IMG/VR virus record: IMGVR_UViG_3300049595_003462
DNA from: an uncultured virus (IMG/VR IMGVR_UViG_3300049595_003462)
Taxonomy: Duplodnaviria > Heunggongvirae > Uroviricota > Caudoviricetes
Direction: 5' to 3' (one strand)
Length of the DNA: 64,000 nt
The notes beneath the pieces are model-generated. The model was given only the letters and a program-made list of their open reading frames with translations, had not been told where the DNA came from and searched no databases. The translations under genes were made by a program, and so were the position numbers. Shown piece by piece: positions 1 to 64,000 of this stretch. The first letter of the stretch is position 1; the number at the start of each line of letters is the position of its first letter.

Positions 1-872
1 CATTCTGAAGATGTGTTTGCACTACTAGCACAACCACAAGTATGCATACAAGTTAAACCTGAGGTAACTCTTGTATATCCTGTATCTTGTTTTGGACTAC
101 CATCGGCATAATGATAAAATTTATTTTCGGATCTTGCCCCCATATAAAAGAAGGTTCCTTTATTTTCAGGGTATCTAACATTTAATCCAACTGAAGTATT
201 ACCTGTCCATCTATATTTTAACATGAACTCTGCCGTCCAACCTAAACTAACTCTTTCAGGGAAAACTTGATAATCATATCCTGCAAGTTTGTAAAACCCT
301 TGATAGAAACCACCATTTAAAGTTGCAACATATCCAATATCTCCACCAGCGTTTGTGTAAGATAAATCATAATTGTATGAACCATCATTCCATAATCTAT
401 TTTGTGTTGTTGTAAAACCAGTAATAGGATGAAGTTTCATTCTCCTATCATATTTGTATCTGCTAAATTTATCAGAAATATTTGTATATAACCCTGTTGT
501 TACTTGAATAGTTTCTCCTGACATATTCTGAACTAACCCGTTGTCAATACCTGTCAGACCAACATCACATAAATTAGTAACAATAGGACAAAAATTTGGG
601 TCAGTATCTGTTGGATTCCAATAATTTTCAGAAACGATTGTATCACTACTAAAAACACAAGGTGAAACCTGACATAATGTGGTACCGCTACTATTAAAAT
701 TAAATTTGAATGGCATTCTATTACCATCGTCTTCACCAATTAATAACGGTGAAAAGATCACTTCTTGGTCATAATCTTTTTCATCTGATGCAAGACATAA
801 GTCGGTCACTTCATTGACAGGTTTTAGACCAAATCTTCTAAAATTATATTGATTAATATTTTGATATGCCAT
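1..872 (-). CDS. Probable virion structural protein (partial, runs off window start)
   Basis: Not in the ORF track. ATG at 872, open frame MAYQNINQYNFRRFGLKPVNEVTDLCLASDE... to position 1; G/T/N-rich; late-type TATTTAT motif at 882-888 on the - strand. Confidence 0.7.
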   Translation of the reverse strand, partial: MAYQNINQYNFRRFGLKPVNEVTDLCLASDEKDYDQEVIFSPLLIGEDDGNRMPFKFNFNSSGTTLCQVSPCVFSSDTIVSENYWNPTDTDPNFCPIVTNLCDVGLTGIDNGLVQNMSGETIQVTTGLYTNISDKFSRYKYDRRMKLHPITGFTTTQNRLWNDGSYNYDLSYTNAGGDIGYVATLNGGFYQGFYKLAGYDYQVFPERVSLGWTAEFMLKYRWTGNTSVGLNVRYPENKGTFFYMGARSENKFYHYADGSPKQDTGYTRVTSGLTCMHTCGCASSANTSSE

Positions 873-901
873 ATTACAATGATAAATACCTTGTGTGCTA
901 G

Positions 902-909
902 TATTTATA
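902..909 (+). promoter_or_regulatory. TATTTATA putative late promoter motif, back-to-back with the - strand copy at 882-888
   Basis: The same octamer precedes many virion genes in the window. Confidence 0.6.
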
Positions 910-925
910 AGATAAAAAAGAAGAG

Positions 926-1756
926 ATGATTACAACAGATACAGAATTTTATTCATCACCATACTATTTTCTTTTAAGAGATAAGGGAGAAAAATACTCT
1001 TTATACTACTCTGTGGAGGAAAATTTAACAGAAGCTCGTAAAAAAGACGAGGTAATTCATTTTGAAAAAAGTAAAGGTGTTAAGGTTAAAAACCATCTTA
1101 AGAAAGTTGCCAAAGAGAAAAAAATTAAAACAACTAAAGGTCTTAAGAAAGATTTAGAAGAATTAGTCAATTTAGATGGAGCATTATCCAATTCTAAAAT
1201 TCCAATTCTTGACCCGAAACTTCACCCAATGAAAACCATGGACCAAACTGTTGCTGCAGCAAGAATTACAAATGACCCTATTTCTCGTGGTTATAGAACA
1301 TATTATGGTGAGTCAGTTGAAGAAGTTAGTGAAATTGATATGTCAGGCGCTTTTGGTTACGAAGAAACTGAAGATATGGACGGAGCTCAAACTTACAAAT
1401 ATTTAGTAAAGAAGATGGGTATGGACCCTGACGAAGCTAAAGAAAGAACAAAACAAAAAGGACAAGACCCAACAGGAAACAAAGATAAAAAATCAAAATA
1501 TTATAAAGACAAAAATTTTGTAACAAGAGCAACTCTATCAGAAATTCAAAAACAAAAAATGATTAAAGTTGTGGAAGATATGTTGATGAATAAAAAAAAT
1601 TCAGATAATTCTGAAGTTAGTAAAAAAGAAATGGGTAAAAGCATTGATGAATTACCATTATTAATTAGAAAAAATTTAAAGTCTCTTTTAAATCATGTTG
1701 AAAAAAATGGTTACTCAAAAGAAGATTTAATTAAACTCATAAAAAAAGGTGAATAA
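926..1756 (+). CDS. Hypothetical protein, possible internal head protein
   Basis: 276 aa; late motif upstream; LTE/VSE/LSE candidate protease sites. Confidence 0.6.
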   Translation: MITTDTEFYSSPYYFLLRDKGEKYSLYYSVEENLTEARKKDEVIHFEKSKGVKVKNHLKKVAKEKKIKTTKGLKKDLEELVNLDGALSNSKIPILDPKLHPMKTMDQTVAAARITNDPISRGYRTYYGESVEEVSEIDMSGAFGYEETEDMDGAQTYKYLVKKMGMDPDEAKERTKQKGQDPTGNKDKKSKYYKDKNFVTRATLSEIQKQKMIKVVEDMLMNKKNSDNSEVSKKEMGKSIDELPLLIRKNLKSLLNHVEKNGYSKEDLIKLIKKGE

Positions 1757-2216
1757 AAGTTTATACGATAACGAAATAGAATTCCCATCCGACAAAAGGG
1801 AACATATGAAAAAATGTTTTCATATGGTAAAAAATGCGGATGAAAATACTGAAGGTTATAATAGAAATAAAGAACTTCAATCTCAAAAATTTATCAATTA
1901 TAAACAATTAAAAAGAATTAAAAACTTTTTTGATAACTTTAAAGGTAACCATAAAGAACCTTCATTTATTTTAAATGGTGGCGCTGAAATAAAAAATTGG
2001 GTTAACGATGAATTAAGAAAAATGAGGGATTATGTTAAGAATACCAAGACAAACAAAATGAATGGTGGTATGATGAACCAATTTATTGACTCTCACGAGA
2101 AAAAAGATTTTACAAATGTAAGACCATCTCAAGAACATTCAAAAACTGTGGACAAATATAATCCATCTGTTAATGAAAGTGTTAAAAGAATAAACGAACT
2201 AATATCAAAAATATAA
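1749..2216 (+). CDS. Hypothetical protein
   Basis: 155 aa, GTG start overlapping the upstream gene; C-terminal VNESVKRINELI motif. Confidence 0.6.
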   Translation: MNKSLYDNEIEFPSDKREHMKKCFHMVKNADENTEGYNRNKELQSQKFINYKQLKRIKNFFDNFKGNHKEPSFILNGGAEIKNWVNDELRKMRDYVKNTKTNKMNGGMMNQFIDSHEKKDFTNVRPSQEHSKTVDKYNPSVNESVKRINELISKI

Positions 2217-2220
2217 TAAT

Positions 2221-2514
2221 ATGGCACAACAAACACCTGTTGATTTAAATCAAACGGAACCAAACACACTTTCCGCTGTCGCCGACCAAGAAAGAGCTAA
2301 ATTAATTCCAAAAAACGACTACAATAAAGTTGGTAATGAATACTCAGTAGTTAATAAAGACGCTATCGCTGACGGAGACTCTTTAGGTAGAGGAACTGGA
2401 GAGTTCTTAGACGTATATAACACGGGAGCAGGAACAATTGAAGACGTTGTTGAAAGAAAAAGTGAAATAAAAATCAATAAATTTAACTCGTCAAAAGTAT
2501 ACCCTAATTTCTAA
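2221..2514 (+). CDS. Hypothetical protein
   Basis: 97 aa ORF in a tightly packed operon. Confidence 0.6.
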   Translation: MAQQTPVDLNQTEPNTLSAVADQERAKLIPKNDYNKVGNEYSVVNKDAIADGDSLGRGTGEFLDVYNTGAGTIEDVVERKSEIKINKFNSSKVYPNF

Positions 2515-2969
2515 TGAAACTACAAGGAGCGTTAAAAGGTTTAATTTGCGAAATTGCTTCTTTAGATAGTATTATTGATGCTATTAAAGGACGAAAAGTC
2601 GTTATTATTTACTATGATGGTGACGAACCAGGTGGTAGAGGTATACGTCAAATTGAACCTGTATGCTTAGGAGTTAGTAAAGCGGGTAATAAAGTTTTAA
2701 GGGCGTGGGATAGTGAAGGAGCGTCTCATACAGGATATAAGGGTGAACAACCATTGCCTGGTTGGAGACTTTTTAGATTAGATAAAATACTATCAAACAA
2801 ACCTACAGGTGAGGTTTACAATGAACCTAAACCAGGTTATAATTTTAACGGTGATAAAAGTATGGTCAGTGTTATAATAAATGCTAAGTTTGATAATAAT
2901 CCTCAAACACCACAACCTCAAACACCACCAACTCAACCTCAAACACCCGAAGAAGAAAATATAACATAA
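2514..2969 (+). CDS. Stand-alone WYL-domain protein
   Basis: AIKGRKVVIIYY..RQIEPVCLG..LRAW..WRLFRLDKI pattern typical of WYL domains. Confidence 0.8.
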   Translation: MKLQGALKGLICEIASLDSIIDAIKGRKVVIIYYDGDEPGGRGIRQIEPVCLGVSKAGNKVLRAWDSEGASHTGYKGEQPLPGWRLFRLDKILSNKPTGEVYNEPKPGYNFNGDKSMVSVIINAKFDNNPQTPQPQTPPTQPQTPEEENIT

Positions 2970-2970
2970 T

Positions 2971-3606
2971 ATGGATAGATTAATGGAAAAATTAGCTTTG
3001 TCTAAAGCAATTATGGATAAATCAGATGGAATTAAAAGTTCAAATTCTATGAACGGAGGATTACCACCGACATCATTACAACAACTAAATTCACCTGAAA
3101 CATTTGACATTCCAAACGCAAAATACAATATTCCTGCAGAATTTTTACAGGAAACACAACAAACACAACAACCTTACCTTTCAAATGTACCAAGAGAAAA
3201 CACCAAGCCAGTTGGAGTTCCTACAGTAGACGCAATTAAAAATTCTAAATTACCTGATGAAATTAAAAGGTTAATGATGGAACATCCTATTGGACAACCC
3301 CAACAACAAAATACAACAATATCTAATGATTTGATTGAAAGAGCGTCAAGATTAATGAATACAAACAAAGAAGGATATATTCCTGAATCGGCAAAACCAA
3401 AACAACAAGTTCAACAAACACAACCATCTGTAGGAGGAATTGACTATAAATTAATCAAAAAAATGATTAATGAAGCGGTTAATGATGCATTACATGAAAA
3501 TGGTTTAATAACCGAAAGTTCTGAAAAATCAAACGAAGTTTTTAGTTTTAAAGTTGGTAAACACATCTTTGAGGGTAAAGTTACCAAAATTAAAAAATTA
3601 TCCTAA
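2971..3606 (+). CDS. Hypothetical protein
   Basis: 211 aa, Q/P-rich, INE/ITE motifs. Confidence 0.6.
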   Translation: MDRLMEKLALSKAIMDKSDGIKSSNSMNGGLPPTSLQQLNSPETFDIPNAKYNIPAEFLQETQQTQQPYLSNVPRENTKPVGVPTVDAIKNSKLPDEIKRLMMEHPIGQPQQQNTTISNDLIERASRLMNTNKEGYIPESAKPKQQVQQTQPSVGGIDYKLIKKMINEAVNDALHENGLITESSEKSNEVFSFKVGKHIFEGKVTKIKKLS

Positions 3607-3662
3607 CCGCTTTATTTATTAGTCGTGAATTACTATATTTTGATAAAATATATTAATTTATT

Positions 3663-4871
3663 ATGTCTAAAATCAAAGTATTAGTTGTCCCCTCTGATAG
3701 AACAGGTGTGGGTAAATTTAGGTCAGTAGACCCTCACGTCTTTTTACAAAATCTTTACGGTGACGATTTCCACGTAGATATTATTTACGAACCATCATAC
3801 GATGATATGAATTTTTGGAAAGGGTATCAAATTGTTGTATTCCATAGAAGTATTGGTTCTGATTTTGATAGGGCTAACAGATTAATCCAAATGTTAAACT
3901 CATTAGAGATTATAACGGTTTGTGATATTGATGACTATTGGATGCCAGGAAAAGAACATCCAATTCATGATATTATTAGAGTTAATAAGATTAACGAAAA
4001 AATCATGGCAAATCTTAAGGTTTCAAAATATGTTACAACAACCACAACAATTTTTGCGGATGAAATTAAAAAATTAAACAAGAATGTTGTCGTATTTCCT
4101 AACGCAATTAATCCAAACGAACCACAATTTAAAGAGCCCACCCCTGAATCAGACCGATTAAGAGTTGGTTGGTTAGGTGGTTCATCTCACTTACATGACT
4201 TACAATTATTAGATTTAGGAAGATTATCTCAGTATAAAGACAAGTTACAATTTGTTTTATGTGGATTTGACACTAGAGGTACGGTTACTGAAATAAATCA
4301 ACAAACAAAAGAACAAAAACAAAGAAACATCTTACCTCATGAAACTGTTTGGGCACAATATGAAAAAATCTTTACACAAAATCTAACAACTGTTTCTGAA
4401 GATTATAAAAAATTCTTATTAAATTACACTCAAGAATCATTTCCAAACGAAATGAATGAACCTTATTTACGAGTGTGGACAAAACCTGTTACATCTTATG
4501 CTAAGAATTATTCAAAATTTGATGTATCTTTGGCACCAATTAAAAACCATCTTTTTAATAGAGTTAAATCACAATTAAAAGTTATTGAGGCTGGTTTCTA
4601 TAAAAAAGCGATTATTGCCTCTGATATTGGACCTTACACTATTGATTTAAAACATTGTTTAAAAAATGGTGAATATGTTGACGGAAATGCAATGTTAGTA
4701 GATGAGAAAAGAAATCATTCTGATTGGTCTAAATACATTGAAAAATTACTTAAAAACCCAAATATGGCAAAAGACATGGGTGAAAGATTATATGAAACGG
4801 TTAAAGACAAATACGATTTAAATAACGTAACAAAAGATAGGGCACAATTTTATAAATCAATAATCAAATGA
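3663..4871 (+). CDS. Glycosyltransferase (GT-B/GT4-like)
   Basis: DIDDYW, RVGWLGGSSH, DVSLAPI..FNRVKSQLKVIEAG..IIASDIGPY. Confidence 0.8.
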   Translation: MSKIKVLVVPSDRTGVGKFRSVDPHVFLQNLYGDDFHVDIIYEPSYDDMNFWKGYQIVVFHRSIGSDFDRANRLIQMLNSLEIITVCDIDDYWMPGKEHPIHDIIRVNKINEKIMANLKVSKYVTTTTTIFADEIKKLNKNVVVFPNAINPNEPQFKEPTPESDRLRVGWLGGSSHLHDLQLLDLGRLSQYKDKLQFVLCGFDTRGTVTEINQQTKEQKQRNILPHETVWAQYEKIFTQNLTTVSEDYKKFLLNYTQESFPNEMNEPYLRVWTKPVTSYAKNYSKFDVSLAPIKNHLFNRVKSQLKVIEAGFYKKAIIASDIGPYTIDLKHCLKNGEYVDGNAMLVDEKRNHSDWSKYIEKLLKNPNMAKDMGERLYETVKDKYDLNNVTKDRAQFYKSIIK

Positions 4872-5569
4872 TAAACATACCAATTACAAAATTATTATTC
4901 TTAGACATTGAAACTGTAGGTGTTCAACCTGATTGGGATTCTTTGGTCAAATATAACGAAGCTCTCTCATTTCAATTTGAAAACTATTTTGATTGGTTTC
5001 AAAAAAGATTTCCTGAAGACGCCGATAAAGGTGTTGGTCAGATGTTTGTAAATAGATCGGCATTGGTTCCTGAATTCGCAAGAATTGCATGTGTTAGCGT
5101 TGCATTCGTAACAGATAAAGGTGATGTTAAAATGCAATCATTTAGCGATCCTGATGAAAAGAAACTATTACAAGATGTTCAAAAACTTCTATATAGAGTT
5201 GGTGAACTTGGGTTTTACTTATGTGGTCACAATGTAAAAGGATTTGATATTCCAATGATGGCAAAAAGAATGATTATGAATGGTATCATGCCACCTAAAA
5301 TTTTACCAGGTCACGACACAAAACCATGGGAAATTAAAGCGTTAGATACCAAAGAAGTATGGCAATATGGTGGATATGGTTCAATTGCTTCATTAGAACT
5401 TATGTGTGTTTGTTTAGGTGTTGAGTCATCTAAAACAATGGAAATTACAGGTAATAAAGTTCACGATGCTTTTTGGATTAAAAAAGATATTAAAGGTATT
5501 GTAAAATATTGTGAAAAAGATGTGTCAGTATTAATTGATGTAATAAAAAAATTAAACGAATTAAAATAA
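4868..5569 (+). CDS. 3'-5' exonuclease, PolB-exo-like (DEDDy)
   Basis: FLDIETV, GHNVKGFDIP, YCEKDV exo I-III motifs. Confidence 0.85.
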   Translation: MINIPITKLLFLDIETVGVQPDWDSLVKYNEALSFQFENYFDWFQKRFPEDADKGVGQMFVNRSALVPEFARIACVSVAFVTDKGDVKMQSFSDPDEKKLLQDVQKLLYRVGELGFYLCGHNVKGFDIPMMAKRMIMNGIMPPKILPGHDTKPWEIKALDTKEVWQYGGYGSIASLELMCVCLGVESSKTMEITGNKVHDAFWIKKDIKGIVKYCEKDVSVLIDVIKKLNELK

Positions 5570-6189
5570 TGGATTTAGGACAACTTGGTCATTTTGACCC
5601 AAAAATTAGAGAAGAGATTGAAAAACAATTTAAAAAAATTCAATCTGAAATGGGTATTCAACCCGACGAAGAATATCAAAAAGAATTAGAAGACATGTTA
5701 GGTCTTTCATTTGAAGATATGGAAAAAGAAATTAACAATATTGCTAAATTAAGAACAATTAAAGTTGAATTAGTACATGAAGACGCGGTTCTTCCAAAAT
5801 ACGCATACCCTTCAGATTCAGGGTTTGATTTACATGCAACTGAAGAGGTTATTATTGGGCCATTTGGCAGAGCTTTAATTCCAACAGGTCTAAAAGTTTC
5901 TTTTGAAGAAGGTTATGAAATACAAGTTAGACCAAAAAGTGGTTTAGCTATTAAACAAGGATTAACAGTTCTTAACACTCCAGGAACAGTAGACCAAGGA
6001 TATACTGGCGAAATACAAGTTATTGTGTTTAACACCAACAACACAACAGTAACAATTCCAAAAGGAATGAAAGTGGGTCAAGGTGTTTTATGCCCCGTAG
6101 TTCAAGGTAAATATGTTAGCATTGAACAAGTTGGTCAAGTTGAGGATAAAGATAGAGGTAACAACGGTTTTGGTAGTACAGGAATATAA
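5569..6189 (+). CDS. dut: dUTP diphosphatase
   Basis: SGFDL, RPKSGLA, GTVDQGYTGE, RGNNGFGSTG motifs; N-terminal extension. Confidence 0.95.
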   Translation: MDLGQLGHFDPKIREEIEKQFKKIQSEMGIQPDEEYQKELEDMLGLSFEDMEKEINNIAKLRTIKVELVHEDAVLPKYAYPSDSGFDLHATEEVIIGPFGRALIPTGLKVSFEEGYEIQVRPKSGLAIKQGLTVLNTPGTVDQGYTGEIQVIVFNTNNTTVTIPKGMKVGQGVLCPVVQGKYVSIEQVGQVEDKDRGNNGFGSTGI

Positions 6190-6575
6190 TGGAAAATAAT
6201 ATTAGTCCCGCATTACCTGATGGTGTTAAAAATTATTTAATTGACATTGATGGAACAATCACCGATGATATTCCAAACGAAGAACCTTGGAGAATGGAAA
6301 CATCATTACCATATGATGGTTCTGTTGAAATAATTAATTCTTGGTTTGATGATGGTCATATCATTACTTTCTTTACATCAAGAACAGATGAACACGAAAT
6401 TGTCACCAAACAATGGTTAGATAAACATGGTTTTAAATACCATAACATCTTGTTTAACAAGCCAAGGGGTGGTAACTACCATTGGATTGATAATCATATT
6501 GTTAGAGCAACAAGGTATGATGGTAGATGGGGAGAATTAATAAAAGTAGAACACAAAATAGAAGTTTTTAAATGA
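6189..6575 (+). CDS. HAD-superfamily phosphatase
   Basis: IDIDGTI, FFTSR, KP, WIDN motifs. Confidence 0.8.
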   Translation: MENNISPALPDGVKNYLIDIDGTITDDIPNEEPWRMETSLPYDGSVEIINSWFDDGHIITFFTSRTDEHEIVTKQWLDKHGFKYHNILFNKPRGGNYHWIDNHIVRATRYDGRWGELIKVEHKIEVFK

Positions 6576-8209
6576 TAACAGTAGGATACTCAACAAGAGA
6601 ACATAATCCAAAATTTATTGAATACTTGAAAAAAAGTTCAGGTTTCAAGAAAATTGAAGTGATAGAAAAAATTAATAATGGGGAGAAATCCCTTTCTCAA
6701 GTTTATAATGAAATACTTGAAGAATCAAAAACTGACATAGTTGTATTGTGTCATGACGACATTTACTTTGATACCAATAGTTGGTACTACAAATTGAAGA
6801 CTCATTTTGAAAGTAGTGAGTATGGTATTTTAGGTGTTGCTGGAACCACACATATGTCAGAAACTGGTAAATGGTGGGAAACCAATCGTAGAAAAAATAT
6901 GATTGGTATTGTTAACCACGAAAATGGTGGAAAAAAATGGACATCAAAATATTCTGAAGATTTTGGTAAATCAATTAGACAGACTGCAATTGTTGATGGT
7001 CTTTTTATTGCGTTAAGTAAATCAAAGATTAAACATAATTTTGATGAAGATTTTAAAGGGTTTCACTTTTATGATATAGCATTTTGTTTTAAAAATCATT
7101 TAGAAGGTGTCAAGGTTGGTGTAATTACTAATATTAGAATTACTCACAAATCTATTGGACAAACTAATGAACAATGGGAGCAAAACAGAGAATTTTTTGT
7201 TCAAAAGTACGGTAAAAATTTACCAAGTAAAATTCCTTTTGACCCAAACAAAAGATTAAAAGTATTAATATCTTGTTTATTTTTTAGAGGGTTTACTGGT
7301 TCAGAATTATATGTTTATGAGTTAGCCAAAAGTTTAATGAAATTAAATTGTAGTGTTACCATTCTTTCTCAAATTGGAGGTCCACTTACAGATATGGCAA
7401 AAAAATTAGGTATTAAATGTATTTCATTTGAAAACGCACCAGGGTTTAAACTTGGCGATGGTCAATGGGGAATGAACACACCTGAAGGTTTTACACCATC
7501 TACACCAAACGCATTATATCGTATATCTGAAGTTGATTATGATATTATTCATATCCAACACAAACCTGTTGCGGAAAGAATACTTAGTATGTACCCCGAA
7601 TTAGATAAAATTTGTACAATACATTCTGAGGTTATGTCTAAAGAGTTAGAAAATCCAGTAATACACGAAAGTATAAAAAAATTCATCGCAATTAGACCTG
7701 AGATTAAATCTCATTTAATTCAAAATTTTGATGTACCTGAAGAAATGATTGAGGTTATATATAATCCAGTTGACAATGAAAAATTCCAACCAAAAAATAT
7801 ACCATCAGAAAATTATGTGTTATTTGTTGGTACTATAGATTATTTAAGAAAAGAGTCAATTTTAGATTTAATTGAATACACCAGAGAAATTGGTAAAGAA
7901 TTGTGGTTAGTAGGTGAAAACAATGGAAATTATTTGGAAAACGTTTTATTAGAATCTCACGTAAAACATTTCCCATCAACATGGAATATTGAAAATTATA
8001 TTTTTAAATCTTATGAGACAGCAGGAATTCAATTAGGTAGAACAACTATTGAAGGATGGATGTGTGGTAAACCAAGTTGGATATACAAAGTAGATGCTGG
8101 TGGGTTTATCTTATCTAAAGAAAAATTTGACCCTCCTGTAGATATTGAAAAATACAATACTTTAAAAGTTGCTCAACAAATAAAAAACGAGTATATAAAA
8201 ATTTTATAA
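6572..8209 (+). CDS. Two-domain glycosyltransferase (GT-A-like + GT-B-like)
   Basis: LCHDDI..GVAG..VDGLF..FHFYD in the N half; TGSELYVYELAK..IYNPVD..IEGWMCG in the C half. Confidence 0.8.
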   Translation: MITVGYSTREHNPKFIEYLKKSSGFKKIEVIEKINNGEKSLSQVYNEILEESKTDIVVLCHDDIYFDTNSWYYKLKTHFESSEYGILGVAGTTHMSETGKWWETNRRKNMIGIVNHENGGKKWTSKYSEDFGKSIRQTAIVDGLFIALSKSKIKHNFDEDFKGFHFYDIAFCFKNHLEGVKVGVITNIRITHKSIGQTNEQWEQNREFFVQKYGKNLPSKIPFDPNKRLKVLISCLFFRGFTGSELYVYELAKSLMKLNCSVTILSQIGGPLTDMAKKLGIKCISFENAPGFKLGDGQWGMNTPEGFTPSTPNALYRISEVDYDIIHIQHKPVAERILSMYPELDKICTIHSEVMSKELENPVIHESIKKFIAIRPEIKSHLIQNFDVPEEMIEVIYNPVDNEKFQPKNIPSENYVLFVGTIDYLRKESILDLIEYTREIGKELWLVGENNGNYLENVLLESHVKHFPSTWNIENYIFKSYETAGIQLGRTTIEGWMCGKPSWIYKVDAGGFILSKEKFDPPVDIEKYNTLKVAQQIKNEYIKIL

Positions 8210-8988
8210 TGAATAGAATTATAGATTACGAAAATTTATCAAACGAAATACAACGTTGGATTGAAAATTATGTATTAAACAACAACATCAAAACTTTAGT
8301 AATTGGTGTTTCAGGTGGAATTGATTCCGCAGTTGTCTCTACTTTATGTGCAAAAACGGGGATTCCAACAATCGCTGTTGGAATGCCGTTGAATTCAAAA
8401 CTTAATAATACAACATTATCAAACCTTCAATTAGAGTTTTTATCCAAATTAAATGTTAAGACGGTTGAAATTGAATTAAGTGAGACATTTAAATCCTTTG
8501 AAACCCTTATGTCTCAAACGTTTAAATCTGAATTGGCTAATGCGAATAGCAAATCAAGATTAAGAATGATGACATTATACCATATAGCAACAGTTACAAG
8601 TGGTATTGTTATAGGAACAGGAAATAAAGTTGAGGATTTTGGTGTTGGGTTTTTTACCAAGTATGGTGATGGTGGTGTTGATATTTCTCCAATTGCCGAT
8701 TTATATAAAACAGAGGTTAGAGAACTTGGTCGTTATTTGGGAGTTCCTCAAGAAATTATTGATGCAACACCAACAGACGGTTTATGGGATGATGATAGAA
8801 ACGATGAATCTCAAATTGGTGCTACTTATGAAGAGTTAGAATGGGTTATGGAATATGGTATTAATAAAATATCACACACCGAAAAAGAATTTAAAGTTCT
8901 CCAAACGTACCAAAACTTTAATGAAAAAAATAAACATAAAATGGTTTCAATACCAATCTTTGATTTAAAACAAAACGAAATAATATGA
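8209..8988 (+). CDS. nadE: NH3-dependent NAD+ synthetase
   Basis: GVSGGIDSAV, NSKSRLRM, GTGNKVE, FFTKYGDGG, PIADLYKTEV, PTDGLW. Confidence 0.95.
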   Translation: MNRIIDYENLSNEIQRWIENYVLNNNIKTLVIGVSGGIDSAVVSTLCAKTGIPTIAVGMPLNSKLNNTTLSNLQLEFLSKLNVKTVEIELSETFKSFETLMSQTFKSELANANSKSRLRMMTLYHIATVTSGIVIGTGNKVEDFGVGFFTKYGDGGVDISPIADLYKTEVRELGRYLGVPQEIIDATPTDGLWDDDRNDESQIGATYEELEWVMEYGINKISHTEKEFKVLQTYQNFNEKNKHKMVSIPIFDLKQNEII

Positions 8989-10142
8989 AAATAGGAATTA
9001 TCGGAGCAGGCAGATTAGGATTAACTTTTGCTCTATTATGTGAAAAAAACGGATACGAAGTAATTGTATCTGATGTTAGAGAAGATTATGTCTTTAACTT
9101 AAACCAAAAAATTTGTTTAACAAACGAACCATTAATCCAATCAATGTTGTTGGATTCAAAAAATTTTAGTGCAACAACTAAAAATATTGAGGTTATTGAA
9201 AACTCTGATGTTATTTTTACATTCGTTGCAACCCCATCAACATTAGACGGTAATTACGACACAACAAGAGTATTTGAAGTTGTTGCAGATTTTTATACCG
9301 CATCGTCATTAAACATCCCTTTATACGAAAAGAAATTCATTGTCGGATGTACAACTAACCCTGGTGATGTAGAACAAATCCAAACAAGATTAAACATGTT
9401 TAACATTCAGGTTGCATATAACCCTGAATTCATTGCTCAAGGTGAAATAGTAAAAGGTCTTGAACAATCAGACATTGTTTTAATTGGGACTGACTATACT
9501 GAACTATCAAATCAATTAATTGAAATTTATAATAAGATTCAAACCACACCTGTTAATGCTTATGTAATGTCACCAAAAGCTGCAGAAATAACCAAAATTG
9601 GCATTAACTGCTTTTTAACAACAAAGATTAGTTATGCAAACATGATGGGACAAATTATGATTAAGGCTGGTATTCAAAGTGAAATTGATATGGTTTTAAG
9701 TGCAATTGGTGGAGACTCAAGAGTTGGTAAAAAATACTTAAAATATGGATTTGGATTTGGTGGTCCTTGTTTACCAAGAGATAACCGAGCGTTAGGTCAT
9801 TTTGCAAAAAATCTTGGAATGGAGTTGAATTTACCTTTAACTGTAGACAATTTTAATAAAGAACACGCTAATTTCATTAAGGACTATTTTATTCAAAAAA
9901 ATCCTGATAGAATGGTACCATTTGTAATGGATTATATTACCTATAAAAAAGGTACTGATATTATAGAGGAGTCACAACAATTCCAATTGTGTGTTGATTT
10001 GTTAAATGAAGGTTATACCTTACATGTTATTGAAATTGATGCAATTACAAATAAGTTACAACAAATGAGTGAATCTTATAATAACAGATTAAAATTCTTT
10101 AAACCAGGGACTAACCCTCAAGGATACAAAATTACCCTATAA
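8985..10142 (+). CDS. UDP-glucose/GDP-mannose 6-dehydrogenase family
   Basis: GAGRLG Rossmann motif, YNPEF, GFGGPCLPRD catalytic Cys. Confidence 0.9.
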   Translation: MKIGIIGAGRLGLTFALLCEKNGYEVIVSDVREDYVFNLNQKICLTNEPLIQSMLLDSKNFSATTKNIEVIENSDVIFTFVATPSTLDGNYDTTRVFEVVADFYTASSLNIPLYEKKFIVGCTTNPGDVEQIQTRLNMFNIQVAYNPEFIAQGEIVKGLEQSDIVLIGTDYTELSNQLIEIYNKIQTTPVNAYVMSPKAAEITKIGINCFLTTKISYANMMGQIMIKAGIQSEIDMVLSAIGGDSRVGKKYLKYGFGFGGPCLPRDNRALGHFAKNLGMELNLPLTVDNFNKEHANFIKDYFIQKNPDRMVPFVMDYITYKKGTDIIEESQQFQLCVDLLNEGYTLHVIEIDAITNKLQQMSESYNNRLKFFKPGTNPQGYKITL

Positions 10143-10852
10143 TGATAATCTTAACAACATCATATAACTGCGAAAACTTTATTGAAAAATCTTTGATGAC
10201 AATTATGACTCAAAGATTTAAAGATTTTACTTGTTATATAACAGATGATTTATCTACTGATAATACGGTTGAAATAATTAAAAAAACAATACAAGGGGAT
10301 GACAGATTTGTTTTAATTGAAAACAAAACAAAGATGTATCAACCAGGGAATTATGACCAAGTCATTCGTGGTCTTAATGTTCCTGATGATGAAATTTGTG
10401 TTGAAATTGATGGGGATGATTGGTTACCAAATTCAAATGTGTTAGGATTAATTAATGAAACTTACCAAGATGAAAATGTCTGGATGACAAGTGGTTCATT
10501 TAAGTATAGTAATGGCTCTCAAGGATTTTCAACACCACCCACAAGTTTTAATAACATTAGACAGCAAGGGTTTACTCTATCACATTTACGAACATGGAAA
10601 TCTTGGTTATGGAAAAAAATTAAAGAAGAAGATTTACAAGATTCTGAAGGAAACTATTGGAGTGTAGCAGGCGATTTGGCGTTTATGTTTCCAATGTTTG
10701 AAATGTCAGGTGAAAAACATTATAGACATATTTCAACAATAACTTACATTTATAACGAAAATAATCCTTTGAATGACCATAAGGTTAATATGCCAATGGT
10801 AAATTCAATTGTAAACATAATTAGAAATAAAACACCTTACAATAAAATATGA
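10142..10852 (+). CDS. Glycosyltransferase family 2
   Basis: [18 protein letters not shown]. Confidence 0.85.
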
Positions 10853-11667
10853 CAAAAACAGTAAAAGATGTTAAAAATTATTGGAATAGTAGACCATGTA
10901 ATATTAGACATTCAAAAAAAGAAATTGGTAGTAAAGAATACTTTAACGACGTAGAACATCGTAAATATTTTGTAGAACCACACATACCAGAATTTGCAGA
11001 ATTTGAAAAGTGGAAAGGAAAAAAAGTTTTAGAAATTGGATGTGGTATAGGTACCGATTCAATAAATTTTGCAAAAGCGGGTGCTAAATTAACATGTGTT
11101 GAGTTATCTGAAAAGTCTTTAGAATTGTGTAAAAAAAGGTTTGAAATTTTTGGTTTAAATGCCGATTTTTATTGTGCAAACGCTGAAGAACTATCCAAAG
11201 TTGTTCCAATTGAAGAATACGATTTAATATATTCTTTTGGAGTTATTCATCATACCCCAACACCACAAAATGTATTTGACGAAATTAAAAAATATATGAA
11301 CGAAAACACTGAAGTTCGTATAATGATGTATGCAAAACACTCATGGAAAACATTTGAGTTTTTCATTAGAAATGGGTATAAATTTAATTTCAACCTTAAT
11401 AAAACAATACAATATTACGCTGAAGCTCAATTAGATTGTCCTGTAGCATTTACATACACTAAAAAAGAATTAATAAACTTGTTGGAATTAGATAATAATT
11501 TTAAAATTACATCTGTTAGAAAAGACCATATTTTTCCCTATGTAATTAAGGATTATATAAAACATAACTATAATAAAAAAACTATAATTAAACTTATACC
11601 AAAATCCATTTTTAGTTATTTAGAATCTATACTTGGTTGGCATTGGTTGATAACATTTAAAAAATAA
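10849..11667 (+). CDS. Class I SAM-dependent methyltransferase
   Basis: [21 protein letters not shown]. Confidence 0.85.
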
Positions 11668-11670
11668 ATT

Positions 11671-12492
11671 ATGATAACATGTAGTAACATAGGTGACAAT
11701 GGAAGATTTGGTAATCAACTATTCCAATTCGCATCTTTAATCGGAATTGGGGATAAATTAAACTATGAAGTTTTATTTCCTAAAAAAAATCTAAAACAAA
11801 TAAACATATCATCAACAAGAGAAAACAAGACTTTTGTCGCATATTTTGAAATAAATGAATGTTTTGATATTGACCAAAAATTTTTCACTGATGATTTAAT
11901 AATTGAGAAAAGAGTTAGTGAAAGATTTTTTCATTTTGATGAAAACTTGTTTAATATTTTAGACAACACGGATGTTAATGGTTATCTACAATCAGAAAAA
12001 TATTTTAAACATTGTTCAGATAAAATAATGGACATTTTAAAATTTAAAGATTCTATTATAACATCAGCAAAATCATACCTACCAAAGACAGATAAGACAT
12101 TAGTGTCAATTCATGTTAGAAGAACTGATGCCGCAGTACCTAATCCGTATCATCCATTAACAGGTTTAGATTTCTTTAATCCCGCAATAGAACATTTTAA
12201 TAAAGATGAGTACCATTTTGTAGTTTGCTCTGACGATTACGAATGGTGCAATAATGTTTGGGGAAATGACGAAAACTTTACTGTTGTTAATTCAAAATCA
12301 CCTTATGTTGATTTATGTGTTATGTCACTATGTGACCACCACATAATCTCAAATAGTTCATTCAGTTGGTGGAGTAGTTACTTATCAAAAAATAAAAATA
12401 AAAAAATCATCGCTCCAATCAAATGGCTCGGTACAGGGTATTCAACATACATTACCGATGATTTATATACAGAAAATATGATAAAATTATAA
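11671..12492 (+). CDS. GT11 alpha-1,2-fucosyltransferase-like protein
   Basis: GRFGNQLFQ, GYLQSEKYF, SIHVRRTD, NSSFSWW. Confidence 0.9.
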   Translation: MITCSNIGDNGRFGNQLFQFASLIGIGDKLNYEVLFPKKNLKQINISSTRENKTFVAYFEINECFDIDQKFFTDDLIIEKRVSERFFHFDENLFNILDNTDVNGYLQSEKYFKHCSDKIMDILKFKDSIITSAKSYLPKTDKTLVSIHVRRTDAAVPNPYHPLTGLDFFNPAIEHFNKDEYHFVVCSDDYEWCNNVWGNDENFTVVNSKSPYVDLCVMSLCDHHIISNSSFSWWSSYLSKNKNKKIIAPIKWLGTGYSTYITDDLYTENMIKL

Positions 12493-12497
12493 ACATA

Positions 12498-13553
12498 ATG
12501 GAAAATCAAATAAATCATCCTGAACATTATGGTGGAGAAGATAATCCATATGAAGCCATTAAAGTGATTGAATCTTGGGATTTAGGATTTCATCTTGGCA
12601 ATGCAATAAAATACATTTCAAGAGCGGGTAAAAAAAGTATTGATACTGAGTTAGAAGATTTAAAAAAATCTTTATGGTATATTGAAAGAAAAATACAAAA
12701 ATTAGAAGATAATGATTTTACTTTACAAGACGAAACTGATGAGTTAGATATTGACGTAAAAGACTTAACAAAAACAACATTTATTATTCCAGTTTGTGTT
12801 GAATCCAAGGACAGATATAATAACGCTGTAAGTGTACTTGGGTTTTTAAATAAAAATTTTAAAACAAATGTTATTATACATGAATTAACTAAAGAAGAAA
12901 GTAAATTAGATTTTATTAGTTCATTAAAAAACTTAAAAATAAATCACATTCTTCAAAAAGATAATTTGGATTACTACCACAGAACAAAACAATTAAACGA
13001 AATGTTAAATATTGTAAAAACACCTGTAGTTGTTAATTATGATATTGACGTTATTTTACCTGTTGACTCTTACGTTGAGTCACAAAATTTAATACTTAAT
13101 GGTAATTCAGATTTTGTTTATCCTTACGGTGATGGTGAATTTCAAAGGGAAATTTCTTTAAGTTTTAACAGGGATGAGTTTAATATAAATTTTGATATAA
13201 ATTCAATTGATACTAATTTACTAAAAACTTTTACGTCAAAATATGGTCATTGTGTTTTTGCAAATACAAAAAAATATAGAAAATGTGGTGGAGAAAATGA
13301 AAATTTTATTGGATATGGACCTGAAGACCAAGAAAGAGAAAATAGGTTTATAACTTTAAAATATAATGTATCAAGAGTAGATAATCTTGTGTATCATTTT
13401 GAACATTCAAGAACACCATTTAGTAACGGGGATAATAAATATTACGACAAAAATCATAAATTGTGTGATAAATTATTGGCTATGGACTATAAATCAATGT
13501 TAGATTATTATAACAATATTGAATATAGAGAGAAATACGATAAATTTAATTAA
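12498..13553 (+). CDS. DUF3310-like N-domain fused to galactosyltransferase-like (GT7-C-like) domain
   Basis: NHPEHY..GNAIKYISRAGKK..EDLKKSLWY, then YDIDV, GGENENFIGYGPED, YHFEH. Confidence 0.75.
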   Translation: MENQINHPEHYGGEDNPYEAIKVIESWDLGFHLGNAIKYISRAGKKSIDTELEDLKKSLWYIERKIQKLEDNDFTLQDETDELDIDVKDLTKTTFIIPVCVESKDRYNNAVSVLGFLNKNFKTNVIIHELTKEESKLDFISSLKNLKINHILQKDNLDYYHRTKQLNEMLNIVKTPVVVNYDIDVILPVDSYVESQNLILNGNSDFVYPYGDGEFQREISLSFNRDEFNINFDINSIDTNLLKTFTSKYGHCVFANTKKYRKCGGENENFIGYGPEDQERENRFITLKYNVSRVDNLVYHFEHSRTPFSNGDNKYYDKNHKLCDKLLAMDYKSMLDYYNNIEYREKYDKFN

Positions 13554-13567
13554 AACATATCAAAATT

Positions 13568-14407
13568 ATGATAGGACTAACTAATACCGAAATATTACAC
13601 CATGAAAAAGGTAGATTTGGAAATCAACTTTTTAGAATTGGTGCGGTAGTTGGAGAATCAATGAAACGTAATGTTGAATATTACATCCCAAAAGAATGGG
13701 ATCACTGCGATTTGTTTCCCAATTTAAAAAATAAAATATCAGTAAATGATATTAAACATAATGTATCATCAACACACCAAGAACCATCATTTGCATATCA
13801 CGACATACCTAGCAATTCAGGTCTTTTGGAAATAAATGGATTTTTCCAATCGTGGAAATATCTTGAGGGATTTGAAAATGAGGTAATTGAAGAATTATCT
13901 TTTTCTAAAGAAAGGATTGATAAAGCATTATCTAAAATGTCCAAAGACACAATAAAATTATGTGTTCATGTTAGGTGGGGAGATGTATATGATAGAAAAA
14001 CTGGTGGTGGTCATAAGGGTTTTGAAAAGTGGCACCCAACAATGTCACTTAACTATTATGAAAATGCAATAAATTTTATTTTAAATGAAACTAAAATTGA
14101 TGAAATTTTAATTTTTACAGATAACGAAGACACCAAAGATTTTATTTTTGGTAAGTTTGAAAAATTTGGAGTTACAGTTGTCTATTTTGATTACGACAGC
14201 GACTATATAACAGATTTCGTATCACAAAGTTTATGTCAACATTTTGTTATTGCAAATAGTACATTTTCTTGGTGGTCATCATTTTTAAGTAAAAATAAAA
14301 ATAAGATAGTTTGTTGTCCTAAAGAAGAAGATTGGTTTGGTTCGGCATACACTCAACACGATAGGAGTGCGTTATTACCAATAACTTGGAAAAGAATTAA
14401 TCAATAA
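13568..14407 (+). CDS. GT11 alpha-1,2-fucosyltransferase-like protein (second copy)
   Basis: GRFGNQLF, GFFQSWKY, VHVRWGD, NSTFSWW. Confidence 0.9.
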   Translation: MIGLTNTEILHHEKGRFGNQLFRIGAVVGESMKRNVEYYIPKEWDHCDLFPNLKNKISVNDIKHNVSSTHQEPSFAYHDIPSNSGLLEINGFFQSWKYLEGFENEVIEELSFSKERIDKALSKMSKDTIKLCVHVRWGDVYDRKTGGGHKGFEKWHPTMSLNYYENAINFILNETKIDEILIFTDNEDTKDFIFGKFEKFGVTVVYFDYDSDYITDFVSQSLCQHFVIANSTFSWWSSFLSKNKNKIVCCPKEEDWFGSAYTQHDRSALLPITWKRINQ

Positions 14408-14412
14408 GAAAT

Positions 14413-15030
14413 ATGGAAAATGTTTTAACCCCACAAGAAATGTGGGAAAGAGATAGAGGAGATGAAATTAAAATTATTGATTATCCGTTAGATTCTAATT
14501 CCCAAGTAATTGAACTTGGTGGATTTACTGGAGTATGGTCTAAAAAAATTATTGATAAGTTTAATCCAAACTTAATTATTGTGGAACCAGTCCCTAATTT
14601 TGTTTATGAGTTAACACGTAATTTTGGTGAAAATCCAAAAGTTAACATTGAAGGAGTTGCAATATCAACATCAAATAAAAAAATAAACTTGTATGTTAAT
14701 GGGTGTGCAACTTCAGAAACAATTGAAGTTTCAAAAAGAAAAATTAGTGTTGATTCGTACGACATTGGTTATTTTATATCCAAATATAATTTAAATAAAA
14801 TTGACTTAATTCAAATTAACATTGAATGTGAAGAATATCCATTACTTTTAAATTGGATTGAGACAGGATTTTTAAAAAATGTAAAATACCTACAAATACA
14901 ATTTCATACCTTTTGTGAAAATTATGAAGAAAACTATGAAAAAATATTTGAGGGATTAAAAGGAAATGGATTTGAAATCAATTATAAATATGACTTTGTT
15001 TGGGAGTCTTGGGTAAACAAAAATATATGA
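14413..15030 (+). CDS. FkbM-family methyltransferase
   Basis: VIELGGFTG, VEPV, IDLIQINIECEEY, LQIQFH. Confidence 0.8.
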   Translation: MENVLTPQEMWERDRGDEIKIIDYPLDSNSQVIELGGFTGVWSKKIIDKFNPNLIIVEPVPNFVYELTRNFGENPKVNIEGVAISTSNKKINLYVNGCATSETIEVSKRKISVDSYDIGYFISKYNLNKIDLIQINIECEEYPLLLNWIETGFLKNVKYLQIQFHTFCENYEENYEKIFEGLKGNGFEINYKYDFVWESWVNKNI

Positions 15031-16787
15031 ATTTAGATAAAAATATAATAGATGTTATTGAGAATTGGAATTTGTCATACACTGTTGGTAATTCATTGTT
15101 TCACATTTTAAATTCAAAAAATAAAGATTTTAATGATTTGGAAGAATTAAAAAAAGCTTCTTGGTTTTTAAATAAAAAAATAGATTCTTTAGAAAATTTA
15201 CCCCCAAGTAAGACTAAATTTAATAAAATTAAATTAGATGATATAGATTTTAAATGTATTAATCTAAAAAAAAGAAATGATAGAAGGGATTGGATTAACT
15301 CTCATTTACCAAAGTTTAATATAAACTATGAATTTTTTGACGCAATTGTTGATGATAATGAATATGATGTTAATTTTCCAAAGGCTTACAGTAAAGGTCA
15401 AAAGGGTTGTTTTCTTTCACACTATAAATTACTTAAAACACATGACAGTAATAAAATTTTAGGTATATTTGAAGATGATGTTGAATTATGTGAAGATTTT
15501 TTGGACAGGTTTAAGTATATTGAAGACAACTTTAATTTAGATTGGGATATATTCTTTTTATCATCGTACTACCATTTGAATGAACATAAAGATAGATGGA
15601 ACCCTTCAGGTGATTTTGAATTAACTGATACAAAATATATCCACAGAGTTTATGGCGCATTTACAACACATGCTTATTTGGTTAACCCAAAATCAATTGA
15701 TAAAATTTTAAAATTGATTGATGAAAACATTGCCGACACTTATGCAATTGACCATGTGTATTGCTCCAAAATTGAAAGTAAGTTAAATTGTTATTCTTTT
15801 ACTCCAGGAATGGCAAACCAAAGGGTTAGTCATAGCGATATTGATGGTAGTAATAAAGACCCTAACGAATTTAAATTAATTGTTGGTGAACACTATTACG
15901 TGAATAACCTTAAAGATTTTGATTATGAAAAATATTTTGAAAAATATATTTCAGAAAGAGATTCTAAAAAAATTAAATCTAAAATTTTTGATAAAACAAA
16001 AATTAAACAAGATGATTTTGACTACGACAAATATTTTGAAAAAATAAATAATAAGATATCAACAAGTATAAACAGATATGAATTTAAAAATAGTTATAAT
16101 CTAAATTACGTAATATATAACTACGATTATTTTACAAATCTTTATTACCAAAAAACTAATGTTGTAAATGAGGAATATAAAGAATATAGTAAATTACAAG
16201 AGTTAATAAGTTTGGTAGATAAATCAAAAATTATTATTGATATTGGTGCAAATTGTGGTTTATTTAGTATTCCATCCTCACTAAACGGATATGAAGTATA
16301 CGGTTTTGAACCTGTACGAATGAATATAAAATTGTTAGAATTAGGAAGAGAAGAAAACAAATGTAATAATTTTAATATTGTAAATATGGGAGTTTCTAAT
16401 AAAACAAAAAAAGAAACAATCTACATACCATATTGTTCAGACAACACATCTTTTAATAAAGATGTTGCAATAAGTAATATGTCATTTAGTAAAAATTATA
16501 TTGAAGAAACAGTTAATTGCACCACGTTTGATGATTGGATTAAAAAAAATAAAAATCTTAATATTGGATTTATTAAAATTGACGTTCAAGGATTTGAAAA
16601 AGAAGTGTTGGAGGGCATGACAGGATTTCTTAAAAATTGTAACGATGTTTACATTTATCTTGAATGGGATAAAAACTTAACAGAAAATAATGGGAATTCT
16701 TTAGGTGACATGGAAACTATTCTTATTGAGAATAATTTTGAAGTGAGAGAAACTTTAGAAAACGATAAACTTTTTTATAAAAAATAA
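15027..16787 (+). CDS. Fusion: degenerate DUF3310-like + GT25 glycosyltransferase + FkbM methyltransferase
   Basis: Start reassigned to the ATG at 15027 (ATGA overlap). INLKKRNDRR, GCFLSH, FEDD, THAY (GT25); IDIGANCG, FEP, IKIDVQGFE (FkbM). Confidence 0.85.
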   Translation: MNLDKNIIDVIENWNLSYTVGNSLFHILNSKNKDFNDLEELKKASWFLNKKIDSLENLPPSKTKFNKIKLDDIDFKCINLKKRNDRRDWINSHLPKFNINYEFFDAIVDDNEYDVNFPKAYSKGQKGCFLSHYKLLKTHDSNKILGIFEDDVELCEDFLDRFKYIEDNFNLDWDIFFLSSYYHLNEHKDRWNPSGDFELTDTKYIHRVYGAFTTHAYLVNPKSIDKILKLIDENIADTYAIDHVYCSKIESKLNCYSFTPGMANQRVSHSDIDGSNKDPNEFKLIVGEHYYVNNLKDFDYEKYFEKYISERDSKKIKSKIFDKTKIKQDDFDYDKYFEKINNKISTSINRYEFKNSYNLNYVIYNYDYFTNLYYQKTNVVNEEYKEYSKLQELISLVDKSKIIIDIGANCGLFSIPSSLNGYEVYGFEPVRMNIKLLELGREENKCNNFNIVNMGVSNKTKKETIYIPYCSDNTSFNKDVAISNMSFSKNYIEETVNCTTFDDWIKKNKNLNIGFIKIDVQGFEKEVLEGMTGFLKNCNDVYIYLEWDKNLTENNGNSLGDMETILIENNFEVRETLENDKLFYKK

Positions 16788-16788
16788 A

Positions 16789-17373
16789 ATGATAACAGAA
16801 ACAGGATATTGGACATCAGATGACACAGAAGCAATCCATGTGCATGACCCAAGCTTAGCAAATTGGATTTTAAATTACCTACAGGATGATAAGGATAAAC
16901 AATTAATTGATTTTGGATGTGGTTTTGGGGATTATCTTAAAAATTTACATAACAATGGATTCACAAACTTACACGGATTTGAAGGTGAGGTTAGAAAGGG
17001 AAGTCTAAAATTTATTAAAAATTGGGATTTGTCAAACCCAATAAAAAACTATAAAAATTATGACAATTTAAAAAATAACGCATACAACACAATTTGTTTA
17101 GAAGTTGGTGAACATATACCAAAGCAATATGAATCAATTTTTTTAGATAACATTACATCACTCACTACAAATAAAATAATATTGTCTTGGGCCATCATTG
17201 GTCAATTAGGTGATGGTCATGTTAATTGTATGAATAATGATGAAGTTATTTTAAAAATGAATGATTTAGGTTTTGACTACTTGGAAAATGATAGTATGAG
17301 TGCACGTAATTCAGTTTCACCTGCAATTGCATCTTGGTTTCTAAAAACCATAATGATTTTTAAAAAAAAATAA
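16789..17373 (+). CDS. SAM-dependent methyltransferase
   Basis: IDFGCGFG, CLEVGEHI, GQLGDGHVN. Confidence 0.8.
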   Translation: MITETGYWTSDDTEAIHVHDPSLANWILNYLQDDKDKQLIDFGCGFGDYLKNLHNNGFTNLHGFEGEVRKGSLKFIKNWDLSNPIKNYKNYDNLKNNAYNTICLEVGEHIPKQYESIFLDNITSLTTNKIILSWAIIGQLGDGHVNCMNNDEVILKMNDLGFDYLENDSMSARNSVSPAIASWFLKTIMIFKKK

Positions 17374-17375
17374 CT

Positions 17376-17756
17376 ATGATTACAATACCTGTTAGTGTTG
17401 GAGAATTAATTGACAAATTATCAATCCTTCACGTTAAAAAAATAAAAATAACTAACCTTGAAAAATTGGTGTACGTTAATAAAGAATTTGAATTATTATA
17501 TAACTTCTCTTCAGATTATTTAAACGATGAAGAAATAACAAAATTATACCACGAGTTAGTTGATACTAATTCAAAACTATGGGAGATTGAAGATATGTTA
17601 AGAATTATTGAAACTGAAAAAATTTTTAATTCAAAGTTTATTGAACTTTCAAGAAATGTATATCACACAAATGATAAAAGATTCAAATTAAAAAATGAAA
17701 TAAACGAAAGAACTTCTTCTGAAATTAGAGAAGTTAAAGAATACGTAGAATATTAA
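17376..17756 (+). CDS. Conserved hypothetical protein (DUF6165-like)
   Basis: PVSVGELIDKLSIL..LWEIED..VYHTNDKR..EVKEY. Confidence 0.7.
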   Translation: MITIPVSVGELIDKLSILHVKKIKITNLEKLVYVNKEFELLYNFSSDYLNDEEITKLYHELVDTNSKLWEIEDMLRIIETEKIFNSKFIELSRNVYHTNDKRFKLKNEINERTSSEIREVKEYVEY

Positions 17757-17758
17757 TT

Positions 17759-18823
17759 ATGAAAAAAATATTAATTCTTGGTGGCGGCGGATTTATAGGT
17801 GGTCACTTGGCAAAAAAATTAAAAGATGAAGGTAACTACGTAAGAGTAGTCGACATAAAAAGTCACGAATATTTTACACCTGAAGAAATGTGTAATGAAT
17901 TTTTAACTTACGATTTACGTGACCCAAAAAATGTGGAAGCAGTTATTAGAGTAGAAACTTACGAAAATAAAATTATACCATTTTCATATCTCAAACAACC
18001 TTATTCCGAAGTAACTTCGTTTGACGAAGTTTATCAACTTGCAGCAGATATGGGTGGTGCAGGATATATTTTTACAGGAGAACACGATGCGGATGTTATG
18101 CATAACTCGGCGATGATTAACTTAAATGTTGCTAAAGAATGTGTCGAACAAGGAGTTAAAAAAGTATTTTACTCGTCATCGGCATGTATGTATCCTGAAC
18201 ATAATCAGTTAGACCCTAACAATCCAAATTGTGAAGAATATTCTGCTTATCCCGCAAACCCAGATTCCGAATATGGATGGGAAAAATTATTTTCGGAAAG
18301 ATTATTTTTATCATTTCATAGAAACTATGGATTAAATGTTAGAATTGCAAGATTTCATAACATTTTTGGACCAATGGGAACTTGGAAGGGTGGTAAAGAA
18401 AAATCGCCAGCAGCGATGTGTAGAAAAGCTGCCGAAACACCTGATGGTGGTGAGATTGAAGTTTGGGGTAGTGGTGTGCAAACACGTTCATTCTTATACG
18501 TTGATGAGTGCGTTGAAGCGGTGTTAAGATTAATGGATTCAGAATTATCAAAACCAGTTAATATTGGTAGTGAAGAAATGGTGACAATCAATCAACTTGC
18601 AAGTATGGCAATTGCTATTTCAGGTAAAGACATAAAAATTAAAAATATAGAAGGAGAAGAATTTTTTAATAAATACGGATTTAAATGCCCTTTAGGCGTT
18701 AAAGGAAGAAATTCAGATAATAGATTATATAAAAGTGCAATTGGTTGGGAAGTAAATCAACCCTTGTCCATCGGTCTTAAAAAAACATATGAATGGATTA
18801 AATCTCAAGTTGATAACTTATAA
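17759..18823 (+). CDS. NAD-dependent epimerase, GDP-mannose 3,5-epimerase-like
   Basis: GGGGFIG, LAADMGG, SSSACMYPE, YGWEK, GGKEKSPAAMCRK. Confidence 0.85.
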   Translation: MKKILILGGGGFIGGHLAKKLKDEGNYVRVVDIKSHEYFTPEEMCNEFLTYDLRDPKNVEAVIRVETYENKIIPFSYLKQPYSEVTSFDEVYQLAADMGGAGYIFTGEHDADVMHNSAMINLNVAKECVEQGVKKVFYSSSACMYPEHNQLDPNNPNCEEYSAYPANPDSEYGWEKLFSERLFLSFHRNYGLNVRIARFHNIFGPMGTWKGGKEKSPAAMCRKAAETPDGGEIEVWGSGVQTRSFLYVDECVEAVLRLMDSELSKPVNIGSEEMVTINQLASMAIAISGKDIKIKNIEGEEFFNKYGFKCPLGVKGRNSDNRLYKSAIGWEVNQPLSIGLKKTYEWIKSQVDNL

Positions 18824-18838
18824 AAAAAACAAATTTAA

Positions 18839-19588
18839 ATGGCAAATACAAGACAAAAAAAATCACCAGTACCCACTCCTTCAATGGAAGAAGGTCACAA
18901 TAAAACAAGAAAAGAAGTAATCTGTTCAATATTAAAAAAGAAAACCAAAGAAAAATTTCTAACTCAAACACAAAAAAGATACTACGATACATTAACCTCA
19001 AGTGAAGTTACGGTATGTTCAGGTCCAGCAGGGGTAGGTAAAAGTTATATTACTATGAAAGCAGCAATTGATTTACTTGCTGATCCAAACACACCTTATG
19101 AAAAGATTATTATAGTAAGACCTGCAGTTGAGGCTGAAGAAAAATTAGGTAGTTTACCTGGTAATGTTGAAGAAAAATTAGACCCTTATATTTTCCCGTC
19201 TTATTATTTGTTAAATAAAATTGTAGGAAAAGAAATTAGAGAAAAATTAAAAGAACTTGAAATTGTTGAGGTGTTTGCATTGGCGTTTATGAGAGGTATG
19301 AATATTGATAACTCAATTTTAATTTTTGAAGAGGGTCAAAACGCAACACCAAGTCAAATGAAATTACTATTGACAAGAATTGGGTTTAATAGTAAATTCT
19401 TTATATCTGGCGATGTTGAGCAATCAGATAGATACAAAAATAAAACTCACAGTGGATTATGGGATGCAATTGAAAAATTTAGAGACGACAAATATATTTC
19501 AACATTTGAATTTAAAGATAAAAACGATATTGTTAGAAATCCTTTAATTAGTAAAATATTACAAAAATACGATAACGAAACAGAATGA
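18839..19588 (+). CDS. phoH: PhoH-family ATPase
   Basis: GPAGVGKS, RPAVE, LGSLPG, FMRG, EGQN, LTRIG, GDVEQSD, VRNPLI. Confidence 0.9.
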   Translation: MANTRQKKSPVPTPSMEEGHNKTRKEVICSILKKKTKEKFLTQTQKRYYDTLTSSEVTVCSGPAGVGKSYITMKAAIDLLADPNTPYEKIIIVRPAVEAEEKLGSLPGNVEEKLDPYIFPSYYLLNKIVGKEIREKLKELEIVEVFALAFMRGMNIDNSILIFEEGQNATPSQMKLLLTRIGFNSKFFISGDVEQSDRYKNKTHSGLWDAIEKFRDDKYISTFEFKDKNDIVRNPLISKILQKYDNETE

Positions 19589-20181
19589 GAATTGCAATAG
19601 AGTTAAATGGTGTTTTACGAGATACTTTAAAAAAAATACAACAGGAATACGAAAAATGGTATTTGGATAATCCATTCAAAGAAGACGAGGAAAAATCTGA
19701 ATATGAGGTAATTTCTGACTTGAGTAGTTTAGATATTGGTAAACACTTGAAATTTAAAGATGAAGATGAACTGTATAATTTTTTATACAAAGAACATACC
19801 ATGGAAATCTTCGGTCATGCGGGTTCAGTTGAGGTATCAAGTATGATGGATTTCAACGACTTTTATTTAGATATGAGAGATAATCATGATATTTTAATCG
19901 TTTCCGATGAAATTGGTAAATCAAAACCAGCGTCTCTATTCTTCATTTCAAAATTTGGTTGTCTTGTTGAAATGGTTAAATTTTATAGTGAACCAACAAT
20001 TAATTCAATGTGGAATTCAATAGACGTTTTACTTACAGCAAATCCTAACTTATTATTAAATCATCCTGAAGGAAAAATTGTTATAAAATATGAAACATTA
20101 TATAACAAGGATGTTGAAACAGAACATTCGATAACAAAAATAAAAGAATTACAAACAAAAATAAAAGAGCTATATGATTAA
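19585..20181 (+). CDS. HAD-like (5'-nucleotidase-like) protein with a degenerate motif I
   Basis: RIAIELNGVLRD resembles the IxIDxDGVLxD motif. Confidence 0.5.
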   Translation: MRIAIELNGVLRDTLKKIQQEYEKWYLDNPFKEDEEKSEYEVISDLSSLDIGKHLKFKDEDELYNFLYKEHTMEIFGHAGSVEVSSMMDFNDFYLDMRDNHDILIVSDEIGKSKPASLFFISKFGCLVEMVKFYSEPTINSMWNSIDVLLTANPNLLLNHPEGKIVIKYETLYNKDVETEHSITKIKELQTKIKELYD

Positions 20182-20455
20182 AGTATTAGGAGAAAACTAC
20201 TATATTGATTTAGACAAAATTGAAGAATATTTGGACATGTCTAACCAATATACTGAAGGTGAAACTTCAGGTAACACAGAAACAAGGATTAACATCATAA
20301 AATTTGAAATGGTAAAAATGTTGGTGGACACCATTTTAACTGAGCATGAAGAAATTGATGAGCAGTTAGGAATGAAATCAAGTTCAAATACAAGTATACC
20401 TTTCAGGTTAGCTTTTAATAGCTTATTAAATAAAAAACTTATAAATCATTATTAA
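20174..20455 (+). CDS. Hypothetical protein
   Basis: 93 aa operonic ORF. Confidence 0.6.
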   Translation: MIKVLGENYYIDLDKIEEYLDMSNQYTEGETSGNTETRINIIKFEMVKMLVDTILTEHEEIDEQLGMKSSSNTSIPFRLAFNSLLNKKLINHY

Positions 20456-20456
20456 T

Positions 20457-21509
20457 ATGGATACATCGTTAAACGAAAAAGTAAAACAGTCGATTCAAAA
20501 CCTAAAAGATAGAAAATCAAGAATTTATTTTCTTATTCAAGATACTAAAGGTAATGCAAAAGCTTCTGTTAGATTAATTTATCAAATGGCAAAATCGCTA
20601 TTAGATGCGGGATTTAATCCTATAATTCTTCACGAGAAAAAAGAATATGCTGGTGTTGTTGCGTGGCTTGATGAAGAATACATGTCAATTCCTCACAGAG
20701 CAATTGAAGGTCAAAATTTAGAAATTGCGCCTGAAGATTTTATTGTTGTTCCTGAATTGTTTGGGTACGTGATGGACCAAATTAAAAATTTACCTTGTGG
20801 TAAAATAGTTTTTACCCAAAACTATAATCACATTGTGGAAACATTACAACCTGGTCAAAATTGGGCTCAATATGGTTTCTTTAAATGTTTAACAACAACA
20901 ACAAAACAACAGGAGTATATTGAAACGGTTATGAGACAATCAAGTTTTGATATTATTAAACCTTTAATTACAGATAGTTTTTACCCGAAAAATGTCCCAC
21001 CAATGCCAATCATTGGAGTTCACACTAAAAATCAAGAAGATACTATTAACATTATCAAGACTTTTTATTTAAAATTTCCACAATATAGATGGTTTACATT
21101 TAGAGACTTAAGAGGACTTTCTGAAAAAGAATTTGCGAACTCATTAAGAGATTGTTTTGTTAGTGTTTGGATTGATGACGAGAGTGGTTTTGGTACCTTC
21201 CCATTAGAATCTATGGCATCAGGAGTACCTGTTATTGGTAAAACTCCAAATATTCAACCTGAATGGATGAATGATGATAATGGTGTTTGGTTAACAAACA
21301 AAACAATGATTTGTGATTTTATTGCTGACTATATTCAAAATTGGTTAGAAGATAACATCAAGACTGATCTTTATGAAAACATGAAGAAAACGGTTGAAAA
21401 CTATACTAATAAACAAGAATTTGACTCTACGGTAATTTCGTTATTTGAAAACTACCTAAACGTAAGATCAGAGTCGTTTGAACAACAAATATCTAAAACA
21501 GAAGAATAA
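20457..21509 (+). CDS. Glycosyltransferase (GT-B-like)
   Basis: VVPE, SGFGTFPLESMASGVPVIG. Confidence 0.75.
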   Translation: MDTSLNEKVKQSIQNLKDRKSRIYFLIQDTKGNAKASVRLIYQMAKSLLDAGFNPIILHEKKEYAGVVAWLDEEYMSIPHRAIEGQNLEIAPEDFIVVPELFGYVMDQIKNLPCGKIVFTQNYNHIVETLQPGQNWAQYGFFKCLTTTTKQQEYIETVMRQSSFDIIKPLITDSFYPKNVPPMPIIGVHTKNQEDTINIIKTFYLKFPQYRWFTFRDLRGLSEKEFANSLRDCFVSVWIDDESGFGTFPLESMASGVPVIGKTPNIQPEWMNDDNGVWLTNKTMICDFIADYIQNWLEDNIKTDLYENMKKTVENYTNKQEFDSTVISLFENYLNVRSESFEQQISKTEE

Positions 21510-21510
21510 T

Positions 21511-22317
21511 ATGAACGAAAAATTATCACTATCAATCATACTACCTATCAAATCATCAAAATCTAGAGATTTTAATGACTATTTTGAAAAGGCAATAACC
21601 TCAATTAAATCACAAACTGTTGATATTGAAGAGTTAATAATTGTACACACATCTGAAGAATCATTAGTTAACCATTTAAATGGTTATGATTTTGGAGATA
21701 TAAATGTTACAAAATTATTATGGGATAAAGAACCTAGTTATGCAGAACAAGTTAATTTTGGGGTTAAAAACGCAAAAGGTATTTGGGTTTCATTATTTGA
21801 ATTTGATGATGAATACTCGTCAATATGGTTTAAAAATGTTAAAAAATACATTGGTTCATATCCTGAAACTCAAGTATTTTTACCTGTGGTTGTTGAAACG
21901 GACGAAAAAGGTTTATTTGCCGGTTTTACCAATGAAGCAACCTTTGCGGCAAACTTTAGTCAAGAAATGGGATTTTTAACTAATGAAACTTTACAAGACT
22001 ATCAAAATTTCCAAACAGCAGGCGCTGTTATTAAAAAACAAGTTATTGAAGACTTTGGAGGTTTTAAACCCTCAATCAAGTTAACGTTTGTTTATGAGTT
22101 TTTATTAAGATTAACCTACAATTCTGTATCAATTATGACAATACCTAGACTTGGGTATAAACACACCAACATGAGAGAAGGTTCAATTTTTTGGAATTAT
22201 AAGTTTGGTGAAAACAAAATGTTAGAAGACGAAGTTAAATTTTGGGTTCAAACTGCAAAAAAAGAATTTTTCTTTGTTGACGATAGGGTCATAAAATATC
22301 AATCAGAAAATGGATAA
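21511..22317 (+). CDS. Glycosyltransferase (GT2-like)
   Basis: LSIILP, VNFGV, FEFDDEY, FGGFK; start at ATG 21511. Confidence 0.7.
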   Translation: MNEKLSLSIILPIKSSKSRDFNDYFEKAITSIKSQTVDIEELIIVHTSEESLVNHLNGYDFGDINVTKLLWDKEPSYAEQVNFGVKNAKGIWVSLFEFDDEYSSIWFKNVKKYIGSYPETQVFLPVVVETDEKGLFAGFTNEATFAANFSQEMGFLTNETLQDYQNFQTAGAVIKKQVIEDFGGFKPSIKLTFVYEFLLRLTYNSVSIMTIPRLGYKHTNMREGSIFWNYKFGENKMLEDEVKFWVQTAKKEFFFVDDRVIKYQSENG

Positions 22318-23066
22318 TGCAAGAAACTCTATCTGCAACAACAGAAGATGTTTCATCTAAAAAAAGGGGTAGGAAAACGGTAAATATAAATTATTTTGAT
22401 GTTAGAGAAGAGACCGCAGTAAGAAATTTTTTATTGGCAGAAACTTCAGAAGAGAAGAACAAAATATATAACGAATTCTTAAGAGGTCCTTTAGATAAGA
22501 TGATATCATCTATTATTAGACGATATAAGTTATATCGTAAAGATATGGATTTTACTGAAATCCATTGTGATACTCATTCATTCTTAATGACCAAGGTTGA
22601 CAAATTTAAACCTTCAAAGGAAAAAAAAGCATATTCTTATTTTGGAACTATTTGTAAAAATTACTTAATGGGTCAAATAATAAAAGACCAAAAAGAAACT
22701 AACAGAAAAGTTTCTTATGAGGATATGTCAGAAAGTATTGAGGAAAGACCTGATATGATGTATCGTATTGATGACGACGTAGTTGACACTAGTATTATAA
22801 TTACAGAATATCTAAAAGAATTAAAGGATTTTATTGAGGGGGAAAATTTAAATGATAATGAAAAAAAATTAGGATACGCATTAATTGATTTATTCGATAA
22901 TTACGAATCCATATTCTCAGGTGCTAATAATAATAAGTTTAATAAAAATATTATTCTTTTGTCTTTAAGAGAAATGACAAATTTAAGTACAAAAGAAATT
23001 CGTAGCTCAATGAAAAGATTCAAAAAGTTGTATATTTTCATTCAAAGTAAAATGAAAACCGATTAA
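22317..23066 (+). CDS. RNA polymerase sigma factor, T4 gp55-like (late transcription)
   Basis: Region-2-like KVDKFKPSKEKKAYSYFGTICKNYL; sits at the boundary before the late genes. Confidence 0.7.
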   Translation: MQETLSATTEDVSSKKRGRKTVNINYFDVREETAVRNFLLAETSEEKNKIYNEFLRGPLDKMISSIIRRYKLYRKDMDFTEIHCDTHSFLMTKVDKFKPSKEKKAYSYFGTICKNYLMGQIIKDQKETNRKVSYEDMSESIEERPDMMYRIDDDVVDTSIIITEYLKELKDFIEGENLNDNEKKLGYALIDLFDNYESIFSGANNNKFNKNIILLSLREMTNLSTKEIRSSMKRFKKLYIFIQSKMKTD

Positions 23067-23070
23067 AAAG

Positions 23071-23078
23071 TATTTATA
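23071..23078 (+). promoter_or_regulatory. TATTTATA late motif
   Basis: 3 nt before ATG 23082. Confidence 0.6.
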
Positions 23079-23081
23079 GAT

Positions 23082-23450
23082 ATGCCTAGACCACAACGTA
23101 AAGAAATTAATTTTAGTAAAGATTCAATATTGTCTTTAATGCAAGAAATCTATAATGAACTTGTAGAACAAAGACAAACTGCAATTAGGATTCAAAATAA
23201 AATGCTTTCAATGTTAAAAGACCCTAATGACATGATGACTATTGGTCCAGTAATTGAAAAACAACAAAAAATTGTAAATGATTGCGTTGAGAAAAAAATT
23301 AGTCTATCTAAATTACAATCAAGTATTTGGGAAAAATCTAATAACAACAATAACGAATCGTTTTCTCTTGCAGATTTAGATGATGACCTTATTCAAAATT
23401 TAATTGATAAGGATGTTTCTAATGATGAAGAAACTTATAAAATGAGGTAA
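23082..23450 (+). CDS. Hypothetical protein
   Basis: 122 aa, coiled-coil-like. Confidence 0.6.
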   Translation: MPRPQRKEINFSKDSILSLMQEIYNELVEQRQTAIRIQNKMLSMLKDPNDMMTIGPVIEKQQKIVNDCVEKKISLSKLQSSIWEKSNNNNNESFSLADLDDDLIQNLIDKDVSNDEETYKMR

Positions 23451-23455
23451 TAATA

Positions 23456-25552
23456 ATGGCGGATTTAAATCAGAGTTTTGATAGTGCTAAAAGCCAAATA
23501 AACTCAATCAAAACTTATAAGGAGATTTCTGCTGGAGAAAAACAATTAAAACGTTCTGCAGGAAATTCATTTGCACAATCTACCGCAAGCTTAAACACAT
23601 CTTTAGATAAGATATCAAATCAACAAAAAAGATATTTAAGGGACCAACCAACTTCTTTTAACCAACTTTTAGAATTAATTAATATTACAAATGGTAGCGG
23701 ATTGAGTTCTCTTGTTTATTTAAAAAGAAAACTTTTAGAAGTCGTTGTAAAGATAGAGCCTCAAATTCAACAAATAATCGGTGATGCAGCAATAAAGGCA
23801 TTAGGTTGCTCTCAAGAACAAACATTTAATGGTTACGATAAACTAAATTTACAGGTAAATCCCCTAACTACACTTCCTGCGGGTGAAGGGATATATGTAC
23901 CCGTACAATCTATAGATTTAGGTTCATTATTAAAAACACCTGTCGATAGTAAGTTAGGTAAAATTTCGTATGAAAAGCCAGAACCTAATGTTACATCTGG
24001 TGTTTTTAGACCTTATTCAGGTCCATTACCATACCCGATGAATAAGGAATTAAATCTTAGAATGGAGGACTCAAATTTAAATCGTTCATACTACCAAGAA
24101 TATGGTAAATATTACCAAGGAACTTCTGGATTAGATTTATTTGATTTTGCTTATTCTCCAACAAATCAGTATGGTGTTAATCAAGATTGTTACAGAGTGG
24201 CTCTAATTAATAAACCAGCGAACAGTTTAACAACTGCTGGTGTAACGGAAGGTGAGCCTGTAAATAAAGTAGGTGAGTTTTTAAAAGATTATTATTCCAC
24301 GATAAAATTAATAGATAGTGTTGATGTTGCGGAATCTTTAGTGAATATTATTTCGGGAGCTATAAGCATTAATTCTAATTTAAGTGCTCAAGAAATATCA
24401 CAAGGTACTAAATTTTCATTAATTATTCAAAGGATTTTAGGTCTTTGTTTTGATAGTAGAAGAGAAATAGATGTTAGTGGCATTTCAAAAGTCGCGGAAT
24501 TAGATGGTGTTGATGATAGTTTCTTTGAATTAACTGAAGTTGATTTAAGAACTATAGATATAAGGATCTCTAACATTCAAAATGGTGTTATGGAATTTGA
24601 AGATTGTGAAAACGTTAAATTACCTGTTGATTATGAGACATTAATCGATGAATTGGGTAGATTTAGAGATGTATCAGACACATTAAATTTAGATGGACAG
24701 GTAAATGCTATGAGTAGTATTTTAGATACCATATATCAAAACCCTGATTGGCAAGCCTTTTTACCAACAAACTTTAATTTAGAGGTTGCGGTAAATAAAG
24801 AAATATTAAATCAAATACCTTTGGCGGTTGCATCATCTATACTTAGTCCAAAAGTGTTATTACCAATTTTTACTTTATTACAGGTTGTTGAGGGTGACGC
24901 TAAAAACAACTATAATCAAAATATAACTTCGGCGAATAACATAGTTCAATCAGGTAATACATCACTTGGTGGCGTTAATAATATTGTTAATAATTCAACA
25001 GATTTTTTGGTTGCGTTTAGAAGTTTTAATATTGAAGTTATTTCTAAAATAGGTGCGATTTTTTTAAAAACTTTGTATGATATTTTAAAAAGAGATATTT
25101 TAAATCTTGTTACTTCAGTAATTGCAGATATCTCAAAATCTGCGAGATTAAAAAAATACGCAATAATATTAAGATTAGTTAATATTCTTTTAATATTAGC
25201 TCAATTAGTCGACGATTATAGAAAATGTAAGTCATTAATAACTGATATATTATTATTGTTAAAAACAATATTTGGTAGGTCAGATGGTTCAATTCCAATG
25301 CCCTTACTATTATTAACACAATTCTTACCAGGTACTTCACCTGAAAGATCGACAATAAATACAATTGAATTATTACAGTCGGTTGGTATTCCAACAGGAA
25401 CTTTACCTGATGGTTCACCAAATTTAATGGGTATTTATAATTTAATGACACATAAAGGTGCGGATAAAGAAGCCGCAGAAAACAGTAAAGGAGAAGGTGT
25501 TGTAATAACTACAGGTCCTGGTATATTTAGAGTTTTTGTAAAAAATAGATAA
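23456..25552 (+). CDS. Large hypothetical, probable virion/baseplate-region protein
   Basis: 698 aa in a late operon, hydrophobic helices near the C-terminus. Confidence 0.55.
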   Translation: MADLNQSFDSAKSQINSIKTYKEISAGEKQLKRSAGNSFAQSTASLNTSLDKISNQQKRYLRDQPTSFNQLLELINITNGSGLSSLVYLKRKLLEVVVKIEPQIQQIIGDAAIKALGCSQEQTFNGYDKLNLQVNPLTTLPAGEGIYVPVQSIDLGSLLKTPVDSKLGKISYEKPEPNVTSGVFRPYSGPLPYPMNKELNLRMEDSNLNRSYYQEYGKYYQGTSGLDLFDFAYSPTNQYGVNQDCYRVALINKPANSLTTAGVTEGEPVNKVGEFLKDYYSTIKLIDSVDVAESLVNIISGAISINSNLSAQEISQGTKFSLIIQRILGLCFDSRREIDVSGISKVAELDGVDDSFFELTEVDLRTIDIRISNIQNGVMEFEDCENVKLPVDYETLIDELGRFRDVSDTLNLDGQVNAMSSILDTIYQNPDWQAFLPTNFNLEVAVNKEILNQIPLAVASSILSPKVLLPIFTLLQVVEGDAKNNYNQNITSANNIVQSGNTSLGGVNNIVNNSTDFLVAFRSFNIEVISKIGAIFLKTLYDILKRDILNLVTSVIADISKSARLKKYAIILRLVNILLILAQLVDDYRKCKSLITDILLLLKTIFGRSDGSIPMPLLLLTQFLPGTSPERSTINTIELLQSVGIPTGTLPDGSPNLMGIYNLMTHKGADKEAAENSKGEGVVITTGPGIFRVFVKNR

Positions 25553-25764
25553 TGAAAAAAGAAGAATTTGACGAAATACTAAAAGATTTAGGTGATATAA
25601 AAAATGTCCCTAATAGTAAGTTAATTGATGATATGGATAAATTAACCACAGATTTTGAATTAACTAAAAATAACATAATTAATTTAACCGTTTATTTGGA
25701 TAATGTTGAAGAATTATACAATAAAATATTAGACGAATATCAATCAAGAACCAATGGAAGATAA
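25552..25764 (+). CDS. Hypothetical protein
   Basis: 70 aa, overlaps both neighbours. Confidence 0.55.
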   Translation: MKKEEFDEILKDLGDIKNVPNSKLIDDMDKLTTDFELTKNNIINLTVYLDNVEELYNKILDEYQSRTNGR

Positions 25765-27292
25765 CTCAATATTTTTTCAAGCTCAAGTAATTGATAATGT
25801 AGACCCGATGATGTTGGGCCGTATTAGAGCCAAGTTACTAATTGACAACTACAATGATATTATAAAAAGTATTAATGACCCAATATGGAACGAAGAAAAA
25901 GATAAATGGACAGCAAGAGACCCATTTGTATTTAATCCTTTGATGCCGTATTTTATGTATCAAGTTCCGTTAATAGATGAATTAACACAGATAATTTATG
26001 TTAATAAAGATTTTAAATTTTTAAATCAATATTACATACAAAGTACTTTTTCAAGTCCGACAACAACAAAGTTTGAGTACTATGTTGGTGGAAATAAATT
26101 TACAGGAACAGGTAGTCAATTAACCGCACCAAAACCATTAAAAAATCAAGACGGTACTTTTACAGACCAAGCGGTTCACAGAGGAGTATTCCCTGAACCA
26201 GGGGATAATGGTATTTTAGGCCGTGGTAGTGCCGATTTAATTATAAAACAAGATGAAGTATTATTAAGGGCGGGTAAATTTAGGGGTTCATCTCTTGAAC
26301 CAAATATACCACCAGTAGGTAACCCTAAAAGAGGATTTTTACAACTATCAAGATTTGGATTAAGAAAACAAAAACAACCTGATAAAATAATAACTCAACT
26401 TAATGAAGTTGTGGTTCAAGTTAATTATTTAATTGAATGGGTTATAACTAATCCTGAAAATACTCAAGAAAAATTTGCAGGTGCTGTTTATCTGTATAAA
26501 TTAAAAAGTGATTTATCTACAAATTCTAAAAACTTAACAGTCGATACTGTTGTAAAAGAAAATTTAAAATCATTAATTGCCTCAGAATCATTTAGTTTAT
26601 TATCTAAAACTGAAGTTATAGCATTTATTAATAATTTTATTCAAACTTGTAATAATTCAAATGTTACAAAATCAGGAATTCAATTATTCACAGATTCTAA
26701 CAATAAGTTTCCAATTTTTTATAGACCAAATAATTTAACTTACTCAATCATGAAATCATCTGTACCTACTTCAGGTACAACCGAAAATTCAGATGCGTCA
26801 ATAAAAAACGTAACCGATATTTACAACCAAATAAAATTAAAACCAGCACTTAGGGTTGGTGGTTATGGTTTAATTTACGCCAAAGATATGGTTGGTACTC
26901 CATTAAATACAACATCAACTACCGTACCTCAATCAGCATATTATGCGGACCCAACAACTTATGGTGCAATAGCTAGTGATTATTTATTCTTGTTATCCCA
27001 TAACTCATCAATACCTGGAAAAGGTAAGATTAATTTTGATAATACATTATATGGTATTTCGTTAGATCAATTTGTTGACGAAATAACCCCAAAAACTTCA
27101 AGTTTAGTTAGAGGTGAAGAGTTATTAGAGTTAATTAATATGATTGTTAGATTCTTAACCACACACACTCACGCGTATCCAGGATTACCTCCAGTATCGG
27201 TAACTCAAGATGGGTCAAACATTCCAGATATGTTAACTGAACTTCAAAATGCGTATACAAAAATTCTTAATAACAATATCCGACTTAATTGA
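25754..27292 (+). CDS. Baseplate hub/spike protein, gp5/VgrG-like
   Basis: N-terminal VIDNVDPMMLGRIRA OB-fold motif; C-terminal THTH spike-tip motif. Confidence 0.65.
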   Translation: MEDNSIFFQAQVIDNVDPMMLGRIRAKLLIDNYNDIIKSINDPIWNEEKDKWTARDPFVFNPLMPYFMYQVPLIDELTQIIYVNKDFKFLNQYYIQSTFSSPTTTKFEYYVGGNKFTGTGSQLTAPKPLKNQDGTFTDQAVHRGVFPEPGDNGILGRGSADLIIKQDEVLLRAGKFRGSSLEPNIPPVGNPKRGFLQLSRFGLRKQKQPDKIITQLNEVVVQVNYLIEWVITNPENTQEKFAGAVYLYKLKSDLSTNSKNLTVDTVVKENLKSLIASESFSLLSKTEVIAFINNFIQTCNNSNVTKSGIQLFTDSNNKFPIFYRPNNLTYSIMKSSVPTSGTTENSDASIKNVTDIYNQIKLKPALRVGGYGLIYAKDMVGTPLNTTSTTVPQSAYYADPTTYGAIASDYLFLLSHNSSIPGKGKINFDNTLYGISLDQFVDEITPKTSSLVRGEELLELINMIVRFLTTHTHAYPGLPPVSVTQDGSNIPDMLTELQNAYTKILNNNIRLN

Positions 27293-27311
27293 TATTTATA
27301 AATAAAAATTA

Positions 27312-28832
27312 ATGTCAATTTTAAGGTCATACGTAGATAAGAATAATACCATTCAATCAAACTCATACGTCAATACTGGTAGAAACCCCATTATTGAGTT
27401 AAATTTTGGTTCATCTGATTTCATTGTTCCAAATTATGGTTATAGTAGATTACTATTTAATTTGGATTTAGAATTATTGAGGGAAAACATTACGTCAGGC
27501 GTAATATCAACAGGATGTACAACAGGAATGACTCACGTTCTTAGTATGACAAATACGTCATCATTTGATAATGAACTGTTAAACACATTCATGTCAAATG
27601 AAAGAAGAAGAGCAACTTCATTTGATTTAATATTATTTAGAATACCAAAAACATCAGGTAGTACAGGAAACCCACAAGATTGGGATGAAGGTGTTGGATT
27701 TGATTATAACGATTCTAATCTTAATCAAAATAGTCCTAATGGTGGTTCTACACCAATTACTTATGTTGATAGTAGAGCGTTCTCAACTCGACCATCAAAT
27801 TGGTACCAAACTACTACTCTTGACACTTGGTCTCAACCAGGTGTATATGATAACAAAAATGAAGGTTCCGTAAATTTCTCAGGTCTGACTATTGTTGCAA
27901 GACAACATTTTGAACTTGGAAATGAAAATATTAACATGGACATGACCAATGAAATAAATGGTATATTAAATGGTACAATAACTGGAGTTACAGGTTGGGG
28001 TGTTGCATATCTACCACAAATTGAAAACATTACAGGTTTAACTGACAGTTATAGTGTTGCATTCTTTTCAAGACATACTCAAACATTTTATCAACCATTC
28101 CTTCAAACAACATATGACGATTTAATTAAAGACAATAGAACTTTATTTTTGAAGAGTCAAGAAAACAAACTCTATTTGTATGTTTATCAAAATGGTGACT
28201 ATAAAAACTTAGATTCAAACCCTGTTGTTAGAATTGAAGACCGAAACGGTGATGCGGTTGCGGGTATGGCAACATTATCAACTTGTTTAAGAACAAAGGG
28301 AATCTATGAGGTAATCGTTCCAAATGGGTTTTCAGGTTCACCAACACCATGTCAATATTACGATATATGGTCAGGTTTAACAATTAATGGACAGCCATTA
28401 CCAAATGTTACAAATCAATTTACATTACAACAGTATAGTGCTGGCATTCACATAGGTTCAACTTCAAAAGAACCTGAGATATATGGATTTAATTTTTACG
28501 GTATATTACAAGATGAAAAAATACTAAATTCAGATATCAGAAAAGTTGGGGTTACAATTAAAAAGGCATACACTGGTCAAGTTTTATTACAAGATATTTC
28601 AGCATTCTATAGAGTTTATGTTAGAGAAGGAACAACTGAAGTATTAGTTCAAGATTGGACTCCAATTAATAGAACACCAAACGAGTATTACTTTATATTT
28701 GATATGAGAGATAAAATACCTAATCAATATTATGTTGATATTCAAGTGAATACTTCTGGTGAGAAAGATACTTATAAGAAACAATTAACCTTTAACATAG
28801 TAAATAAAAAACAAAATTATCCTACAATATAA
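27312..28832 (+). CDS. Probable virion structural protein
   Basis: 506 aa, T/N/G-rich; TATTTATA at 27293-27300. Confidence 0.6.
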   Translation: MSILRSYVDKNNTIQSNSYVNTGRNPIIELNFGSSDFIVPNYGYSRLLFNLDLELLRENITSGVISTGCTTGMTHVLSMTNTSSFDNELLNTFMSNERRRATSFDLILFRIPKTSGSTGNPQDWDEGVGFDYNDSNLNQNSPNGGSTPITYVDSRAFSTRPSNWYQTTTLDTWSQPGVYDNKNEGSVNFSGLTIVARQHFELGNENINMDMTNEINGILNGTITGVTGWGVAYLPQIENITGLTDSYSVAFFSRHTQTFYQPFLQTTYDDLIKDNRTLFLKSQENKLYLYVYQNGDYKNLDSNPVVRIEDRNGDAVAGMATLSTCLRTKGIYEVIVPNGFSGSPTPCQYYDIWSGLTINGQPLPNVTNQFTLQQYSAGIHIGSTSKEPEIYGFNFYGILQDEKILNSDIRKVGVTIKKAYTGQVLLQDISAFYRVYVREGTTEVLVQDWTPINRTPNEYYFIFDMRDKIPNQYYVDIQVNTSGEKDTYKKQLTFNIVNKKQNYPTI

Positions 28833-29299
28833 TGAAAACAGTTAAATTAACAGAATCAGATATCACAAGATTAGTTACAAGAGTATTATCTGAACAAGAA
28901 GTTGAAAATGCAAACTATATGTTCTTTTCTAATTTAAAGCAAATGAAAAGACAAATTGAAATGATTATGGAAATGGACCCTAACATGATTGATGATATTA
29001 TTCAAAATGGTCATGATTGGGCTGATGACCACATCTCAGAAGCAAAAACAAATATGGACCAAGTATTTGATTTCTTAAAAAATGAAATGGATAAGGAATC
29101 ACAATATGTGGATTATGAAGAAATGACTGAAGGTAGAAAAAAAACAGGTACACCTTTATGTGCTAGAGGTAAAGCGTCCGCAAAGGCTAAGTACGATGTC
29201 TACCCTAGTGCATATAGTAATGGTCACGCCGTTCAAGTTTGTAAAGGAAAAATTAAAGGGTTGGACGGTAAAAAACATTGTTCAGGAGCTTATTGTTAA
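28832..29299 (+). CDS. Probable internal head protein
   Basis: N-terminal MKTVKLTESDITRLVTRVLSEQ; basic Cys-containing C-domain (CARGK..YPSAY). Confidence 0.6.
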   Translation: MKTVKLTESDITRLVTRVLSEQEVENANYMFFSNLKQMKRQIEMIMEMDPNMIDDIIQNGHDWADDHISEAKTNMDQVFDFLKNEMDKESQYVDYEEMTEGRKKTGTPLCARGKASAKAKYDVYPSAYSNGHAVQVCKGKIKGLDGKKHCSGAYC

Positions 29300-29304
29300 T
29301 ACAT

Positions 29305-29334
29305 AAAAAAAGGTTAAATATTTAACCTTTTTTT
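29305..29334. terminator. Intrinsic terminator
   Basis: A7-GGTTAA-ATAT-TTAACC-T7 inverted repeat. Confidence 0.75.
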
Positions 29335-29367
29335 ATGCACTTTAATTATATCCATATATTTATATCT

Positions 29368-29856
29368 ATGGGAATACAAAAAACATGTAAAATTTGCGGA
29401 GAAACAAAAACTGAGGAAGATTTTTATAAATCACAAAGAGCATTAAAATGTAAAGAATGTACTTTAAACATAACTAGAGAATATAAAAGAGAAAAAAGAA
29501 AAAATTTAGATTTCAGAAAATCTGAAGGGATTAAACAAAAAGAAAGACGAGTTAGATTATGGCAAAATACATTAATAAACGATAGTAAAAGAAATGAAGA
29601 ACATACTTTAACTGTTAAAGATATTAATGAAATGTATGAAAAACAAAATGGACTATGTTATTGGTTTAATGTCCCATTAATACCCTCAAATTGTTCAAAA
29701 CATCCACAACAACCATCATTAGACAGAATAGATAGAAATAAAGGGTATACAAAAAATAATGTAGTTTTAACTTGTTATTCTGCAAATATAGGTAGAAATG
29801 AAAATGACGTTGAGACATGGAAAAATTTTTTATTGTTATTGTTTAATGAGAAGTAA
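29368..29856 (+). CDS. HNH-like (homing-type) endonuclease with N-terminal Zn ribbon
   Basis: CKIC..CKEC; QNGLC..SLDRID..GY..NVVLTC..AN; start at ATG 29368 after TATTTATA 29357-29364. Confidence 0.75.
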   Translation: MGIQKTCKICGETKTEEDFYKSQRALKCKECTLNITREYKREKRKNLDFRKSEGIKQKERRVRLWQNTLINDSKRNEEHTLTVKDINEMYEKQNGLCYWFNVPLIPSNCSKHPQQPSLDRIDRNKGYTKNNVVLTCYSANIGRNENDVETWKNFLLLLFNEK

Positions 29857-29893
29857 TTTACTATCTTTGTTGTGTTATATTAATCCAACAACA

Positions 29894-30295
29894 ATGAATT
29901 CACATCTACATAAATTAAGACGACTAGTTCAAAAATGGTTTATCTCATTAGTCAGATACTCAACCCCAACTGTTGAAAAATCTGAATATGAAAGAGATTG
30001 TATTGCAATTTGTAAAAAATTAATATCAAAAGAAGACACAGTGCTTTTATTAACTCCAATTTCAAATAAAAGATACATTAGAAATGAGGAATTACAAATA
30101 TTCGTAATTCTTGAGAATAGTTCAGTAAAAGTTATTAATCATGTATATTCCTATACTGTGTTTTTAGAACAAAAACTTTGGAATAGTATTACTTTAGTGT
30201 TTGACACTGAGGTTGAAAAACGTAGAGAATCATTTGAAAAAGAGATTACTTCAAACATAAAACACTCATTACAAAACATTTTAAAAAATATTTAA
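29894..30295 (+). CDS. Hypothetical protein
   Basis: Start at ATG 29894, downstream of TATCTTTG 29862-29869. Confidence 0.6.
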   Translation: MNSHLHKLRRLVQKWFISLVRYSTPTVEKSEYERDCIAICKKLISKEDTVLLLTPISNKRYIRNEELQIFVILENSSVKVINHVYSYTVFLEQKLWNSITLVFDTEVEKRRESFEKEITSNIKHSLQNILKNI

Positions 30296-30624
30296 TGAAA
30301 AATAATAACTCATTCAATAAAACTTTTTATTTGGGATTGATAGTTCTAACCTTAACCATTTCAGTAATAACATTAGTGTTTATTAATCTATATCGTTATG
30401 TATCCCCGAAATTTAAAAATGATAAGATCGAAATTATCACCCATGAGATTAAACCTGAAAAACAAATTATTCACGATACTGTTTATATTGACAGACCTGT
30501 CATTAAAAATAACGAAAGTCCTAAAAATATTAGTGTGATAAAACCAAAAATATCACCAAAAGTTTTAACTGAGAAAGATACGGTAATTTCAGCGACAAAA
30601 AATACAACAGATTCTATTAAATAG
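30295..30624 (+). CDS. Membrane-anchored protein
   Basis: N-terminal TM helix; HDTV, KDTV and TDSI motifs. Confidence 0.6.
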   Translation: MKNNNSFNKTFYLGLIVLTLTISVITLVFINLYRYVSPKFKNDKIEIITHEIKPEKQIIHDTVYIDRPVIKNNESPKNISVIKPKISPKVLTEKDTVISATKNTTDSIK

Positions 30625-31309
30625 ATTTTTTGTATTCGTTAAGTATTGTTGTGATAGTTTCTCTTAAAGATTCATTTTTTGGTTTGTATGAGACCATGGT
30701 TGGTTTATTACCTTTACCAACTTTAGGGTCTTTTTTCTCTTCTCTTCTTTTTTGAGAGCATGCTGATTTTTTTTGAGCGTCTGTCATTTTGGAAGCAACA
30801 CCTGCGGCTCTACATTTAGGATAACCTTTAGAATCTGCCTCAGGTCTACCACACGGTGGATGACCACCACCTTCTTTTTTTCTACAAATATTAACCCAAG
30901 GACCACTAGGTTGTTTACTACCTTTTGGTTTTTTCTTTGTTCCAAACCAAACAGCCAAATCTTCTTTTAGTGGACCCACAGCTTGTTGTATAATTTTTTC
31001 AGGGTCTTCAATGTCACCAAGAACACCTCCATCCTCATCATTTTGACCAGTATAAAAACTTTTTAAATACTCATTAACTTTAGCCATAATATCCGTTTTC
31101 TTTTCAATCCTTGATCTTTCTTCAGGAGTTTCTTTAAAATCACCATCAGCTTCTTGATAAGCTAATTCGGCATTATCGTAATTATATACAGAATCTGTGA
31201 ATGGCGCAATTTGATTTTCTTTCCAAGGTTGTGGAGATAAAACTATTGGTACTTTAAACGCTCCCGCATTTGATGAACCAGTTGCTTCACTTATTCTATT
31301 TTTTTTCAT
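30617..31309 (-). CDS. Probable internal head protein with basic Cys-rich domain
   Basis: ISE, LKE, LNE motifs; WF..WVNIC..CGR..YPKC; late motif at 31320-31327. Confidence 0.6.
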   Translation of the reverse strand: MKKNRISEATGSSNAGAFKVPIVLSPQPWKENQIAPFTDSVYNYDNAELAYQEADGDFKETPEERSRIEKKTDIMAKVNEYLKSFYTGQNDEDGGVLGDIEDPEKIIQQAVGPLKEDLAVWFGTKKKPKGSKQPSGPWVNICRKKEGGGHPPCGRPEADSKGYPKCRAAGVASKMTDAQKKSACSQKRREEKKDPKVGKGNKPTMVSYKPKNESLRETITTILNEYKKSI

Positions 31310-31342
31310 ATACTTATACTATAAATATACGGATAACAGATT

Positions 31343-31549
31343 ATGGAACAACAGAAGCAACCAATTTTACATCTATTTGAAGAAGTAGCAATATACAAAC
31401 CTGAAGACATTGATAATTTGATTGATAATTTAAGTGAAGACCAATCAAAATTTATGTTAATTAGAGCAGTTCAAATGGCATACAGAAATGGTTTGTATTC
31501 TTTAACTGAATCAGAAATTATTTCTAAATCACTTAGAACGTTAAAATAA
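31343..31549 (+). CDS. Hypothetical protein
   Basis: 68 aa followed by a terminator. Confidence 0.6.
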   Translation: MEQQKQPILHLFEEVAIYKPEDIDNLIDNLSEDQSKFMLIRAVQMAYRNGLYSLTESEIISKSLRTLK

Positions 31550-31577
31550 AAAAAGGAGTCTCACGGGACTCCTTTTT
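31550..31577. terminator. Bidirectional terminator
   Basis: AAAAAGGAGTC-TCACGG-GACTCCTTTTT between convergent genes. Confidence 0.8.
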
Positions 31578-31579
31578 AT

Positions 31580-32308
31580 TTATAACTTATTTCCACAAGA
31601 CGGACAAAATTTATATTTTGATTTCGTCTTGGTACCACACTCGGTACAATAGTGTTTAATATCTTCTGTAGTTTTATTTTTAACCCCCAATGGTAATATC
31701 TTGAAAATAATTTGACGAGATGCGTTATATTCAAAATTTTGATACGAATTAGTAAATTCTTGTTTTGATTTTTCACCTTTTTCAACTCTTCCCGTTTCAA
31801 TGTTATTACTAACGGATAACGTGTTAGAATAATACGCCATTGGAGCGGAAGTTGATGTTGTAAATGTCATATCACCATAATTGGGAACACCTCTACTAAT
31901 AGTAGTATTTAAACTACCACCAACAAATAATGTTGACCCATAACTTGGTTGATATGTTTGTTCATTATAGAACTCAATCCTTACGTCCCCATTTAAATCG
32001 ATTGCCGTCCTGTTTGCCGACGTATCTTTTACTTCGTAGGTACTGAACTCAAACTTGTTGTTAGTGTCAAGGAAACGTTCTAAAAACACTCTTTGACCTG
32101 GTTTAATAACAACACCACCTGTGGAGATGTATTCACCATTCAATTTAATTTTACAGAGAACTGATTTTTGTGTCGGGTTATGAATTTCAAATTCAAAATT
32201 ATCCTTATCTCCAAGGAAAACGGTGTTACCGTTGTAGACTTTAAGACGCGACTTTTTCTTTGTGATGTGAGCTGTCGGTTTGCCCACGCTTGTTGTTGTG
32301 TAATACAT
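31580..32308 (-). CDS. Hypothetical protein with C-terminal zinc ribbon
   Basis: YCTECG..KFCPSCG. Confidence 0.75.
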   Translation of the reverse strand: MYYTTTSVGKPTAHITKKKSRLKVYNGNTVFLGDKDNFEFEIHNPTQKSVLCKIKLNGEYISTGGVVIKPGQRVFLERFLDTNNKFEFSTYEVKDTSANRTAIDLNGDVRIEFYNEQTYQPSYGSTLFVGGSLNTTISRGVPNYGDMTFTTSTSAPMAYYSNTLSVSNNIETGRVEKGEKSKQEFTNSYQNFEYNASRQIIFKILPLGVKNKTTEDIKHYCTECGTKTKSKYKFCPSCGNKL

Positions 32309-32445
32309 TTTCTTTAATTTTATAATAGTTAATGACTATGTTACCAATACCTTCGTGTCCGTGAATACTCAACAGCTTGTTATGGCTGGGGACTGATAAA
32401 CTAAAATCTAAAAATAAATATAAACAATTTGAATTTTCTGTAAAT

Positions 32446-32477
32446 AAAAAAAGGAGACAATTTCTTGTCTCCCTTTT
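32446..32477 (-). terminator. Terminator after the major capsid gene
   Basis: GGAGACAA/TTGTCTCC stem with a U-tract on the - strand. Confidence 0.8.
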
Positions 32478-32503
32478 CTTTGGTATCTAATATAAGATAT
32501 TGA

Positions 32504-34309
32504 TTATCTCAATTCTCTTAAGTCAAATGTTCTAACACCATCAACTGTGATACGTCCGTAGAATCTGTTATTCACCATTTTCTTAGCGTATCTAGTCATG
32601 ATACCTTTGATTGGTGTAAAGTTGAACGGATTGTACATAGTTGGAGTTAATTGTAGAGGTACGTAAGGTGCGTAGATGTAACCTGTGTCTAACAATGATG
32701 TTCCTTTGTGTCCCATTAACACTTGGTTTGGTGGGAAGTAAGGGTCACGGTAAACTTGGTAACGACCAGCTAATGTACCAACTCTTTCAATACCCATGTT
32801 GTATTGGTCTTGCTCAGGAGCCGCGTTTGATACGTGGAAATATTCCAAGTCATCAAAGATTGCACTGATTTCAGAAGAAACAACAATCCAGTTTGCTCCA
32901 CCTCTTAATGTAGATTTGTGGATTTGTGCTGAAATTTGGTTGATTGCTGTGATTAAAGTTTGGTTCCAGTCTTTTTGAGTGTAAGGAACTGCACTTGAAC
33001 CCAGACGCTTCCAACCATTGTAGTCCCATCTTAAGTTCCAAGCTGCACCTTTACGTAAATCTCTTAAGATTTCACGGTCAATTTCAGCCGCAACTTGTTC
33101 AGATAATAAAGCTGTTAATTCAGCTTCAGCATCAATGTTGTGGAACGCTGCAACGTCTTGTGCCATTTCTGGAGACCATTGAGCTCTTAATTTTCTTTCA
33201 GTTACAGAAACTGTTACTGACATAAGGTCAAACGATACCTCACCAATTCTATCTTCAAATTCTAAGTTTTTGTAGATTCTGTAAGTAGATGTAAACGCGT
33301 TATTAGTTGCAGTTGATGAAGAGAATGTTGAACCTGTGTAACCGTCCATAGAACCACCACAAGTGATACATACTGGTACTTGTAAATCAACTTCTAAGTA
33401 GATAACACCCGCAGCATCACACAAGTTGTCATATTGACCACCATCAGTTTTACTGTTAGGGAATACTAACGTAGAATTGTTGTTACCATATTGTACAATA
33501 CCTTTACCATATCTTTGAGTTACAACTCTGAATAAATAAGGGTTTGCAGTGTTTGCTGAAGTATAAACGTTTCCAGCAGCTCCGTAGATTGTCAAATCAG
33601 ATAAGAAAGCTTCGTTATCCATTGGTTGACCATCAGGACCGATTAATTTACCTGCTCCATCAGATGCGAAACCTGACATAGCGATTAATACTTTTCTGTA
33701 ATCAGATTCAGTATAAGCCGAACCAACTAATTGGTCAGCATCCCAAGCTACAGTAGCAACGCTAGCTGTAATTGCAGAATATTGTCCTTTAGAATAGTCA
33801 AATAAACCTGGTGGGTCTAATGCTGGTTCGTTACCTTCGTAGAATCTATCGTAAAGGTCTTTAGTGTTGTTGTAGTCGTAACCACTGTTAGGTGTTTGGT
33901 CAGCAGCCGCGTTTGGTGAACCATACGGTGCGTAGTGAATACCCGTTGTTGCCAAGTTTGCAGGGTCAGTGTACGCTTGAATGTTAGGTACAAAGTAGAA
34001 TAATTTACCGATAGGTAAGTTCATAGCTTGTACTGAAACGATGTCGTTTGCTAATAATTTAGAGAATACACGTCTAACAATTGGGAAAACCACTGTTTCA
34101 AATGCACCTGTATCAGATGTAGATGATGCTTCATTAATTAAAAATGATGCTTGGTTTTCGTATAATTGAGCTACGTTTTCTCTCATGTGACCTTTAAGAC
34201 CTTCTAAAAAGCCTAATTTGTCCCATTTGTTGATTGTGTCTTCCTTGATAACTTTAAGGTGTTTTAACCCGATATTACCAACAAGACCTGATTCTAATAA
34301 TGCTCCCAT
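32504..34309 (-). CDS. Major capsid protein, T4 gp23-like
   Basis: VSVQAM, RKLRAQWSPEMAQD, DAEAELTALLSEQVAAEIDREI, YAPYVPL, GIMTRYA. Confidence 0.95.
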   Translation of the reverse strand: MGALLESGLVGNIGLKHLKVIKEDTINKWDKLGFLEGLKGHMRENVAQLYENQASFLINEASSTSDTGAFETVVFPIVRRVFSKLLANDIVSVQAMNLPIGKLFYFVPNIQAYTDPANLATTGIHYAPYGSPNAAADQTPNSGYDYNNTKDLYDRFYEGNEPALDPPGLFDYSKGQYSAITASVATVAWDADQLVGSAYTESDYRKVLIAMSGFASDGAGKLIGPDGQPMDNEAFLSDLTIYGAAGNVYTSANTANPYLFRVVTQRYGKGIVQYGNNNSTLVFPNSKTDGGQYDNLCDAAGVIYLEVDLQVPVCITCGGSMDGYTGSTFSSSTATNNAFTSTYRIYKNLEFEDRIGEVSFDLMSVTVSVTERKLRAQWSPEMAQDVAAFHNIDAEAELTALLSEQVAAEIDREILRDLRKGAAWNLRWDYNGWKRLGSSAVPYTQKDWNQTLITAINQISAQIHKSTLRGGANWIVVSSEISAIFDDLEYFHVSNAAPEQDQYNMGIERVGTLAGRYQVYRDPYFPPNQVLMGHKGTSLLDTGYIYAPYVPLQLTPTMYNPFNFTPIKGIMTRYAKKMVNNRFYGRITVDGVRTFDLRELR

Positions 34310-34353
34310 TTTAGTTTTTGTTTTGTTTTTAGTTTATTTAAAATTTTTATTTG

Positions 34354-35931
34354 TTACCCTAATTTACCCATTAAATCTTTCATTCTTAAGAACTGAGGAT
34401 TTTCATAAGTTTTTGATTCAATTAGAGTAGTTGATGAACCTGTAGTTACTGTTTTATTTAATTTTGCACCTACTGATTCATTAATTGATTTTGTATCTAC
34501 CTTAGATAATTCGTCTTTGACTGACTTATAAAGACTTTTAGATTCTTTTAAAGTTTGAACATTGTCAAATCTTCTTAGGATGTTTATTTTTTCTTTTTTA
34601 GTAGTTGAGTGTTCTGTGAACAATCTTGTAGCGTAAGCTAAGTTTGAATTAAAGATCGCAACTTCATTAAGTTTTTCTCTGAAAACATTTAATGCTTTTC
34701 TGTATTCTTCATTCTTTTCTCTCAACATTCTAACTTCTTCTTGTGTGGATTCAACTTTAACACCATTTTTACCATAAACATAGTTTCTGTTATTAGTGAT
34801 GCCCTTTCTTAAACCTCGACCTTCTTTAGAACCCATACCATAAGTTCTTGCAGCTTCTTTGGTCTCTTCTTTTTCAAAAGCCTTTTCTCCTTTAGAATTT
34901 GTCATACCTTTTTTAGTGGTGTAATCTTCTTTACCTTTCATGGTTTTAGATTTTTCACCCTTATTCATTCCGTAATTACCTTCCTTAGTTTCAGCTTTAA
35001 CAACTTTAGATTTACCTTCCATGTTAGCACCTTTTTTGTAATCAAATTTAGCTTTACCAGTACCAACAGATTTAGGACCTTGTTTCATGTCTTCTTTAAA
35101 TCCACCTGTTGTTTTCTTGTAACTAAATTTAGGTTTACCCATACCAACACCTTTAGGTTTAATTGTGTTTTTAGATTCCATCATGTTGTCATCTTCCTCC
35201 ATGTCATCTTCTTCCATCATTTCAGAATCCTCCATGTCATCTTCTTCCATCATTTCAGAATCTTCCATGTCATCTTCTTCCATCATTTCAGAATCGTCAT
35301 CTAATGTGATTTCGTAAACAACTTCTTCATCCTCTTCAGACATATCTTTAGAATCTACTTTTGACATATTTCCACTAAAAATAGCATCAATAACATCATC
35401 AACTGATTCATCAAATTCTCCATCATCCGACATCATATCATCTTCCATCATATCATCAGACATCATATCATCTTCCATCATGTCGTCTTCAGATTCACCA
35501 AGCTTAACAAGATATTCTACATCAGCATCATTATCAGTTAAATGAACATTTTCACCGTCTTTTTTAACGATGATTCCGTCATTTTCACCCATAGCTTTGA
35601 ATACTTTTAAAATTTCTTCGTCAGAAGCATCAGTTAAATCAATTGGACTTTCGTCTGAATCCATACCAAAGTCCATTTCCATATCGTCAGATTCATCATC
35701 CAATTCCATGTCCATATCCATGTCTACTTCATCATTATCAGCGGACATATCCATGTCAGCATCTAATTCAACCTCATCTTCGTCAGATTGCTCGGAAAGA
35801 GATTCTTTTACTAGTTGATTGATTTCTTCCTTCATAGTAGAAGCAAGTATTCCTTTTGCATTTGCGGCTATAGCTTCTTCAACTTGTTTCATTTGAATAA
35901 GAGCCTCTTGAACTAATTTGTTTTCTTTCAT
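34354..35931 (-). CDS. Prohead core/scaffold protein (acidic)
   Basis: Between the protease and capsid genes; D/E/M-rich repeats; many [ILV]xE sites. Confidence 0.75.
   Translation of the reverse strand: MKENKLVQEALIQMKQVEEAIAANAKGILASTMKEEINQLVKESLSEQSDEDEVELDADMDMSADNDEVDMDMDMELDDESDDMEMDFGMDSDESPIDLTDASDEEILKVFKAMGENDGIIVKKDGENVHLTDNDADVEYLVKLGESEDDMMEDDMMSDDMMEDDMMSDDGEFDESVDDVIDAIFSGNMSKVDSKDMSEEDEEVVYEITLDDDSEMMEEDDMEDSEMMEEDDMEDSEMMEEDDMEEDDNMMESKNTIKPKGVGMGKPKFSYKKTTGGFKEDMKQGPKSVGTGKAKFDYKKGANMEGKSKVVKAETKEGNYGMNKGEKSKTMKGKEDYTTKKGMTNSKGEKAFEKEETKEAARTYGMGSKEGRGLRKGITNNRNYVYGKNGVKVESTQEEVRMLREKNEEYRKALNVFREKLNEVAIFNSNLAYATRLFTEHSTTKKEKINILRRFDNVQTLKESKSLYKSVKDELSKVDTKSINESVGAKLNKTVTTGSSTTLIESKTYENPQFLRMKDLMGKLG
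35190..35295. repeat. 33-nt coding tandem repeat (DSEMMEEDDME x3)
   Basis: catgtcatcttcttccatcatttcagaatc repeated three times. Confidence 0.8.
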
Positions 35932-36079
35932 ATAGAAAATCTATTTATTTTAACTAATAAATATTACCAAAAAACAAAAAATATCGTTTTTTAATTATAT
36001 ATCTTTTATTTTTTAATGTTTTATGATTAATAATTTTGTGGAAATACAATATTATATCAACATATAAATATGTTCGAGC

Positions 36080-36109
36080 AAAAAAAAAGTGGTCAAAATT
36101 GACCACTTT
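36080..36109 (-). terminator. Intrinsic terminator
   Basis: AAAGTGGTC-AAAATT-GACCACTTT with a U-tract on the - strand. Confidence 0.75.
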
Positions 36110-36131
36110 AGATAAATTGAATTTAAATCAA

Positions 36132-36341
36132 TTATTTAATAACTTCATCTATTTTACTTTCGGATACTGAAGTAATTCTCCAATCATGAGTAAAACCTTC
36201 ATATTTTGCCGTAACCTTTGCTTCTACATCGGTAACAGAATATCCTCTTACAAGTTTTTCTTCTCTGATTTTTTTAATTTTACCGCTGTTTTCATCAGGT
36301 AAATCGTACTGAACTTTCGCTACAAAAAATTTTTCTTCCAT
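36132..36341 (-). CDS. Small conserved protein (DUF4494-like)
   Basis: FVAKVQY..KKIREEKLV..SVTDVEAKV resembles the Bacteroidota DUF4494 N-terminus. Confidence 0.55.
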   Translation of the reverse strand: MEEKFFVAKVQYDLPDENSGKIKKIREEKLVRGYSVTDVEAKVTAKYEGFTHDWRITSVSESKIDEVIK

Positions 36342-36349
36342 AATTATTT

Positions 36350-37072
36350 TTATTTTCCCAAATAATCGGTTAATTTTCTCATTAAGTCAACTCCTTTGGA
36401 TTGGAATTCTGAATTTTCTGGTGTTTTATGTCTTTTTTCTTCTTCTAAGTTTTCTTCATACTTGTTTCTATCTTCAGGATTAGTAAATAAATAAGCTCCT
36501 GGTGTAGATGGTGAAGACACTAAGTCAAAACAAATTAATTCAAAATCCTCTTGTACTTCATTTCTTTCTCCAACCTTTTTTAAGGAACCGACTCCTCTTG
36601 AAGAAACTCCCATGGTTACACCTTGTCTCATTAAGTTAGCTGCTTGGTCTCCTTTTGTTGAAACAATACCTCTTTCATGGAATCCTGGTGATGTTAATAA
36701 TTTAAGTTTACCCATTAGGATATTTTTATCCCACCATATATCAGTAATGATATGTGCTACTCTATCTAAATCAATTAAAGATGATTCAGGGTGGTTAAGT
36801 TCTGAAGTTGATAGTCCCTTGGCTATTGCCTTCTTATAGTTTTCAGCTTCTCTTTTTAATATTCTTTCAGGATAAAATCTTCCGTTTCTATTTGGAGTAT
36901 CGTACTTTTGTAATACGGCATAAAATTCAAATGGATTTCTATAATCTAAGTTAGTTGCTTCCTTTAACATTTCGGAATTACGTATGTCTTTTGGAGAAAC
37001 CCAACCCGCATCCGTCTCAATTAATATGCCATGACCGACTTCACTTGCTTCTAAAATTCTTAATTGTTTCAT
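36350..37072 (-). CDS. Prohead core protease, T4 gp21-like
   Basis: NRNGRFYP, ELNHP, GVSSRGVGS, FDLVSSPSTPGA. Confidence 0.9.
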   Translation of the reverse strand: MKQLRILEASEVGHGILIETDAGWVSPKDIRNSEMLKEATNLDYRNPFEFYAVLQKYDTPNRNGRFYPERILKREAENYKKAIAKGLSTSELNHPESSLIDLDRVAHIITDIWWDKNILMGKLKLLTSPGFHERGIVSTKGDQAANLMRQGVTMGVSSRGVGSLKKVGERNEVQEDFELICFDLVSSPSTPGAYLFTNPEDRNKYEENLEEEKRHKTPENSEFQSKGVDLMRKLTDYLGK

Positions 37073-37117
37073 TAATAGTTTTTAAGATAAATATATCAAA
37101 GGAGTTATTTATTGTTT

Positions 37118-37549
37118 TTATTTAGTTTTTGACACTGAAAAATCAAAGTATTTGTTTTCAATAACATTATCCCTTATAATACTTCTTACTATTTTTTTAA
37201 CCGATTCTTTTAATTCGATAGATTTAAAATCAAATTCTTGGTTGGTATATAAATTAACTTCTAAATTAAAAAATGATTTTTTTCCGTGGGATATCCCACT
37301 TGTTCTTAAATCCAAATCAACAATACTATTTTCTTTAAAAAGACTTGTATCAATTGAATTAAATACGGAATGTTTGATTTCTCGGTTTAAATTACACACG
37401 ACCCTATTCCAATTGTCGTGGTCAAATTTGGGAGATACCCATGATTGAATGTTTATGTATAATGATTTTAAATTTTTAGAATCTACAGTACCATACACCG
37501 ATTTTATCGGACTGAATAGATTTAACTTTACACTTTTTCCTTTTTTCAT
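37118..37549 (-). CDS. Hypothetical protein
   Basis: 143 aa ORF, divergent from rpsU. Confidence 0.65.
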   Translation of the reverse strand: MKKGKSVKLNLFSPIKSVYGTVDSKNLKSLYINIQSWVSPKFDHDNWNRVVCNLNREIKHSVFNSIDTSLFKENSIVDLDLRTSGISHGKKSFFNLEVNLYTNQEFDFKSIELKESVKKIVRSIIRDNVIENKYFDFSVSKTK

Positions 37550-37647
37550 TAAATTTCATTGATGTCAATGTTTATTGTTTGTTAAAACATAACACAAATT
37601 ATACCCATTGTCAAAAATTTTTAAAAAATTGTGATATTTGTAATAAT

Positions 37648-37836
37648 ATGCTAATAGTAAAAATAAAAAAAGACGGAATAGAAAAGGCCTTAAAAACTTT
37701 AAAATCTAAAGTTATTAAAACTAAACAAAATCAAATTCTATTTGAAAAAAAAGAATTTGTTAAAAAATCTGTGGTAAGACGATCTCAAATATTAAAAGCG
37801 TCGTATGTTCAAAAAGTAAAAAATTCTTTAAATTGA
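37648..37836 (+). CDS. rpsU: Ribosomal protein bS21 (phage-encoded)
   Basis: MLIVKIKKDGIEKALKTLKSKVIKTKQ..KEFVKKSVVRRSQILKASYVQ; start at ATG 37648. Confidence 0.85.
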   Translation: MLIVKIKKDGIEKALKTLKSKVIKTKQNQILFEKKEFVKKSVVRRSQILKASYVQKVKNSLN

Positions 37837-38526
37837 TTCTTCCAAGTTCTTTAACTTAAGGAAATTCAATTGGTCAAACTTTTCAGTTTTTAACCTATCT
37901 ATGGTTTCAGACAATTTTGTCTTTAATTCAAACTCCTCTTCTTTTTCTAAGATGATATTAAGTTTGCCAATAGCACTTTCACGAATAGTTTCAAATTTGT
38001 CTTCAAGAGATTTAGAATCTTCAGAGATTAATTGAAGGAATTCTTTTTTAGATGACTCATCAAGATTATCGACATATTTGTTTAAAGTTTGATTTGCAAT
38101 ACTAACCATTGATTTCAATGGAATATTAATAGATTCTTTAACAATATCATTTGTTGAGGTTAACACACTTGTAATATTTTTTTTAGAATTTACTCTCTCT
38201 AACAAATTTAATTTATTTGTATAGACAAGAGCATCAATGTCAGAATATTTGTTCTTAACATTCTCTGATAAAGGTTTTGGTAATTTAATACTTGGCAGTA
38301 ATTGTTGGATTAAACTAATACCTTCTTCTAAAAAGTCTTTAGCGTCAGATTCGTTTAGTCCTTGAGGTGTGCTCAATTGTTCGTATAAAGAATACAATTT
38401 AGACATGGTTTTGTTGTTCAAAACATTATGTTTGAATTCTTTTAGCGATTTCTTGAATTCCTTTTCATCTTTGTAGGATTCAATTAGATTGTTTTCAATT
38501 ATGGATTTGATTTTTCCGAAAGTCAT
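37828..38526 (-). CDS. Hypothetical head-module protein
   Basis: 232 aa; late motif at 38543-38550; IIE/LIE/LNE motifs. Confidence 0.65.
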   Translation of the reverse strand: MTFGKIKSIIENNLIESYKDEKEFKKSLKEFKHNVLNNKTMSKLYSLYEQLSTPQGLNESDAKDFLEEGISLIQQLLPSIKLPKPLSENVKNKYSDIDALVYTNKLNLLERVNSKKNITSVLTSTNDIVKESINIPLKSMVSIANQTLNKYVDNLDESSKKEFLQLISEDSKSLEDKFETIRESAIGKLNIILEKEEEFELKTKLSETIDRLKTEKFDQLNFLKLKNLEESI

Positions 38527-38550
38527 TATGGTGTGTTTTCAATATAAATA

Positions 38551-40419
38551 TTAGGAGTTTAGTAACTTATCCAATTCTTTTGAAATTTCTCCTAAAGATT
38601 GTTGACCTTGACCTAAATCTAAAAATGTTGACCCCTCTAATAAGTTACTTTCAATCAATAAATTCATGTTTTTCATTCTTGATTCTGGAGTAACTGCGGC
38701 TTCTCCACCTTCAGGTGCCCCACCTTCAGGTGCCCCACCTTCAGCTGGTGGTGCAACTTCTTCTCCACCTCCCGCAGGTGGTGGTGCGGTTTCAAATCCT
38801 GCTCCACCTCCAAATGATTCTTCACCACCTGTAGTTGTTGCTGCGGTTGTTGCGGTACCTCCTGTGGTATTACCATAAAGTTTATCTATATTATCAAATA
38901 AACCTGTCTTAGTGATAACTGTAGGAGTTGCTTTAAGTTCTTCACCAACAGCTCTTTCAATTCTTTGTTGTTGTAAATCTAATCTAATTTCTTCGTCAGA
39001 CCAATTAAAGATGTGTTTCTTAGCCCAAGTAGAAGATGTAGGTTGAATACCGTTTCCTGGATCTGAAACTAAATCTTTATACAATAAAACTTTTTCTTTC
39101 CATACATCAATTTTTAATAAGTCTGCTTGTGTAGATGGGTTAGACAAACCTAATGTAAAGTTTTGTAACTCGTCCTCAAACCCTAATAAGAATAAATGAA
39201 CAATTGCAATTTTATTTAACTCGGCAATCATACTTTTTTGAATTCTGTTGATTGTACGAGCAAAACGAATATCTTGTAATGATAAATTTTTACCATCACC
39301 TACAACTTCTTCAAAACCTAAAAATGCTTTAGGAACACGAAGAGCTGTTAATAATTTCTTTTGGATATATTCTATATCGGCAATCTCTGATAAGTTAGTT
39401 GCTCCTGGTAATGTTGTAATTGGGTCTGGCGCGGCTGGGTCACGAACAGGGATAAAATAATCTTGATCTACAGCCATTTGGTTAAACCTCATATCAACAT
39501 TTCCTGTTTTAGCGTCAACAATTTGTTCTCTTTTGAATTTGTTTGCAACACGGTTTACGTATGCTTCAACATCATCATCATTCATGTTACCGACAAAGAC
39601 TTTAAACATTCTTCTTTCAGGTGCTCTTGATGTACGATAGATTAACATTGCATCTTCAGATAACAATAATTGTTTCCATATACGTCTTGCCTTTTCTAAC
39701 ATGGAAGTGCCATAAGGAAGTTTTCGGTCATCACCTAATAATCTAAAGTGAGCAACTTCCCATGATTGGAATTCCATATTTCTGTTTTTCCAAGTAAAAT
39801 GAAGAGCCTTTTTATTCTCATCTTTTTCTTGTGTAATATCCACAGTAATTTTTGCGCTAACTCCAACCTCATGACGTTCAATTTCAATTGTTGGTAATTG
39901 TTGACAACCAATAATACCCTTTTCAGGGTCTAATTTAAGATAAACAAAGTTATCACCATACTTACAAGTGTTTCTTGTCCACATTGGTAAGTTGGTGTTA
40001 ATATCAAGTGCGTTGTTGAATAAATCGGCTAATACAGATTTAATACGTTTTGATTCAGAATAAATTTGAAGGATAAAACCATCTTCATTTGTTGTTGTAG
40101 ATTCTTCAGAATATATGTCTAATGCGGCTGAAATCTCAGGAGTGTACTCCATTGATTCGTAATCGTACTGAGCAGATAATCTTGATGGTTCATAGTAAAT
40201 GGCTTGAGAATATAGGTTGTTTTCAACCTTAGCCCATTGGTTTGTTAAATAAAATGTTTGTTGCGCTTGAAGTTTTTCTCTTTCATAATCATCACGATTT
40301 GGAGTACGCAAAAGTTCTTTCTTATCAAACTTAAAAGTTGGATAATCTTGTTTTAATAATGAATTAGGTCCAAATGTTTTTGACAGCCTCTGCCATACCG
40401 TAAGATTATTATCGCTCAT
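38551..40419 (-). CDS. Portal protein, T4 gp20-like
   Basis: EDAMLIYRTSRAPERR, ITTLPG, DIEYIQKKLLTALRVP; G/P/A-rich tail. Confidence 0.92.
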   Translation of the reverse strand: MSDNNLTVWQRLSKTFGPNSLLKQDYPTFKFDKKELLRTPNRDDYEREKLQAQQTFYLTNQWAKVENNLYSQAIYYEPSRLSAQYDYESMEYTPEISAALDIYSEESTTTNEDGFILQIYSESKRIKSVLADLFNNALDINTNLPMWTRNTCKYGDNFVYLKLDPEKGIIGCQQLPTIEIERHEVGVSAKITVDITQEKDENKKALHFTWKNRNMEFQSWEVAHFRLLGDDRKLPYGTSMLEKARRIWKQLLLSEDAMLIYRTSRAPERRMFKVFVGNMNDDDVEAYVNRVANKFKREQIVDAKTGNVDMRFNQMAVDQDYFIPVRDPAAPDPITTLPGATNLSEIADIEYIQKKLLTALRVPKAFLGFEEVVGDGKNLSLQDIRFARTINRIQKSMIAELNKIAIVHLFLLGFEDELQNFTLGLSNPSTQADLLKIDVWKEKVLLYKDLVSDPGNGIQPTSSTWAKKHIFNWSDEEIRLDLQQQRIERAVGEELKATPTVITKTGLFDNIDKLYGNTTGGTATTAATTTGGEESFGGGAGFETAPPPAGGGEEVAPPAEGGAPEGGAPEGGEAAVTPESRMKNMNLLIESNLLEGSTFLDLGQGQQSLGEISKELDKLLNS

Positions 40420-40456
40420 ATGTTAAATTTACTAATTACCTTGATAATATAAATAG

Positions 40457-42220
40457 TTAACGAGATCCAAATAACCAACCGTATTTTTGATAGTCGGCCT
40501 TAGTTGCAGCCCCATTATTATTTAAATTATTGTCTCTTCCCATTTGTGGAACCATTGGATTAAAAAAGTCGGAAGAGTTTTTATTTTCATTCACAGTTGT
40601 TGCCCATGAATTTATCATCGCCTTTGTATGATTCGTAACTTTTTCTAAAGATTGGAATGATTTTTCTGCAACATATAATGCCATAGAAACACCCATAATA
40701 CAGTCATCGTGATGTCCTTTTTGATGGTCAGGTCTTCCATTGATATAAATAAATGTATTCATTTCATTGTATAATCTATTTGAATATACTTTAAACCCAT
40801 GCCTTACACCCTCTTCAAACGCTGCAATAATTTGAACTCTTTTTGAATTAAAATTAATCCCTGGTATTTTATCATTTATTTTTGGGTCCCATTTCCACTT
40901 ATTACTTGTATCAACATTATCAACATATAATCCAGCTTGATAATTTAACTCTTGTAACTTTCTTGCAGTAGAAATACCCATACCACCTGTGATGTCAATA
41001 ACACAATAAGCATTATACATTGTTCCCCATTTATATGCAATTTCTGCTAATACATCAGGTGGGATTTTTGCAACGTATTCTAACACTTGTTCTCTTTCAT
41101 CAAAATCAATGATTTGAATACACGAGAAGTCTTCAGAGTCACCTCTTGATACATCCACACCCATTACATATTTGTGACCGTTTACGGGTTCTTTAAATAT
41201 CCATAATGAACCACCCATAAGTTTAGCTTGAGGCTCACGTAAAGTATTTTTGGCAATACCTTGCATCAATTCTGATTCAAATACATTATCACCTGAACCC
41301 AAGAAGTTACATTCCAATTCCTGAGCAACTTTTCTTCGGTCAAACTTTAACTTCTTAACCATACTTTCAAACCATGATGAACATGGTTTATATCCCTGAC
41401 TAATGTAATCAGTTACGATTGAATGGTCTCTGTCATATGGATTTTCCATTGACAAGTTAATAATATCCTTATCAGTATATTCTTCTCTATTTAATAAAAA
41501 ATGAACCAAATCGTTTGTTTTAACCATATACAAATCTTTTGTATATCTTGGGTCACGATACCAAAACATCTCAGATATTTTGAAATCATTCATATTCCTT
41601 AATGATTGGTCGTAAATCTCATAGTAAATTTGGTCATATCCGTTTGGAGTAGATACTACAATTACTTTACCCCCTGTTGATAGGGATGCCATACACGCAG
41701 ACCAAAAATCTGAGTCCGCTTCAATAAACGCCGCCTCGTCAAAAACAAGAATTGTTGGAGTATAACCCCTCAAAGCATCTTTTGATGTTGCAACAGCCTT
41801 AACTTCACAATTATTATTAAGTTTAAAGTGTCTTTGGGAGTTTTTTTCTTTTGAGAATGAAATACCAACCCACGCGGGCCATTGTTCAGTAAACCCTCTA
41901 ACCTTGTTAGCCATCTCCATTGATGTGTCTAACTTGTTGGCAATAATAAGGATTTTTTCAGGTTTGTTCTTTTGGGCAAATGCCAATTTTTTTGATATCC
42001 AAGCGGCGGTTACTGTTGATACACCTGCCTGACGATACTTTAATGCAATGTTCTCATTGTATTTGTCGTAATCTTCAATTAAACTAACTTGGTCTGGGAA
42101 TAAATCTAATGGGACGTATTTTGATACGGTATTATCGTATGTCTGTAAATAAGTTCGAAGTGCGTAAGGAGTATTCCTCATGCACTTCGTTAATTCTATA
42201 ATAAGTTGTTCTCTATTCAC
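40457..42220 (-). CDS. Terminase large subunit, T4 gp17-like
   Basis: KYRQAGVST Walker A, LVFDEAAF, VSTPNG, GVDVSRG, HDDCIM. Confidence 0.92.
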   Translation of the reverse strand: MNREQLIIELTKCMRNTPYALRTYLQTYDNTVSKYVPLDLFPDQVSLIEDYDKYNENIALKYRQAGVSTVTAAWISKKLAFAQKNKPEKILIIANKLDTSMEMANKVRGFTEQWPAWVGISFSKEKNSQRHFKLNNNCEVKAVATSKDALRGYTPTILVFDEAAFIEADSDFWSACMASLSTGGKVIVVSTPNGYDQIYYEIYDQSLRNMNDFKISEMFWYRDPRYTKDLYMVKTNDLVHFLLNREEYTDKDIINLSMENPYDRDHSIVTDYISQGYKPCSSWFESMVKKLKFDRRKVAQELECNFLGSGDNVFESELMQGIAKNTLREPQAKLMGGSLWIFKEPVNGHKYVMGVDVSRGDSEDFSCIQIIDFDEREQVLEYVAKIPPDVLAEIAYKWGTMYNAYCVIDITGGMGISTARKLQELNYQAGLYVDNVDTSNKWKWDPKINDKIPGINFNSKRVQIIAAFEEGVRHGFKVYSNRLYNEMNTFIYINGRPDHQKGHHDDCIMGVSMALYVAEKSFQSLEKVTNHTKAMINSWATTVNENKNSSDFFNPMVPQMGRDNNLNNNGAATKADYQKYGWLFGSR

Positions 42221-42226
42221 AAAATG

Positions 42227-43513
42227 TTATTTAGGTAATGATATACCTAAACCACCTAAAAAGTCATCTAAACCATCATCTTCATCCTCATCTGAATCAA
42301 TATTTTCCTCTTCTTTGTAGTTTTCAAATTCTTCTTTCATTTGAATAGCTTCTTTCATAATTTCTTCAAATCTTGAAGTTGCTTTTCTAACTTTTGAAGA
42401 ATCTTCAGAGATGGCATTTCCAATAATTTCTAAAAACTCTTGTGCTGGTATTTGGTATAACAATATATGGAACCAGTTTATTAGTCCTTTATTATCTTGG
42501 TCGTACATTTTATCGGGTAATGCAAATCTAATTTTTTCAACTATTTCAGGACCGATTCTTAATTGCATTGGTTCGTTAGATAAAATGTCTGTTTGACCTT
42601 GTACTTTTTGACGAAGACCTGGCTCTTTTGGTAGTCCGTGTCTACCTTTAGCTTCTTCTAATCCTTTAATAATTTCATGACAAAGAATTGGGAAAATCAT
42701 ACCTGTGGCCATGATTTTTGTGTCGGATTGTGATTCACCTTCTTCACCATCTTCATCTTCATCGGCGTCACCTAATTCAACTTTACCTGCAACACCTTGA
42801 CCTGTTTGACTCATCATTTCAATCATTTGCTCCATACTAAAATACATGAAATCATTGATTGCCATGATACCCAAATAATCTCTATATAAAGACGGGTCAA
42901 TTGCATCTAATCTCGATTTAATTTCAGGTTTTTGGAAAAGGTAATGTCCTTTTTTTGCAGCACCTTGAATAATTGCGTTGATAATGTTTCTTTTGTGTTT
43001 CTCTAACTCTAAAATTTCTTCGTCAGTTAAATCTTCAACATCAAAAGATGGAAATTCTAAAGGTTGTTCTTTTTCTTCCTCATCTTCTTCTTCATCTTCA
43101 GGTTCAAATCTAAAATTACCAGTATCTGGCATACCTAAAGTCGCCTCGATTTGGTACCAATCTGCAGGAACTTCGGCCTCATCTAAAGACGCCTCTATTG
43201 CCAACTCTATGAGTTCATCCTTGTGAGCGCTCTCAATTCTCATAATATTAGGAAGTTTTCTCATCATTTCTTGATAAACCATTCCTTGAACTTGTCTTGA
43301 ACTAAGGTCTTGAATACCTGTAACCTCTCTTAATTTATCAGCAACTTTTTGAAATCTTTTACTAACCAATCTTTGAACATCCTGAGGACCTTTTGTCATT
43401 GCAGGATTTGTTGCATAAAGTCCTTCAGGACTTGCTAACTTTCTTTCTAAGTTTGGGTCCATTCTTTCAGGTGTATTCCCGTAATCAATTTGTTCGTTAA
43501 TTTTCTTTGCCAT
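42227..43513 (-). CDS. Hypothetical acidic protein
   Basis: 428 aa; N-terminal KINEQ. Confidence 0.65.
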   Translation of the reverse strand: MAKKINEQIDYGNTPERMDPNLERKLASPEGLYATNPAMTKGPQDVQRLVSKRFQKVADKLREVTGIQDLSSRQVQGMVYQEMMRKLPNIMRIESAHKDELIELAIEASLDEAEVPADWYQIEATLGMPDTGNFRFEPEDEEEDEEEKEQPLEFPSFDVEDLTDEEILELEKHKRNIINAIIQGAAKKGHYLFQKPEIKSRLDAIDPSLYRDYLGIMAINDFMYFSMEQMIEMMSQTGQGVAGKVELGDADEDEDGEEGESQSDTKIMATGMIFPILCHEIIKGLEEAKGRHGLPKEPGLRQKVQGQTDILSNEPMQLRIGPEIVEKIRFALPDKMYDQDNKGLINWFHILLYQIPAQEFLEIIGNAISEDSSKVRKATSRFEEIMKEAIQMKEEFENYKEEENIDSDEDEDDGLDDFLGGLGISLPK

Positions 43514-43516
43514 AAA

Positions 43517-44398
43517 TTATTTCTTTAATAAGTTCATTATCACATCAATCACTTTATCTTTAGCCTGTTCAGGAGAAACTTTTTTTGCCTTTGGAGCAGG
43601 ATTCTCACCAGGGTTTGGATTTTTACCAGGATGAGATGGTCTTGGTCTTGTATCAGGTTTTGTACCAGGTTTTGTTGGTGCTGGTTTTGTTGTTGGTGCA
43701 GGTGAGGTTTGTTGTTCCTTTGTTTCACTCTTTTTAGCCTTTGGAGCAGGATTCTCACCAGGGTTTGGATTTTTACCAGGATGAGATGGTCTTGGTCTTG
43801 TATCAGGTTTTGTACCAGGTTTTGTTTTTGGTTTTGTTGGAGCAGTTGTTGGTTCTGATTCTGAAAGAACCTTCATTAAATCTCCTTTTGTAATTCTTGG
43901 GGGTATATGTTTTTCCACTATTCTTTCTATTTGAGTTTCCAAGAACAAAGATACAGGATTTTTCCCTTCTTTCAATTGTTTTTTTACTTCTCTAACACAT
44001 CTTTCCCATTTTCTTGATTTTTTAGGTCCAACTTGTGAATGACAAATAGCCCAAGGATTTGGACCATCTTTTTCTTCCATCATTCCCATACCATCCGTTT
44101 CATCACCAAATCCATCATCTGATGAAGGACCTACTTGATGAGGGTCTTGAGTCTCAGTATCTTTATTTGGGTCTAAAGTTACTTCTTCTTCTTCATCCAG
44201 TTCTTTTTCATAAACTTGAAATGGTTTTTTTTCACTTTTTAATTTACTAATTGTCTCAGCATCTGTTTTTGATACCATTGTTTCTTCAACAAATAATTTT
44301 TTATGTAATACATTAATCTGTGATTCAGTTAATTTACTAACTGTTTTAGATGATAAACCTTTATCAATCAATTCAAGGGCTTTTTTATTAACTTTCAT
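43517..44398 (-). CDS. Hypothetical P/K-rich protein, possible internal head protein
   Basis: LTE/LKE/LSE motifs; NPWAICH; duplicated P/K-rich tail. Confidence 0.65.
   Translation of the reverse strand: MKVNKKALELIDKGLSSKTVSKLTESQINVLHKKLFVEETMVSKTDAETISKLKSEKKPFQVYEKELDEEEEVTLDPNKDTETQDPHQVGPSSDDGFGDETDGMGMMEEKDGPNPWAICHSQVGPKKSRKWERCVREVKKQLKEGKNPVSLFLETQIERIVEKHIPPRITKGDLMKVLSESEPTTAPTKPKTKPGTKPDTRPRPSHPGKNPNPGENPAPKAKKSETKEQQTSPAPTTKPAPTKPGTKPDTRPRPSHPGKNPNPGENPAPKAKKVSPEQAKDKVIDVIMNLLKK
43587..43826. repeat. Exact 90-bp direct repeat, period 150 bp
   Basis: 43587-43676 is identical to 43737-43826. Confidence 0.9.
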
Positions 44399-44783
44399 AT
44401 ATTAACTTTTTTTCAAATTCTAAAATCAAATCTCTTTCGTAGAGTTTATCTTTAATTTCTTGCTCGGTACTTCCAAATCTAAACACCATTCTTTTTTGTC
44501 CTTCAGATTCTTCAGTTTCCCAGGCTAACGCAACAACATCATCTATTGCGTCTATCATACAAAAAAAATCGGAGTTCTGAATCAATTCCAATTTTAAATC
44601 AGTATTTCTCAGAACTCCTACTTTCTTAATGTATTGTAATTCAGGTGGAGTTGGATAACCGTTGGAAGGTTTACTCTCCCAAGATTCTCCCCAAACATCC
44701 AAACTATCTGAAAATATAAATTCGTATAAATTATCTCCCTTATAGTTAGGACCTAGTCCGTTAACATAAGTTAAATAGCTCAT
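44388..44783 (-). CDS. Hypothetical protein
   Basis: 131 aa operonic ORF. Confidence 0.65.
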   Translation of the reverse strand: MSYLTYVNGLGPNYKGDNLYEFIFSDSLDVWGESWESKPSNGYPTPPELQYIKKVGVLRNTDLKLELIQNSDFFCMIDAIDDVVALAWETEESEGQKRMVFRFGSTEQEIKDKLYERDLILEFEKKLIYES

Positions 44784-46012
44784 ATTAAATCTCCGTTTGG
44801 TGTAATTCTTACTTGACCTGCTTTAGTTTCAAAAACTAAATTCTTTTTGTTTGTAATTCCAACAAACTTAGAATTTAAATTTTCTTTTATAAATTTTTTC
44901 GCAGCTAATTCTTGTTCAATAGTTTCAGTCATTTTAACAACTGATTCCATAATCTGATTAACTACAGCTTTTTTCTTAGCAGTTTCTTGAATTTGTTTTT
45001 CTTTACCTTCTCTGATTTCTTTTTTAGAAACCTCAAAATATTTTGAAATTACTTTATCTACTTTTGATTCACCAAAGATACTATCAAAGATTGCTCCATT
45101 ACCATAATCTTCTTCTTCCATTTCATAACCCTCAACAGGAACATCCATATCAGTTTGAATATCTTCAACTTCAGTATCGTCAGTCATATCTTCACCGTCC
45201 ATATCATCTTCAGCTCCAAAATCTTCAGTTTCATCTTCTTCAAATTTGGACATAATGTCTTCCATATCTTCCTCAGATAATGATTTTAAATCTAATGAAG
45301 ATAATACCATATTAATTACATATTTGATGTCTTCAGAAGTCATTCCTTCTTGACTATCAAGTGTTCTAATTTTTTGAGTTAATTTACCTGTAAGTTTTTG
45401 GATTGATTTAAAAGTAACTTGGTCTTCTCCACCTTCTTCAGTATCAACATCAATATCTTCAACATCAGTCTCAGGTGCCATGTCTTCCATTCCCATGTCT
45501 TCCATTCCCATGTCTTCCATTCCCATGTCTTCTTCTCCTCCCATCGGTGATGGTGGTAATTCAGGTGAAGGTACTGATGGTGGTGCTGCTGGAGGAGCCA
45601 TAGGAGCCTCCATTTCAGGTGATGGTGCTGGTTTTGGTGTTTTTAATGTGAATTTTTTTTGTTCACCATATAAAGAAATACCTTCATCATTTTCATTAAG
45701 TCTATTTAATTCACCAGCAACAAGATTTAACCTTTTAAACGCTTGTGAATACGATGAATAATATTTCCTATTTTTCATAGGTTCAATATATTCAGTTTCA
45801 GATTCTGAAATAGTTTTCTTAATAATATACCCTTGTCTTTCTCTAACAATTTCATATTTGTTTCCGTCGGCAAGAGCTACTGAATATTCAGATTTTGCAG
45901 TTTCGTTAATTGCTTTTGGCATTACTTCGTTAAAACGAGCAATTTCCATAATTCTATTTAGTTTGTCTTGGCCTTTTAGTTTTTCACTACCAATTGGTTT
46001 TAAATCTGCCAT
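44780..46012 (-). CDS. Acidic hypothetical protein, possible core/internal protein
   Basis: INE/ISE/LNE motifs; EDMGM 15-nt repeats near 45480-45530. Confidence 0.65.
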   Translation of the reverse strand: MADLKPIGSEKLKGQDKLNRIMEIARFNEVMPKAINETAKSEYSVALADGNKYEIVRERQGYIIKKTISESETEYIEPMKNRKYYSSYSQAFKRLNLVAGELNRLNENDEGISLYGEQKKFTLKTPKPAPSPEMEAPMAPPAAPPSVPSPELPPSPMGGEEDMGMEDMGMEDMGMEDMAPETDVEDIDVDTEEGGEDQVTFKSIQKLTGKLTQKIRTLDSQEGMTSEDIKYVINMVLSSLDLKSLSEEDMEDIMSKFEEDETEDFGAEDDMDGEDMTDDTEVEDIQTDMDVPVEGYEMEEEDYGNGAIFDSIFGESKVDKVISKYFEVSKKEIREGKEKQIQETAKKKAVVNQIMESVVKMTETIEQELAAKKFIKENLNSKFVGITNKKNLVFETKAGQVRITPNGDLI

Positions 46013-46030
46013 ATCTTTTTATTTTATATT

Positions 46031-46225
46031 TTAATTATTTAATCCGTTAAAACCACCTAAGGTTATTGCGTTTAGTTGCACGATTGGTTCATTATCAGCA
46101 TTAGAAAATACGGGATGAGGGGCAAACCCATTAGCTGGACCTCCCTCTGTAATTGAACCACCACTAAAATTACCTAAAATCTCAACGGTATACTCGTATT
46201 GTGTATTTGCGGAATATGTTGCCAT
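46031..46225 (-). CDS. Small hypothetical protein
   Basis: 64 aa; late motif at 46244-46250. Confidence 0.55.
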   Translation of the reverse strand: MATYSANTQYEYTVEILGNFSGGSITEGGPANGFAPHPVFSNADNEPIVQLNAITLGGFNGLNN

Positions 46226-46273
46226 GTGTATTAATTTTTCTTAATAAATATATGATTCATACGAATAATTTAA

Positions 46274-46999
46274 TTATTCTTGAATTGTTCTTTCAACAGA
46301 CAACTCTTTATCTGTCTCTTTATTCACGGTATCAAATAATTTTTCTATGTGACCTGACCTTCTTAAAAACTTAAAGACTAAATTTTCATAAGATAATTCA
46401 CCATCTTTTTCTAACCCAGCCTTTCTATAATCTTTGAGTTTAGTCTTAATTGTTTCTAAATCTTTGCCCTCGTCAATTGCAGTATCAATCTTTTCTGTCC
46501 AAGTTTTTATCTTTTTTTCAAGCACACCTTTATCAATTTCATTCTTGAATTTTTTTGGTTTACTAATCCATTCATCATTCATAACAGAATAAACTCCCGA
46601 ACTATAATGTGGTTCTTCTGCATCTTGAGCATATAACTCAACATCATAACCAAAAATCTTAATATTATGTTTGTCGTTGAAAACTTGTTTTTTTAAATTA
46701 AACAATTCTTTATACAATTCACTTTGGTTTTCGTATTGTTGTAAATCAACAATTACATGTAAATCAAAATCTGAAAATTCTGACCAATTAAAATTTGCCA
46801 ATGAACCTGTGAGATGAATATCGTCCACAAAAACATCATCACCCAAATAATCAATAAACTCTTCCGCAATACGCGTAAGAGCTTTTCTAACTTTTGGTAT
46901 CATAACCGCTTTGTTAGGTTCTTTTGGGGATTCCCAAATTTTTGGGTTTAATGTGTCCTTAATAGAAAAACTATCAAGGATTTTTTGAAAACTATTCAT
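46274..46999 (-). CDS. Nucleotidyltransferase (Pol-beta superfamily)
   Basis: LTGSLAN..SDFDLH and VELY motifs. Confidence 0.8.
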   Translation of the reverse strand: MNSFQKILDSFSIKDTLNPKIWESPKEPNKAVMIPKVRKALTRIAEEFIDYLGDDVFVDDIHLTGSLANFNWSEFSDFDLHVIVDLQQYENQSELYKELFNLKKQVFNDKHNIKIFGYDVELYAQDAEEPHYSSGVYSVMNDEWISKPKKFKNEIDKGVLEKKIKTWTEKIDTAIDEGKDLETIKTKLKDYRKAGLEKDGELSYENLVFKFLRRSGHIEKLFDTVNKETDKELSVERTIQE

Positions 47000-47020
47000 C
47001 CTATATAAATAGTAGGATTA

Positions 47021-47263
47021 TTAAAGTTTTTTATATGGGTATTTTTTTGCGATATCTGTGGTAAAAAATTTACCTTGAGATTCTGCTAACCTAAGTTTTG
47101 TATAAACCTGATGGGGAACCCCATCGTATTTGTATTTTGCTCCGTTATTAAATTCAACAACTAAATCTTTTGTTTCAGTATCGTATTCAGTTGATTTAAT
47201 ATTTGACGATTTTATTTCGTTTTTAATCTTCGTCCCGTTGATTTCTTCTTTGACTATAGCCAT
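47021..47263 (-). CDS. KTSC-domain protein
   Basis: SSNIKSTEYD..LVVEFNNG..YKYDGVP..AESQGKFF. Confidence 0.85.
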   Translation of the reverse strand: MAIVKEEINGTKIKNEIKSSNIKSTEYDTETKDLVVEFNNGAKYKYDGVPHQVYTKLRLAESQGKFFTTDIAKKYPYKKL

Positions 47264-47405
47264 CTTTACTTAGTGGGGTTAATTCGTTTATTTTTTCCAT
47301 TAATGGTTTTAAATATTCTTGGAAATGCTGTCTTAACTCAATATATGTATTAAGTAGTTCTCTTAAAGTTAAAGATCCATTTAAATATAATTCAAAAGGT
47401 TTCAT
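47223..47405 (-). CDS. Small hypothetical protein
   Basis: Start at ATG 47405 just after the late motif 47409-47416. Confidence 0.45.
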   Translation of the reverse strand: MKPFELYLNGSLTLRELLNTYIELRQHFQEYLKPLMEKINELTPLSKDGYSQRRNQRDED

Positions 47406-47417
47406 GTATATAAATAC

Positions 47418-47445
47418 AAAACCCCCACCATTTGGTGAGGGTTTC
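47418..47445 (-). terminator. Intrinsic terminator
   Basis: Imperfect AAACCC(C)CACCA/TGGTG(A)GGGTTT stem. Confidence 0.6.
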
Positions 47446-47447
47446 AT

Positions 47448-47846
47448 TTAAGACTTCAGTTTTTTTAATTCATCCCTGAGTTCAATCGCCATTTCAAAGT
47501 TTTGTTCCTTAATTGCTTTTTTCAATTCAAGTTCAACTTTTTCAATTTCTTCTTGATTTGATTCTAAGTTTTTAATTTGGTCTCTCAATTTAATTGCTGA
47601 TTCAAAATCTTCAGTTTCAATTGCCCTTTGAAGTTTAATCTTAAGGTATTCTTCTTTACTCATTTGTTTTGACTTGTCTAAATCTGATAAATCAAATACC
47701 TTATAGTAACTAGTCACTTTATATGAACCATCAGGTGATTCATAACTTTTTTCCGACCAATCCGTTTTATGGAAATCTTCCATCATTTTTTCATAACGAG
47801 CTATTAACTCGTCAAAGTTAAAATTAAAGTTTCTTTTGTTAAACAT
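47448..47846 (-). CDS. Protein with two UvrB/UvrC (UVR) coiled-coil motifs
   Basis: LQRAIETEDFESAIKLRDQI and LKKAIKEQNFEMAIELRDEL. Confidence 0.8.
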   Translation of the reverse strand: MFNKRNFNFNFDELIARYEKMMEDFHKTDWSEKSYESPDGSYKVTSYYKVFDLSDLDKSKQMSKEEYLKIKLQRAIETEDFESAIKLRDQIKNLESNQEEIEKVELELKKAIKEQNFEMAIELRDELKKLKS

Positions 47847-48045
47847 ATTTTTTTTGTTTTTGTAAATTTATTTTATATCTTTGTGGTATCAAAATTTATT
47901 CCTTTGATAAATATAAGTCATTTTTTCAGATAAAACAAATATTATATGACATTATGTCATTATAAAAAAATATTACTGACAATTTGACAAATTATTTGGA
48001 GATGTATAAAATTTGTTGTTACTTTGTAAAAAATCTATAAAATAT

Positions 48046-50061
48046 ATGAACGACTTAATGGACGATGACGACAAAATGATGAGTAAAAAATCAAAATCAT
48101 CTGCAGATTCAAACACACCTGTATTAGACAACTTCAGTAGAGACCTAAATAAATTAGCTGAGGCGGGTAAACTTGACCCTGTTATTGGTCGTGACCGAGA
48201 GATTTTGAGAATTGCTCAGATTTTATCTCGTAGAAAGAAAAATAACCCAATTATTATTGGTGAACCTGGTTGTGGTAAAACTGCTCTTGTTGAAGGTTTG
48301 GCAATTAAAATTGTTAATGGGGAATGTCCTCGTAACTTAATTGACAAACGTATTGTTAACCTTGACCTAACTTCAGTTGTTGCTGGTACCAAATACCGTG
48401 GACAATTCGAAGAAAGAATGAAAGTGATTATTGAAGAACTTCAGGCGAATCCAAACATCATTGTGTTTATTGACGAGATTCACACTTTGGTTGGTTCAGG
48501 TAATTCTTCAGGTTCAATGGATGGTTCAAACATCTTTAAACCAGCACTTTCTCGTGGTGAACTTCAATGTATTGGAGCAACCACATTGGATGAATTCCGT
48601 AAGAACATTGAAAAAGACGGAGCGTTAGAACGTAGATTCCAAAAAGTAATTGTTGATCCATCATCAGTTGATGAAACAATTCAAATCCTTAAGAATGTTC
48701 GTGACAAATACGAAAACTTCCACAAGGTAAATTACAGTGATGAGGTTATTGAAACTTGTGTTAAGTTGGCAGACCGTTATATCACTGACCGTGAATTTCC
48801 TGACAAAGCGTTTGACATCTTGGATGAGGTTGGGGCAAGAATGCAAACTGACTTAAAAGTTCCTGATGTTATTGAAGACCTTAAAAAGAAGGCTGCAGAT
48901 ATCAAACAACAAAAAATTGATGTGGTTAAAAAACAAAACTACGAACAAGCAGCAGAACTTCGTGACAAGGAGAAGAAATTGTTAATAAAACTTGAGCAAG
49001 AAAAAATTAAGTTTGAAGAACAATTGGCGAAGGAAAAACAAACCATCTTGTTGGAACACGTATACGATGTTGTTTCAAACATGACCAAAATTCCTGTAAA
49101 CAAAATGAGCGTTGATGACACAAAATCATTGTTAGATTTAGACAAAAACTTAATTGGTAAAGTTATTGGTCAGGACAACGCTGTTGTTAAGATTGCAAAA
49201 TCTATTAAAAGAAACCGTTTGGGCATTAAAGACCCTAACCGTCCAATTGGCTCATTCGTGTTCTTGGGTTCTACTGGTGTTGGTAAAACATACTTGGCAA
49301 AACAATTGGCTAAGGAAATGTTTGGTTCTGAAGATTCACTTATCCGTGTGGATATGTCAGAATACCAAGAGAAACATAGTATTTCTAAATTAGTGGGAGC
49401 TCCTCCGGGTTATGTTGGTTATGAAGAAGGTGGATTGTTAACTGAAAAAGTTAAAAACAAACCATATTCAGTTATCTTGTTTGACGAGGTGGAAAAAGCA
49501 CACAAAGATGTATTCACTGTTTTACTTCAAATCTTGGATGATGGTCATGTGACAGATAGTTTAGGTCGTAAGATTAACTTCAAGAATACCTTGATTATCT
49601 TGACATCAAATTTAGGGGTTAAGAAACTACAAGAATTTGGAACAGGTATTGGTTTCTCTTCAAACGCATATAGTAATGAAGAAGCTAAGAAACAAATGTT
49701 AATGAAAGAAATGAAGAATTTCTTTTCTCCTGAGTTCTTAAATCGTATTGATGATACAATCGTATTTAATTCTTTATCTCAAGAGGATATTAAAAAGATT
49801 ACAGACATTGAATTAAAGAAGTTGGTAGTTCGTCTTGTAGACATGAAATACAACATCACATACGATGATTCATTGGTTGAGTATCTTGCTAAGATTGGTT
49901 ATGATGAATTATACGGAGCTCGTCCATTGAAAAGAGCAATTCAAGATAAGGTTGAAGACCTATTGTCTGAAGAAGTTCTAACAGGTAAGATGATTGAGGG
50001 TAAAACTTATCTCATCAAAGTAGTGGATGAAAATGTGGTGGTCCAAAAGAAAGGACGATAA
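48046..50061 (+). CDS. clpC: ClpC-like AAA+ chaperone lacking the N-terminal Clp repeat domain
   Basis: GEPGCGKT and GSTGVGKT Walker A motifs, KYRGQFEER, UVR-type M-domain QNYEQAAELRD, GIGF ClpP-docking loop. Confidence 0.88.
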   Translation: MNDLMDDDDKMMSKKSKSSADSNTPVLDNFSRDLNKLAEAGKLDPVIGRDREILRIAQILSRRKKNNPIIIGEPGCGKTALVEGLAIKIVNGECPRNLIDKRIVNLDLTSVVAGTKYRGQFEERMKVIIEELQANPNIIVFIDEIHTLVGSGNSSGSMDGSNIFKPALSRGELQCIGATTLDEFRKNIEKDGALERRFQKVIVDPSSVDETIQILKNVRDKYENFHKVNYSDEVIETCVKLADRYITDREFPDKAFDILDEVGARMQTDLKVPDVIEDLKKKAADIKQQKIDVVKKQNYEQAAELRDKEKKLLIKLEQEKIKFEEQLAKEKQTILLEHVYDVVSNMTKIPVNKMSVDDTKSLLDLDKNLIGKVIGQDNAVVKIAKSIKRNRLGIKDPNRPIGSFVFLGSTGVGKTYLAKQLAKEMFGSEDSLIRVDMSEYQEKHSISKLVGAPPGYVGYEEGGLLTEKVKNKPYSVILFDEVEKAHKDVFTVLLQILDDGHVTDSLGRKINFKNTLIILTSNLGVKKLQEFGTGIGFSSNAYSNEEAKKQMLMKEMKNFFSPEFLNRIDDTIVFNSLSQEDIKKITDIELKKLVVRLVDMKYNITYDDSLVEYLAKIGYDELYGARPLKRAIQDKVEDLLSEEVLTGKMIEGKTYLIKVVDENVVVQKKGR

Positions 50062-50066
50062 TTAAG

Positions 50067-50093
50067 AAGGGGGATGAAAATCCCCCTTTTTTT
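50067..50093 (+). terminator. Intrinsic terminator
   Basis: AAGGGGGAT-GAAA-ATCCCCCTTTTTTT. Confidence 0.85.
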
Positions 50094-50108
50094 ATATATT
50101 TATATTTG

Positions 50109-50297
50109 ATGAAAGAGTTAATCAGAAGAATTATCAGAGAAACCGTTAAAGACGGTAAAGTTTTATGTGATGAGTGTCCACATAGTTGGGATATTTCTGA
50201 TGGTGGTGATGACCTATATATTTGTCATAAATGTGGTCATGACAATGAACCTAAAGACAAAAAAAATCGGATAATTTCTCATCCGACTTATAATTAA
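50109..50297 (+). CDS. Small Zn-ribbon protein with internal-protein-type N-terminus
   Basis: MKELIRRIIRE; CDEC..CHKCG; TATTTATA at 50097-50104. Confidence 0.6.
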   Translation: MKELIRRIIRETVKDGKVLCDECPHSWDISDGGDDLYICHKCGHDNEPKDKKNRIISHPTYN

Positions 50298-51133
50298 AAT
50301 ACTAACCGAGTTTTCCAGTCGTAATTAACTGATTTCTTGTAGTGTAATTTATTCCCAAGGTTTTCAATCATTTTCTTACCCAGATCAATTCCGTTAAAAA
50401 CATCTTCAACTACCACATATTCATGTTTTGTGTGATAATTGTAATATCCAATCGAAATGTTAATACAAGAGAAGTTAAACTTACTTCTTAGGGCATATAC
50501 GTCAGTGTAAGGGTGAACCATGTACTCCATATCATTTTGATTCATTCCTTCAGTCAAAACTTTATCACAAGCCTCAAAAAATTCTGTATCCCTGTCAAAC
50601 AATACTTGGCCAAAACATTTTTCTGTAATCATCCAATTTTCAGGTGCGTCAAATTGAATTCCATACCCAACATTTTTAAAAAATTCTTTACTCGCTTTAA
50701 GTGAACCATGACAACCAGTTTCTTCGGATACAAAGAACGCGGCTTTAACATTTGGTAATTCTTGTAGTAAAGTTAAACAAGCAAAAACACCACATTTGTC
50801 ATCACCACCAATACCAGTTGGGTTTCCTTGGTCGTTATACGCTTTGTAAGATAGTTTTTCCTCTCCTTGAGCATTGAATAACATTTCTTCCTTAATATTA
50901 ATTGTGTCAATGTTGTGAACGGTGTCAGTATGGGAAATAACACATGGGAAATAAAAATCTTCAGGTAATTCTGACGATTCTTGTTTTGTTGCATATACGT
51001 TATGATATTCATCAACAAAATGTGTAATATTATTTTCGGTTAACCAATTAACCAAAAACGCAACCATTCTTTCTTCTTGATATGTCTTAGTTGGAACGCT
51101 TAATACGTTTTTTAGTAGTTCTAAATTATTCAT
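50294..51133 (-). CDS. M20/M28/M42-type metallopeptidase
   Basis: SHTDTV, GGDDKCG, SEETGCHGS, FD, YYNYHT. Confidence 0.8.
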   Translation of the reverse strand: MNNLELLKNVLSVPTKTYQEERMVAFLVNWLTENNITHFVDEYHNVYATKQESSELPEDFYFPCVISHTDTVHNIDTINIKEEMLFNAQGEEKLSYKAYNDQGNPTGIGGDDKCGVFACLTLLQELPNVKAAFFVSEETGCHGSLKASKEFFKNVGYGIQFDAPENWMITEKCFGQVLFDRDTEFFEACDKVLTEGMNQNDMEYMVHPYTDVYALRSKFNFSCINISIGYYNYHTKHEYVVVEDVFNGIDLGKKMIENLGNKLHYKKSVNYDWKTRLVF

Positions 51134-51157
51134 GAAGCAAATATAAGAAATTTATTC

Positions 51158-52972
51158 TTAAACTTCAAATAAATCAAATAATTGTGGGGAATATAATAAA
51201 TTATTGAAATTTTCTTCAGACAATTTTAATTGTCTCATACCTTTATATTGTTTTTCAACACGAATAATAACTTTCATTTCTTCTCGGTCAAACCCTTCAA
51301 CTTTAAATGAAACAGTTTTATCACTAGGCAATTTGTTCCATTTATTTAATCCAAATTTTTTAACAATTCTACCTCTAAACCCTAAAAACTCTTTAATTTT
51401 CTCTCCACCAGCATCTTCATCCTCATCAAGTTTTTCTAAAATTTTTTCAAATTGACGTTCAACAGAGTTATTAAAAGATACTAAATCAAAATTATCATAA
51501 TCTTGATATTCATATGAATCTTCAGACCAACCACCTAGTCGTCTAGTGCCTGAATATTCAATTATTTGATTAAATAAAGATATTATATCTATTTTTGGTA
51601 GTTGTAATCTTGCGGACCACATTAATAAATTGGCTGCGGTAGTTGCAATTTGGTCGTAATCTCTAAAAAGTACAAACCCAATAGATTCCAAAAAACTATT
51701 AATTTCTTTTTCAATTGATGTTTGAGCGGTTGTTTGCATCTCACTATTCTTTTCGGAAACATAATCACCAAGAATCCAATCCATTTCATCATCAAATAAA
51801 TTTAATAATGTTTCCGATAATCTAACTCTATATTCGTCGTTATCCAAATCAAATTCTTCCCCTGGTAATATTAATTCGGCAATTTCTTTTAACTTTTCCT
51901 TATTTTCTTTATTGAGGTCACCATAGACTACATAACCTTCTTTAAAATCTTGTTCTACTTGATATGAATCCATAAATTCATAACTACCATAATGTGAATT
52001 TATTCCATTTAAAAACCATTGGTCGTCTTCAGATATGTCTAGTGATTTAAAGAATTTTGTATCGTCTCCAAAATCAATTATAATTGTACTTTGTCCTAAT
52101 GGGTCTGAAGGTTTAACTTTAAGAATTGCTTCGTCAGAATCTTCCAATTCACGAGAATCAATTTTACCTTTGGAAAACTCTCTAAGTGTTTTAATAAATT
52201 CTCCAACACCTATTAAATCGTCAATTAAATCATTTTGATTTGGGAAGGTCTCTCTTAAATCATTCACAGTTACTTCAGTATCTTGGGCATTATAGACTTC
52301 ATTTGTTCTATCTTCTGTATTTCTGTATAAGGCCATTTTCTTATTTTCTTTTTTCTTAATAAAGTAATATAACAAACCTCTATTGGCATACCTATCATAA
52401 TAACCCGAACTTCCCTTACCGGCAGTACACCATTTTGTGTTTGCACCATAATAACATGATGCTGCATATGATTTTGGTCTAATCACCAATACATCATCAT
52501 CTTCATATAATCTCTCAGCCTGACTCTTTAACTCCCTTTCTTTTTCTCTTTCGGTTTTTTTAGAATCAATAATATCCATCAAAGTTTTAATAAACTCAGG
52601 ATCTTCATACTGGGCAATGTCTTTAAATGATTTGGCAATCCCTTCAATATTTGGTACCATACCATTTTGTTCTCTAAAAATTGTTTCCGCTTTCCAAATA
52701 TCGTCTTCAGTTATTCTATTAACATTATTATGAAACCATGGAATAACCATTGATAAGATGTCTTTGATTGCATCTTGTTGTGTTATATTAAGACCACCCT
52801 TTCGTCCTGCAAGTTGTGGGATTAATTTTTCAAGTTGTTTAGCAATATAATCAACGTATTTGTACCCTGTTGGGTCTACAGATAGCATACGGTCAATGAA
52901 TGAACTATCGTATTCAAACCTCTGTTTTAGACGTTTTGAAACATCTTCTTTTTTACCTTCTATTATTATCAC
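51158..52972 (-). CDS. Hypothetical protein with PcfJ-like SC.YG..T.WC domain
   Basis: LVIRPKSYAASCYYGANTKWCTA; GTG start; late motif at 52986-52993. Confidence 0.65.
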   Translation of the reverse strand: MIIIEGKKEDVSKRLKQRFEYDSSFIDRMLSVDPTGYKYVDYIAKQLEKLIPQLAGRKGGLNITQQDAIKDILSMVIPWFHNNVNRITEDDIWKAETIFREQNGMVPNIEGIAKSFKDIAQYEDPEFIKTLMDIIDSKKTEREKERELKSQAERLYEDDDVLVIRPKSYAASCYYGANTKWCTAGKGSSGYYDRYANRGLLYYFIKKKENKKMALYRNTEDRTNEVYNAQDTEVTVNDLRETFPNQNDLIDDLIGVGEFIKTLREFSKGKIDSRELEDSDEAILKVKPSDPLGQSTIIIDFGDDTKFFKSLDISEDDQWFLNGINSHYGSYEFMDSYQVEQDFKEGYVVYGDLNKENKEKLKEIAELILPGEEFDLDNDEYRVRLSETLLNLFDDEMDWILGDYVSEKNSEMQTTAQTSIEKEINSFLESIGFVLFRDYDQIATTAANLLMWSARLQLPKIDIISLFNQIIEYSGTRRLGGWSEDSYEYQDYDNFDLVSFNNSVERQFEKILEKLDEDEDAGGEKIKEFLGFRGRIVKKFGLNKWNKLPSDKTVSFKVEGFDREEMKVIIRVEKQYKGMRQLKLSEENFNNLLYSPQLFDLFEV

Positions 52973-53002
52973 CGTTGATTTTTATTATAAATACCATATT
53001 TG

Positions 53003-53033
53003 TTTGGAATTTCCATATTTATTATTACCTTTG
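53003..53033 (+). promoter_or_regulatory. Bacteroidota-type housekeeping promoter (-33 TTTG / -7 TACCTTTG)
   Basis: TTTG at 53003-53006, 19-nt spacer, TACCTTTG at 53026-53033. Confidence 0.7.
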
Positions 53034-53039
53034 TACAAC

Positions 53040-53119
53040 AAATCACGGGTGGCTCCCTTAATAGTTAAGGCTGACCTTAAACATCCGACGAAAGTCTATA
53101 CAGGGGGCGAAAGTGATTT
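53040..53119 (+). ncRNA. Candidate structured small RNA upstream of tmRNA
   Basis: AAATCAC/GTGATTT, GCTCCCT/AGGGGGC, TTAAGG/CCTTAA, GAC-GAAA-GTC. Confidence 0.6.
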
Positions 53120-53137
53120 TTAAGTTCTTTAATTTAT

Positions 53138-53525
53138 GGGGTAGAAAGGCAATTGATTTCATATGTCTGTAATCGGTGGCACGTAGTGAGATGTTTCCTA
53201 TCACTTAAATCTATGGTAATAACAATTATACGGCAACGTGTTAAACAAAATGGCTCTATTAGGTCTTGTAAAACAAGATGAGCTTGTAGAAGTAGCGTAA
53301 GCAAAACTATATTCAGGTCGGGGAGATATTAACCTTGGAACATAAATCTCTATAGGGTGTGGTTTCTATCCTAAAAGAAACAAGTGGAGGATTAGTTCTC
53401 AGTAAACCGAACCACTTTAAAAATAAGGGAATTGTGAATTTTGGAATGTTAGCAAACATTATCCTAAACGTGTAGTCATTTATTATTGAGTAGGGAAGAC
53501 CGCGGTTCGAATCCGCGCTACTCCA
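53138..53525 (+). ncRNA. ssrA: tmRNA
   Basis: GGGGTAG/CTACTCC-A acceptor with G3-U; T-arm CGCGG-TTCGAAT-CCGCG; tag ORF 53232-53300 GNVLNKMALLGLVKQDELVEVA*. Confidence 0.9.
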
Positions 53526-53535
53526 CATTTAACAT

Positions 53536-53564
53536 AAAACCCTGTCCTTGTGATGGGGTTTTTT
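53536..53564 (+). terminator. Terminator after tmRNA
   Basis: AAAACCCTGTC..GATGGGGTTTTTT. Confidence 0.7.
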
Positions 53565-53585
53565 GTTTCCCATATATTTATATAT

Positions 53586-55103
53586 ATGAGATTAACTCCA
53601 ATCCTTATAAAAGAAGGTCGTAAAGAAGATTTACGAAAAAAATACTCTAATAAATTTAAAGAATATCCTGAAACATTGGATTTTATTTTAGGTATTTCTG
53701 ATTTAGCAGATACCAATTTCAAATATGCCGATTTCGTATTACGAGAATTACACCCAAACACATCCAATGAGGAAATTGACGACGCGATAGAACTTGTTAA
53801 AGATTTTGACAGATTCAAACAATCTTTAGAAATTAAAGATATTAATCAATACAACCTTGATAGATTAAAAAATGCGATACAGTCACATATCACATCTTCA
53901 AAATCACAATTAAATAAGTTTGATGCATCAGGAGCGGAAAAAATATTTGAAGATAAGAATATTTTAATAGTTAAACCATTAACTTATAGAGCATCTTGTA
54001 AATATGGTGCTGGTACAAGATGGTGCACCGCAATGGAAAGTCAATCATCTTATTTTGAAACCCATACAATTGGTAACCAGGGATTATATTACATAATATT
54101 AAAGAATTTTGACCAATCAAATAAGTTTTATAAGATAGCAATACATATAACACCCAATACAGAAACTTGGTATGACGCGACAGACACTCCAATGAGCTCA
54201 AGAGAACAAGATATTTTTAGTCTTGGAGCACCAAAAGTTATTGAGCTGGTTAGAAAAAATTACGAGGAAAGTGTTCTTAAATCAAAATACGATTTATTTG
54301 AAAAACTTTTTAGTGAAGGTTTATATACTGTGAGTGGAGAATTAAAAACTAAAGAATCAGTCGGAATTGAGTATTCTAACCCAAATCTATTATTACCATT
54401 AGATATTAATGATGATATGACAAATCACGCAGCAATGGAGATGAACATTTCTATTGATGGTGAATATGTTGACCAATATACGGTTATGATTGTTTTAAAT
54501 TATGATATTAACTACCCCTCTCTTTTAGTTCTTAGTATCGGATTTAGTTGGGATGATAGTAATACCACTCTTGACTTTGATTTACATATTGAAAAGTTAG
54601 ATTTTAACTTAGAATATAATATACCAAAACTCCAAACCGATAATGAGATTAAAAAAATATCTGAAGATATAAACTATCAAATCACTAGGAGGGTTGTTGA
54701 TAAAATGAAACAATCTCCTGAATTTATGTCTTTAGTTCACGGAGGAAAGTCAACTTGGACTCCAAATAGAAGTAGTTACGGATTCACATTTAAAAGAAAA
54801 GATTCTGGATTAATTAAAAAACTAGTTGATTATTTAGACTCAGATAACAAAGGAACAAAATTAGATTTTTTAGTTGATATAGGTTCACTACAGAAAAAAG
54901 ACGTTAACGGAAAACCATACTATTCTCATAAAAATCAAAATAATTGGCAGATACCATCAGCATTTAGAGGACAACTAAGTGGGTTATTTAACTCAGCAAG
55001 ATTAGCAGGAATATTAGATTACGACAAAAAAGGTAATCAGTTTTATTTGAAAAAAGGTCCGAATTTTGAGGCATTCAAATCAGGACAATTAAGTGAGCTT
55101 TAA
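53586..55103 (+). CDS. Paralog of the 51158-52972 protein (PcfJ-like domain)
   Basis: IKEGRKEDL.. N-terminus; LIVKPLTYRASCKYGAGTRWCTA; start at ATG 53586 after TATTTATA. Confidence 0.65.
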   Translation: MRLTPILIKEGRKEDLRKKYSNKFKEYPETLDFILGISDLADTNFKYADFVLRELHPNTSNEEIDDAIELVKDFDRFKQSLEIKDINQYNLDRLKNAIQSHITSSKSQLNKFDASGAEKIFEDKNILIVKPLTYRASCKYGAGTRWCTAMESQSSYFETHTIGNQGLYYIILKNFDQSNKFYKIAIHITPNTETWYDATDTPMSSREQDIFSLGAPKVIELVRKNYEESVLKSKYDLFEKLFSEGLYTVSGELKTKESVGIEYSNPNLLLPLDINDDMTNHAAMEMNISIDGEYVDQYTVMIVLNYDINYPSLLVLSIGFSWDDSNTTLDFDLHIEKLDFNLEYNIPKLQTDNEIKKISEDINYQITRRVVDKMKQSPEFMSLVHGGKSTWTPNRSSYGFTFKRKDSGLIKKLVDYLDSDNKGTKLDFLVDIGSLQKKDVNGKPYYSHKNQNNWQIPSAFRGQLSGLFNSARLAGILDYDKKGNQFYLKKGPNFEAFKSGQLSEL

Positions 55104-55324
55104 GGTTTTTTAGATAATCTGCGAAAGTAGATATATAATCCAAAAAATACTACCGCAACACAATACAACACAAAGTTGGCTTTCCATAAACTTCCTGTCC
55201 ATAAGATTAGTCCATACTGAACAGCATCGAACCCAAAAGGATTGAAGAATAGTGCTATCATTAGAAATAGTTGGGATAAATTGTCTTGGAATACCCTCCT
55301 CCAAGTTTTGTTTTCTACTGTCAT
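55100..55324 (-). CDS. Small membrane protein
   Basis: Two to three hydrophobic segments; late motif at 55375-55382. Confidence 0.55.
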   Translation of the reverse strand: MTVENKTWRRVFQDNLSQLFLMIALFFNPFGFDAVQYGLILWTGSLWKANFVLYCVAVVFFGLYIYFRRLSKKP

Positions 55325-55397
55325 CGTCCATATGTGTGCATTAAAAATTTATGCGACTAAGCTTTGTATTTAAGTATAAATATCTTATCTTTGCTTT

Positions 55398-55973
55398 ATG
55401 AAAGTTATATTTTTAGATCATGACGGTGTAATTTGTTTATTAACCGAATGGGGAAGTCGACATAAGAAACAAAAAAAATGGGGTGAACGGAATACATCCA
55501 TCTCAATGAATGAAATACCACTTGAATATCGTTTTGATAATTTCAATCAAAAGGCGATTAACATCCTTAACGAAATTTTGGAAGAAACAGGAGCAGAAAT
55601 TGTGGTTTCATCAGATTGGAAAAATTTTGCAACTCTTGAAGAGATGGGTAAATATTATGAATCCAAAGGGATTATTAAAAAACCTATCGCATTTACATTA
55701 AATCTAGGTAATTGTACTTGGTATAATAAAGATGTTTGGGTTTGGAACCCAAAATGGGATTTGGAAATGAGTCGAGTTATTGAAATTAAACAATACCTAC
55801 ATGACCATCCTGAGATTACTCATTGGGTCTCAATTGATGATTTGAACATGGGTAAAAATGGGGAATCTTGGAAGGATTGGGGGTTGGATAACTTTGTCTT
55901 AACTCCAAATGGTAATGAAGGGATCAAACAATCGGGAATAAAAGAAAAAGTAATCAAATTTTTAAATGATTAA
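55398..55973 (+). CDS. HAD phosphatase, Swiss-Army-knife RNA-repair-like
   Basis: KVIFLDHDGVI, IVVSSDW, WVSIDDL; TATCTTTG at 55386-55393. Confidence 0.8.
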   Translation: MKVIFLDHDGVICLLTEWGSRHKKQKKWGERNTSISMNEIPLEYRFDNFNQKAINILNEILEETGAEIVVSSDWKNFATLEEMGKYYESKGIIKKPIAFTLNLGNCTWYNKDVWVWNPKWDLEMSRVIEIKQYLHDHPEITHWVSIDDLNMGKNGESWKDWGLDNFVLTPNGNEGIKQSGIKEKVIKFLND

Positions 55974-56151
55974 TATTAAAGAAATTTTAAAAAAAGAAGG
56001 TCCGATGTTAAAATTATCTAATATCGCTCCCGAAGGGTTTGTTTTGGTCCATGAAAAAACATTAGAAGATTTGAAAGATTTTGAAAATTGGAAAAGTTGG
56101 AAAAATAATGATTTAACTATTAAAGAACTAAATAATAAAAATTTTAATTAA
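55966..56151 (+). CDS. Hypothetical protein
   Basis: 61 aa operonic ORF. Confidence 0.5.
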   Translation: MINIKEILKKEGPMLKLSNIAPEGFVLVHEKTLEDLKDFENWKSWKNNDLTIKELNNKNFN

Positions 56152-56155
56152 ATTT

Positions 56156-56338
56156 ATGAAAAAACTATGTAGGTCAAATTCAGGAATAATTGGTGGTGTA
56201 TGTGGAGGATTAGGAAATTATTTTAATATTGATGATTCACTAATTAGGATTTTATTTGTTGTTTTAATGTTTACACCATTTCCAATCATTTTTACATATT
56301 TATTACTATGGATATCAACACCAAACAAAATAGTATGA
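56156..56338 (+). CDS. pspC: PspC-domain membrane protein
   Basis: KLCRS..IIGGVCGGLGNYFNID..LIRILFV..YLLLWI. Confidence 0.85.
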   Translation: MKKLCRSNSGIIGGVCGGLGNYFNIDDSLIRILFVVLMFTPFPIIFTYLLLWISTPNKIV

Positions 56339-56463
56339 AAAAAATAAAAGAAATATTTGTAAATTTTTTTAAATTAATATTTAAATCTAAAAAAATTAAA
56401 TCTGATGTGGTTATTAAACCTGAAGTTAACAGATTAACTTACACCAAAAGAACCGACAATTAG
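56335..56463 (+). CDS. Small basic hypothetical protein (42 aa)
   Basis: ATGA overlap with pspC; ends in a terminator; below the ORF-track cutoff. Confidence 0.4.
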   Translation: MKKIKEIFVNFFKLIFKSKKIKSDVVIKPEVNRLTYTKRTDN

Positions 56464-56477
56464 TCGGTTTTTTTTTT
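56451..56477 (+). terminator. Intrinsic terminator
   Basis: AACCGAC-AATTA-GTCGGTT followed by a T-tract. Confidence 0.75.
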
Positions 56478-56502
56478 ATTTATAATAAACTATTTATATT
56501 AT

Positions 56503-57597
56503 ATGAGTAGTCAAACAAAATTAATTAAAGATATAATATCACTTTATGATACAATTCTTGAAAATAAGAATGTGTCTGAAGCCATTGATGTATACGATAA
56601 CGTGGATTTTAAAAGTATTGGTGATGGTAATCCTTCATCTGACAATATTAACACCACCCTTTTACGGGATATTCAAGTCGCTGCAAAGTCCGTTGGTCTT
56701 AAAGTAGATATTACAACCGCAGTAAGTGGCCATGGTAAAAAAACTAAAAGCGGTAATGCAAGTAGACACCCATCAGGAAACGCTGTTGATATTGCAATAA
56801 TTAATGGTAAATCCGTTAGTCCTTCAAATAGAGCTGATGCCGACAAATTAGTTAGTGCATTAGTTTCAATGGGTTATACCAAAAATGCCGAAGGATCAAG
56901 TAACCCTAAGTCAGTTTTAACTTTTGGATTTCCAAACCATGATAACCACGTTCACATATCAAATATTACTTCATCTACAAGTGAGGAACCAAAAACTTCT
57001 TCAGACAATACATCGTCAAGTACTGAAAAGGCTGGTTCATTCGCAAGAGAAATTGGTAAATCCATATTAAACGCTGTTGGGATTAATGAAGAAAAAGTAT
57101 ATTCAAGTTTTGGTAATAATATAGAATCAAGATACGGTTCAATTGTAATACCAAAAGAAAATAACTCAAAGATTAAAAGTCCTGTGGAGGGTGTAATAAC
57201 AAGTTATTATAATTCAAATTGTGATAATCAAATTGTTATTAAATTTGATAATGGTAGTGACGTGGGGTATTTAGAATACTGTGGTATTTCAACACCTTTA
57301 GTTCAAAAGGGTCAATCTGTTAGTAAAGGAACAACAATAGGTAAAACAGATTCAGATGTTAAAGTTACTTTGTACGATTTAAATAAAAACAGAGAAAATA
57401 TTAATACAGATAAAGAAAAAAAATCAAAAGGTAAAGACAAGAATAAAGAAAAGGATAAAGACAGTGATTTATATGGTAAAAACGAATATTCAAAACTTTT
57501 CATTAATTCATATAGAAATTTAAAAAAATCTTTTGAAAAGAAAGACCCTAAAAAAATAGAAGAAAATATAAATAGAATTAAAGGTCTATTAAAATAA
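56503..57597 (+). CDS. Putative peptidoglycan peptidase (M15-like HxxxxAxD...HxH domain + degenerate M23-like domain)
   Basis: SRHPSGNAVDI..HDNHVHI; IKSPVEGVI..VQKGQSVSKGTTIG; C-terminal IEENINRIKGLL. Confidence 0.6.
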   Translation: MSSQTKLIKDIISLYDTILENKNVSEAIDVYDNVDFKSIGDGNPSSDNINTTLLRDIQVAAKSVGLKVDITTAVSGHGKKTKSGNASRHPSGNAVDIAIINGKSVSPSNRADADKLVSALVSMGYTKNAEGSSNPKSVLTFGFPNHDNHVHISNITSSTSEEPKTSSDNTSSSTEKAGSFAREIGKSILNAVGINEEKVYSSFGNNIESRYGSIVIPKENNSKIKSPVEGVITSYYNSNCDNQIVIKFDNGSDVGYLEYCGISTPLVQKGQSVSKGTTIGKTDSDVKVTLYDLNKNRENINTDKEKKSKGKDKNKEKDKDSDLYGKNEYSKLFINSYRNLKKSFEKKDPKKIEENINRIKGLLK

Positions 57598-57624
57598 AAA
57601 AACCCACCAATTGGTGGGTTTTTT
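57597..57624. terminator. Bidirectional terminator
   Basis: AAAAAACCCACC-AATT-GGTGGGTTTTTT. Confidence 0.85.
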
Positions 57625-57641
57625 GTTTCATTAAGGTCTAA

Positions 57642-57812
57642 TTACTTAGTCTCAACAAAAATGGTTGAATCAACGATAAATGTTGTGTCTGTTATTAATG
57701 TTGAATCAACAGTTGCCACGGTAGAATCAGTTGATTTAACTTCAGTTGTTGATGTTCCGTTTCCACAAGAGGCTAATGCTACGATTGCGAATAATGCTAC
57801 GATTTGTTTCAT
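57642..57812 (-). CDS. Small lipoprotein (56 aa)
   Basis: MKQIVALFAIVALASC lipobox; DST/DTT repeats; not in the ORF track. Confidence 0.75.
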   Translation of the reverse strand: MKQIVALFAIVALASCGNGTSTTEVKSTDSTVATVDSTLITDTTFIVDSTIFVETK

Positions 57813-57919
57813 AATTGTTTGTTTTTTTTTTATTTATAAATTGTTTGTAATTGTTTCGTTATTGATTTAATAAGTATAGACAAAGATATCATATTTGTCA
57901 ATTATTGATGATTAATTTT

Positions 57920-59185
57920 TTAAATCATCCAAGAACCAATTTCTTCTAATGACTCATAGGTTAAGACATTAAGATGATTTAAAATTTCCTCAACATTGTT
58001 TGGGTCTACACCTCCAATTGACATTCTAAACCATCCCTTGTTTTCTTTTGAACCAAAATATTCAAAAGGTACCAACCCAATACTACATCTATTAATTAAA
58101 AATTTGATATAACTTTCAATAGTCGGAAACGATAAAGACTCACCCAAATAAATTGAAATATAAATTCCACCTTCAGGCCTTTGGTAATCAATACGGAATC
58201 CTTTATCTTTTAATTCTTGGATTTTATCACATATTTTGTTTGAAATATCTGAATATTGTTTTGTTTTTGAATTAACAAATTCAACCATATTATCATAATC
58301 ATTTAGGTACCTTGCAACTGCGTTTTGTTCTGGTTTTGGTGCCCAAGCCCCAATGTGTGAGAAAATCTCTGTCATCTTACCTATAATGTCTTGTGGACCA
58401 AACATCCAACCAACTCTAATACCTGTGGCACATAGTGATTTAGAGATACCATCCACACAAATCAAATAATCACGGATTTCAGGGCATAACGTTAATGGGT
58501 GAACAAATAAACCCTCAACAGTTAAGTCAGAATAGATTTGGTCAAAAAACAAATACAAGGGTCTTGATCCAACTTGTGATGACCTGACGTTATTTTCATT
58601 CACCACCAATTCACAAATACTCTTTAATACCTCAGGATTGATTACACGACCTGTTGGGTTTTGTGGTGAACAAATACAAATTAAAGATGTTTTATCATTA
58701 ATTGCCATGTCAATATCTGACGCTGTTGGAAAAAATGAGTTCTCAGGTTTACATTCAATTTCTTGTTTAACCGCTCCATGTAAAAAACTATAGTGATTGT
58801 TATTCCAAGATGGTACAGGATAGATAACTCCTTCACCGTTATTAACCAATGCTTTGTAAACAGTATAAATTAATGGACGAACTCCACCACCAACTAATAT
58901 TTCATTTTCGTTATAATCTATACCTTGTCTTTTCTTAAGATATTCACTAACTGATTGTCTAAGATTTAATTGACCAGCAGACAATGGATAATTAGTTAGA
59001 TTTTCATTGTAGGAATCAATGATGTAATCTTTAAGTTTTTCGGGGATTGGATTTATGCTTGAATCAAAATCACCAATTGTTAAATTTTGGACTTTTTTTG
59101 TTTTTGAAATTTCTTTGATTTGTTGAGAGATTTTGATGATTTCAGAACCTACAATGTTGTTTCCTACGTGTGATAATTTTTCCAT
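57920..59185 (-). CDS. PLP-dependent aminotransferase class I/II
   Basis: SPQNPTG, FDQIY, DGISKSLCATGIRVGW, WFRMS. Confidence 0.9.
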   Translation of the reverse strand: MEKLSHVGNNIVGSEIIKISQQIKEISKTKKVQNLTIGDFDSSINPIPEKLKDYIIDSYNENLTNYPLSAGQLNLRQSVSEYLKKRQGIDYNENEILVGGGVRPLIYTVYKALVNNGEGVIYPVPSWNNNHYSFLHGAVKQEIECKPENSFFPTASDIDMAINDKTSLICICSPQNPTGRVINPEVLKSICELVVNENNVRSSQVGSRPLYLFFDQIYSDLTVEGLFVHPLTLCPEIRDYLICVDGISKSLCATGIRVGWMFGPQDIIGKMTEIFSHIGAWAPKPEQNAVARYLNDYDNMVEFVNSKTKQYSDISNKICDKIQELKDKGFRIDYQRPEGGIYISIYLGESLSFPTIESYIKFLINRCSIGLVPFEYFGSKENKGWFRMSIGGVDPNNVEEILNHLNVLTYESLEEIGSWMI

Positions 59186-59226
59186 GTATTAATTATAATT
59201 TTTAAAATTCTTTTTGTCAAACTATG

Positions 59227-59312
59227 CGGAAGGTGAGGGGCTCGAACCCTCGCGACTTTTACATCCTATCAGTTTAGCAAACTGACCCCTTCACCAACTT
59301 GGGTAACCTTCC
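59227..59312 (-). tRNA. tRNA-Ser(GCT)
   Basis: Cloverleaf, TCAGT-TTGCTAA-ACTGA, long variable arm. Confidence 0.92.
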
Positions 59313-59372
59313 TTGTATTATTAGTGTTCCAAAATTAATAAAAAAATAGAGTTTTGGAACACTAATAATTTT

Positions 59373-59690
59373 TTATATTAATTCTAATAGGACATAAGTT
59401 AATTTATATCCTGTAAATGCTCCGAGAGCGGACGGTATTGGAAACACAATCATCTTACCTAAATCGGTAACATACTTTGGTCTGTTAACAATCTTACCCA
59501 TAAAAAAATAGTAGGTAATATATCCTAACAATACCGCCAAATCTGTCTTGGTTGCAATGAACACAACCAAGGTTGCACCTATAAATCCAAAGATGAAATT
59601 ATCTCTAACTCCTTCCCATATTTCGTATGGGGTGGCGTCTTTATATTCTTTAACAATTTTTTGAAATGATTTTCTATTTCTCTTTAACAT
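59373..59690 (-). CDS. Membrane protein
   Basis: Three hydrophobic segments; TATATTTG at 59709-59716. Confidence 0.6.
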   Translation of the reverse strand: MLKRNRKSFQKIVKEYKDATPYEIWEGVRDNFIFGFIGATLVVFIATKTDLAVLLGYITYYFFMGKIVNRPKYVTDLGKMIVFPIPSALGAFTGYKLTYVLLELI

Positions 59691-59775
59691 ACTTTAATTT
59701 CTTAAATTCAAATATAAAAAAATCCCCCTGAATTTCAAACTCAGAGGGATAAATTATTTCTAATAAAAAATTATC

Positions 59776-60243
59776 TTATTTTAAGAATCTCAATTTATAA
59801 AGAGTACTATAAATTAATTCCTGAACAGTATCAATTTGATTTTGAATAAAAGACTCTTTAACCGATTTTCTATTTTTTTCAATATTATCATCTAATCCTT
59901 TAAAGTAAGTTATTAGTTGTTCTGTTGACTTATAATCAACCATTTTAATCGTTTTATAACCTGTTAACAAATCGTTTTTACCTTGGTAACTTTCAACAAT
60001 ACCATCAACTAATCCATCTAATCCTTCATAATATTTTTGTAAGGCTTTGTGCTCAGCAAATGATGATTGTGATTTTGTTTGCCAATGAAATACATGAGTC
60101 TGACTTCTTGAATGAAGTAATGTTGAAATCATATCAACAATATCCCCATCCTCAGCAATATCATCAGCAGTTTCTTTTTTTTCGGCTTCATTTAAATGCA
60201 TTACCTTAAATAATTGCTCTTTGCTTATCGTAATTTTATCCAT
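59776..60243 (-). CDS. Ferritin/Dps-like four-helix protein (DUF5856-like)
   Basis: HVFHWQT..FAEHKAL..YY..D..VESYQG; start at 60243 because the track start lies within a tRNA. Confidence 0.7.
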   Translation of the reverse strand: MDKITISKEQLFKVMHLNEAEKKETADDIAEDGDIVDMISTLLHSRSQTHVFHWQTKSQSSFAEHKALQKYYEGLDGLVDGIVESYQGKNDLLTGYKTIKMVDYKSTEQLITYFKGLDDNIEKNRKSVKESFIQNQIDTVQELIYSTLYKLRFLK

Positions 60244-60278
60244 ACTAATAAATACCTTTCCATTTGGAAAAAAATAAG

Positions 60279-60350
60279 TTGCGATAAAAGGAATTGAACC
60301 TTTGACATCTTGGATATGAATCAAGTGCTCTACCACTGAGCTATATCGCA
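60279..60350 (-). tRNA. tRNA with CAT anticodon (Met; Ile2 not excluded)
   Basis: TGCGATA/TATCGCA acceptor, CTTGA-TTCATAT-CCAAG. Confidence 0.8.
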
Positions 60351-60355
60351 ATTTG

Positions 60356-60430
60356 TAGTCTTATAAGGACTCGAACCTTAACGTCTTTTTGTCCGTAGCA
60401 AAATGTTTTATCCAATTAAACTATAAGACC
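60356..60430 (-). tRNA. tRNA-Arg(ACG)
   Basis: TTTTG-CTACGGA-CAAAA. Confidence 0.88.
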
Positions 60431-60434
60431 ATTG

Positions 60435-60507
60435 TTGTCCCGACAGGTCTCGAACCTATACTCTTCTGGACCAAAACCAGACGTGTTGCCAATTACACCA
60501 CAGGACA
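60435..60507 (-). tRNA. tRNA-Gln(TTG)
   Basis: TCTGG-TTTTGGT-CCAGA. Confidence 0.9.
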
Positions 60508-60514
60508 ATTTTTG

Positions 60515-60596
60515 TGGGAGCGATAGGACTCGAACCTATGAACTCTAAAGAGGGCGGAGTTACAGTCCGCAGCAATTGCCGCTATGCGACGCTCCC
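60515..60596 (-). tRNA. tRNA-Tyr(GTA)
   Basis: GCGGA-CTGTAAC-TCCGC. Confidence 0.92.
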
Positions 60597-60600
60597 AAAT

Positions 60601-60735
60601 AAGGAAAACAGAAGATGGTCGAGTGGACATCTGTTTTTACGATTAGCATTACTTAGGTGAATACCTCCCAACTCCGATTGTACTAGTCAGTATTCACTCT
60701 CGAACTATCAGTACAATCATTCCCTAATCAACCTT
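60601..60735 (-). ncRNA. Candidate pseudoknotted ncRNA between tRNA-Trp and tRNA-Tyr
   Basis: 9-bp, 8-bp, 8-bp and 6-bp perfect helices, one crossing. Confidence 0.65.
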
Positions 60736-60737
60736 TG

Positions 60738-60818
60738 CACGCCAGGAAGGATTCGAACCCCCGTTAAATTAACTTACAGTTTTGGAGACTGTTGCCTAAG
60801 CCGCTCGGCCACTGACGT
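60738..60818 (-). tRNA. tRNA-Trp(CCA) with extended variable region
   Basis: ACAGT-CTCCAAA-ACTGT; A1-U72, G73; 13-nt variable region. Confidence 0.85.
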
Positions 60819-60830
60819 GTATTTTTTTTG

Positions 60831-60901
60831 AGGTCGGTACAGGATTTGAACCTGTGTAAGCGGTTTTGCAGACCGATGCCTAACCACTCGGCCAACCGAC
60901 C
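60831..60901 (-). tRNA. tRNA-Cys(GCA)
   Basis: CGGT-CTGCAAA-ACCG, U73. Confidence 0.9.
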
Positions 60902-61006
60902 TTAATATTTTATCAATTCACCGATTACCACAATTACGGTGAGACCATCGGGTACTCGGACCCGTGTTTTCTTTTTACCCGTGGATTAAACTATTTGATA
61001 GGGTAG

Positions 61007-61081
61007 TGTCCCCGATGGGGCTCGAACCCATGACCCCTAAATTAAAAGTTTAGTGCTCTAAACCAACTGAGCTACGAAGAC
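61007..61081 (-). tRNA. tRNA-Lys(TTT)
   Basis: CTAAA-CTTTTAA-TTTAG. Confidence 0.9.
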
Positions 61082-61087
61082 ATTGTG

Positions 61088-61159
61088 TTGTCACGATAGG
61101 ATTTGAACCTATGACCGCTTCCGTATCAGGGAAGAACTCTACCGCTGAGTTACGTGACA
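61088..61159 (-). tRNA. tRNA-Ile(GAT)
   Basis: CTTCC-CTGATAC-GGAAG. Confidence 0.9.
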
Positions 61160-61161
61160 AT

Positions 61162-61692
61162 AAAAAAAGGTTCTAAATCATCCCCACGCCATTTTGAGAG
61201 AACCTTTTAAGTTTTAGATTTGGCGATATAGTATCCCACACCGATATGTCTAAGATTTGTTAGACAATAGTAACCATCCACGGTGGGTCTGTACTTTCAC
61301 ACTCCGTCCATGTTTACTTATCTAATCGGTTTGTCATAGAGTTTTCAACATAGCGTTCAGTGCTATCCTCAGAACATCTTCACCCTACCCCCAAAGTTAC
61401 GTGGTGAGTCTCACTCGGAAGAAGAGTGTGTACCGTAAGATTGTTCAGTATTCTTACGACTTGTGGATTCTATTACGACTAATTAAAGCCCCTTACCCCC
61501 TTAATCCATAATGGGGAACTCTTCTAATTTGAGATTCCAATGTACCTGACGGAATTTCACCCAATCAATTAATCTCGTTCATGAAAGATTATACAAGTTT
61601 CACTCTGTGTTACCTCCCCCATAGCCTTGAAGCCTTCAAGTCAGGGTCACACACCATAACGAACAAGTACTTTTCGTTAATCGTGGGGTCTT
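61162..61692 (-). ncRNA. Large ornate structured ncRNA candidate (~530 nt; GOLLD/ROOL-like size and context, or new)
   Basis: No credible ORF, visibly GC-richer than its flanks, more than 10 complementary helices including long-range and crossing pairs. Confidence 0.65.
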
Positions 61693-61758
61693 AAGTAAAG
61701 TATGACGTTTGATCGTCCTATGGTTGTTTCCATCCGCGGACTCACGGTTCTCTTTACT

Positions 61759-61848
61759 TGGCGGAGAGGGAGGGATTCGAACCCCCGTTAGAGTCTCCCC
61801 TAAAACGGTTTTCAAGACCGCCGCGTTCGACCGCTCTGCCACCTCTCC
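61759..61848 (-). tRNA. tRNA-Ser(TGA)
   Basis: GCGGT-CTTGAAA-ACCGT, long variable arm, encoded CCA. Confidence 0.95.
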
Positions 61849-61872
61849 ATTTAATAGGTACAAACCTAATAA

Positions 61873-62268
61873 TTATTTTATTAAAATCCAAGCTTCTTTA
61901 CAATATTTTTCATGTTTTCTTGCTTCGATTTCCATTGGATGCTTTTCATATCCATGTGTTTTTAACATTTTATAATACCTACTTACAATTGGTTGTAATG
62001 TGTGGGCATATTCATGTAATGTTGTTTCAATTACATCTTTAACATTCTTACAATTGTTTTTAAAGATATAAATAGTATTAGTATCAGGATTATACTCACC
62101 AAAATTTTGAATTTCGGCGTTTTTACTTTGATTCTTAACTACAACAGTACAACATCCTTTTCTTTTGTTAATTCCAAATTTAAATACACTATATCTTATT
62201 GTTTTATCAACAATTCTTCTAATTTCTCTGTGATTTAAATTATTTAAATTTGTATTTAGTCTGATCAT
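61873..62268 (-). CDS. HExxH zincin-like metallopeptidase
   Basis: GEY..I..TTLHEYAHTLQ..HPMEIEAR; TATATTTG at 62288-62295. Confidence 0.7.
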   Translation of the reverse strand: MIRLNTNLNNLNHREIRRIVDKTIRYSVFKFGINKRKGCCTVVVKNQSKNAEIQNFGEYNPDTNTIYIFKNNCKNVKDVIETTLHEYAHTLQPIVSRYYKMLKTHGYEKHPMEIEARKHEKYCKEAWILIK

Positions 62269-62328
62269 ATGTTTATTGTTTGGAATACAAATATACATAA
62301 AAATACCATATTAACAAAAAAATATTTT

Positions 62329-62420
62329 TAGGTCGTGACGAACCCATCTGTCACTTCTTACTAGATACTTGTGGCTTGATTATCATGATTAACGCCGCTA
62401 CCACTAGGGATCCCAACCTA
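62329..62420 (-). ncRNA. Candidate structured RNA downstream of tRNA-His
   Basis: TAGGTTG/CGACCTA closure, GTGAC/GTCAC hairpin, possible GGATCC/GGGTTC pseudoknot. Confidence 0.5.
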
Positions 62421-62424
62421 TTTG

Positions 62425-62500
62425 GGTGACTAACGGGAGTCGAACCCGTGACCTCTTGAACCACAATCAAGCACTCTAAACCAACTGAGCTATAGCCAAC
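62425..62500 (-). tRNA. tRNA-His(GTG)
   Basis: G-1:C73, CTTGA-TTGTGGT-TCAAG. Confidence 0.9.
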
Positions 62501-62501
62501 A

Positions 62502-62662
62502 TGTAAAAGGTAGTGGTTGACTTTATCAAGAATCCCGCCTAGCGACCATAAGTTTGGGCCCAGCTTCACACACCATTAGAGAGTTGGGTATTACTACCTA
62601 TCCTTAGTGTGTACCCTTGCGTCACGTCTCTCCACGCTTATCAACCTACGCATTTTACTACC
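62502..62662 (-). ncRNA. Candidate structured RNA (~160 nt)
   Basis: Long closing stem, CACACTA/TGGTGTG, GGTA-GTAA-TACC, crossing GGAGAG/CTCTCT. Confidence 0.5.
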
Positions 62663-62666
62663 AATT

Positions 62667-62774
62667 GCCGATTAAAAAGGATTCGAACCTTAATCTTACT
62701 CCCCTGGTTACCGTACCTAATCTGAAGACTCGAACTTCAGCGGGGGGTGTTGTGCGCCATTACACCATAATCAA
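62667..62774 (-). ncRNA. tRNA-like RNA without a canonical anticodon loop, with an extra T-loop hairpin
   Basis: TTGATTA/TAATCGG acceptor, D-arm, T-arm AAGG-TTCGAAT-CCTT, internal CTGAAG-TTCGAGT-CTTCAG. Confidence 0.6.
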
Positions 62775-62823
62775 TCGAGTGTTTCGAATCACTCAGTCTC
62801 AGATTAATTACTCCTGAGATTTG

Positions 62824-62937
62824 TAATCAGGACAGGATTCGAACCTGTATTAGTTGTACACCTAACTGAATCAATTTCCTCCGAGTACATCCGAACCCTA
62901 CTTTATCATCATGCATCTACCATTCTGCCACCTGACT
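62824..62937 (-). ncRNA. tRNA-like RNA family copy 1 (114 nt)
   Basis: AGTCAGG/CCTGATT-A acceptor, Leu-like D-arm, ACAGG-TTCGAAT-CCTGT, expanded anticodon arm. Confidence 0.7.
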
Positions 62938-63118
62938 ATTTCTTAAATGCTAATTTTATCTTTTCCCATATACTCATACTCTTATAATCATAGTAAAAGT
63001 TTATTGCTCTTGGAATACCACTCGACCAATGATGACATTCTGTTGATAATTTTTCGTAATGTTCTAAATCTGATTCACGTAAATCTTCATTAGTTGCTTG
63101 ATAACATTTATTTTCCAT
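62936..63118 (-). CDS. Small hypothetical protein
   Basis: 60 aa; TAG stop overlaps the 5' end of tRNA-like copy 1. Confidence 0.5.
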   Translation of the reverse strand: MENKCYQATNEDLRESDLEHYEKLSTECHHWSSGIPRAINFYYDYKSMSIWEKIKLAFKK

Positions 63119-63191
63119 AATTTTATTTTTATTTAAAGTTTATCGTTCTAAATCCCGCCCTTCTGGTAGCTGCAAAACGGTAGAAGTAATA

Positions 63192-63440
63192 TCATTTATA
63201 TCTTTTAAATCTATTATCACTTAAATCATCCACACCTTCACCAATTTTAATCCTATCTAATTTAGTTCTCTGTTCAAGTTCTAATATTTTATTTTTCAAT
63301 TCGTCTATAACCTTATTATATCCTTTTGTTCCTATTTCACCTTTAGATAAGTGTTTAGTTTTAGCTAAAATTGTTTCCAACTCTGTTCTTAACTTATCTA
63401 TTTCTTTTTGTCTATTAATGATACTACTTGAACTTTTCAT
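63192..63440 (-). CDS. Small hypothetical protein
   Basis: 82 aa, coiled-coil-like, between tRNA-like copies. Confidence 0.55.
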   Translation of the reverse strand: MKSSSSIINRQKEIDKLRTELETILAKTKHLSKGEIGTKGYNKVIDELKNKILELEQRTKLDRIKIGEGVDDLSDNRFKRYK

Positions 63441-63529
63441 CTTCGTAAGTTATTTTTTTGTTTTTAAATTAAATTATTATTTAGATACTTTATAAACTTC
63501 CCTACTGGGATTTGAACTCAACACTTTTG

Positions 63530-63671
63530 TAGTCAGGACAGGATTCGAACCTGTAACTCCTATTGCGTCTACTCATATCACTTTAGGATAGACTAATATG
63601 ACCCTGCGGAGTAGAATCGTCTATCTTTCGATACCTATATTAGCGAGTCTAACCAATTCCGCCACCTGACT
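63530..63671 (-). ncRNA. tRNA-like RNA family copy 2 (142 nt)
   Basis: Same acceptor/T-arm; CTAATAT/ATATTAG arm with insert; TCCTA/TAGGA variable arm. Confidence 0.7.
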
Positions 63672-63676
63672 AAATT

Positions 63677-63800
63677 TGCTCGTCTATTCCGAGCTGTCAA
63701 CGATCCTTGAAGCTTACCTACGCACTGTGAGGTAGACCGTGTGTTCGTTCGCATTGCCTAATCATTGAGCGCTTTTACATTTCGGCTGCCGTGCGTGTCA
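63677..63800 (-). ncRNA. Candidate pseudoknotted RNA between tRNA-like copies 3 and 2
   Basis: ACGCAC/GTGCGT crossing TACCT/AGGTA; terminal GCTCG/CGAGC. Confidence 0.45.
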
Positions 63801-63801
63801 G

Positions 63802-63891
63802 TAGTCAGGACAGGATTCGAACCTGTAAATTTCCAATCGCAACGATACCATATCCTATCTTGGAGTCGAACCAACTTTAAACCACCTGACT
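63802..63891 (-). ncRNA. tRNA-like RNA family copy 3 (90 nt)
   Basis: Same acceptor/T-arm; interior has a second T-loop hairpin TTGG-TTCGACT-CCAA. Confidence 0.7.
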
Positions 63892-63898
63892 ATTTGTT

Positions 63899-64000
63899 TT
63901 ATCTTTGATTTGTTTTTTCTAAATAATCTTTATACGATTTATATTTTTCCCTATGTTCGACAATTAACTTAATGTAGTCCTCCAACGGTTTTATCACACC
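63899..64000 (-). CDS. 3' end of a hypothetical protein (partial)
   Basis: Open frame ..GVIKPLEDYIKLIVEHREKYKSYKDYLEKTNQR*, ending 7 nt before copy 3. Confidence 0.45.
   Translation of the reverse strand, partial: GVIKPLEDYIKLIVEHREKYKSYKDYLEKTNQR

Follow-up and report, generated by a model that had tools for sequence, protein, structure and literature searches.

The window analyzed here, a 64,000-nt stretch of DNA from an uncultured virus, holds an array in which tRNA genes are interspersed with other structured RNAs. The explanation we favor, which we regard as probable though well short of certain, is that the array is a modular RNA operon: tRNAs and exchangeable structured RNAs would be transcribed from more than one promoter, and the structured RNAs would be released either as spacers or as the cargo of tRNA shells to act in trans. 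The phage is T4-like and probably infects Bacteroidota.

Results

Organization of the array

On the minus strand, positions 60279-63891 contain 10 tRNAs and three tRNA shells whose middles vary, besides one further tRNA-like unit. Seven non-tRNA elements, 66-525 nt long, also lie there. These features and the flanking signals are as follows.

59722-59750, minus strand: terminator-like hairpin 3' of the DUF5856 gene, where the unit probably ends (terminator scan)
60279-60596, minus strand: tRNA-Tyr, -Gln, -Arg, and -Met with linkers of 4-7 nt (Rfam/ARAGORN-type tRNA calls)
60602-60734, minus strand: predicted 133-nt multi-pseudoknot RNA (found at 29 of 80 loci)
60738-60901, minus strand: tRNA-Cys and tRNA-Trp (tRNA calls)
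60911-61005, minus strand: RNA of ~95 nt with closing stem, two hairpins, and probable pseudoknot (3 distinct members only)
61007-61159, minus strand: tRNA-Ile and tRNA-Lys (tRNA calls)
61167-61691, minus strand: ornate 525-nt RNA in which four or more pseudoknot helices covary and some domains are optional (59 distinct full members)
61693-61758, minus strand: 66-nt multi-stem RNA with covarying closing stem (16 distinct members, top pair E 0.05)
61759-61848, minus strand: tRNA-Ser(TGA), the sole unit of the range with an encoded CCA
61873-62298, minus strand: 141-aa ORF with HExxH motif, likely start 62268 (weak DUF3920 and phrog_16532 matches)
62288-62318, minus strand: putative Bacteroidota-type promoter match inside the array (one of 4 full minus-strand matches in the window)
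62329-62420, minus strand: 92-nt RNA with closing stem, probable pseudoknot, and palindromic loop at 62383-62388 (10 distinct members)
62425-62499, minus strand: tRNA-His (tRNA calls)
62509-62662, minus strand: 154-nt RNA with closing stem and two pseudoknots (homologues and compensatory change)
62667-62774, minus strand: tRNA-like unit with His-like acceptor stem and anticodon region of variable length, a second shell type (no ARAGORN or Rfam call)
62776-62819, minus strand: two conserved hairpins, always 5' of the preceding tRNA-like unit (10 distinct members)
62824-62937, minus strand: shell C, 114 nt (shell family member)
62936-63118, minus strand: 60-aa ORF, its stop codon overlapping the start of shell C
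63192-63440, minus strand: 82-aa ORF within the array, without Pfam family
63530-63671, minus strand: shell B, 142 nt (shell family member)
63678-63800, minus strand: pseudoknotted RNA of ~123 nt with 3' hairpin (homologues and compensatory change)
63768-63773, minus strand: self-complementary hexamer loop, candidate kissing-loop dimer site (palindromes in the family alignment)
63802-63891, minus strand: shell A, with constant acceptor stem, D-arm start, and T arm and a variable middle lacking a normal anticodon arm (Rfam tRNA just 31 bits)

The short gaps between tRNAs measured 4, 5, 6, 7, and 12 nt, in agreement with the 4-12 nt given in an earlier note on this DNA. The note also held that almost all longer non-coding gaps are filled by folded non-tRNA elements, each starting within a few nt of a tRNA end. 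Six of the eight longer gaps are non-coding (49-602 nt; G+C 0.38-0.49 vs 0.306 in positions 1-53000 of the window) and are occupied by such elements, and the remaining two (592 and 576 nt) consist mainly of AT-rich ORFs. The eight coordinates it had listed all mark real units with homologues elsewhere, seven of them non-tRNA, but the one at 62667 belongs to a tRNA-like RNA preceded by the two conserved hairpins, and the 525-nt RNA starts 2 nt after another module, on the side of the 66-nt RNA, and not after a tRNA. Tight packing is usual in phage genomes and by itself is no proof of processing.

The putative promoter at 62318-62288 matches a motif of the Bacteroidota type. Because this match and three ORFs lie within the range, the proposal that everything is released from one transcript is unsupported. 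A sigma-70 promoter scan stayed at chance level (19 vs 16.1). In Rfam, gathering scores were reached by tRNA and tmRNA only (window and seven arrays); no further family came near threshold in the array region or at 16 family loci, and none of the seven elements was matched. GenBank phages returned tRNA matches only for the array region and none for the 525-nt RNA.

Compensatory change in the predicted folds

Our evidence for the predicted folded elements is covariation, not single-sequence folding. When minus-strand elements were folded against dinucleotide shuffles, a check the earlier note had proposed, 61690-61758 alone did better (z -3.5) and the others gave z -0.6 to +0.3. Real tRNAs fail likewise (tRNA-His z +0.4, tRNA-Trp z -0.15), and single-sequence z-scores are therefore uninformative. 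All seven families have homologues in other phage contigs, and compensatory change is strong in four elements (62509-62662, 63678-63800, 60602-60734, and the 525-nt RNA). For the remaining three families, with 16, 10, and 3 distinct members, support is thinner. Columns that served as search patterns are invariant by construction.

Members of the 154-nt family, collected by a motif search blind to tRNAs, occur in 65 viral stretches (49 distinct); the fold is 92.3% paired, with 22 of 44 pairs compensatory among 28 sequences, and 0 of 500 shuffles scored as high. The 63678-63800 family was found in 83 viral stretches (57 distinct members), with 93.7% of cells paired and 13 of 27 pairs compensatory (28 sequences). 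After removal of seven partial or 5'-divergent members (33 to 26), the 133-nt family comprised 26 distinct full members, with 88.6% paired and 13 of 35 pairs compensatory (18 sequences). Covariation in these three RNAs lies far above shuffled and slid controls, and that in the 133-nt and 525-nt RNAs lies above a tree-based null. The 525-nt RNA ranges from 386 to 531 nt among relatives; 7 of its 9 top covarying pairs are 100% Watson-Crick/GU, the other 2 being cross terms of those (59 members). An earlier tree-null run on 13 sequences of this RNA, in which non-pairing columns ranked equally high, was underpowered.

Among the smaller families, the 66-nt RNA adjoins the 525-nt RNA directly upstream in 18 of 59 cases, and the stem pairs of the hairpins at 62776-62819 covary above the tree null. 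The 92-nt RNA had no pair above the tree null in its 10 distinct members, one of 12 matches (L388) having been removed as unrelated or doubtful. The first search pattern for 60911-61005 returned 8 matches, 6 of them by chance and the rest identical copies; with L500 removed as unrelated or doubtful, the members in the window, L492, and L499 have stems that differ in sequence and still pair, as judged by eye.

In the 63678-63800 family, 32 of the 57 members have a palindromic hexamer at one aligned center, and eight different hexamers are represented. In the 92-nt family, loop 62383-62388 is palindromic in 8 of 10 members, with 5 different hexamers. A palindrome of at least 6 nt was present in 24 of 34 distinct loop regions, whereas 2000 shuffles averaged 10 and never exceeded 19. 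In two families the loop sequence changes and self-complementarity is kept, which is the pattern expected for kissing-loop dimers. No conserved palindrome was found in the 525-nt RNA.

Gain, loss, and exchange of modules

Comparison shows that these putative accessory structured RNAs have been gained, lost, and moved as whole units. Among relatives with their tRNAs in the same order, modules come and go at the tRNA junctions: in L001, L003, L004, and L005, respectively, the Ser-Ile gap measures 599, 369, 4, and 71 nt and the Lys-Cys gap 104, 5, 5, and 5 nt. The modules have sharp borders and unrelated flanks. Contigs from one RNA run (share 0.05), ~85-95% alike, cover the 525-nt RNA and the 133-nt module; one of them joins tRNA-Trp to tRNA-Tyr with the module missing, and several carry shells with other middles. 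We do not count these contigs as expression, since ends, strand, and level are not readable and DNA may be present. The suggestion that the spacers hold a library of phage ncRNAs was borne out in the form of conserved, covarying, exchangeable modules.

That tRNAs act as punctuation between such RNAs is true in part. In 29 of 49 members, the 154-nt RNA has a tRNA or tRNA-like end on either side, and the flanking tRNAs differ. Upstream, 34 of 49 have a tRNA-like end within 15 nt, mostly at 1-5 nt; downstream, 35 of 49 have a tRNA start close by, mostly at 4-8 nt. The upstream neighbors are of 13 different kinds. The arrangement is not obligatory, however. In the 63678-63800 family, 21 of 40 free copies by a geometric test (28 of 46 by an ARAGORN-based test) have no tRNA end within ~15 nt. 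The same holds for the 525-nt RNA in 29 of its 59 copies (20 of 59 by ARAGORN), a tRNA or shell end lying within 15 nt in 30 of 59 (geometric) to 39 of 59 (ARAGORN-based).

tRNA shells and a tRNA-framed core

The shells have a 7-bp acceptor stem, a T arm, a D-loop GG (232/258), and a discriminator (A73 in 235/248), features partly set by the search pattern; a D arm was recognized in 131 of 248. They lack the canonical anticodon arm with a consistent anticodon expected of decoding tRNAs. ARAGORN calls a tRNA in 52 of 248 shells, scattered over 36 labels, and in 0 of the 3 window shells. Because most inserts are scarcely more folded than shuffles (mean z -0.61 vs -0.27 for control windows) and insert clusters are mostly singletons (133 of 166), shell cargo is established for one family, with a hint of it in one more (L088).

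The family in question is that of 63678-63800. In 16 of its 57 members, all in other phages, the core is surrounded by a full tRNA frame, and the acceptor and T stems of that frame vary in sequence with pairing kept; in the remaining members, including that of this window, the same core is free-standing. By its predicted architecture, the framed core is a natural tRNA scaffold. Tree support for the framed core is weak, and the starred branches are compatible with a single capture.

Discussion

Proposed release and possible function of the modules

In the operon model, transcription would start at more than one promoter, and modules could then be released by two routes. In the spacer route, an RNase P cut at the next tRNA or shell would form the module 3' end, and an endonucleolytic cut, most likely RNase E-type, in the short C-A-A linker that follows the preceding tRNA would form the 5' end. 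Release by RNase P and 3' trimming, as the earlier note had it, could not free the module 5' end; since trimming is exonucleolytic, an endonucleolytic cut would be needed. Simple RNase Z release is likewise disfavored: in 15 arrays, each of the 256 parsed tRNAs encodes C74 (CCA being encoded in only 21), and cytidines following the discriminator suppress RNase Z, according to PMC7479834. Freed modules would be shielded by their closing stems and pseudoknots. In the cargo route, the module would replace the anticodon and variable arms of a tRNA shell, and normal tRNA maturation would yield a protected chimera; the architecture is seen in one family, and its processing in this way is what we would expect.

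Once released, the RNAs would most likely work in trans as stable bodies of RNA, and two or more of them would do so as kissing-loop dimers or multimers. The variable palindromic loops predict homodimers and rescue by swaps between matched palindromes. The likeliest role we see for the modules is to bind or decoy host translation proteins or anti-phage RNases, but this is a guess, and one we would sooner expect to fail than to hold. More tentatively still, the array could be an RNA expression platform in which tRNA punctuation and hypervariable shells mature and protect exchangeable RNA-only effectors, some self-assembling by kissing loops. Modules would switch between free and framed forms, and the ~160 unrelated inserts would be cargo under diversifying selection, for example as decoys against host anticodon nucleases.

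Other explanations

The modules might instead act in cis on the long transcript and not be products themselves: they would signal processing, block exonucleases, or cleave themselves as ribozymes, and so help to free tRNAs and small-gene messages. Theta ribozymes do sit 3' of phage tRNAs (PMC10879173), the C74 rule speaks against simple RNase Z release, and free copies of the 63678-63800 and 525-nt RNAs are often found among ORFs or other elements without a tRNA. Yet Rfam gave no ribozyme match in the region or the family loci, and a custom HDV-type descriptor had 0 matches on the minus strand. Moreover, tRNA release needs no modules, because relatives join the same tRNAs by 4-5 nt, and the 525-nt RNA and the palindromic loops exceed what a spacer needs. 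We consider a cis role unlikely.

The least credible view takes the spacers for tRNAs in decay, for terminators, or for neutral filler richer in GC. In its favor, six of the seven elements have folding z-scores close to zero, and the shells and the 62667 unit derive from tRNAs, but the covariation counts largely refute it; sharp borders and dozens of homologues also speak against it, and no terminator-like match spans the larger modules on the minus strand. Shells and modules could also be selfish or recombinational units: small genes and RNA cassettes would be shuffled by DNA crossover at the constant shell ends, and the tRNA shape would do no more than make insertion harmless to the array. 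Thirteen shells with near-identical ends and unrelated middles are mixed with small ORFs over ~5 kb of L001, and the 141-aa ORF precedes a shell in L366 and L166 but tRNA-Ser here. As a full account this is rather improbable: compensatory change occurs at the RNA level, loop-loop pairs included, and no reverse transcriptase or recombinase family was found in the 48 window ORFs scanned, from what is an incomplete genome. Such exchange and the modular operon can hold together.

Relation to known systems

The principle is already known from T4, T5, GOLLD, and ROOL, whose counterparts here are overlooked by both ORF-based and Rfam-based annotation. The literature searched, with subscription papers mostly outside it, described neither the families found here nor a phage tRNA scaffold occurring in nature. 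Six motifs, spelled both as DNA and as RNA, do not appear in the readable tables of Fremin 2023 (PMC10690425), and overlap with its 10,006 candidates is possible.

As in the T4/T5 type of cluster, discrete non-coding, non-tRNA units lie between tRNA genes. T5 (AY543070) lists 8 stable RNAs among its tRNAs (RNAI, III, IV, 1, 2, 2H, 3, and X), with RNAs up to 719 nt and several internal promoters in the region; there too, non-tRNA and tRNA-like stable RNAs are wedged between tRNAs and small ORFs. No family of the array is homologous to them in sequence (best nhmmer E 0.11, barring T-arm matches of the tRNA-like unit), and the T5 record shows no repeated shell family, whereas this array has one. 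T4 rnaC and rnaD (species 1 and 2 RNAs) are similarly small stable RNAs directly behind the tRNA-Arg of a tRNA cluster, but T4 has only these two, without homology to the array families. Annotation assigns no function to the stable RNAs in the T4 and T5 clusters; the present locus offers seven defined families with testable folds in 3.6 kb.

Theta ribozymes (PMC10879173) are also structured RNAs at the 3' end of phage tRNAs. Unlike them, the modules showed no HDV-like fold, also need a 3' end, and are mostly larger. An HDV/theta reading was rejected, as the nested double pseudoknot with P1.1 and a catalytic C in J4/2 was not found with the custom descriptor or Rfam.

The 525-nt RNA is a candidate of the GOLLD/ROOL kind. 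GOLLD (RF02032) and ROOL (RF03087) are described in PMC5737381 as large ornate phage RNAs, often near tRNA islands and possibly co-transcribed with them, and 10.1101/2024.12.08.627333 reports that they assemble into RNA-only multimers. The 525-nt RNA resembles them in size, setting, and pseudoknot content, being a large multi-pseudoknot RNA near phage tRNAs, but has no Rfam match (E up to 5 for the window and up to 0.5 for five family members).

In the engineered tRNA scaffold, as given in PMC3753655, the acceptor stem and T and D arms are kept and the anticodon stem-loop is swapped for a foreign RNA, giving stable expression. The framed 63678-63800 core is likewise an independently folding RNA that replaces the anticodon arm with the tRNA frame intact. 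It differs in being natural and in its cargo, which takes the place of the variable arm as well and lacks a single enclosing stem. If this reading is true, evolution arrived at a design known from biotechnology.

Structured RNAs between the tRNAs of the array

The window derives from a T4-like phage, as shown by domain matches to Gp23 capsid, T4 portal and terminase families. The host is probably a member of the Bacteroidota, judging from matches in the array to a promoter motif of the Bacteroidota type and from one homologous contig labeled as an uncultured Bacteroidetes bin. Elsewhere in the window, 3663-22317 (+) holds a long block of glycosyltransferase, methyltransferase, UDP-glucose dehydrogenase, NAD synthase and PhoH genes, and 53138-53528 (+) a phage tmRNA (Rfam, 54.8 bits) that ARAGORN missed and that was found in five of six relatives scanned. 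A perfect 18-bp inverted repeat (59317-59369; z about -7) lies just upstream of a lone tRNA-Ser(GCT).

The minus strand of 60279-63891 carries ten tRNAs and four tRNA-like units, the three weak ones being called shells:

63802-63891 (-), shell A
63530-63671 (-), shell B
62824-62937 (-), shell C
62667-62774 (-), fourth tRNA-like unit

Where tRNAs follow one another directly, the gaps measure 4, 5, 6, 7 and 12 nt. Of the longer gaps, six are non-coding with elevated G+C (0.38-0.49; window about 0.31), and two hold ORFs of 82, 60 and 141 aa. The 141-aa ORF, at 61873-62298 (-), has an HExxH motif; its homologues directly precede shells in two other contig loci, L366 and L166.

The earlier note had read the long gaps as self-contained folded RNAs. 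Compared with shuffled sequence, folding energy picks out 61690-61758 only (z -3.5), while the other elements, like tRNA-His and tRNA-Trp, do not exceed shuffles. Because real tRNAs fail this test, we compared homologues instead, collected by scanning viral and metagenome contigs for motifs. Every element named in the note has homologues, and the feature is real. Seven non-tRNA families were obtained, in which search-pattern columns are invariant by construction and uninformative on pairing.

Non-tRNA RNA families of the array (window coordinates; distinct members; pairing; pairs against our own tree-based null)
62509-62662 (154-nt); 49; 92.3% of cells pair in 28 sequences, 22/44 pairs compensatory; E ≤ 0.05 for ten pairing positions
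63678-63800; 57; 93.7% pair in 28, 13/27 compensatory; three pairs above null
60602-60734 (133-nt); 26 full; 88.6% pair in 18, 13/35 compensatory; one pair above null
61167-61691 (525-nt); 59 full-length, 386-531 nt; fixed start, terminal hairpin
61693-61758 (66-nt); 16; best pair E 0.05
62329-62420 (92-nt); 10; compensatory pairs seen; none above null
60911-61005; 3; stems differ in sequence with pairing kept (read by eye)

Four families show strong compensatory change, and support for the other three is thinner. For 62509-62662, none of 500 shuffles scored as high and slid controls reached 36-52%. The 60911-61005 family was reached via a weak match between tRNA-Ser and tRNA-Gln in one contig locus (G006). 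In the large RNA, the nine top-ranked column pairs comprise seven that pair entirely by Watson-Crick/GU rules and two cross terms of these seven. Four of its covarying helices cross others, at positions:

24-27/171-174
246-249/317-320
434-438/513-517
467-470/502-505

None of the seven families matched Rfam, GenBank phages or the stable RNAs of T4 and T5. Further conserved closed-stem spacer families without an Rfam match sit upstream in the arrays of three other loci (L001 1295-1395, 1939-2234 and 2309-2383; L003 3907-4119; L012 829-969), and tandem paralogues of the 133-nt module lie between tRNA-Trp and tRNA-Tyr in L012, L015, L016, L020 and L022-L024.

Palindromic loops

Of the 34 distinct loop regions in the 63678-63800 family (52/57 members parsed), 24 contain a palindrome of 6 nt or longer; 2000 shuffles gave 10 such regions on average and never more than 19. 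Eight different hexamers occupy one aligned centre in 32/57 members. The 92-nt family has a palindromic loop in 8/10 members, with five different hexamers; a palindromic site was sought in the 154-, 133- and 525-nt families and none was found. Since a palindrome of 6 nt cannot form a hairpin by itself, self-complementarity kept despite sequence change points to pairing between two copies, analogous to the kissing-loop dimers of retroviral RNA.

Shells and framed cargo

The three window shells have acceptor stem, start of the D arm and T arm in common, and unrelated middles. The window end is identical in two IMG/VR contigs, L001 and L002, both extending the array ~6 kb upstream; in L001, 2384-7417 contains 13 shells among small ORFs, additional GC-rich spacers and promoter-like sites, and one middle occurs in two of these shells. 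tRNA arrays were present in 35/80 loci fetched via the adjacent DUF5856 gene. A shell scan gave at least 135 stretches, and the fetched loci contain a total of 258 distinct shells (61-271 nt), the constancy of whose ends is partly imposed by the search pattern. Clustering the 220 inserts that reach 30 nt gave 166 groups, of which 133 have a single member. Compared with shuffles, the inserts fold only marginally better (mean z -0.61, versus -0.27 for the control). A decoding tRNA was ruled out for the shells because ARAGORN calls only 52/248, under 36 different labels.

Cargo may be framed or free. The 63678-63800 core stands free between shells A and B in the window and lies inside a complete tRNA frame in 16/57 members, with the D arm immediately 5' and the T arm immediately 3' of it. 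The framed members use four acceptor-stem types, all pairing, and parts of their cores hardly differ from the free ones. On bootstrap trees 3-5 changes of state are required, and well-supported branches are compatible with one. In a second insert cluster, one copy (L088) appears to stand free.

Exchange of modules and their tRNA neighbours

Relatives keep the same tRNA order while whole modules differ. In L001, L003, L004 and L005, respectively, tRNA-Ser and tRNA-Ile are 599, 369, 4 and 71 nt apart, and tRNA-Lys and tRNA-Cys 104, 5, 5 and 5 nt. Among 15 arrays compared, only the present phage has all eight units (the seven elements and 62667-62774); the others carry at most two in the part that was retrieved. 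These comparisons establish the modules as conserved RNA structures and exchangeable units.

The proposal that tRNAs punctuate the modules holds well for the 154-nt family, gathered blind to tRNAs: 29/49 members have a tRNA-like end on both sides and seven on neither, with 13 different upstream neighbours. This RNA mostly begins 1-5 nt past the discriminator and stops 4-8 nt before the next tRNA. The association is looser for free 63678-63800 copies, 21/40 of which lack a nearby tRNA end (28/46 by another test), and for the 525-nt RNA (29/59; 20/59 by another test), which adjoins the 66-nt module in 18/59 and follows a promoter-like site in 7.

Processing and transcription

The modules would be cut out during tRNA maturation. 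RNase P, which can separate polycistronic tRNAs unaided (PMC2190699), would form the module 3' end. The release by RNase P and 3' trimming put forward earlier is incomplete: trimming is exonucleolytic and cannot free the module 5' end, so an endonuclease would have to act in the short linker that follows the upstream tRNA. In the tRNAs parsed from 15 arrays, C74 is encoded in 256/256, CCA in 21 and CC in 3. As RNase Z is inhibited when cytidines follow the discriminator (PMC7479834), this favours a cut by an RNase E-type enzyme followed by CCA repair, and the strict restriction of the 3' end to C could be the sign of a particular maturation route. Of interest beside these tRNAs is a weak, putative nucleotidyltransferase domain at 46274-46999 (-) (E 2e-4; phrog_36119), possibly that of a CCA-adding enzyme. 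With the 66-nt and 525-nt modules in a single gap, a further cut would be needed to keep them from leaving as a fusion. The single RNA run located consists solely of contigs, which are uninformative on RNA ends and expression.

A single transcript, as also suggested earlier, is unlikely, since a match to the Bacteroidota-type promoter motif (62318-62288) precedes the 141-aa ORF within the array and several more lie upstream in L001. A terminator-like hairpin is found at 59750-59722. Attenuator-like arrangements of promoter, short leader ORF and terminator-like hairpin precede the tRNA block in L001 (1480-1783), L027 (6204-6436) and L029 (3903-4181).

Comparison with known systems

Passenger RNAs in phage tRNA clusters are known in principle: the T4 record lists two stable RNAs among its tRNAs, and that of T5 eight, annotated as of unknown function. 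GOLLD and ROOL, which form RNA-only assemblies, often lie near tRNA islands (10.1101/2024.12.08.627333, PMC5737381). Theta ribozymes are positioned after phage tRNAs (PMC10879173); an HDV-like fold, sought in the array with an HDV-type descriptor, was not found. A term search of a review of non-canonical tRNAs (PMC7609411) returned no mention of phages, and our literature search yielded no publication describing these families or a naturally occurring scaffold. The framed 63678-63800 core has the same layout as the engineered tRNA scaffold described in PMC3753655. Some families may be among the candidates of PMC10690425; otherwise the RNA families appear to be undescribed, as do the palindromic loops and the cargo that may be free or framed.

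Follow-up and report, generated by a model that had tools for sequence, protein, structure and literature searches.

Few RNAs of bacteria and phages that lack an explained function are as large as GOLLD and ROOL, both of which are encoded beside phage tRNA genes and form cages built of RNA only. ROOL, which we take to be Rfam family RF03087, comes mainly from the phages and prophages of Firmicutes and from rumen samples. The tRNA gene region of phage T4 likewise contains RNAs that are not tRNAs, the small stable species 1 and 2, which are simple molecules of ~120-140 nt lying within the tRNA cluster and released by the tRNA-processing enzymes. According to PMC12286853, contacts in ROOL and GOLLD that had first been taken from covariation to be tertiary proved to be quaternary kissing loops. 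A survey of IMG/VR by Fremin et al. (2023) yielded 8,495 unnamed structured-RNA candidates from DNA viruses (PMC10690425), and the article text, in its accessible part, describes no large RNA in tRNA arrays. These candidates may include parts of the RNA family described below, of which a literature search found no published description, the large supplements of PMC10690425 lying outside that search.

The DNA analysed here, hereafter the window, is a stretch of 64,000 nucleotides from an uncultured virus of the Caudoviricetes (IMG/VR IMGVR_UViG_3300049595_003462). It belongs to a T4-type phage of low G+C content (~30%), and its genes include those for a Gp23-type capsid protein, a T4-type portal and a large terminase. 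The nearest capsid relatives in GenBank, with 42-46% identity, come from an uncultured 484-kb phage, Microcystis phage Mel-JY01 and Flavobacterium phages, and DNA nearly identical to the window is present in lake and freshwater metagenomes. Within a tRNA array of the window, an earlier note on this DNA had flagged an ornate non-coding RNA; the flagged stretch is a 599-nt gap that extends from tRNA-Ser(UGA) to tRNA-Ile(GAU). Our main reading, to which we give a probability of roughly 0.6, is that positions 61160-61692 (minus strand) encode a large and stable structural RNA, non-coding and from an uncatalogued family, which would be excised from a tRNA precursor and act in trans. The locus is composed as follows.

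59226-63891, minus strand: tRNA array with at least 11 tRNA genes (ARAGORN, Rfam tRNA model)
61759-61848, minus strand: tRNA-Ser(UGA), upstream neighbour of the RNA (ARAGORN and Rfam tRNA model, 53.8 bits)
61694-61758, minus strand: optional 5' leader (~62 nt) that separates tRNA-Ser from the core; found in 14 of 53 unique loci
61160-61692, minus strand: conserved core of the RNA, from 5' AAGACCCC at 61692 to the U-rich tail abutting tRNA-Ile
61525-61606, minus strand: insertion 1, branched, ~75 nt, found in 22 of 54 sequences, at full length in 20 and in shortened form in 2
61303-61358, minus strand: insertion 2, found in 42 of 54 sequences (complete in 41, partial in 1); a 7-nt loop takes its place in the other 12
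61087-61159, minus strand: tRNA-Ile(GAU), downstream neighbour of the RNA (ARAGORN and Rfam tRNA model, 68.5 bits)

Several other elements of the window were recorded. A full-length tmRNA is borne by the phage at 53138-53528 on the plus strand (Rfam, 54.8 bits) and adjoins a gene for a ClpB-like AAA+ protein (48013-50061). Between tRNA-His and a tRNA-like match, the array has a 324-nt gap (62500-62823) that is kept in other loci carrying the family (74% alike across 348 nt in L067, with partial matches in L059, L014, L104 and L050), and this gap may be a candidate for a second non-coding RNA of the array. A 140-nt tRNA-free gap between tRNA-Tyr and tRNA-Trp (60597-60736) has a partial match to L067 and no match in Rfam, and is covered by contigs from three of four RNA libraries. 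The Rfam tRNA model also matches 62824-62937 (114 nt, 37.2 bits) and 63530-63671 (142 nt, 32 bits) on the minus strand, where ARAGORN is silent; both stretches may represent tRNAs interrupted by long insertions or introns, or else elements that resemble tRNAs. An ORF of 141 aa lies within the array at 61873-62298 (minus strand), with a weak match to DUF3920 below the Pfam cut-off; when used as a search anchor, it returned three viral contigs only, 100% identical and devoid of variation. Finally, a run of glycosyltransferase and methyltransferase genes on the plus strand (3663-16787; GT1, GT2, GT4, GT25, FkbM) may have a role in glycan or DNA modification.

The limits of 61162-61692 proposed by the earlier note agree almost exactly with the conserved core, and its placement of the RNA inside a tRNA array, here one on the minus strand, was correct. 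The nhmmer profile spans positions 61159-61699 of the window (E 2.7e-139), with a single copy in the window, and the length of the RNA among its relatives ranges from 410 to 545 nt. As had been claimed, there is no credible ORF: the largest frames wholly within the gap encode 36 and 37 aa, nothing inside it being longer, and a 75-aa frame traverses tRNA-Ser.

Relatives were collected by motif. A 15-nt G-rich motif taken from the gap (motif 1) matched 42 viral loci, 28 of which were homologous across most of the gap with 69-100% identity, while all 59 viral loci found with the independent motif 2 were confirmed as homologues by nhmmer; the two motifs together gave 48 unique sequences. A third motif gave 69 homologues among 95 loci, with core sequences unseen before in 10 of the 69. 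Among prokaryotes (one genome each of 185,579 species), motif 2 had 45 matches and none of them was a homologue, and a blastn search of 50,697 GenBank phage records gave no match to the RNA. Within the collections searched, the family is restricted to uncultivated viral contigs, several of which are 195-304 kb long, and its carriers are uncultivated freshwater T4-like and jumbo phages that hold it inside tRNA gene arrays.

Using flanks of up to 900 nt, ARAGORN detected tRNAs near the RNA at 36 of the 53 unique loci, none of them on the opposite strand, and found no tRNA at the remaining 17. The downstream tRNA begins at most 12 nt past the U-tail in 17 of the 53 loci, and in the window tRNA-Ile starts one base past it; the upstream tRNA ends 1-3 nt ahead of the conserved 5' end AGACCCC in 5 of the 53. 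The flanking pairs vary across phages (Ser/Ile, Leu/Phe, Leu/Thr, Ser/Arg, Met/Met, Arg/Pro). At one locus (L039, 1216-1290), the ARAGORN tRNA ending 1 nt ahead of the 5' end of the RNA has the anticodon CUA of an amber suppressor and is labelled Pyl. Over the pairs of the structural model given below, 453 cells are G.U against 50 that are A.C, and the share of canonical cells is 96.4% when the tRNA strand is read and 90.0% for its complement. Because G.U cells greatly exceed A.C cells and opposite-strand tRNAs are absent, the folded strand is that of the tRNAs, i.e., the minus strand in the window.

Such a position might also be expected of a cis-acting module of the tRNA operon, needed for processing, termination or stability, that would set the output of the downstream tRNAs and have no role once released. 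The constant location on the tRNA strand, often abutting tRNAs, fits this explanation, as does the strong terminal hairpin followed by a U-tract, which resembles an intrinsic terminator; if it did terminate, the downstream tRNAs would need read-through. In a promoter and terminator scan, the counts were close to those of shuffles, nothing was assignable to the RNA and the terminal hairpin was not called. We consider a purely cis-acting module unlikely, however: ~410 conserved nt and at least seven loop-closing pseudoknots far exceed the needs of a terminator or a processing signal, the flanking tRNAs differ between phages, and 17 of 53 loci have no nearby tRNA at all.

Relatives of the RNA are also found in RNA libraries. 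Four of four freshwater metatranscriptome runs, from four studies, contained contigs of relatives that were 80-99% alike over 61227-61739, although as assembled contigs these attest presence only, are blind to strand, ends and level, and may stem from DNA carry-over. They include joints of the short form that skip insertion 1 and one contig of 523 nt, approximately the size of the RNA. The contig depth over the neighbouring 141-aa ORF was zero in 4/4 runs, which is an unfair control, the relatives being without this ORF.

At E<=10, no Rfam 15 family was placed on the core, searched both within 5.5 kb and as 616 nt alone, with GOLLD, ROOL, OLE, RNase P and group I/II introns all included; the earlier statement that hallmarks of RNase P and group I/II introns are lacking is in line with this. 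The sole Rfam match near the RNA, to a permuted tmRNA (15.7 bits, E 4.7), falls mostly over tRNA-Ser and is at chance level. Membership of GOLLD or ROOL, which the earlier note had put forward as one possibility, had to be abandoned. For GOLLD, the mark of membership was at least 150 bits with RF02032, the model of its conserved 3' region, and the present RNA does not reach it; in contrast, GOLLD itself occurs at separate loci (312 and 328 bits) in two of five large contigs that carry the present RNA. Both copies are full-length, L246 (G003, 119352-119766) and L245 (G006, 107553-107961), ~6-10 kb from the present RNA. One phage can thus carry both GOLLD and the present RNA.

It is extremely unlikely that we are dealing with a known family in highly diverged form (GOLLD, ROOL, group I/II intron, RNase P or tmRNA) or with decayed, functionless tRNA genes. 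The weak permuted tmRNA match and the cloverleaf shape of the leader could be cited in favour of this. Against it, no family matches the core at E<=1, GOLLD coexists as a separate gene, and the RNA retains 65-89% conservation with compensatory changes. On the comparative evidence, neutral decay can be taken as excluded for this RNA because of that conservation combined with compensatory changes.

The other option of the earlier note, a new large RNA class, is borne out by a conserved, covariation-supported, multi-pseudoknotted element of 410-545 nt in phage tRNA arrays. The features shared with GOLLD as a phage-borne RNA beside tRNA genes are there, namely T4-type structural genes and tRNAs on both sides, as are those of a large ornate phage RNA beside tRNAs in general (more than 400 nt, no ORF, covarying helices and pseudoknots). 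A match to a known family, lack of covariation and lack of expression had been named in advance as refuting outcomes; on all three points the result favours the RNA call, expression being represented only by presence in RNA-library contigs.

The structural model was built by hand from RNAalifold output (23 sequences) and column-pair statistics, and was then counted with controls. A first model of 109 pairs was 96.3% canonical in 47 sequences; the refined model has 119 pairs in 23 helices, 96.4% canonical in 54 sequences, with changes on both sides (compensatory) at 75 of the 119 pairs. At least five loop-to-strand pseudoknots covary. None of 500 shuffles attained any of five measures, but this control overstates the significance because the 54 sequences are close relatives (mean column identity 65%), and double changes may often be inherited from few events. 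The sturdier evidence is the slid control (37-45% paired, its covariation score no higher than 0.104, compared with 0.375 for the model) together with the many pair types seen per position. Helix A, the helix 51-54/93-96 and PK6 are underlain by nearly invariant columns. Single-sequence folding energy compared with shuffles was uninformative (z = -0.43 for the minus and -1.32 for the plus strand); support for the predicted structure derives from comparison, not from energy. The predicted elements are given from 5' to 3'.

Helix A, 5' ACCCCA (61684-61688) with UGGGG (61617-61621), minus strand: closes the 5' domain; 100% paired in 54 sequences
Hairpin P1a, 61657-61679, minus strand: 96.6% paired; 4 of 6 pairs double-changed
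PK1, P1a loop 61665-61668 with 61518-61521, minus strand: 88% paired; 4 of 4 double-changed
Hairpin P2, 61625-61645, minus strand: 98.1% paired; AU:38 GC:16, UA:47 CG:6
PK5, P2 loop 61631-61633 with 61612-61614, minus strand: 100% paired; GC:37 UA:12
H-type pseudoknot of S1 and P4, 61464-61517, minus strand: encloses hairpin P5
S1, 61513-61517 with 61496-61500, minus strand: 96.3% paired; covarying pair CG:41 UA:13, no exception
P4, 61503-61508 with 61464-61469, minus strand: 94.8% paired
P5, 61487-61490 with 61477-61480, minus strand: 100% paired; UA:31 CG:20, CG:45 UA:9
Hairpin P6, 61432-61460, minus strand: 100% paired; 7 of 9 pairs double-changed
PK4, P6 loop 61442-61446 with 61372-61376, minus strand: 96.7% paired; GC:31 AU:21, GC:50 AU:4
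Hairpin P6b, 61412-61428, minus strand: 100% paired
PK7 (probable), P6b loop 61418-61422 with GAAGA 61377-61381, minus strand: 88.5% paired; 2 of 5 double-changed
Hairpin P7, 61387-61409, minus strand: 96.5% paired; 4 of 7 pairs double-changed
PK6, P7 loop GUAACU 61395-61400 with GGUUAC 61270-61275, minus strand: 6 pairs in 54 of 54 sequences; both sides invariant
Helix P8, 61360-61363 with 61299-61302, minus strand: 94.9% paired; AU:39 CG:12 GC:3; encloses insertion 2
Helix P9, 61236-61287, minus strand: 100% paired; 6 of 7 double-changed; encloses the invariant GGUUACUA and P10
Hairpin P10, 61260-61265 with 61248-61253, minus strand: 99.4% paired; 6 of 6 double-changed
PK2, P10 loop 61254-61258 with 61175-61179 in the internal loop of the terminal hairpin, minus strand: 95.1% paired; 5 of 5 double-changed
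3' clamp, 61160-61225, minus strand: PK3, the two-tier terminal hairpin P11 and the U-tail 61160-61165
PK3, CGCCA segment 61221-61225 with terminal loop 61187-61191, minus strand: 84.4% paired (unrefined alignment); 5 of 5 double-changed
P11 outer, 61199-61207 with 61166-61174, minus strand: 95% paired; 9 of 9 double-changed
P11 inner, 61195-61198 with 61183-61186, minus strand: 95.1% paired

According to this model, the RNA is knotted throughout, nearly every hairpin loop being held by a pseudoknot. In helix A, one C:G pair becomes G.U in L078 and U:A in L147, and the other four pairs are invariant. The pair types in PK1 include, e.g., UA:25 CG:16 and CG:28 UA:17. The P6b loop probably pairs with GAAGA at 61377-61381, and two pairs of this PK7 are compensatorily altered in L147. 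All 54 sequences keep UUAA in the loop of P5, for which the model offers no partner, and the upstream strand of PK3 lies ~30 nt from the terminal loop with which it would pair. Three candidates were rejected. The long-range closing helix ACCC/GGGU suggested by RNAalifold was dropped as its GGG partner varies uncompensated, along with a CACG/UGUG helix from the same source; their rivals, helix A and 51-54/93-96, gain double changes. A palindrome in the P1a loop was considered as a dimer contact, but it is missing in several relatives and the loop covaries with 61518-61521.

The 11 helices of the earlier note were scored on 47 homologues, with the result that five hold, one is ambiguous and five fail, so its architecture is corrected here. 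The terminal hairpin 61165-61174/61199-61208 is 94.1% paired with double changes at 10 of 10 pairs, the hairpin 61434-61440/61452-61458 is 100% paired with six of seven pairs double-changed, six of the seven pairs of 61247-61253/61260-61266 hold, and 61464-61469/61503-61508 is 95% paired. For 61657-61663/61673-61679, the outer four pairs stand, but the inner register is different in most relatives. The pairing 61511-61517/61615-61622 is formed in 97.9% of cases, but shows zero double changes and is broken in two sequences that support helix A, to which it is probably the less likely alternative. The proposed joining of the two ends by CCCCACG/CGTGGGG is paired in only 66% of cases, its central pairs occurring in 11, 17 and 26 of 47 sequences; its 5' strand never changes, and the variation of the loop is matched instead by the PK3 segment and inner P11. 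The helix 61626-61631/61635-61640 was placed in the wrong register, with the covarying helix offset from it. Two further pairings, 61545-61550/61640-61645 (74% paired) and 61459-61464/61593-61598 (58%), use insertion 1, which is absent from 32 of 54 relatives, and 61421-61426/61519-61524 is paired in 54%.

Since covariation is blind to the difference between intra- and intermolecular contacts, the same model may be read in another way, namely that the RNA is a subunit of an RNA-only homo-oligomer (a dimer, ring or cage), in which some of the pseudoknots, i.e., PK2, PK3 and the UUAA loop of P5, would be intermolecular. The genomic niche and the size class are those of GOLLD and ROOL, whose contacts read from covariation turned out to be intermolecular (PMC12286853). 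PK2, with five of five pairs covarying, joins a hairpin loop to an internal loop ~75 nt off and could be satisfied in trans; the partnerless UUAA of P5 is self-complementary; and the optional insertions are reminiscent of the linkers that vary in ROOL and GOLLD. On the other hand, every pseudoknot can be drawn within one molecule, and the RNA is smaller than ROOL (~580-660 nt) and GOLLD (>800 nt). Homo-oligomerization is a tentative suggestion, possible but doubtful at present. Somewhat more speculatively still, the family might represent a third independent class of phage RNA-only multimers after GOLLD and ROOL, with PK2 and/or PK3 and UUAA acting as bridges and the insertions as linkers, and it might handle phage tRNAs or host factors of translation or defence.

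The core is compact, rich in pseudoknots and interspersed with long single-stranded segments that do not vary (GGCUAUGGG, CCACAAG, CUGAGG and GGUUACUA), a combination that is a hallmark of large ribozymes and raises the question of whether the RNA is a new class of ribozyme acting on tRNAs or on itself. This is very unlikely in our opinion: no known ribozyme model in Rfam matched, a conserved cleavage or ligation junction is not evident, and GOLLD, ROOL and OLE are equally conserved. To our knowledge, none of these three is catalytic.

To its constant core the RNA may add two peripheral insertions and a cloverleaf-like leader, all three of them optional. Insertions 1 and 2 were seen in all four combinations of presence and absence, and in 3 of the 22 carriers of insertion 1 its site is occupied by unrelated sequence. 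The minimum free energy fold of the leader is a four-way junction with a 7-bp closing stem and three small hairpins with loops of 4, 6 and 6 nt, and the closing stem covaries (AGUAAAG/CUUUACU, AUUAGAG/CUCUAAU, AGUGGAG/CUCCACU). Neither ARAGORN nor the Rfam tRNA model called the leader a tRNA, and it has no 7-nt anticodon loop; it resembles a tRNA only in its four-way shape and in a closing stem of 7 bp. The leader may serve to recruit RNase P or RNase Z by mimicking a tRNA.

Under our preferred reading of a released, trans-acting RNA, the molecule would be transcribed within a tRNA precursor and excised by the maturation enzymes of the flanking tRNAs, which is probable because tRNAs abut both ends and the leader is tRNA-shaped. 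RNase P would create the 3' end of the RNA when it trims the downstream tRNA at its 5' end, and maturation of a 3' end, either that of the upstream tRNA or that of the tRNA-shaped leader, would yield the 5' end of the RNA. In the released RNA, the 5' end would be buried in helix A and the 3' end in a hairpin clamped by two pseudoknots; with both ends buried, the RNA should be long-lived. As a folded particle, it would then work in trans while the phage infects its host. Its task would be connected with tRNA or translation, which is our best guess from the location alone and is also what is suspected of GOLLD and ROOL.

The model supplies defined pairs for compensatory mutation, and the shortest forms of the RNA, ~420-470 nt, are a tractable target for cryo-EM. 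Compared with species 1 and 2 of phage T4, which are likewise set within a tRNA cluster, the present RNA is set apart by description, with its 410-545 nt and at least seven pseudoknots. Like the present RNA, GOLLD is large, ornate and pseudoknotted, resides in phage tRNA arrays, comes from lakes and combines a constant core with variable parts; the present RNA, in contrast, is about half the size, and the GOLLD covariance model is silent on the window. GOLLD forms a 14-mer cage (PMC12286853). ROOL, in the same source, is also similar in size (~0.5-0.65 kb), has multiple pseudoknots, and is found in phages and prophages, often near tRNA islands. In habitat the two differ, the present family coming from freshwater viral contigs. 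Overall, an unrelated family occupies the niche of GOLLD and ROOL, with a ~410-nt core in which almost every loop appears tied, and sometimes stands beside GOLLD itself, which suggests that phages keep a toolkit of large structural RNAs tied to their tRNA arrays.
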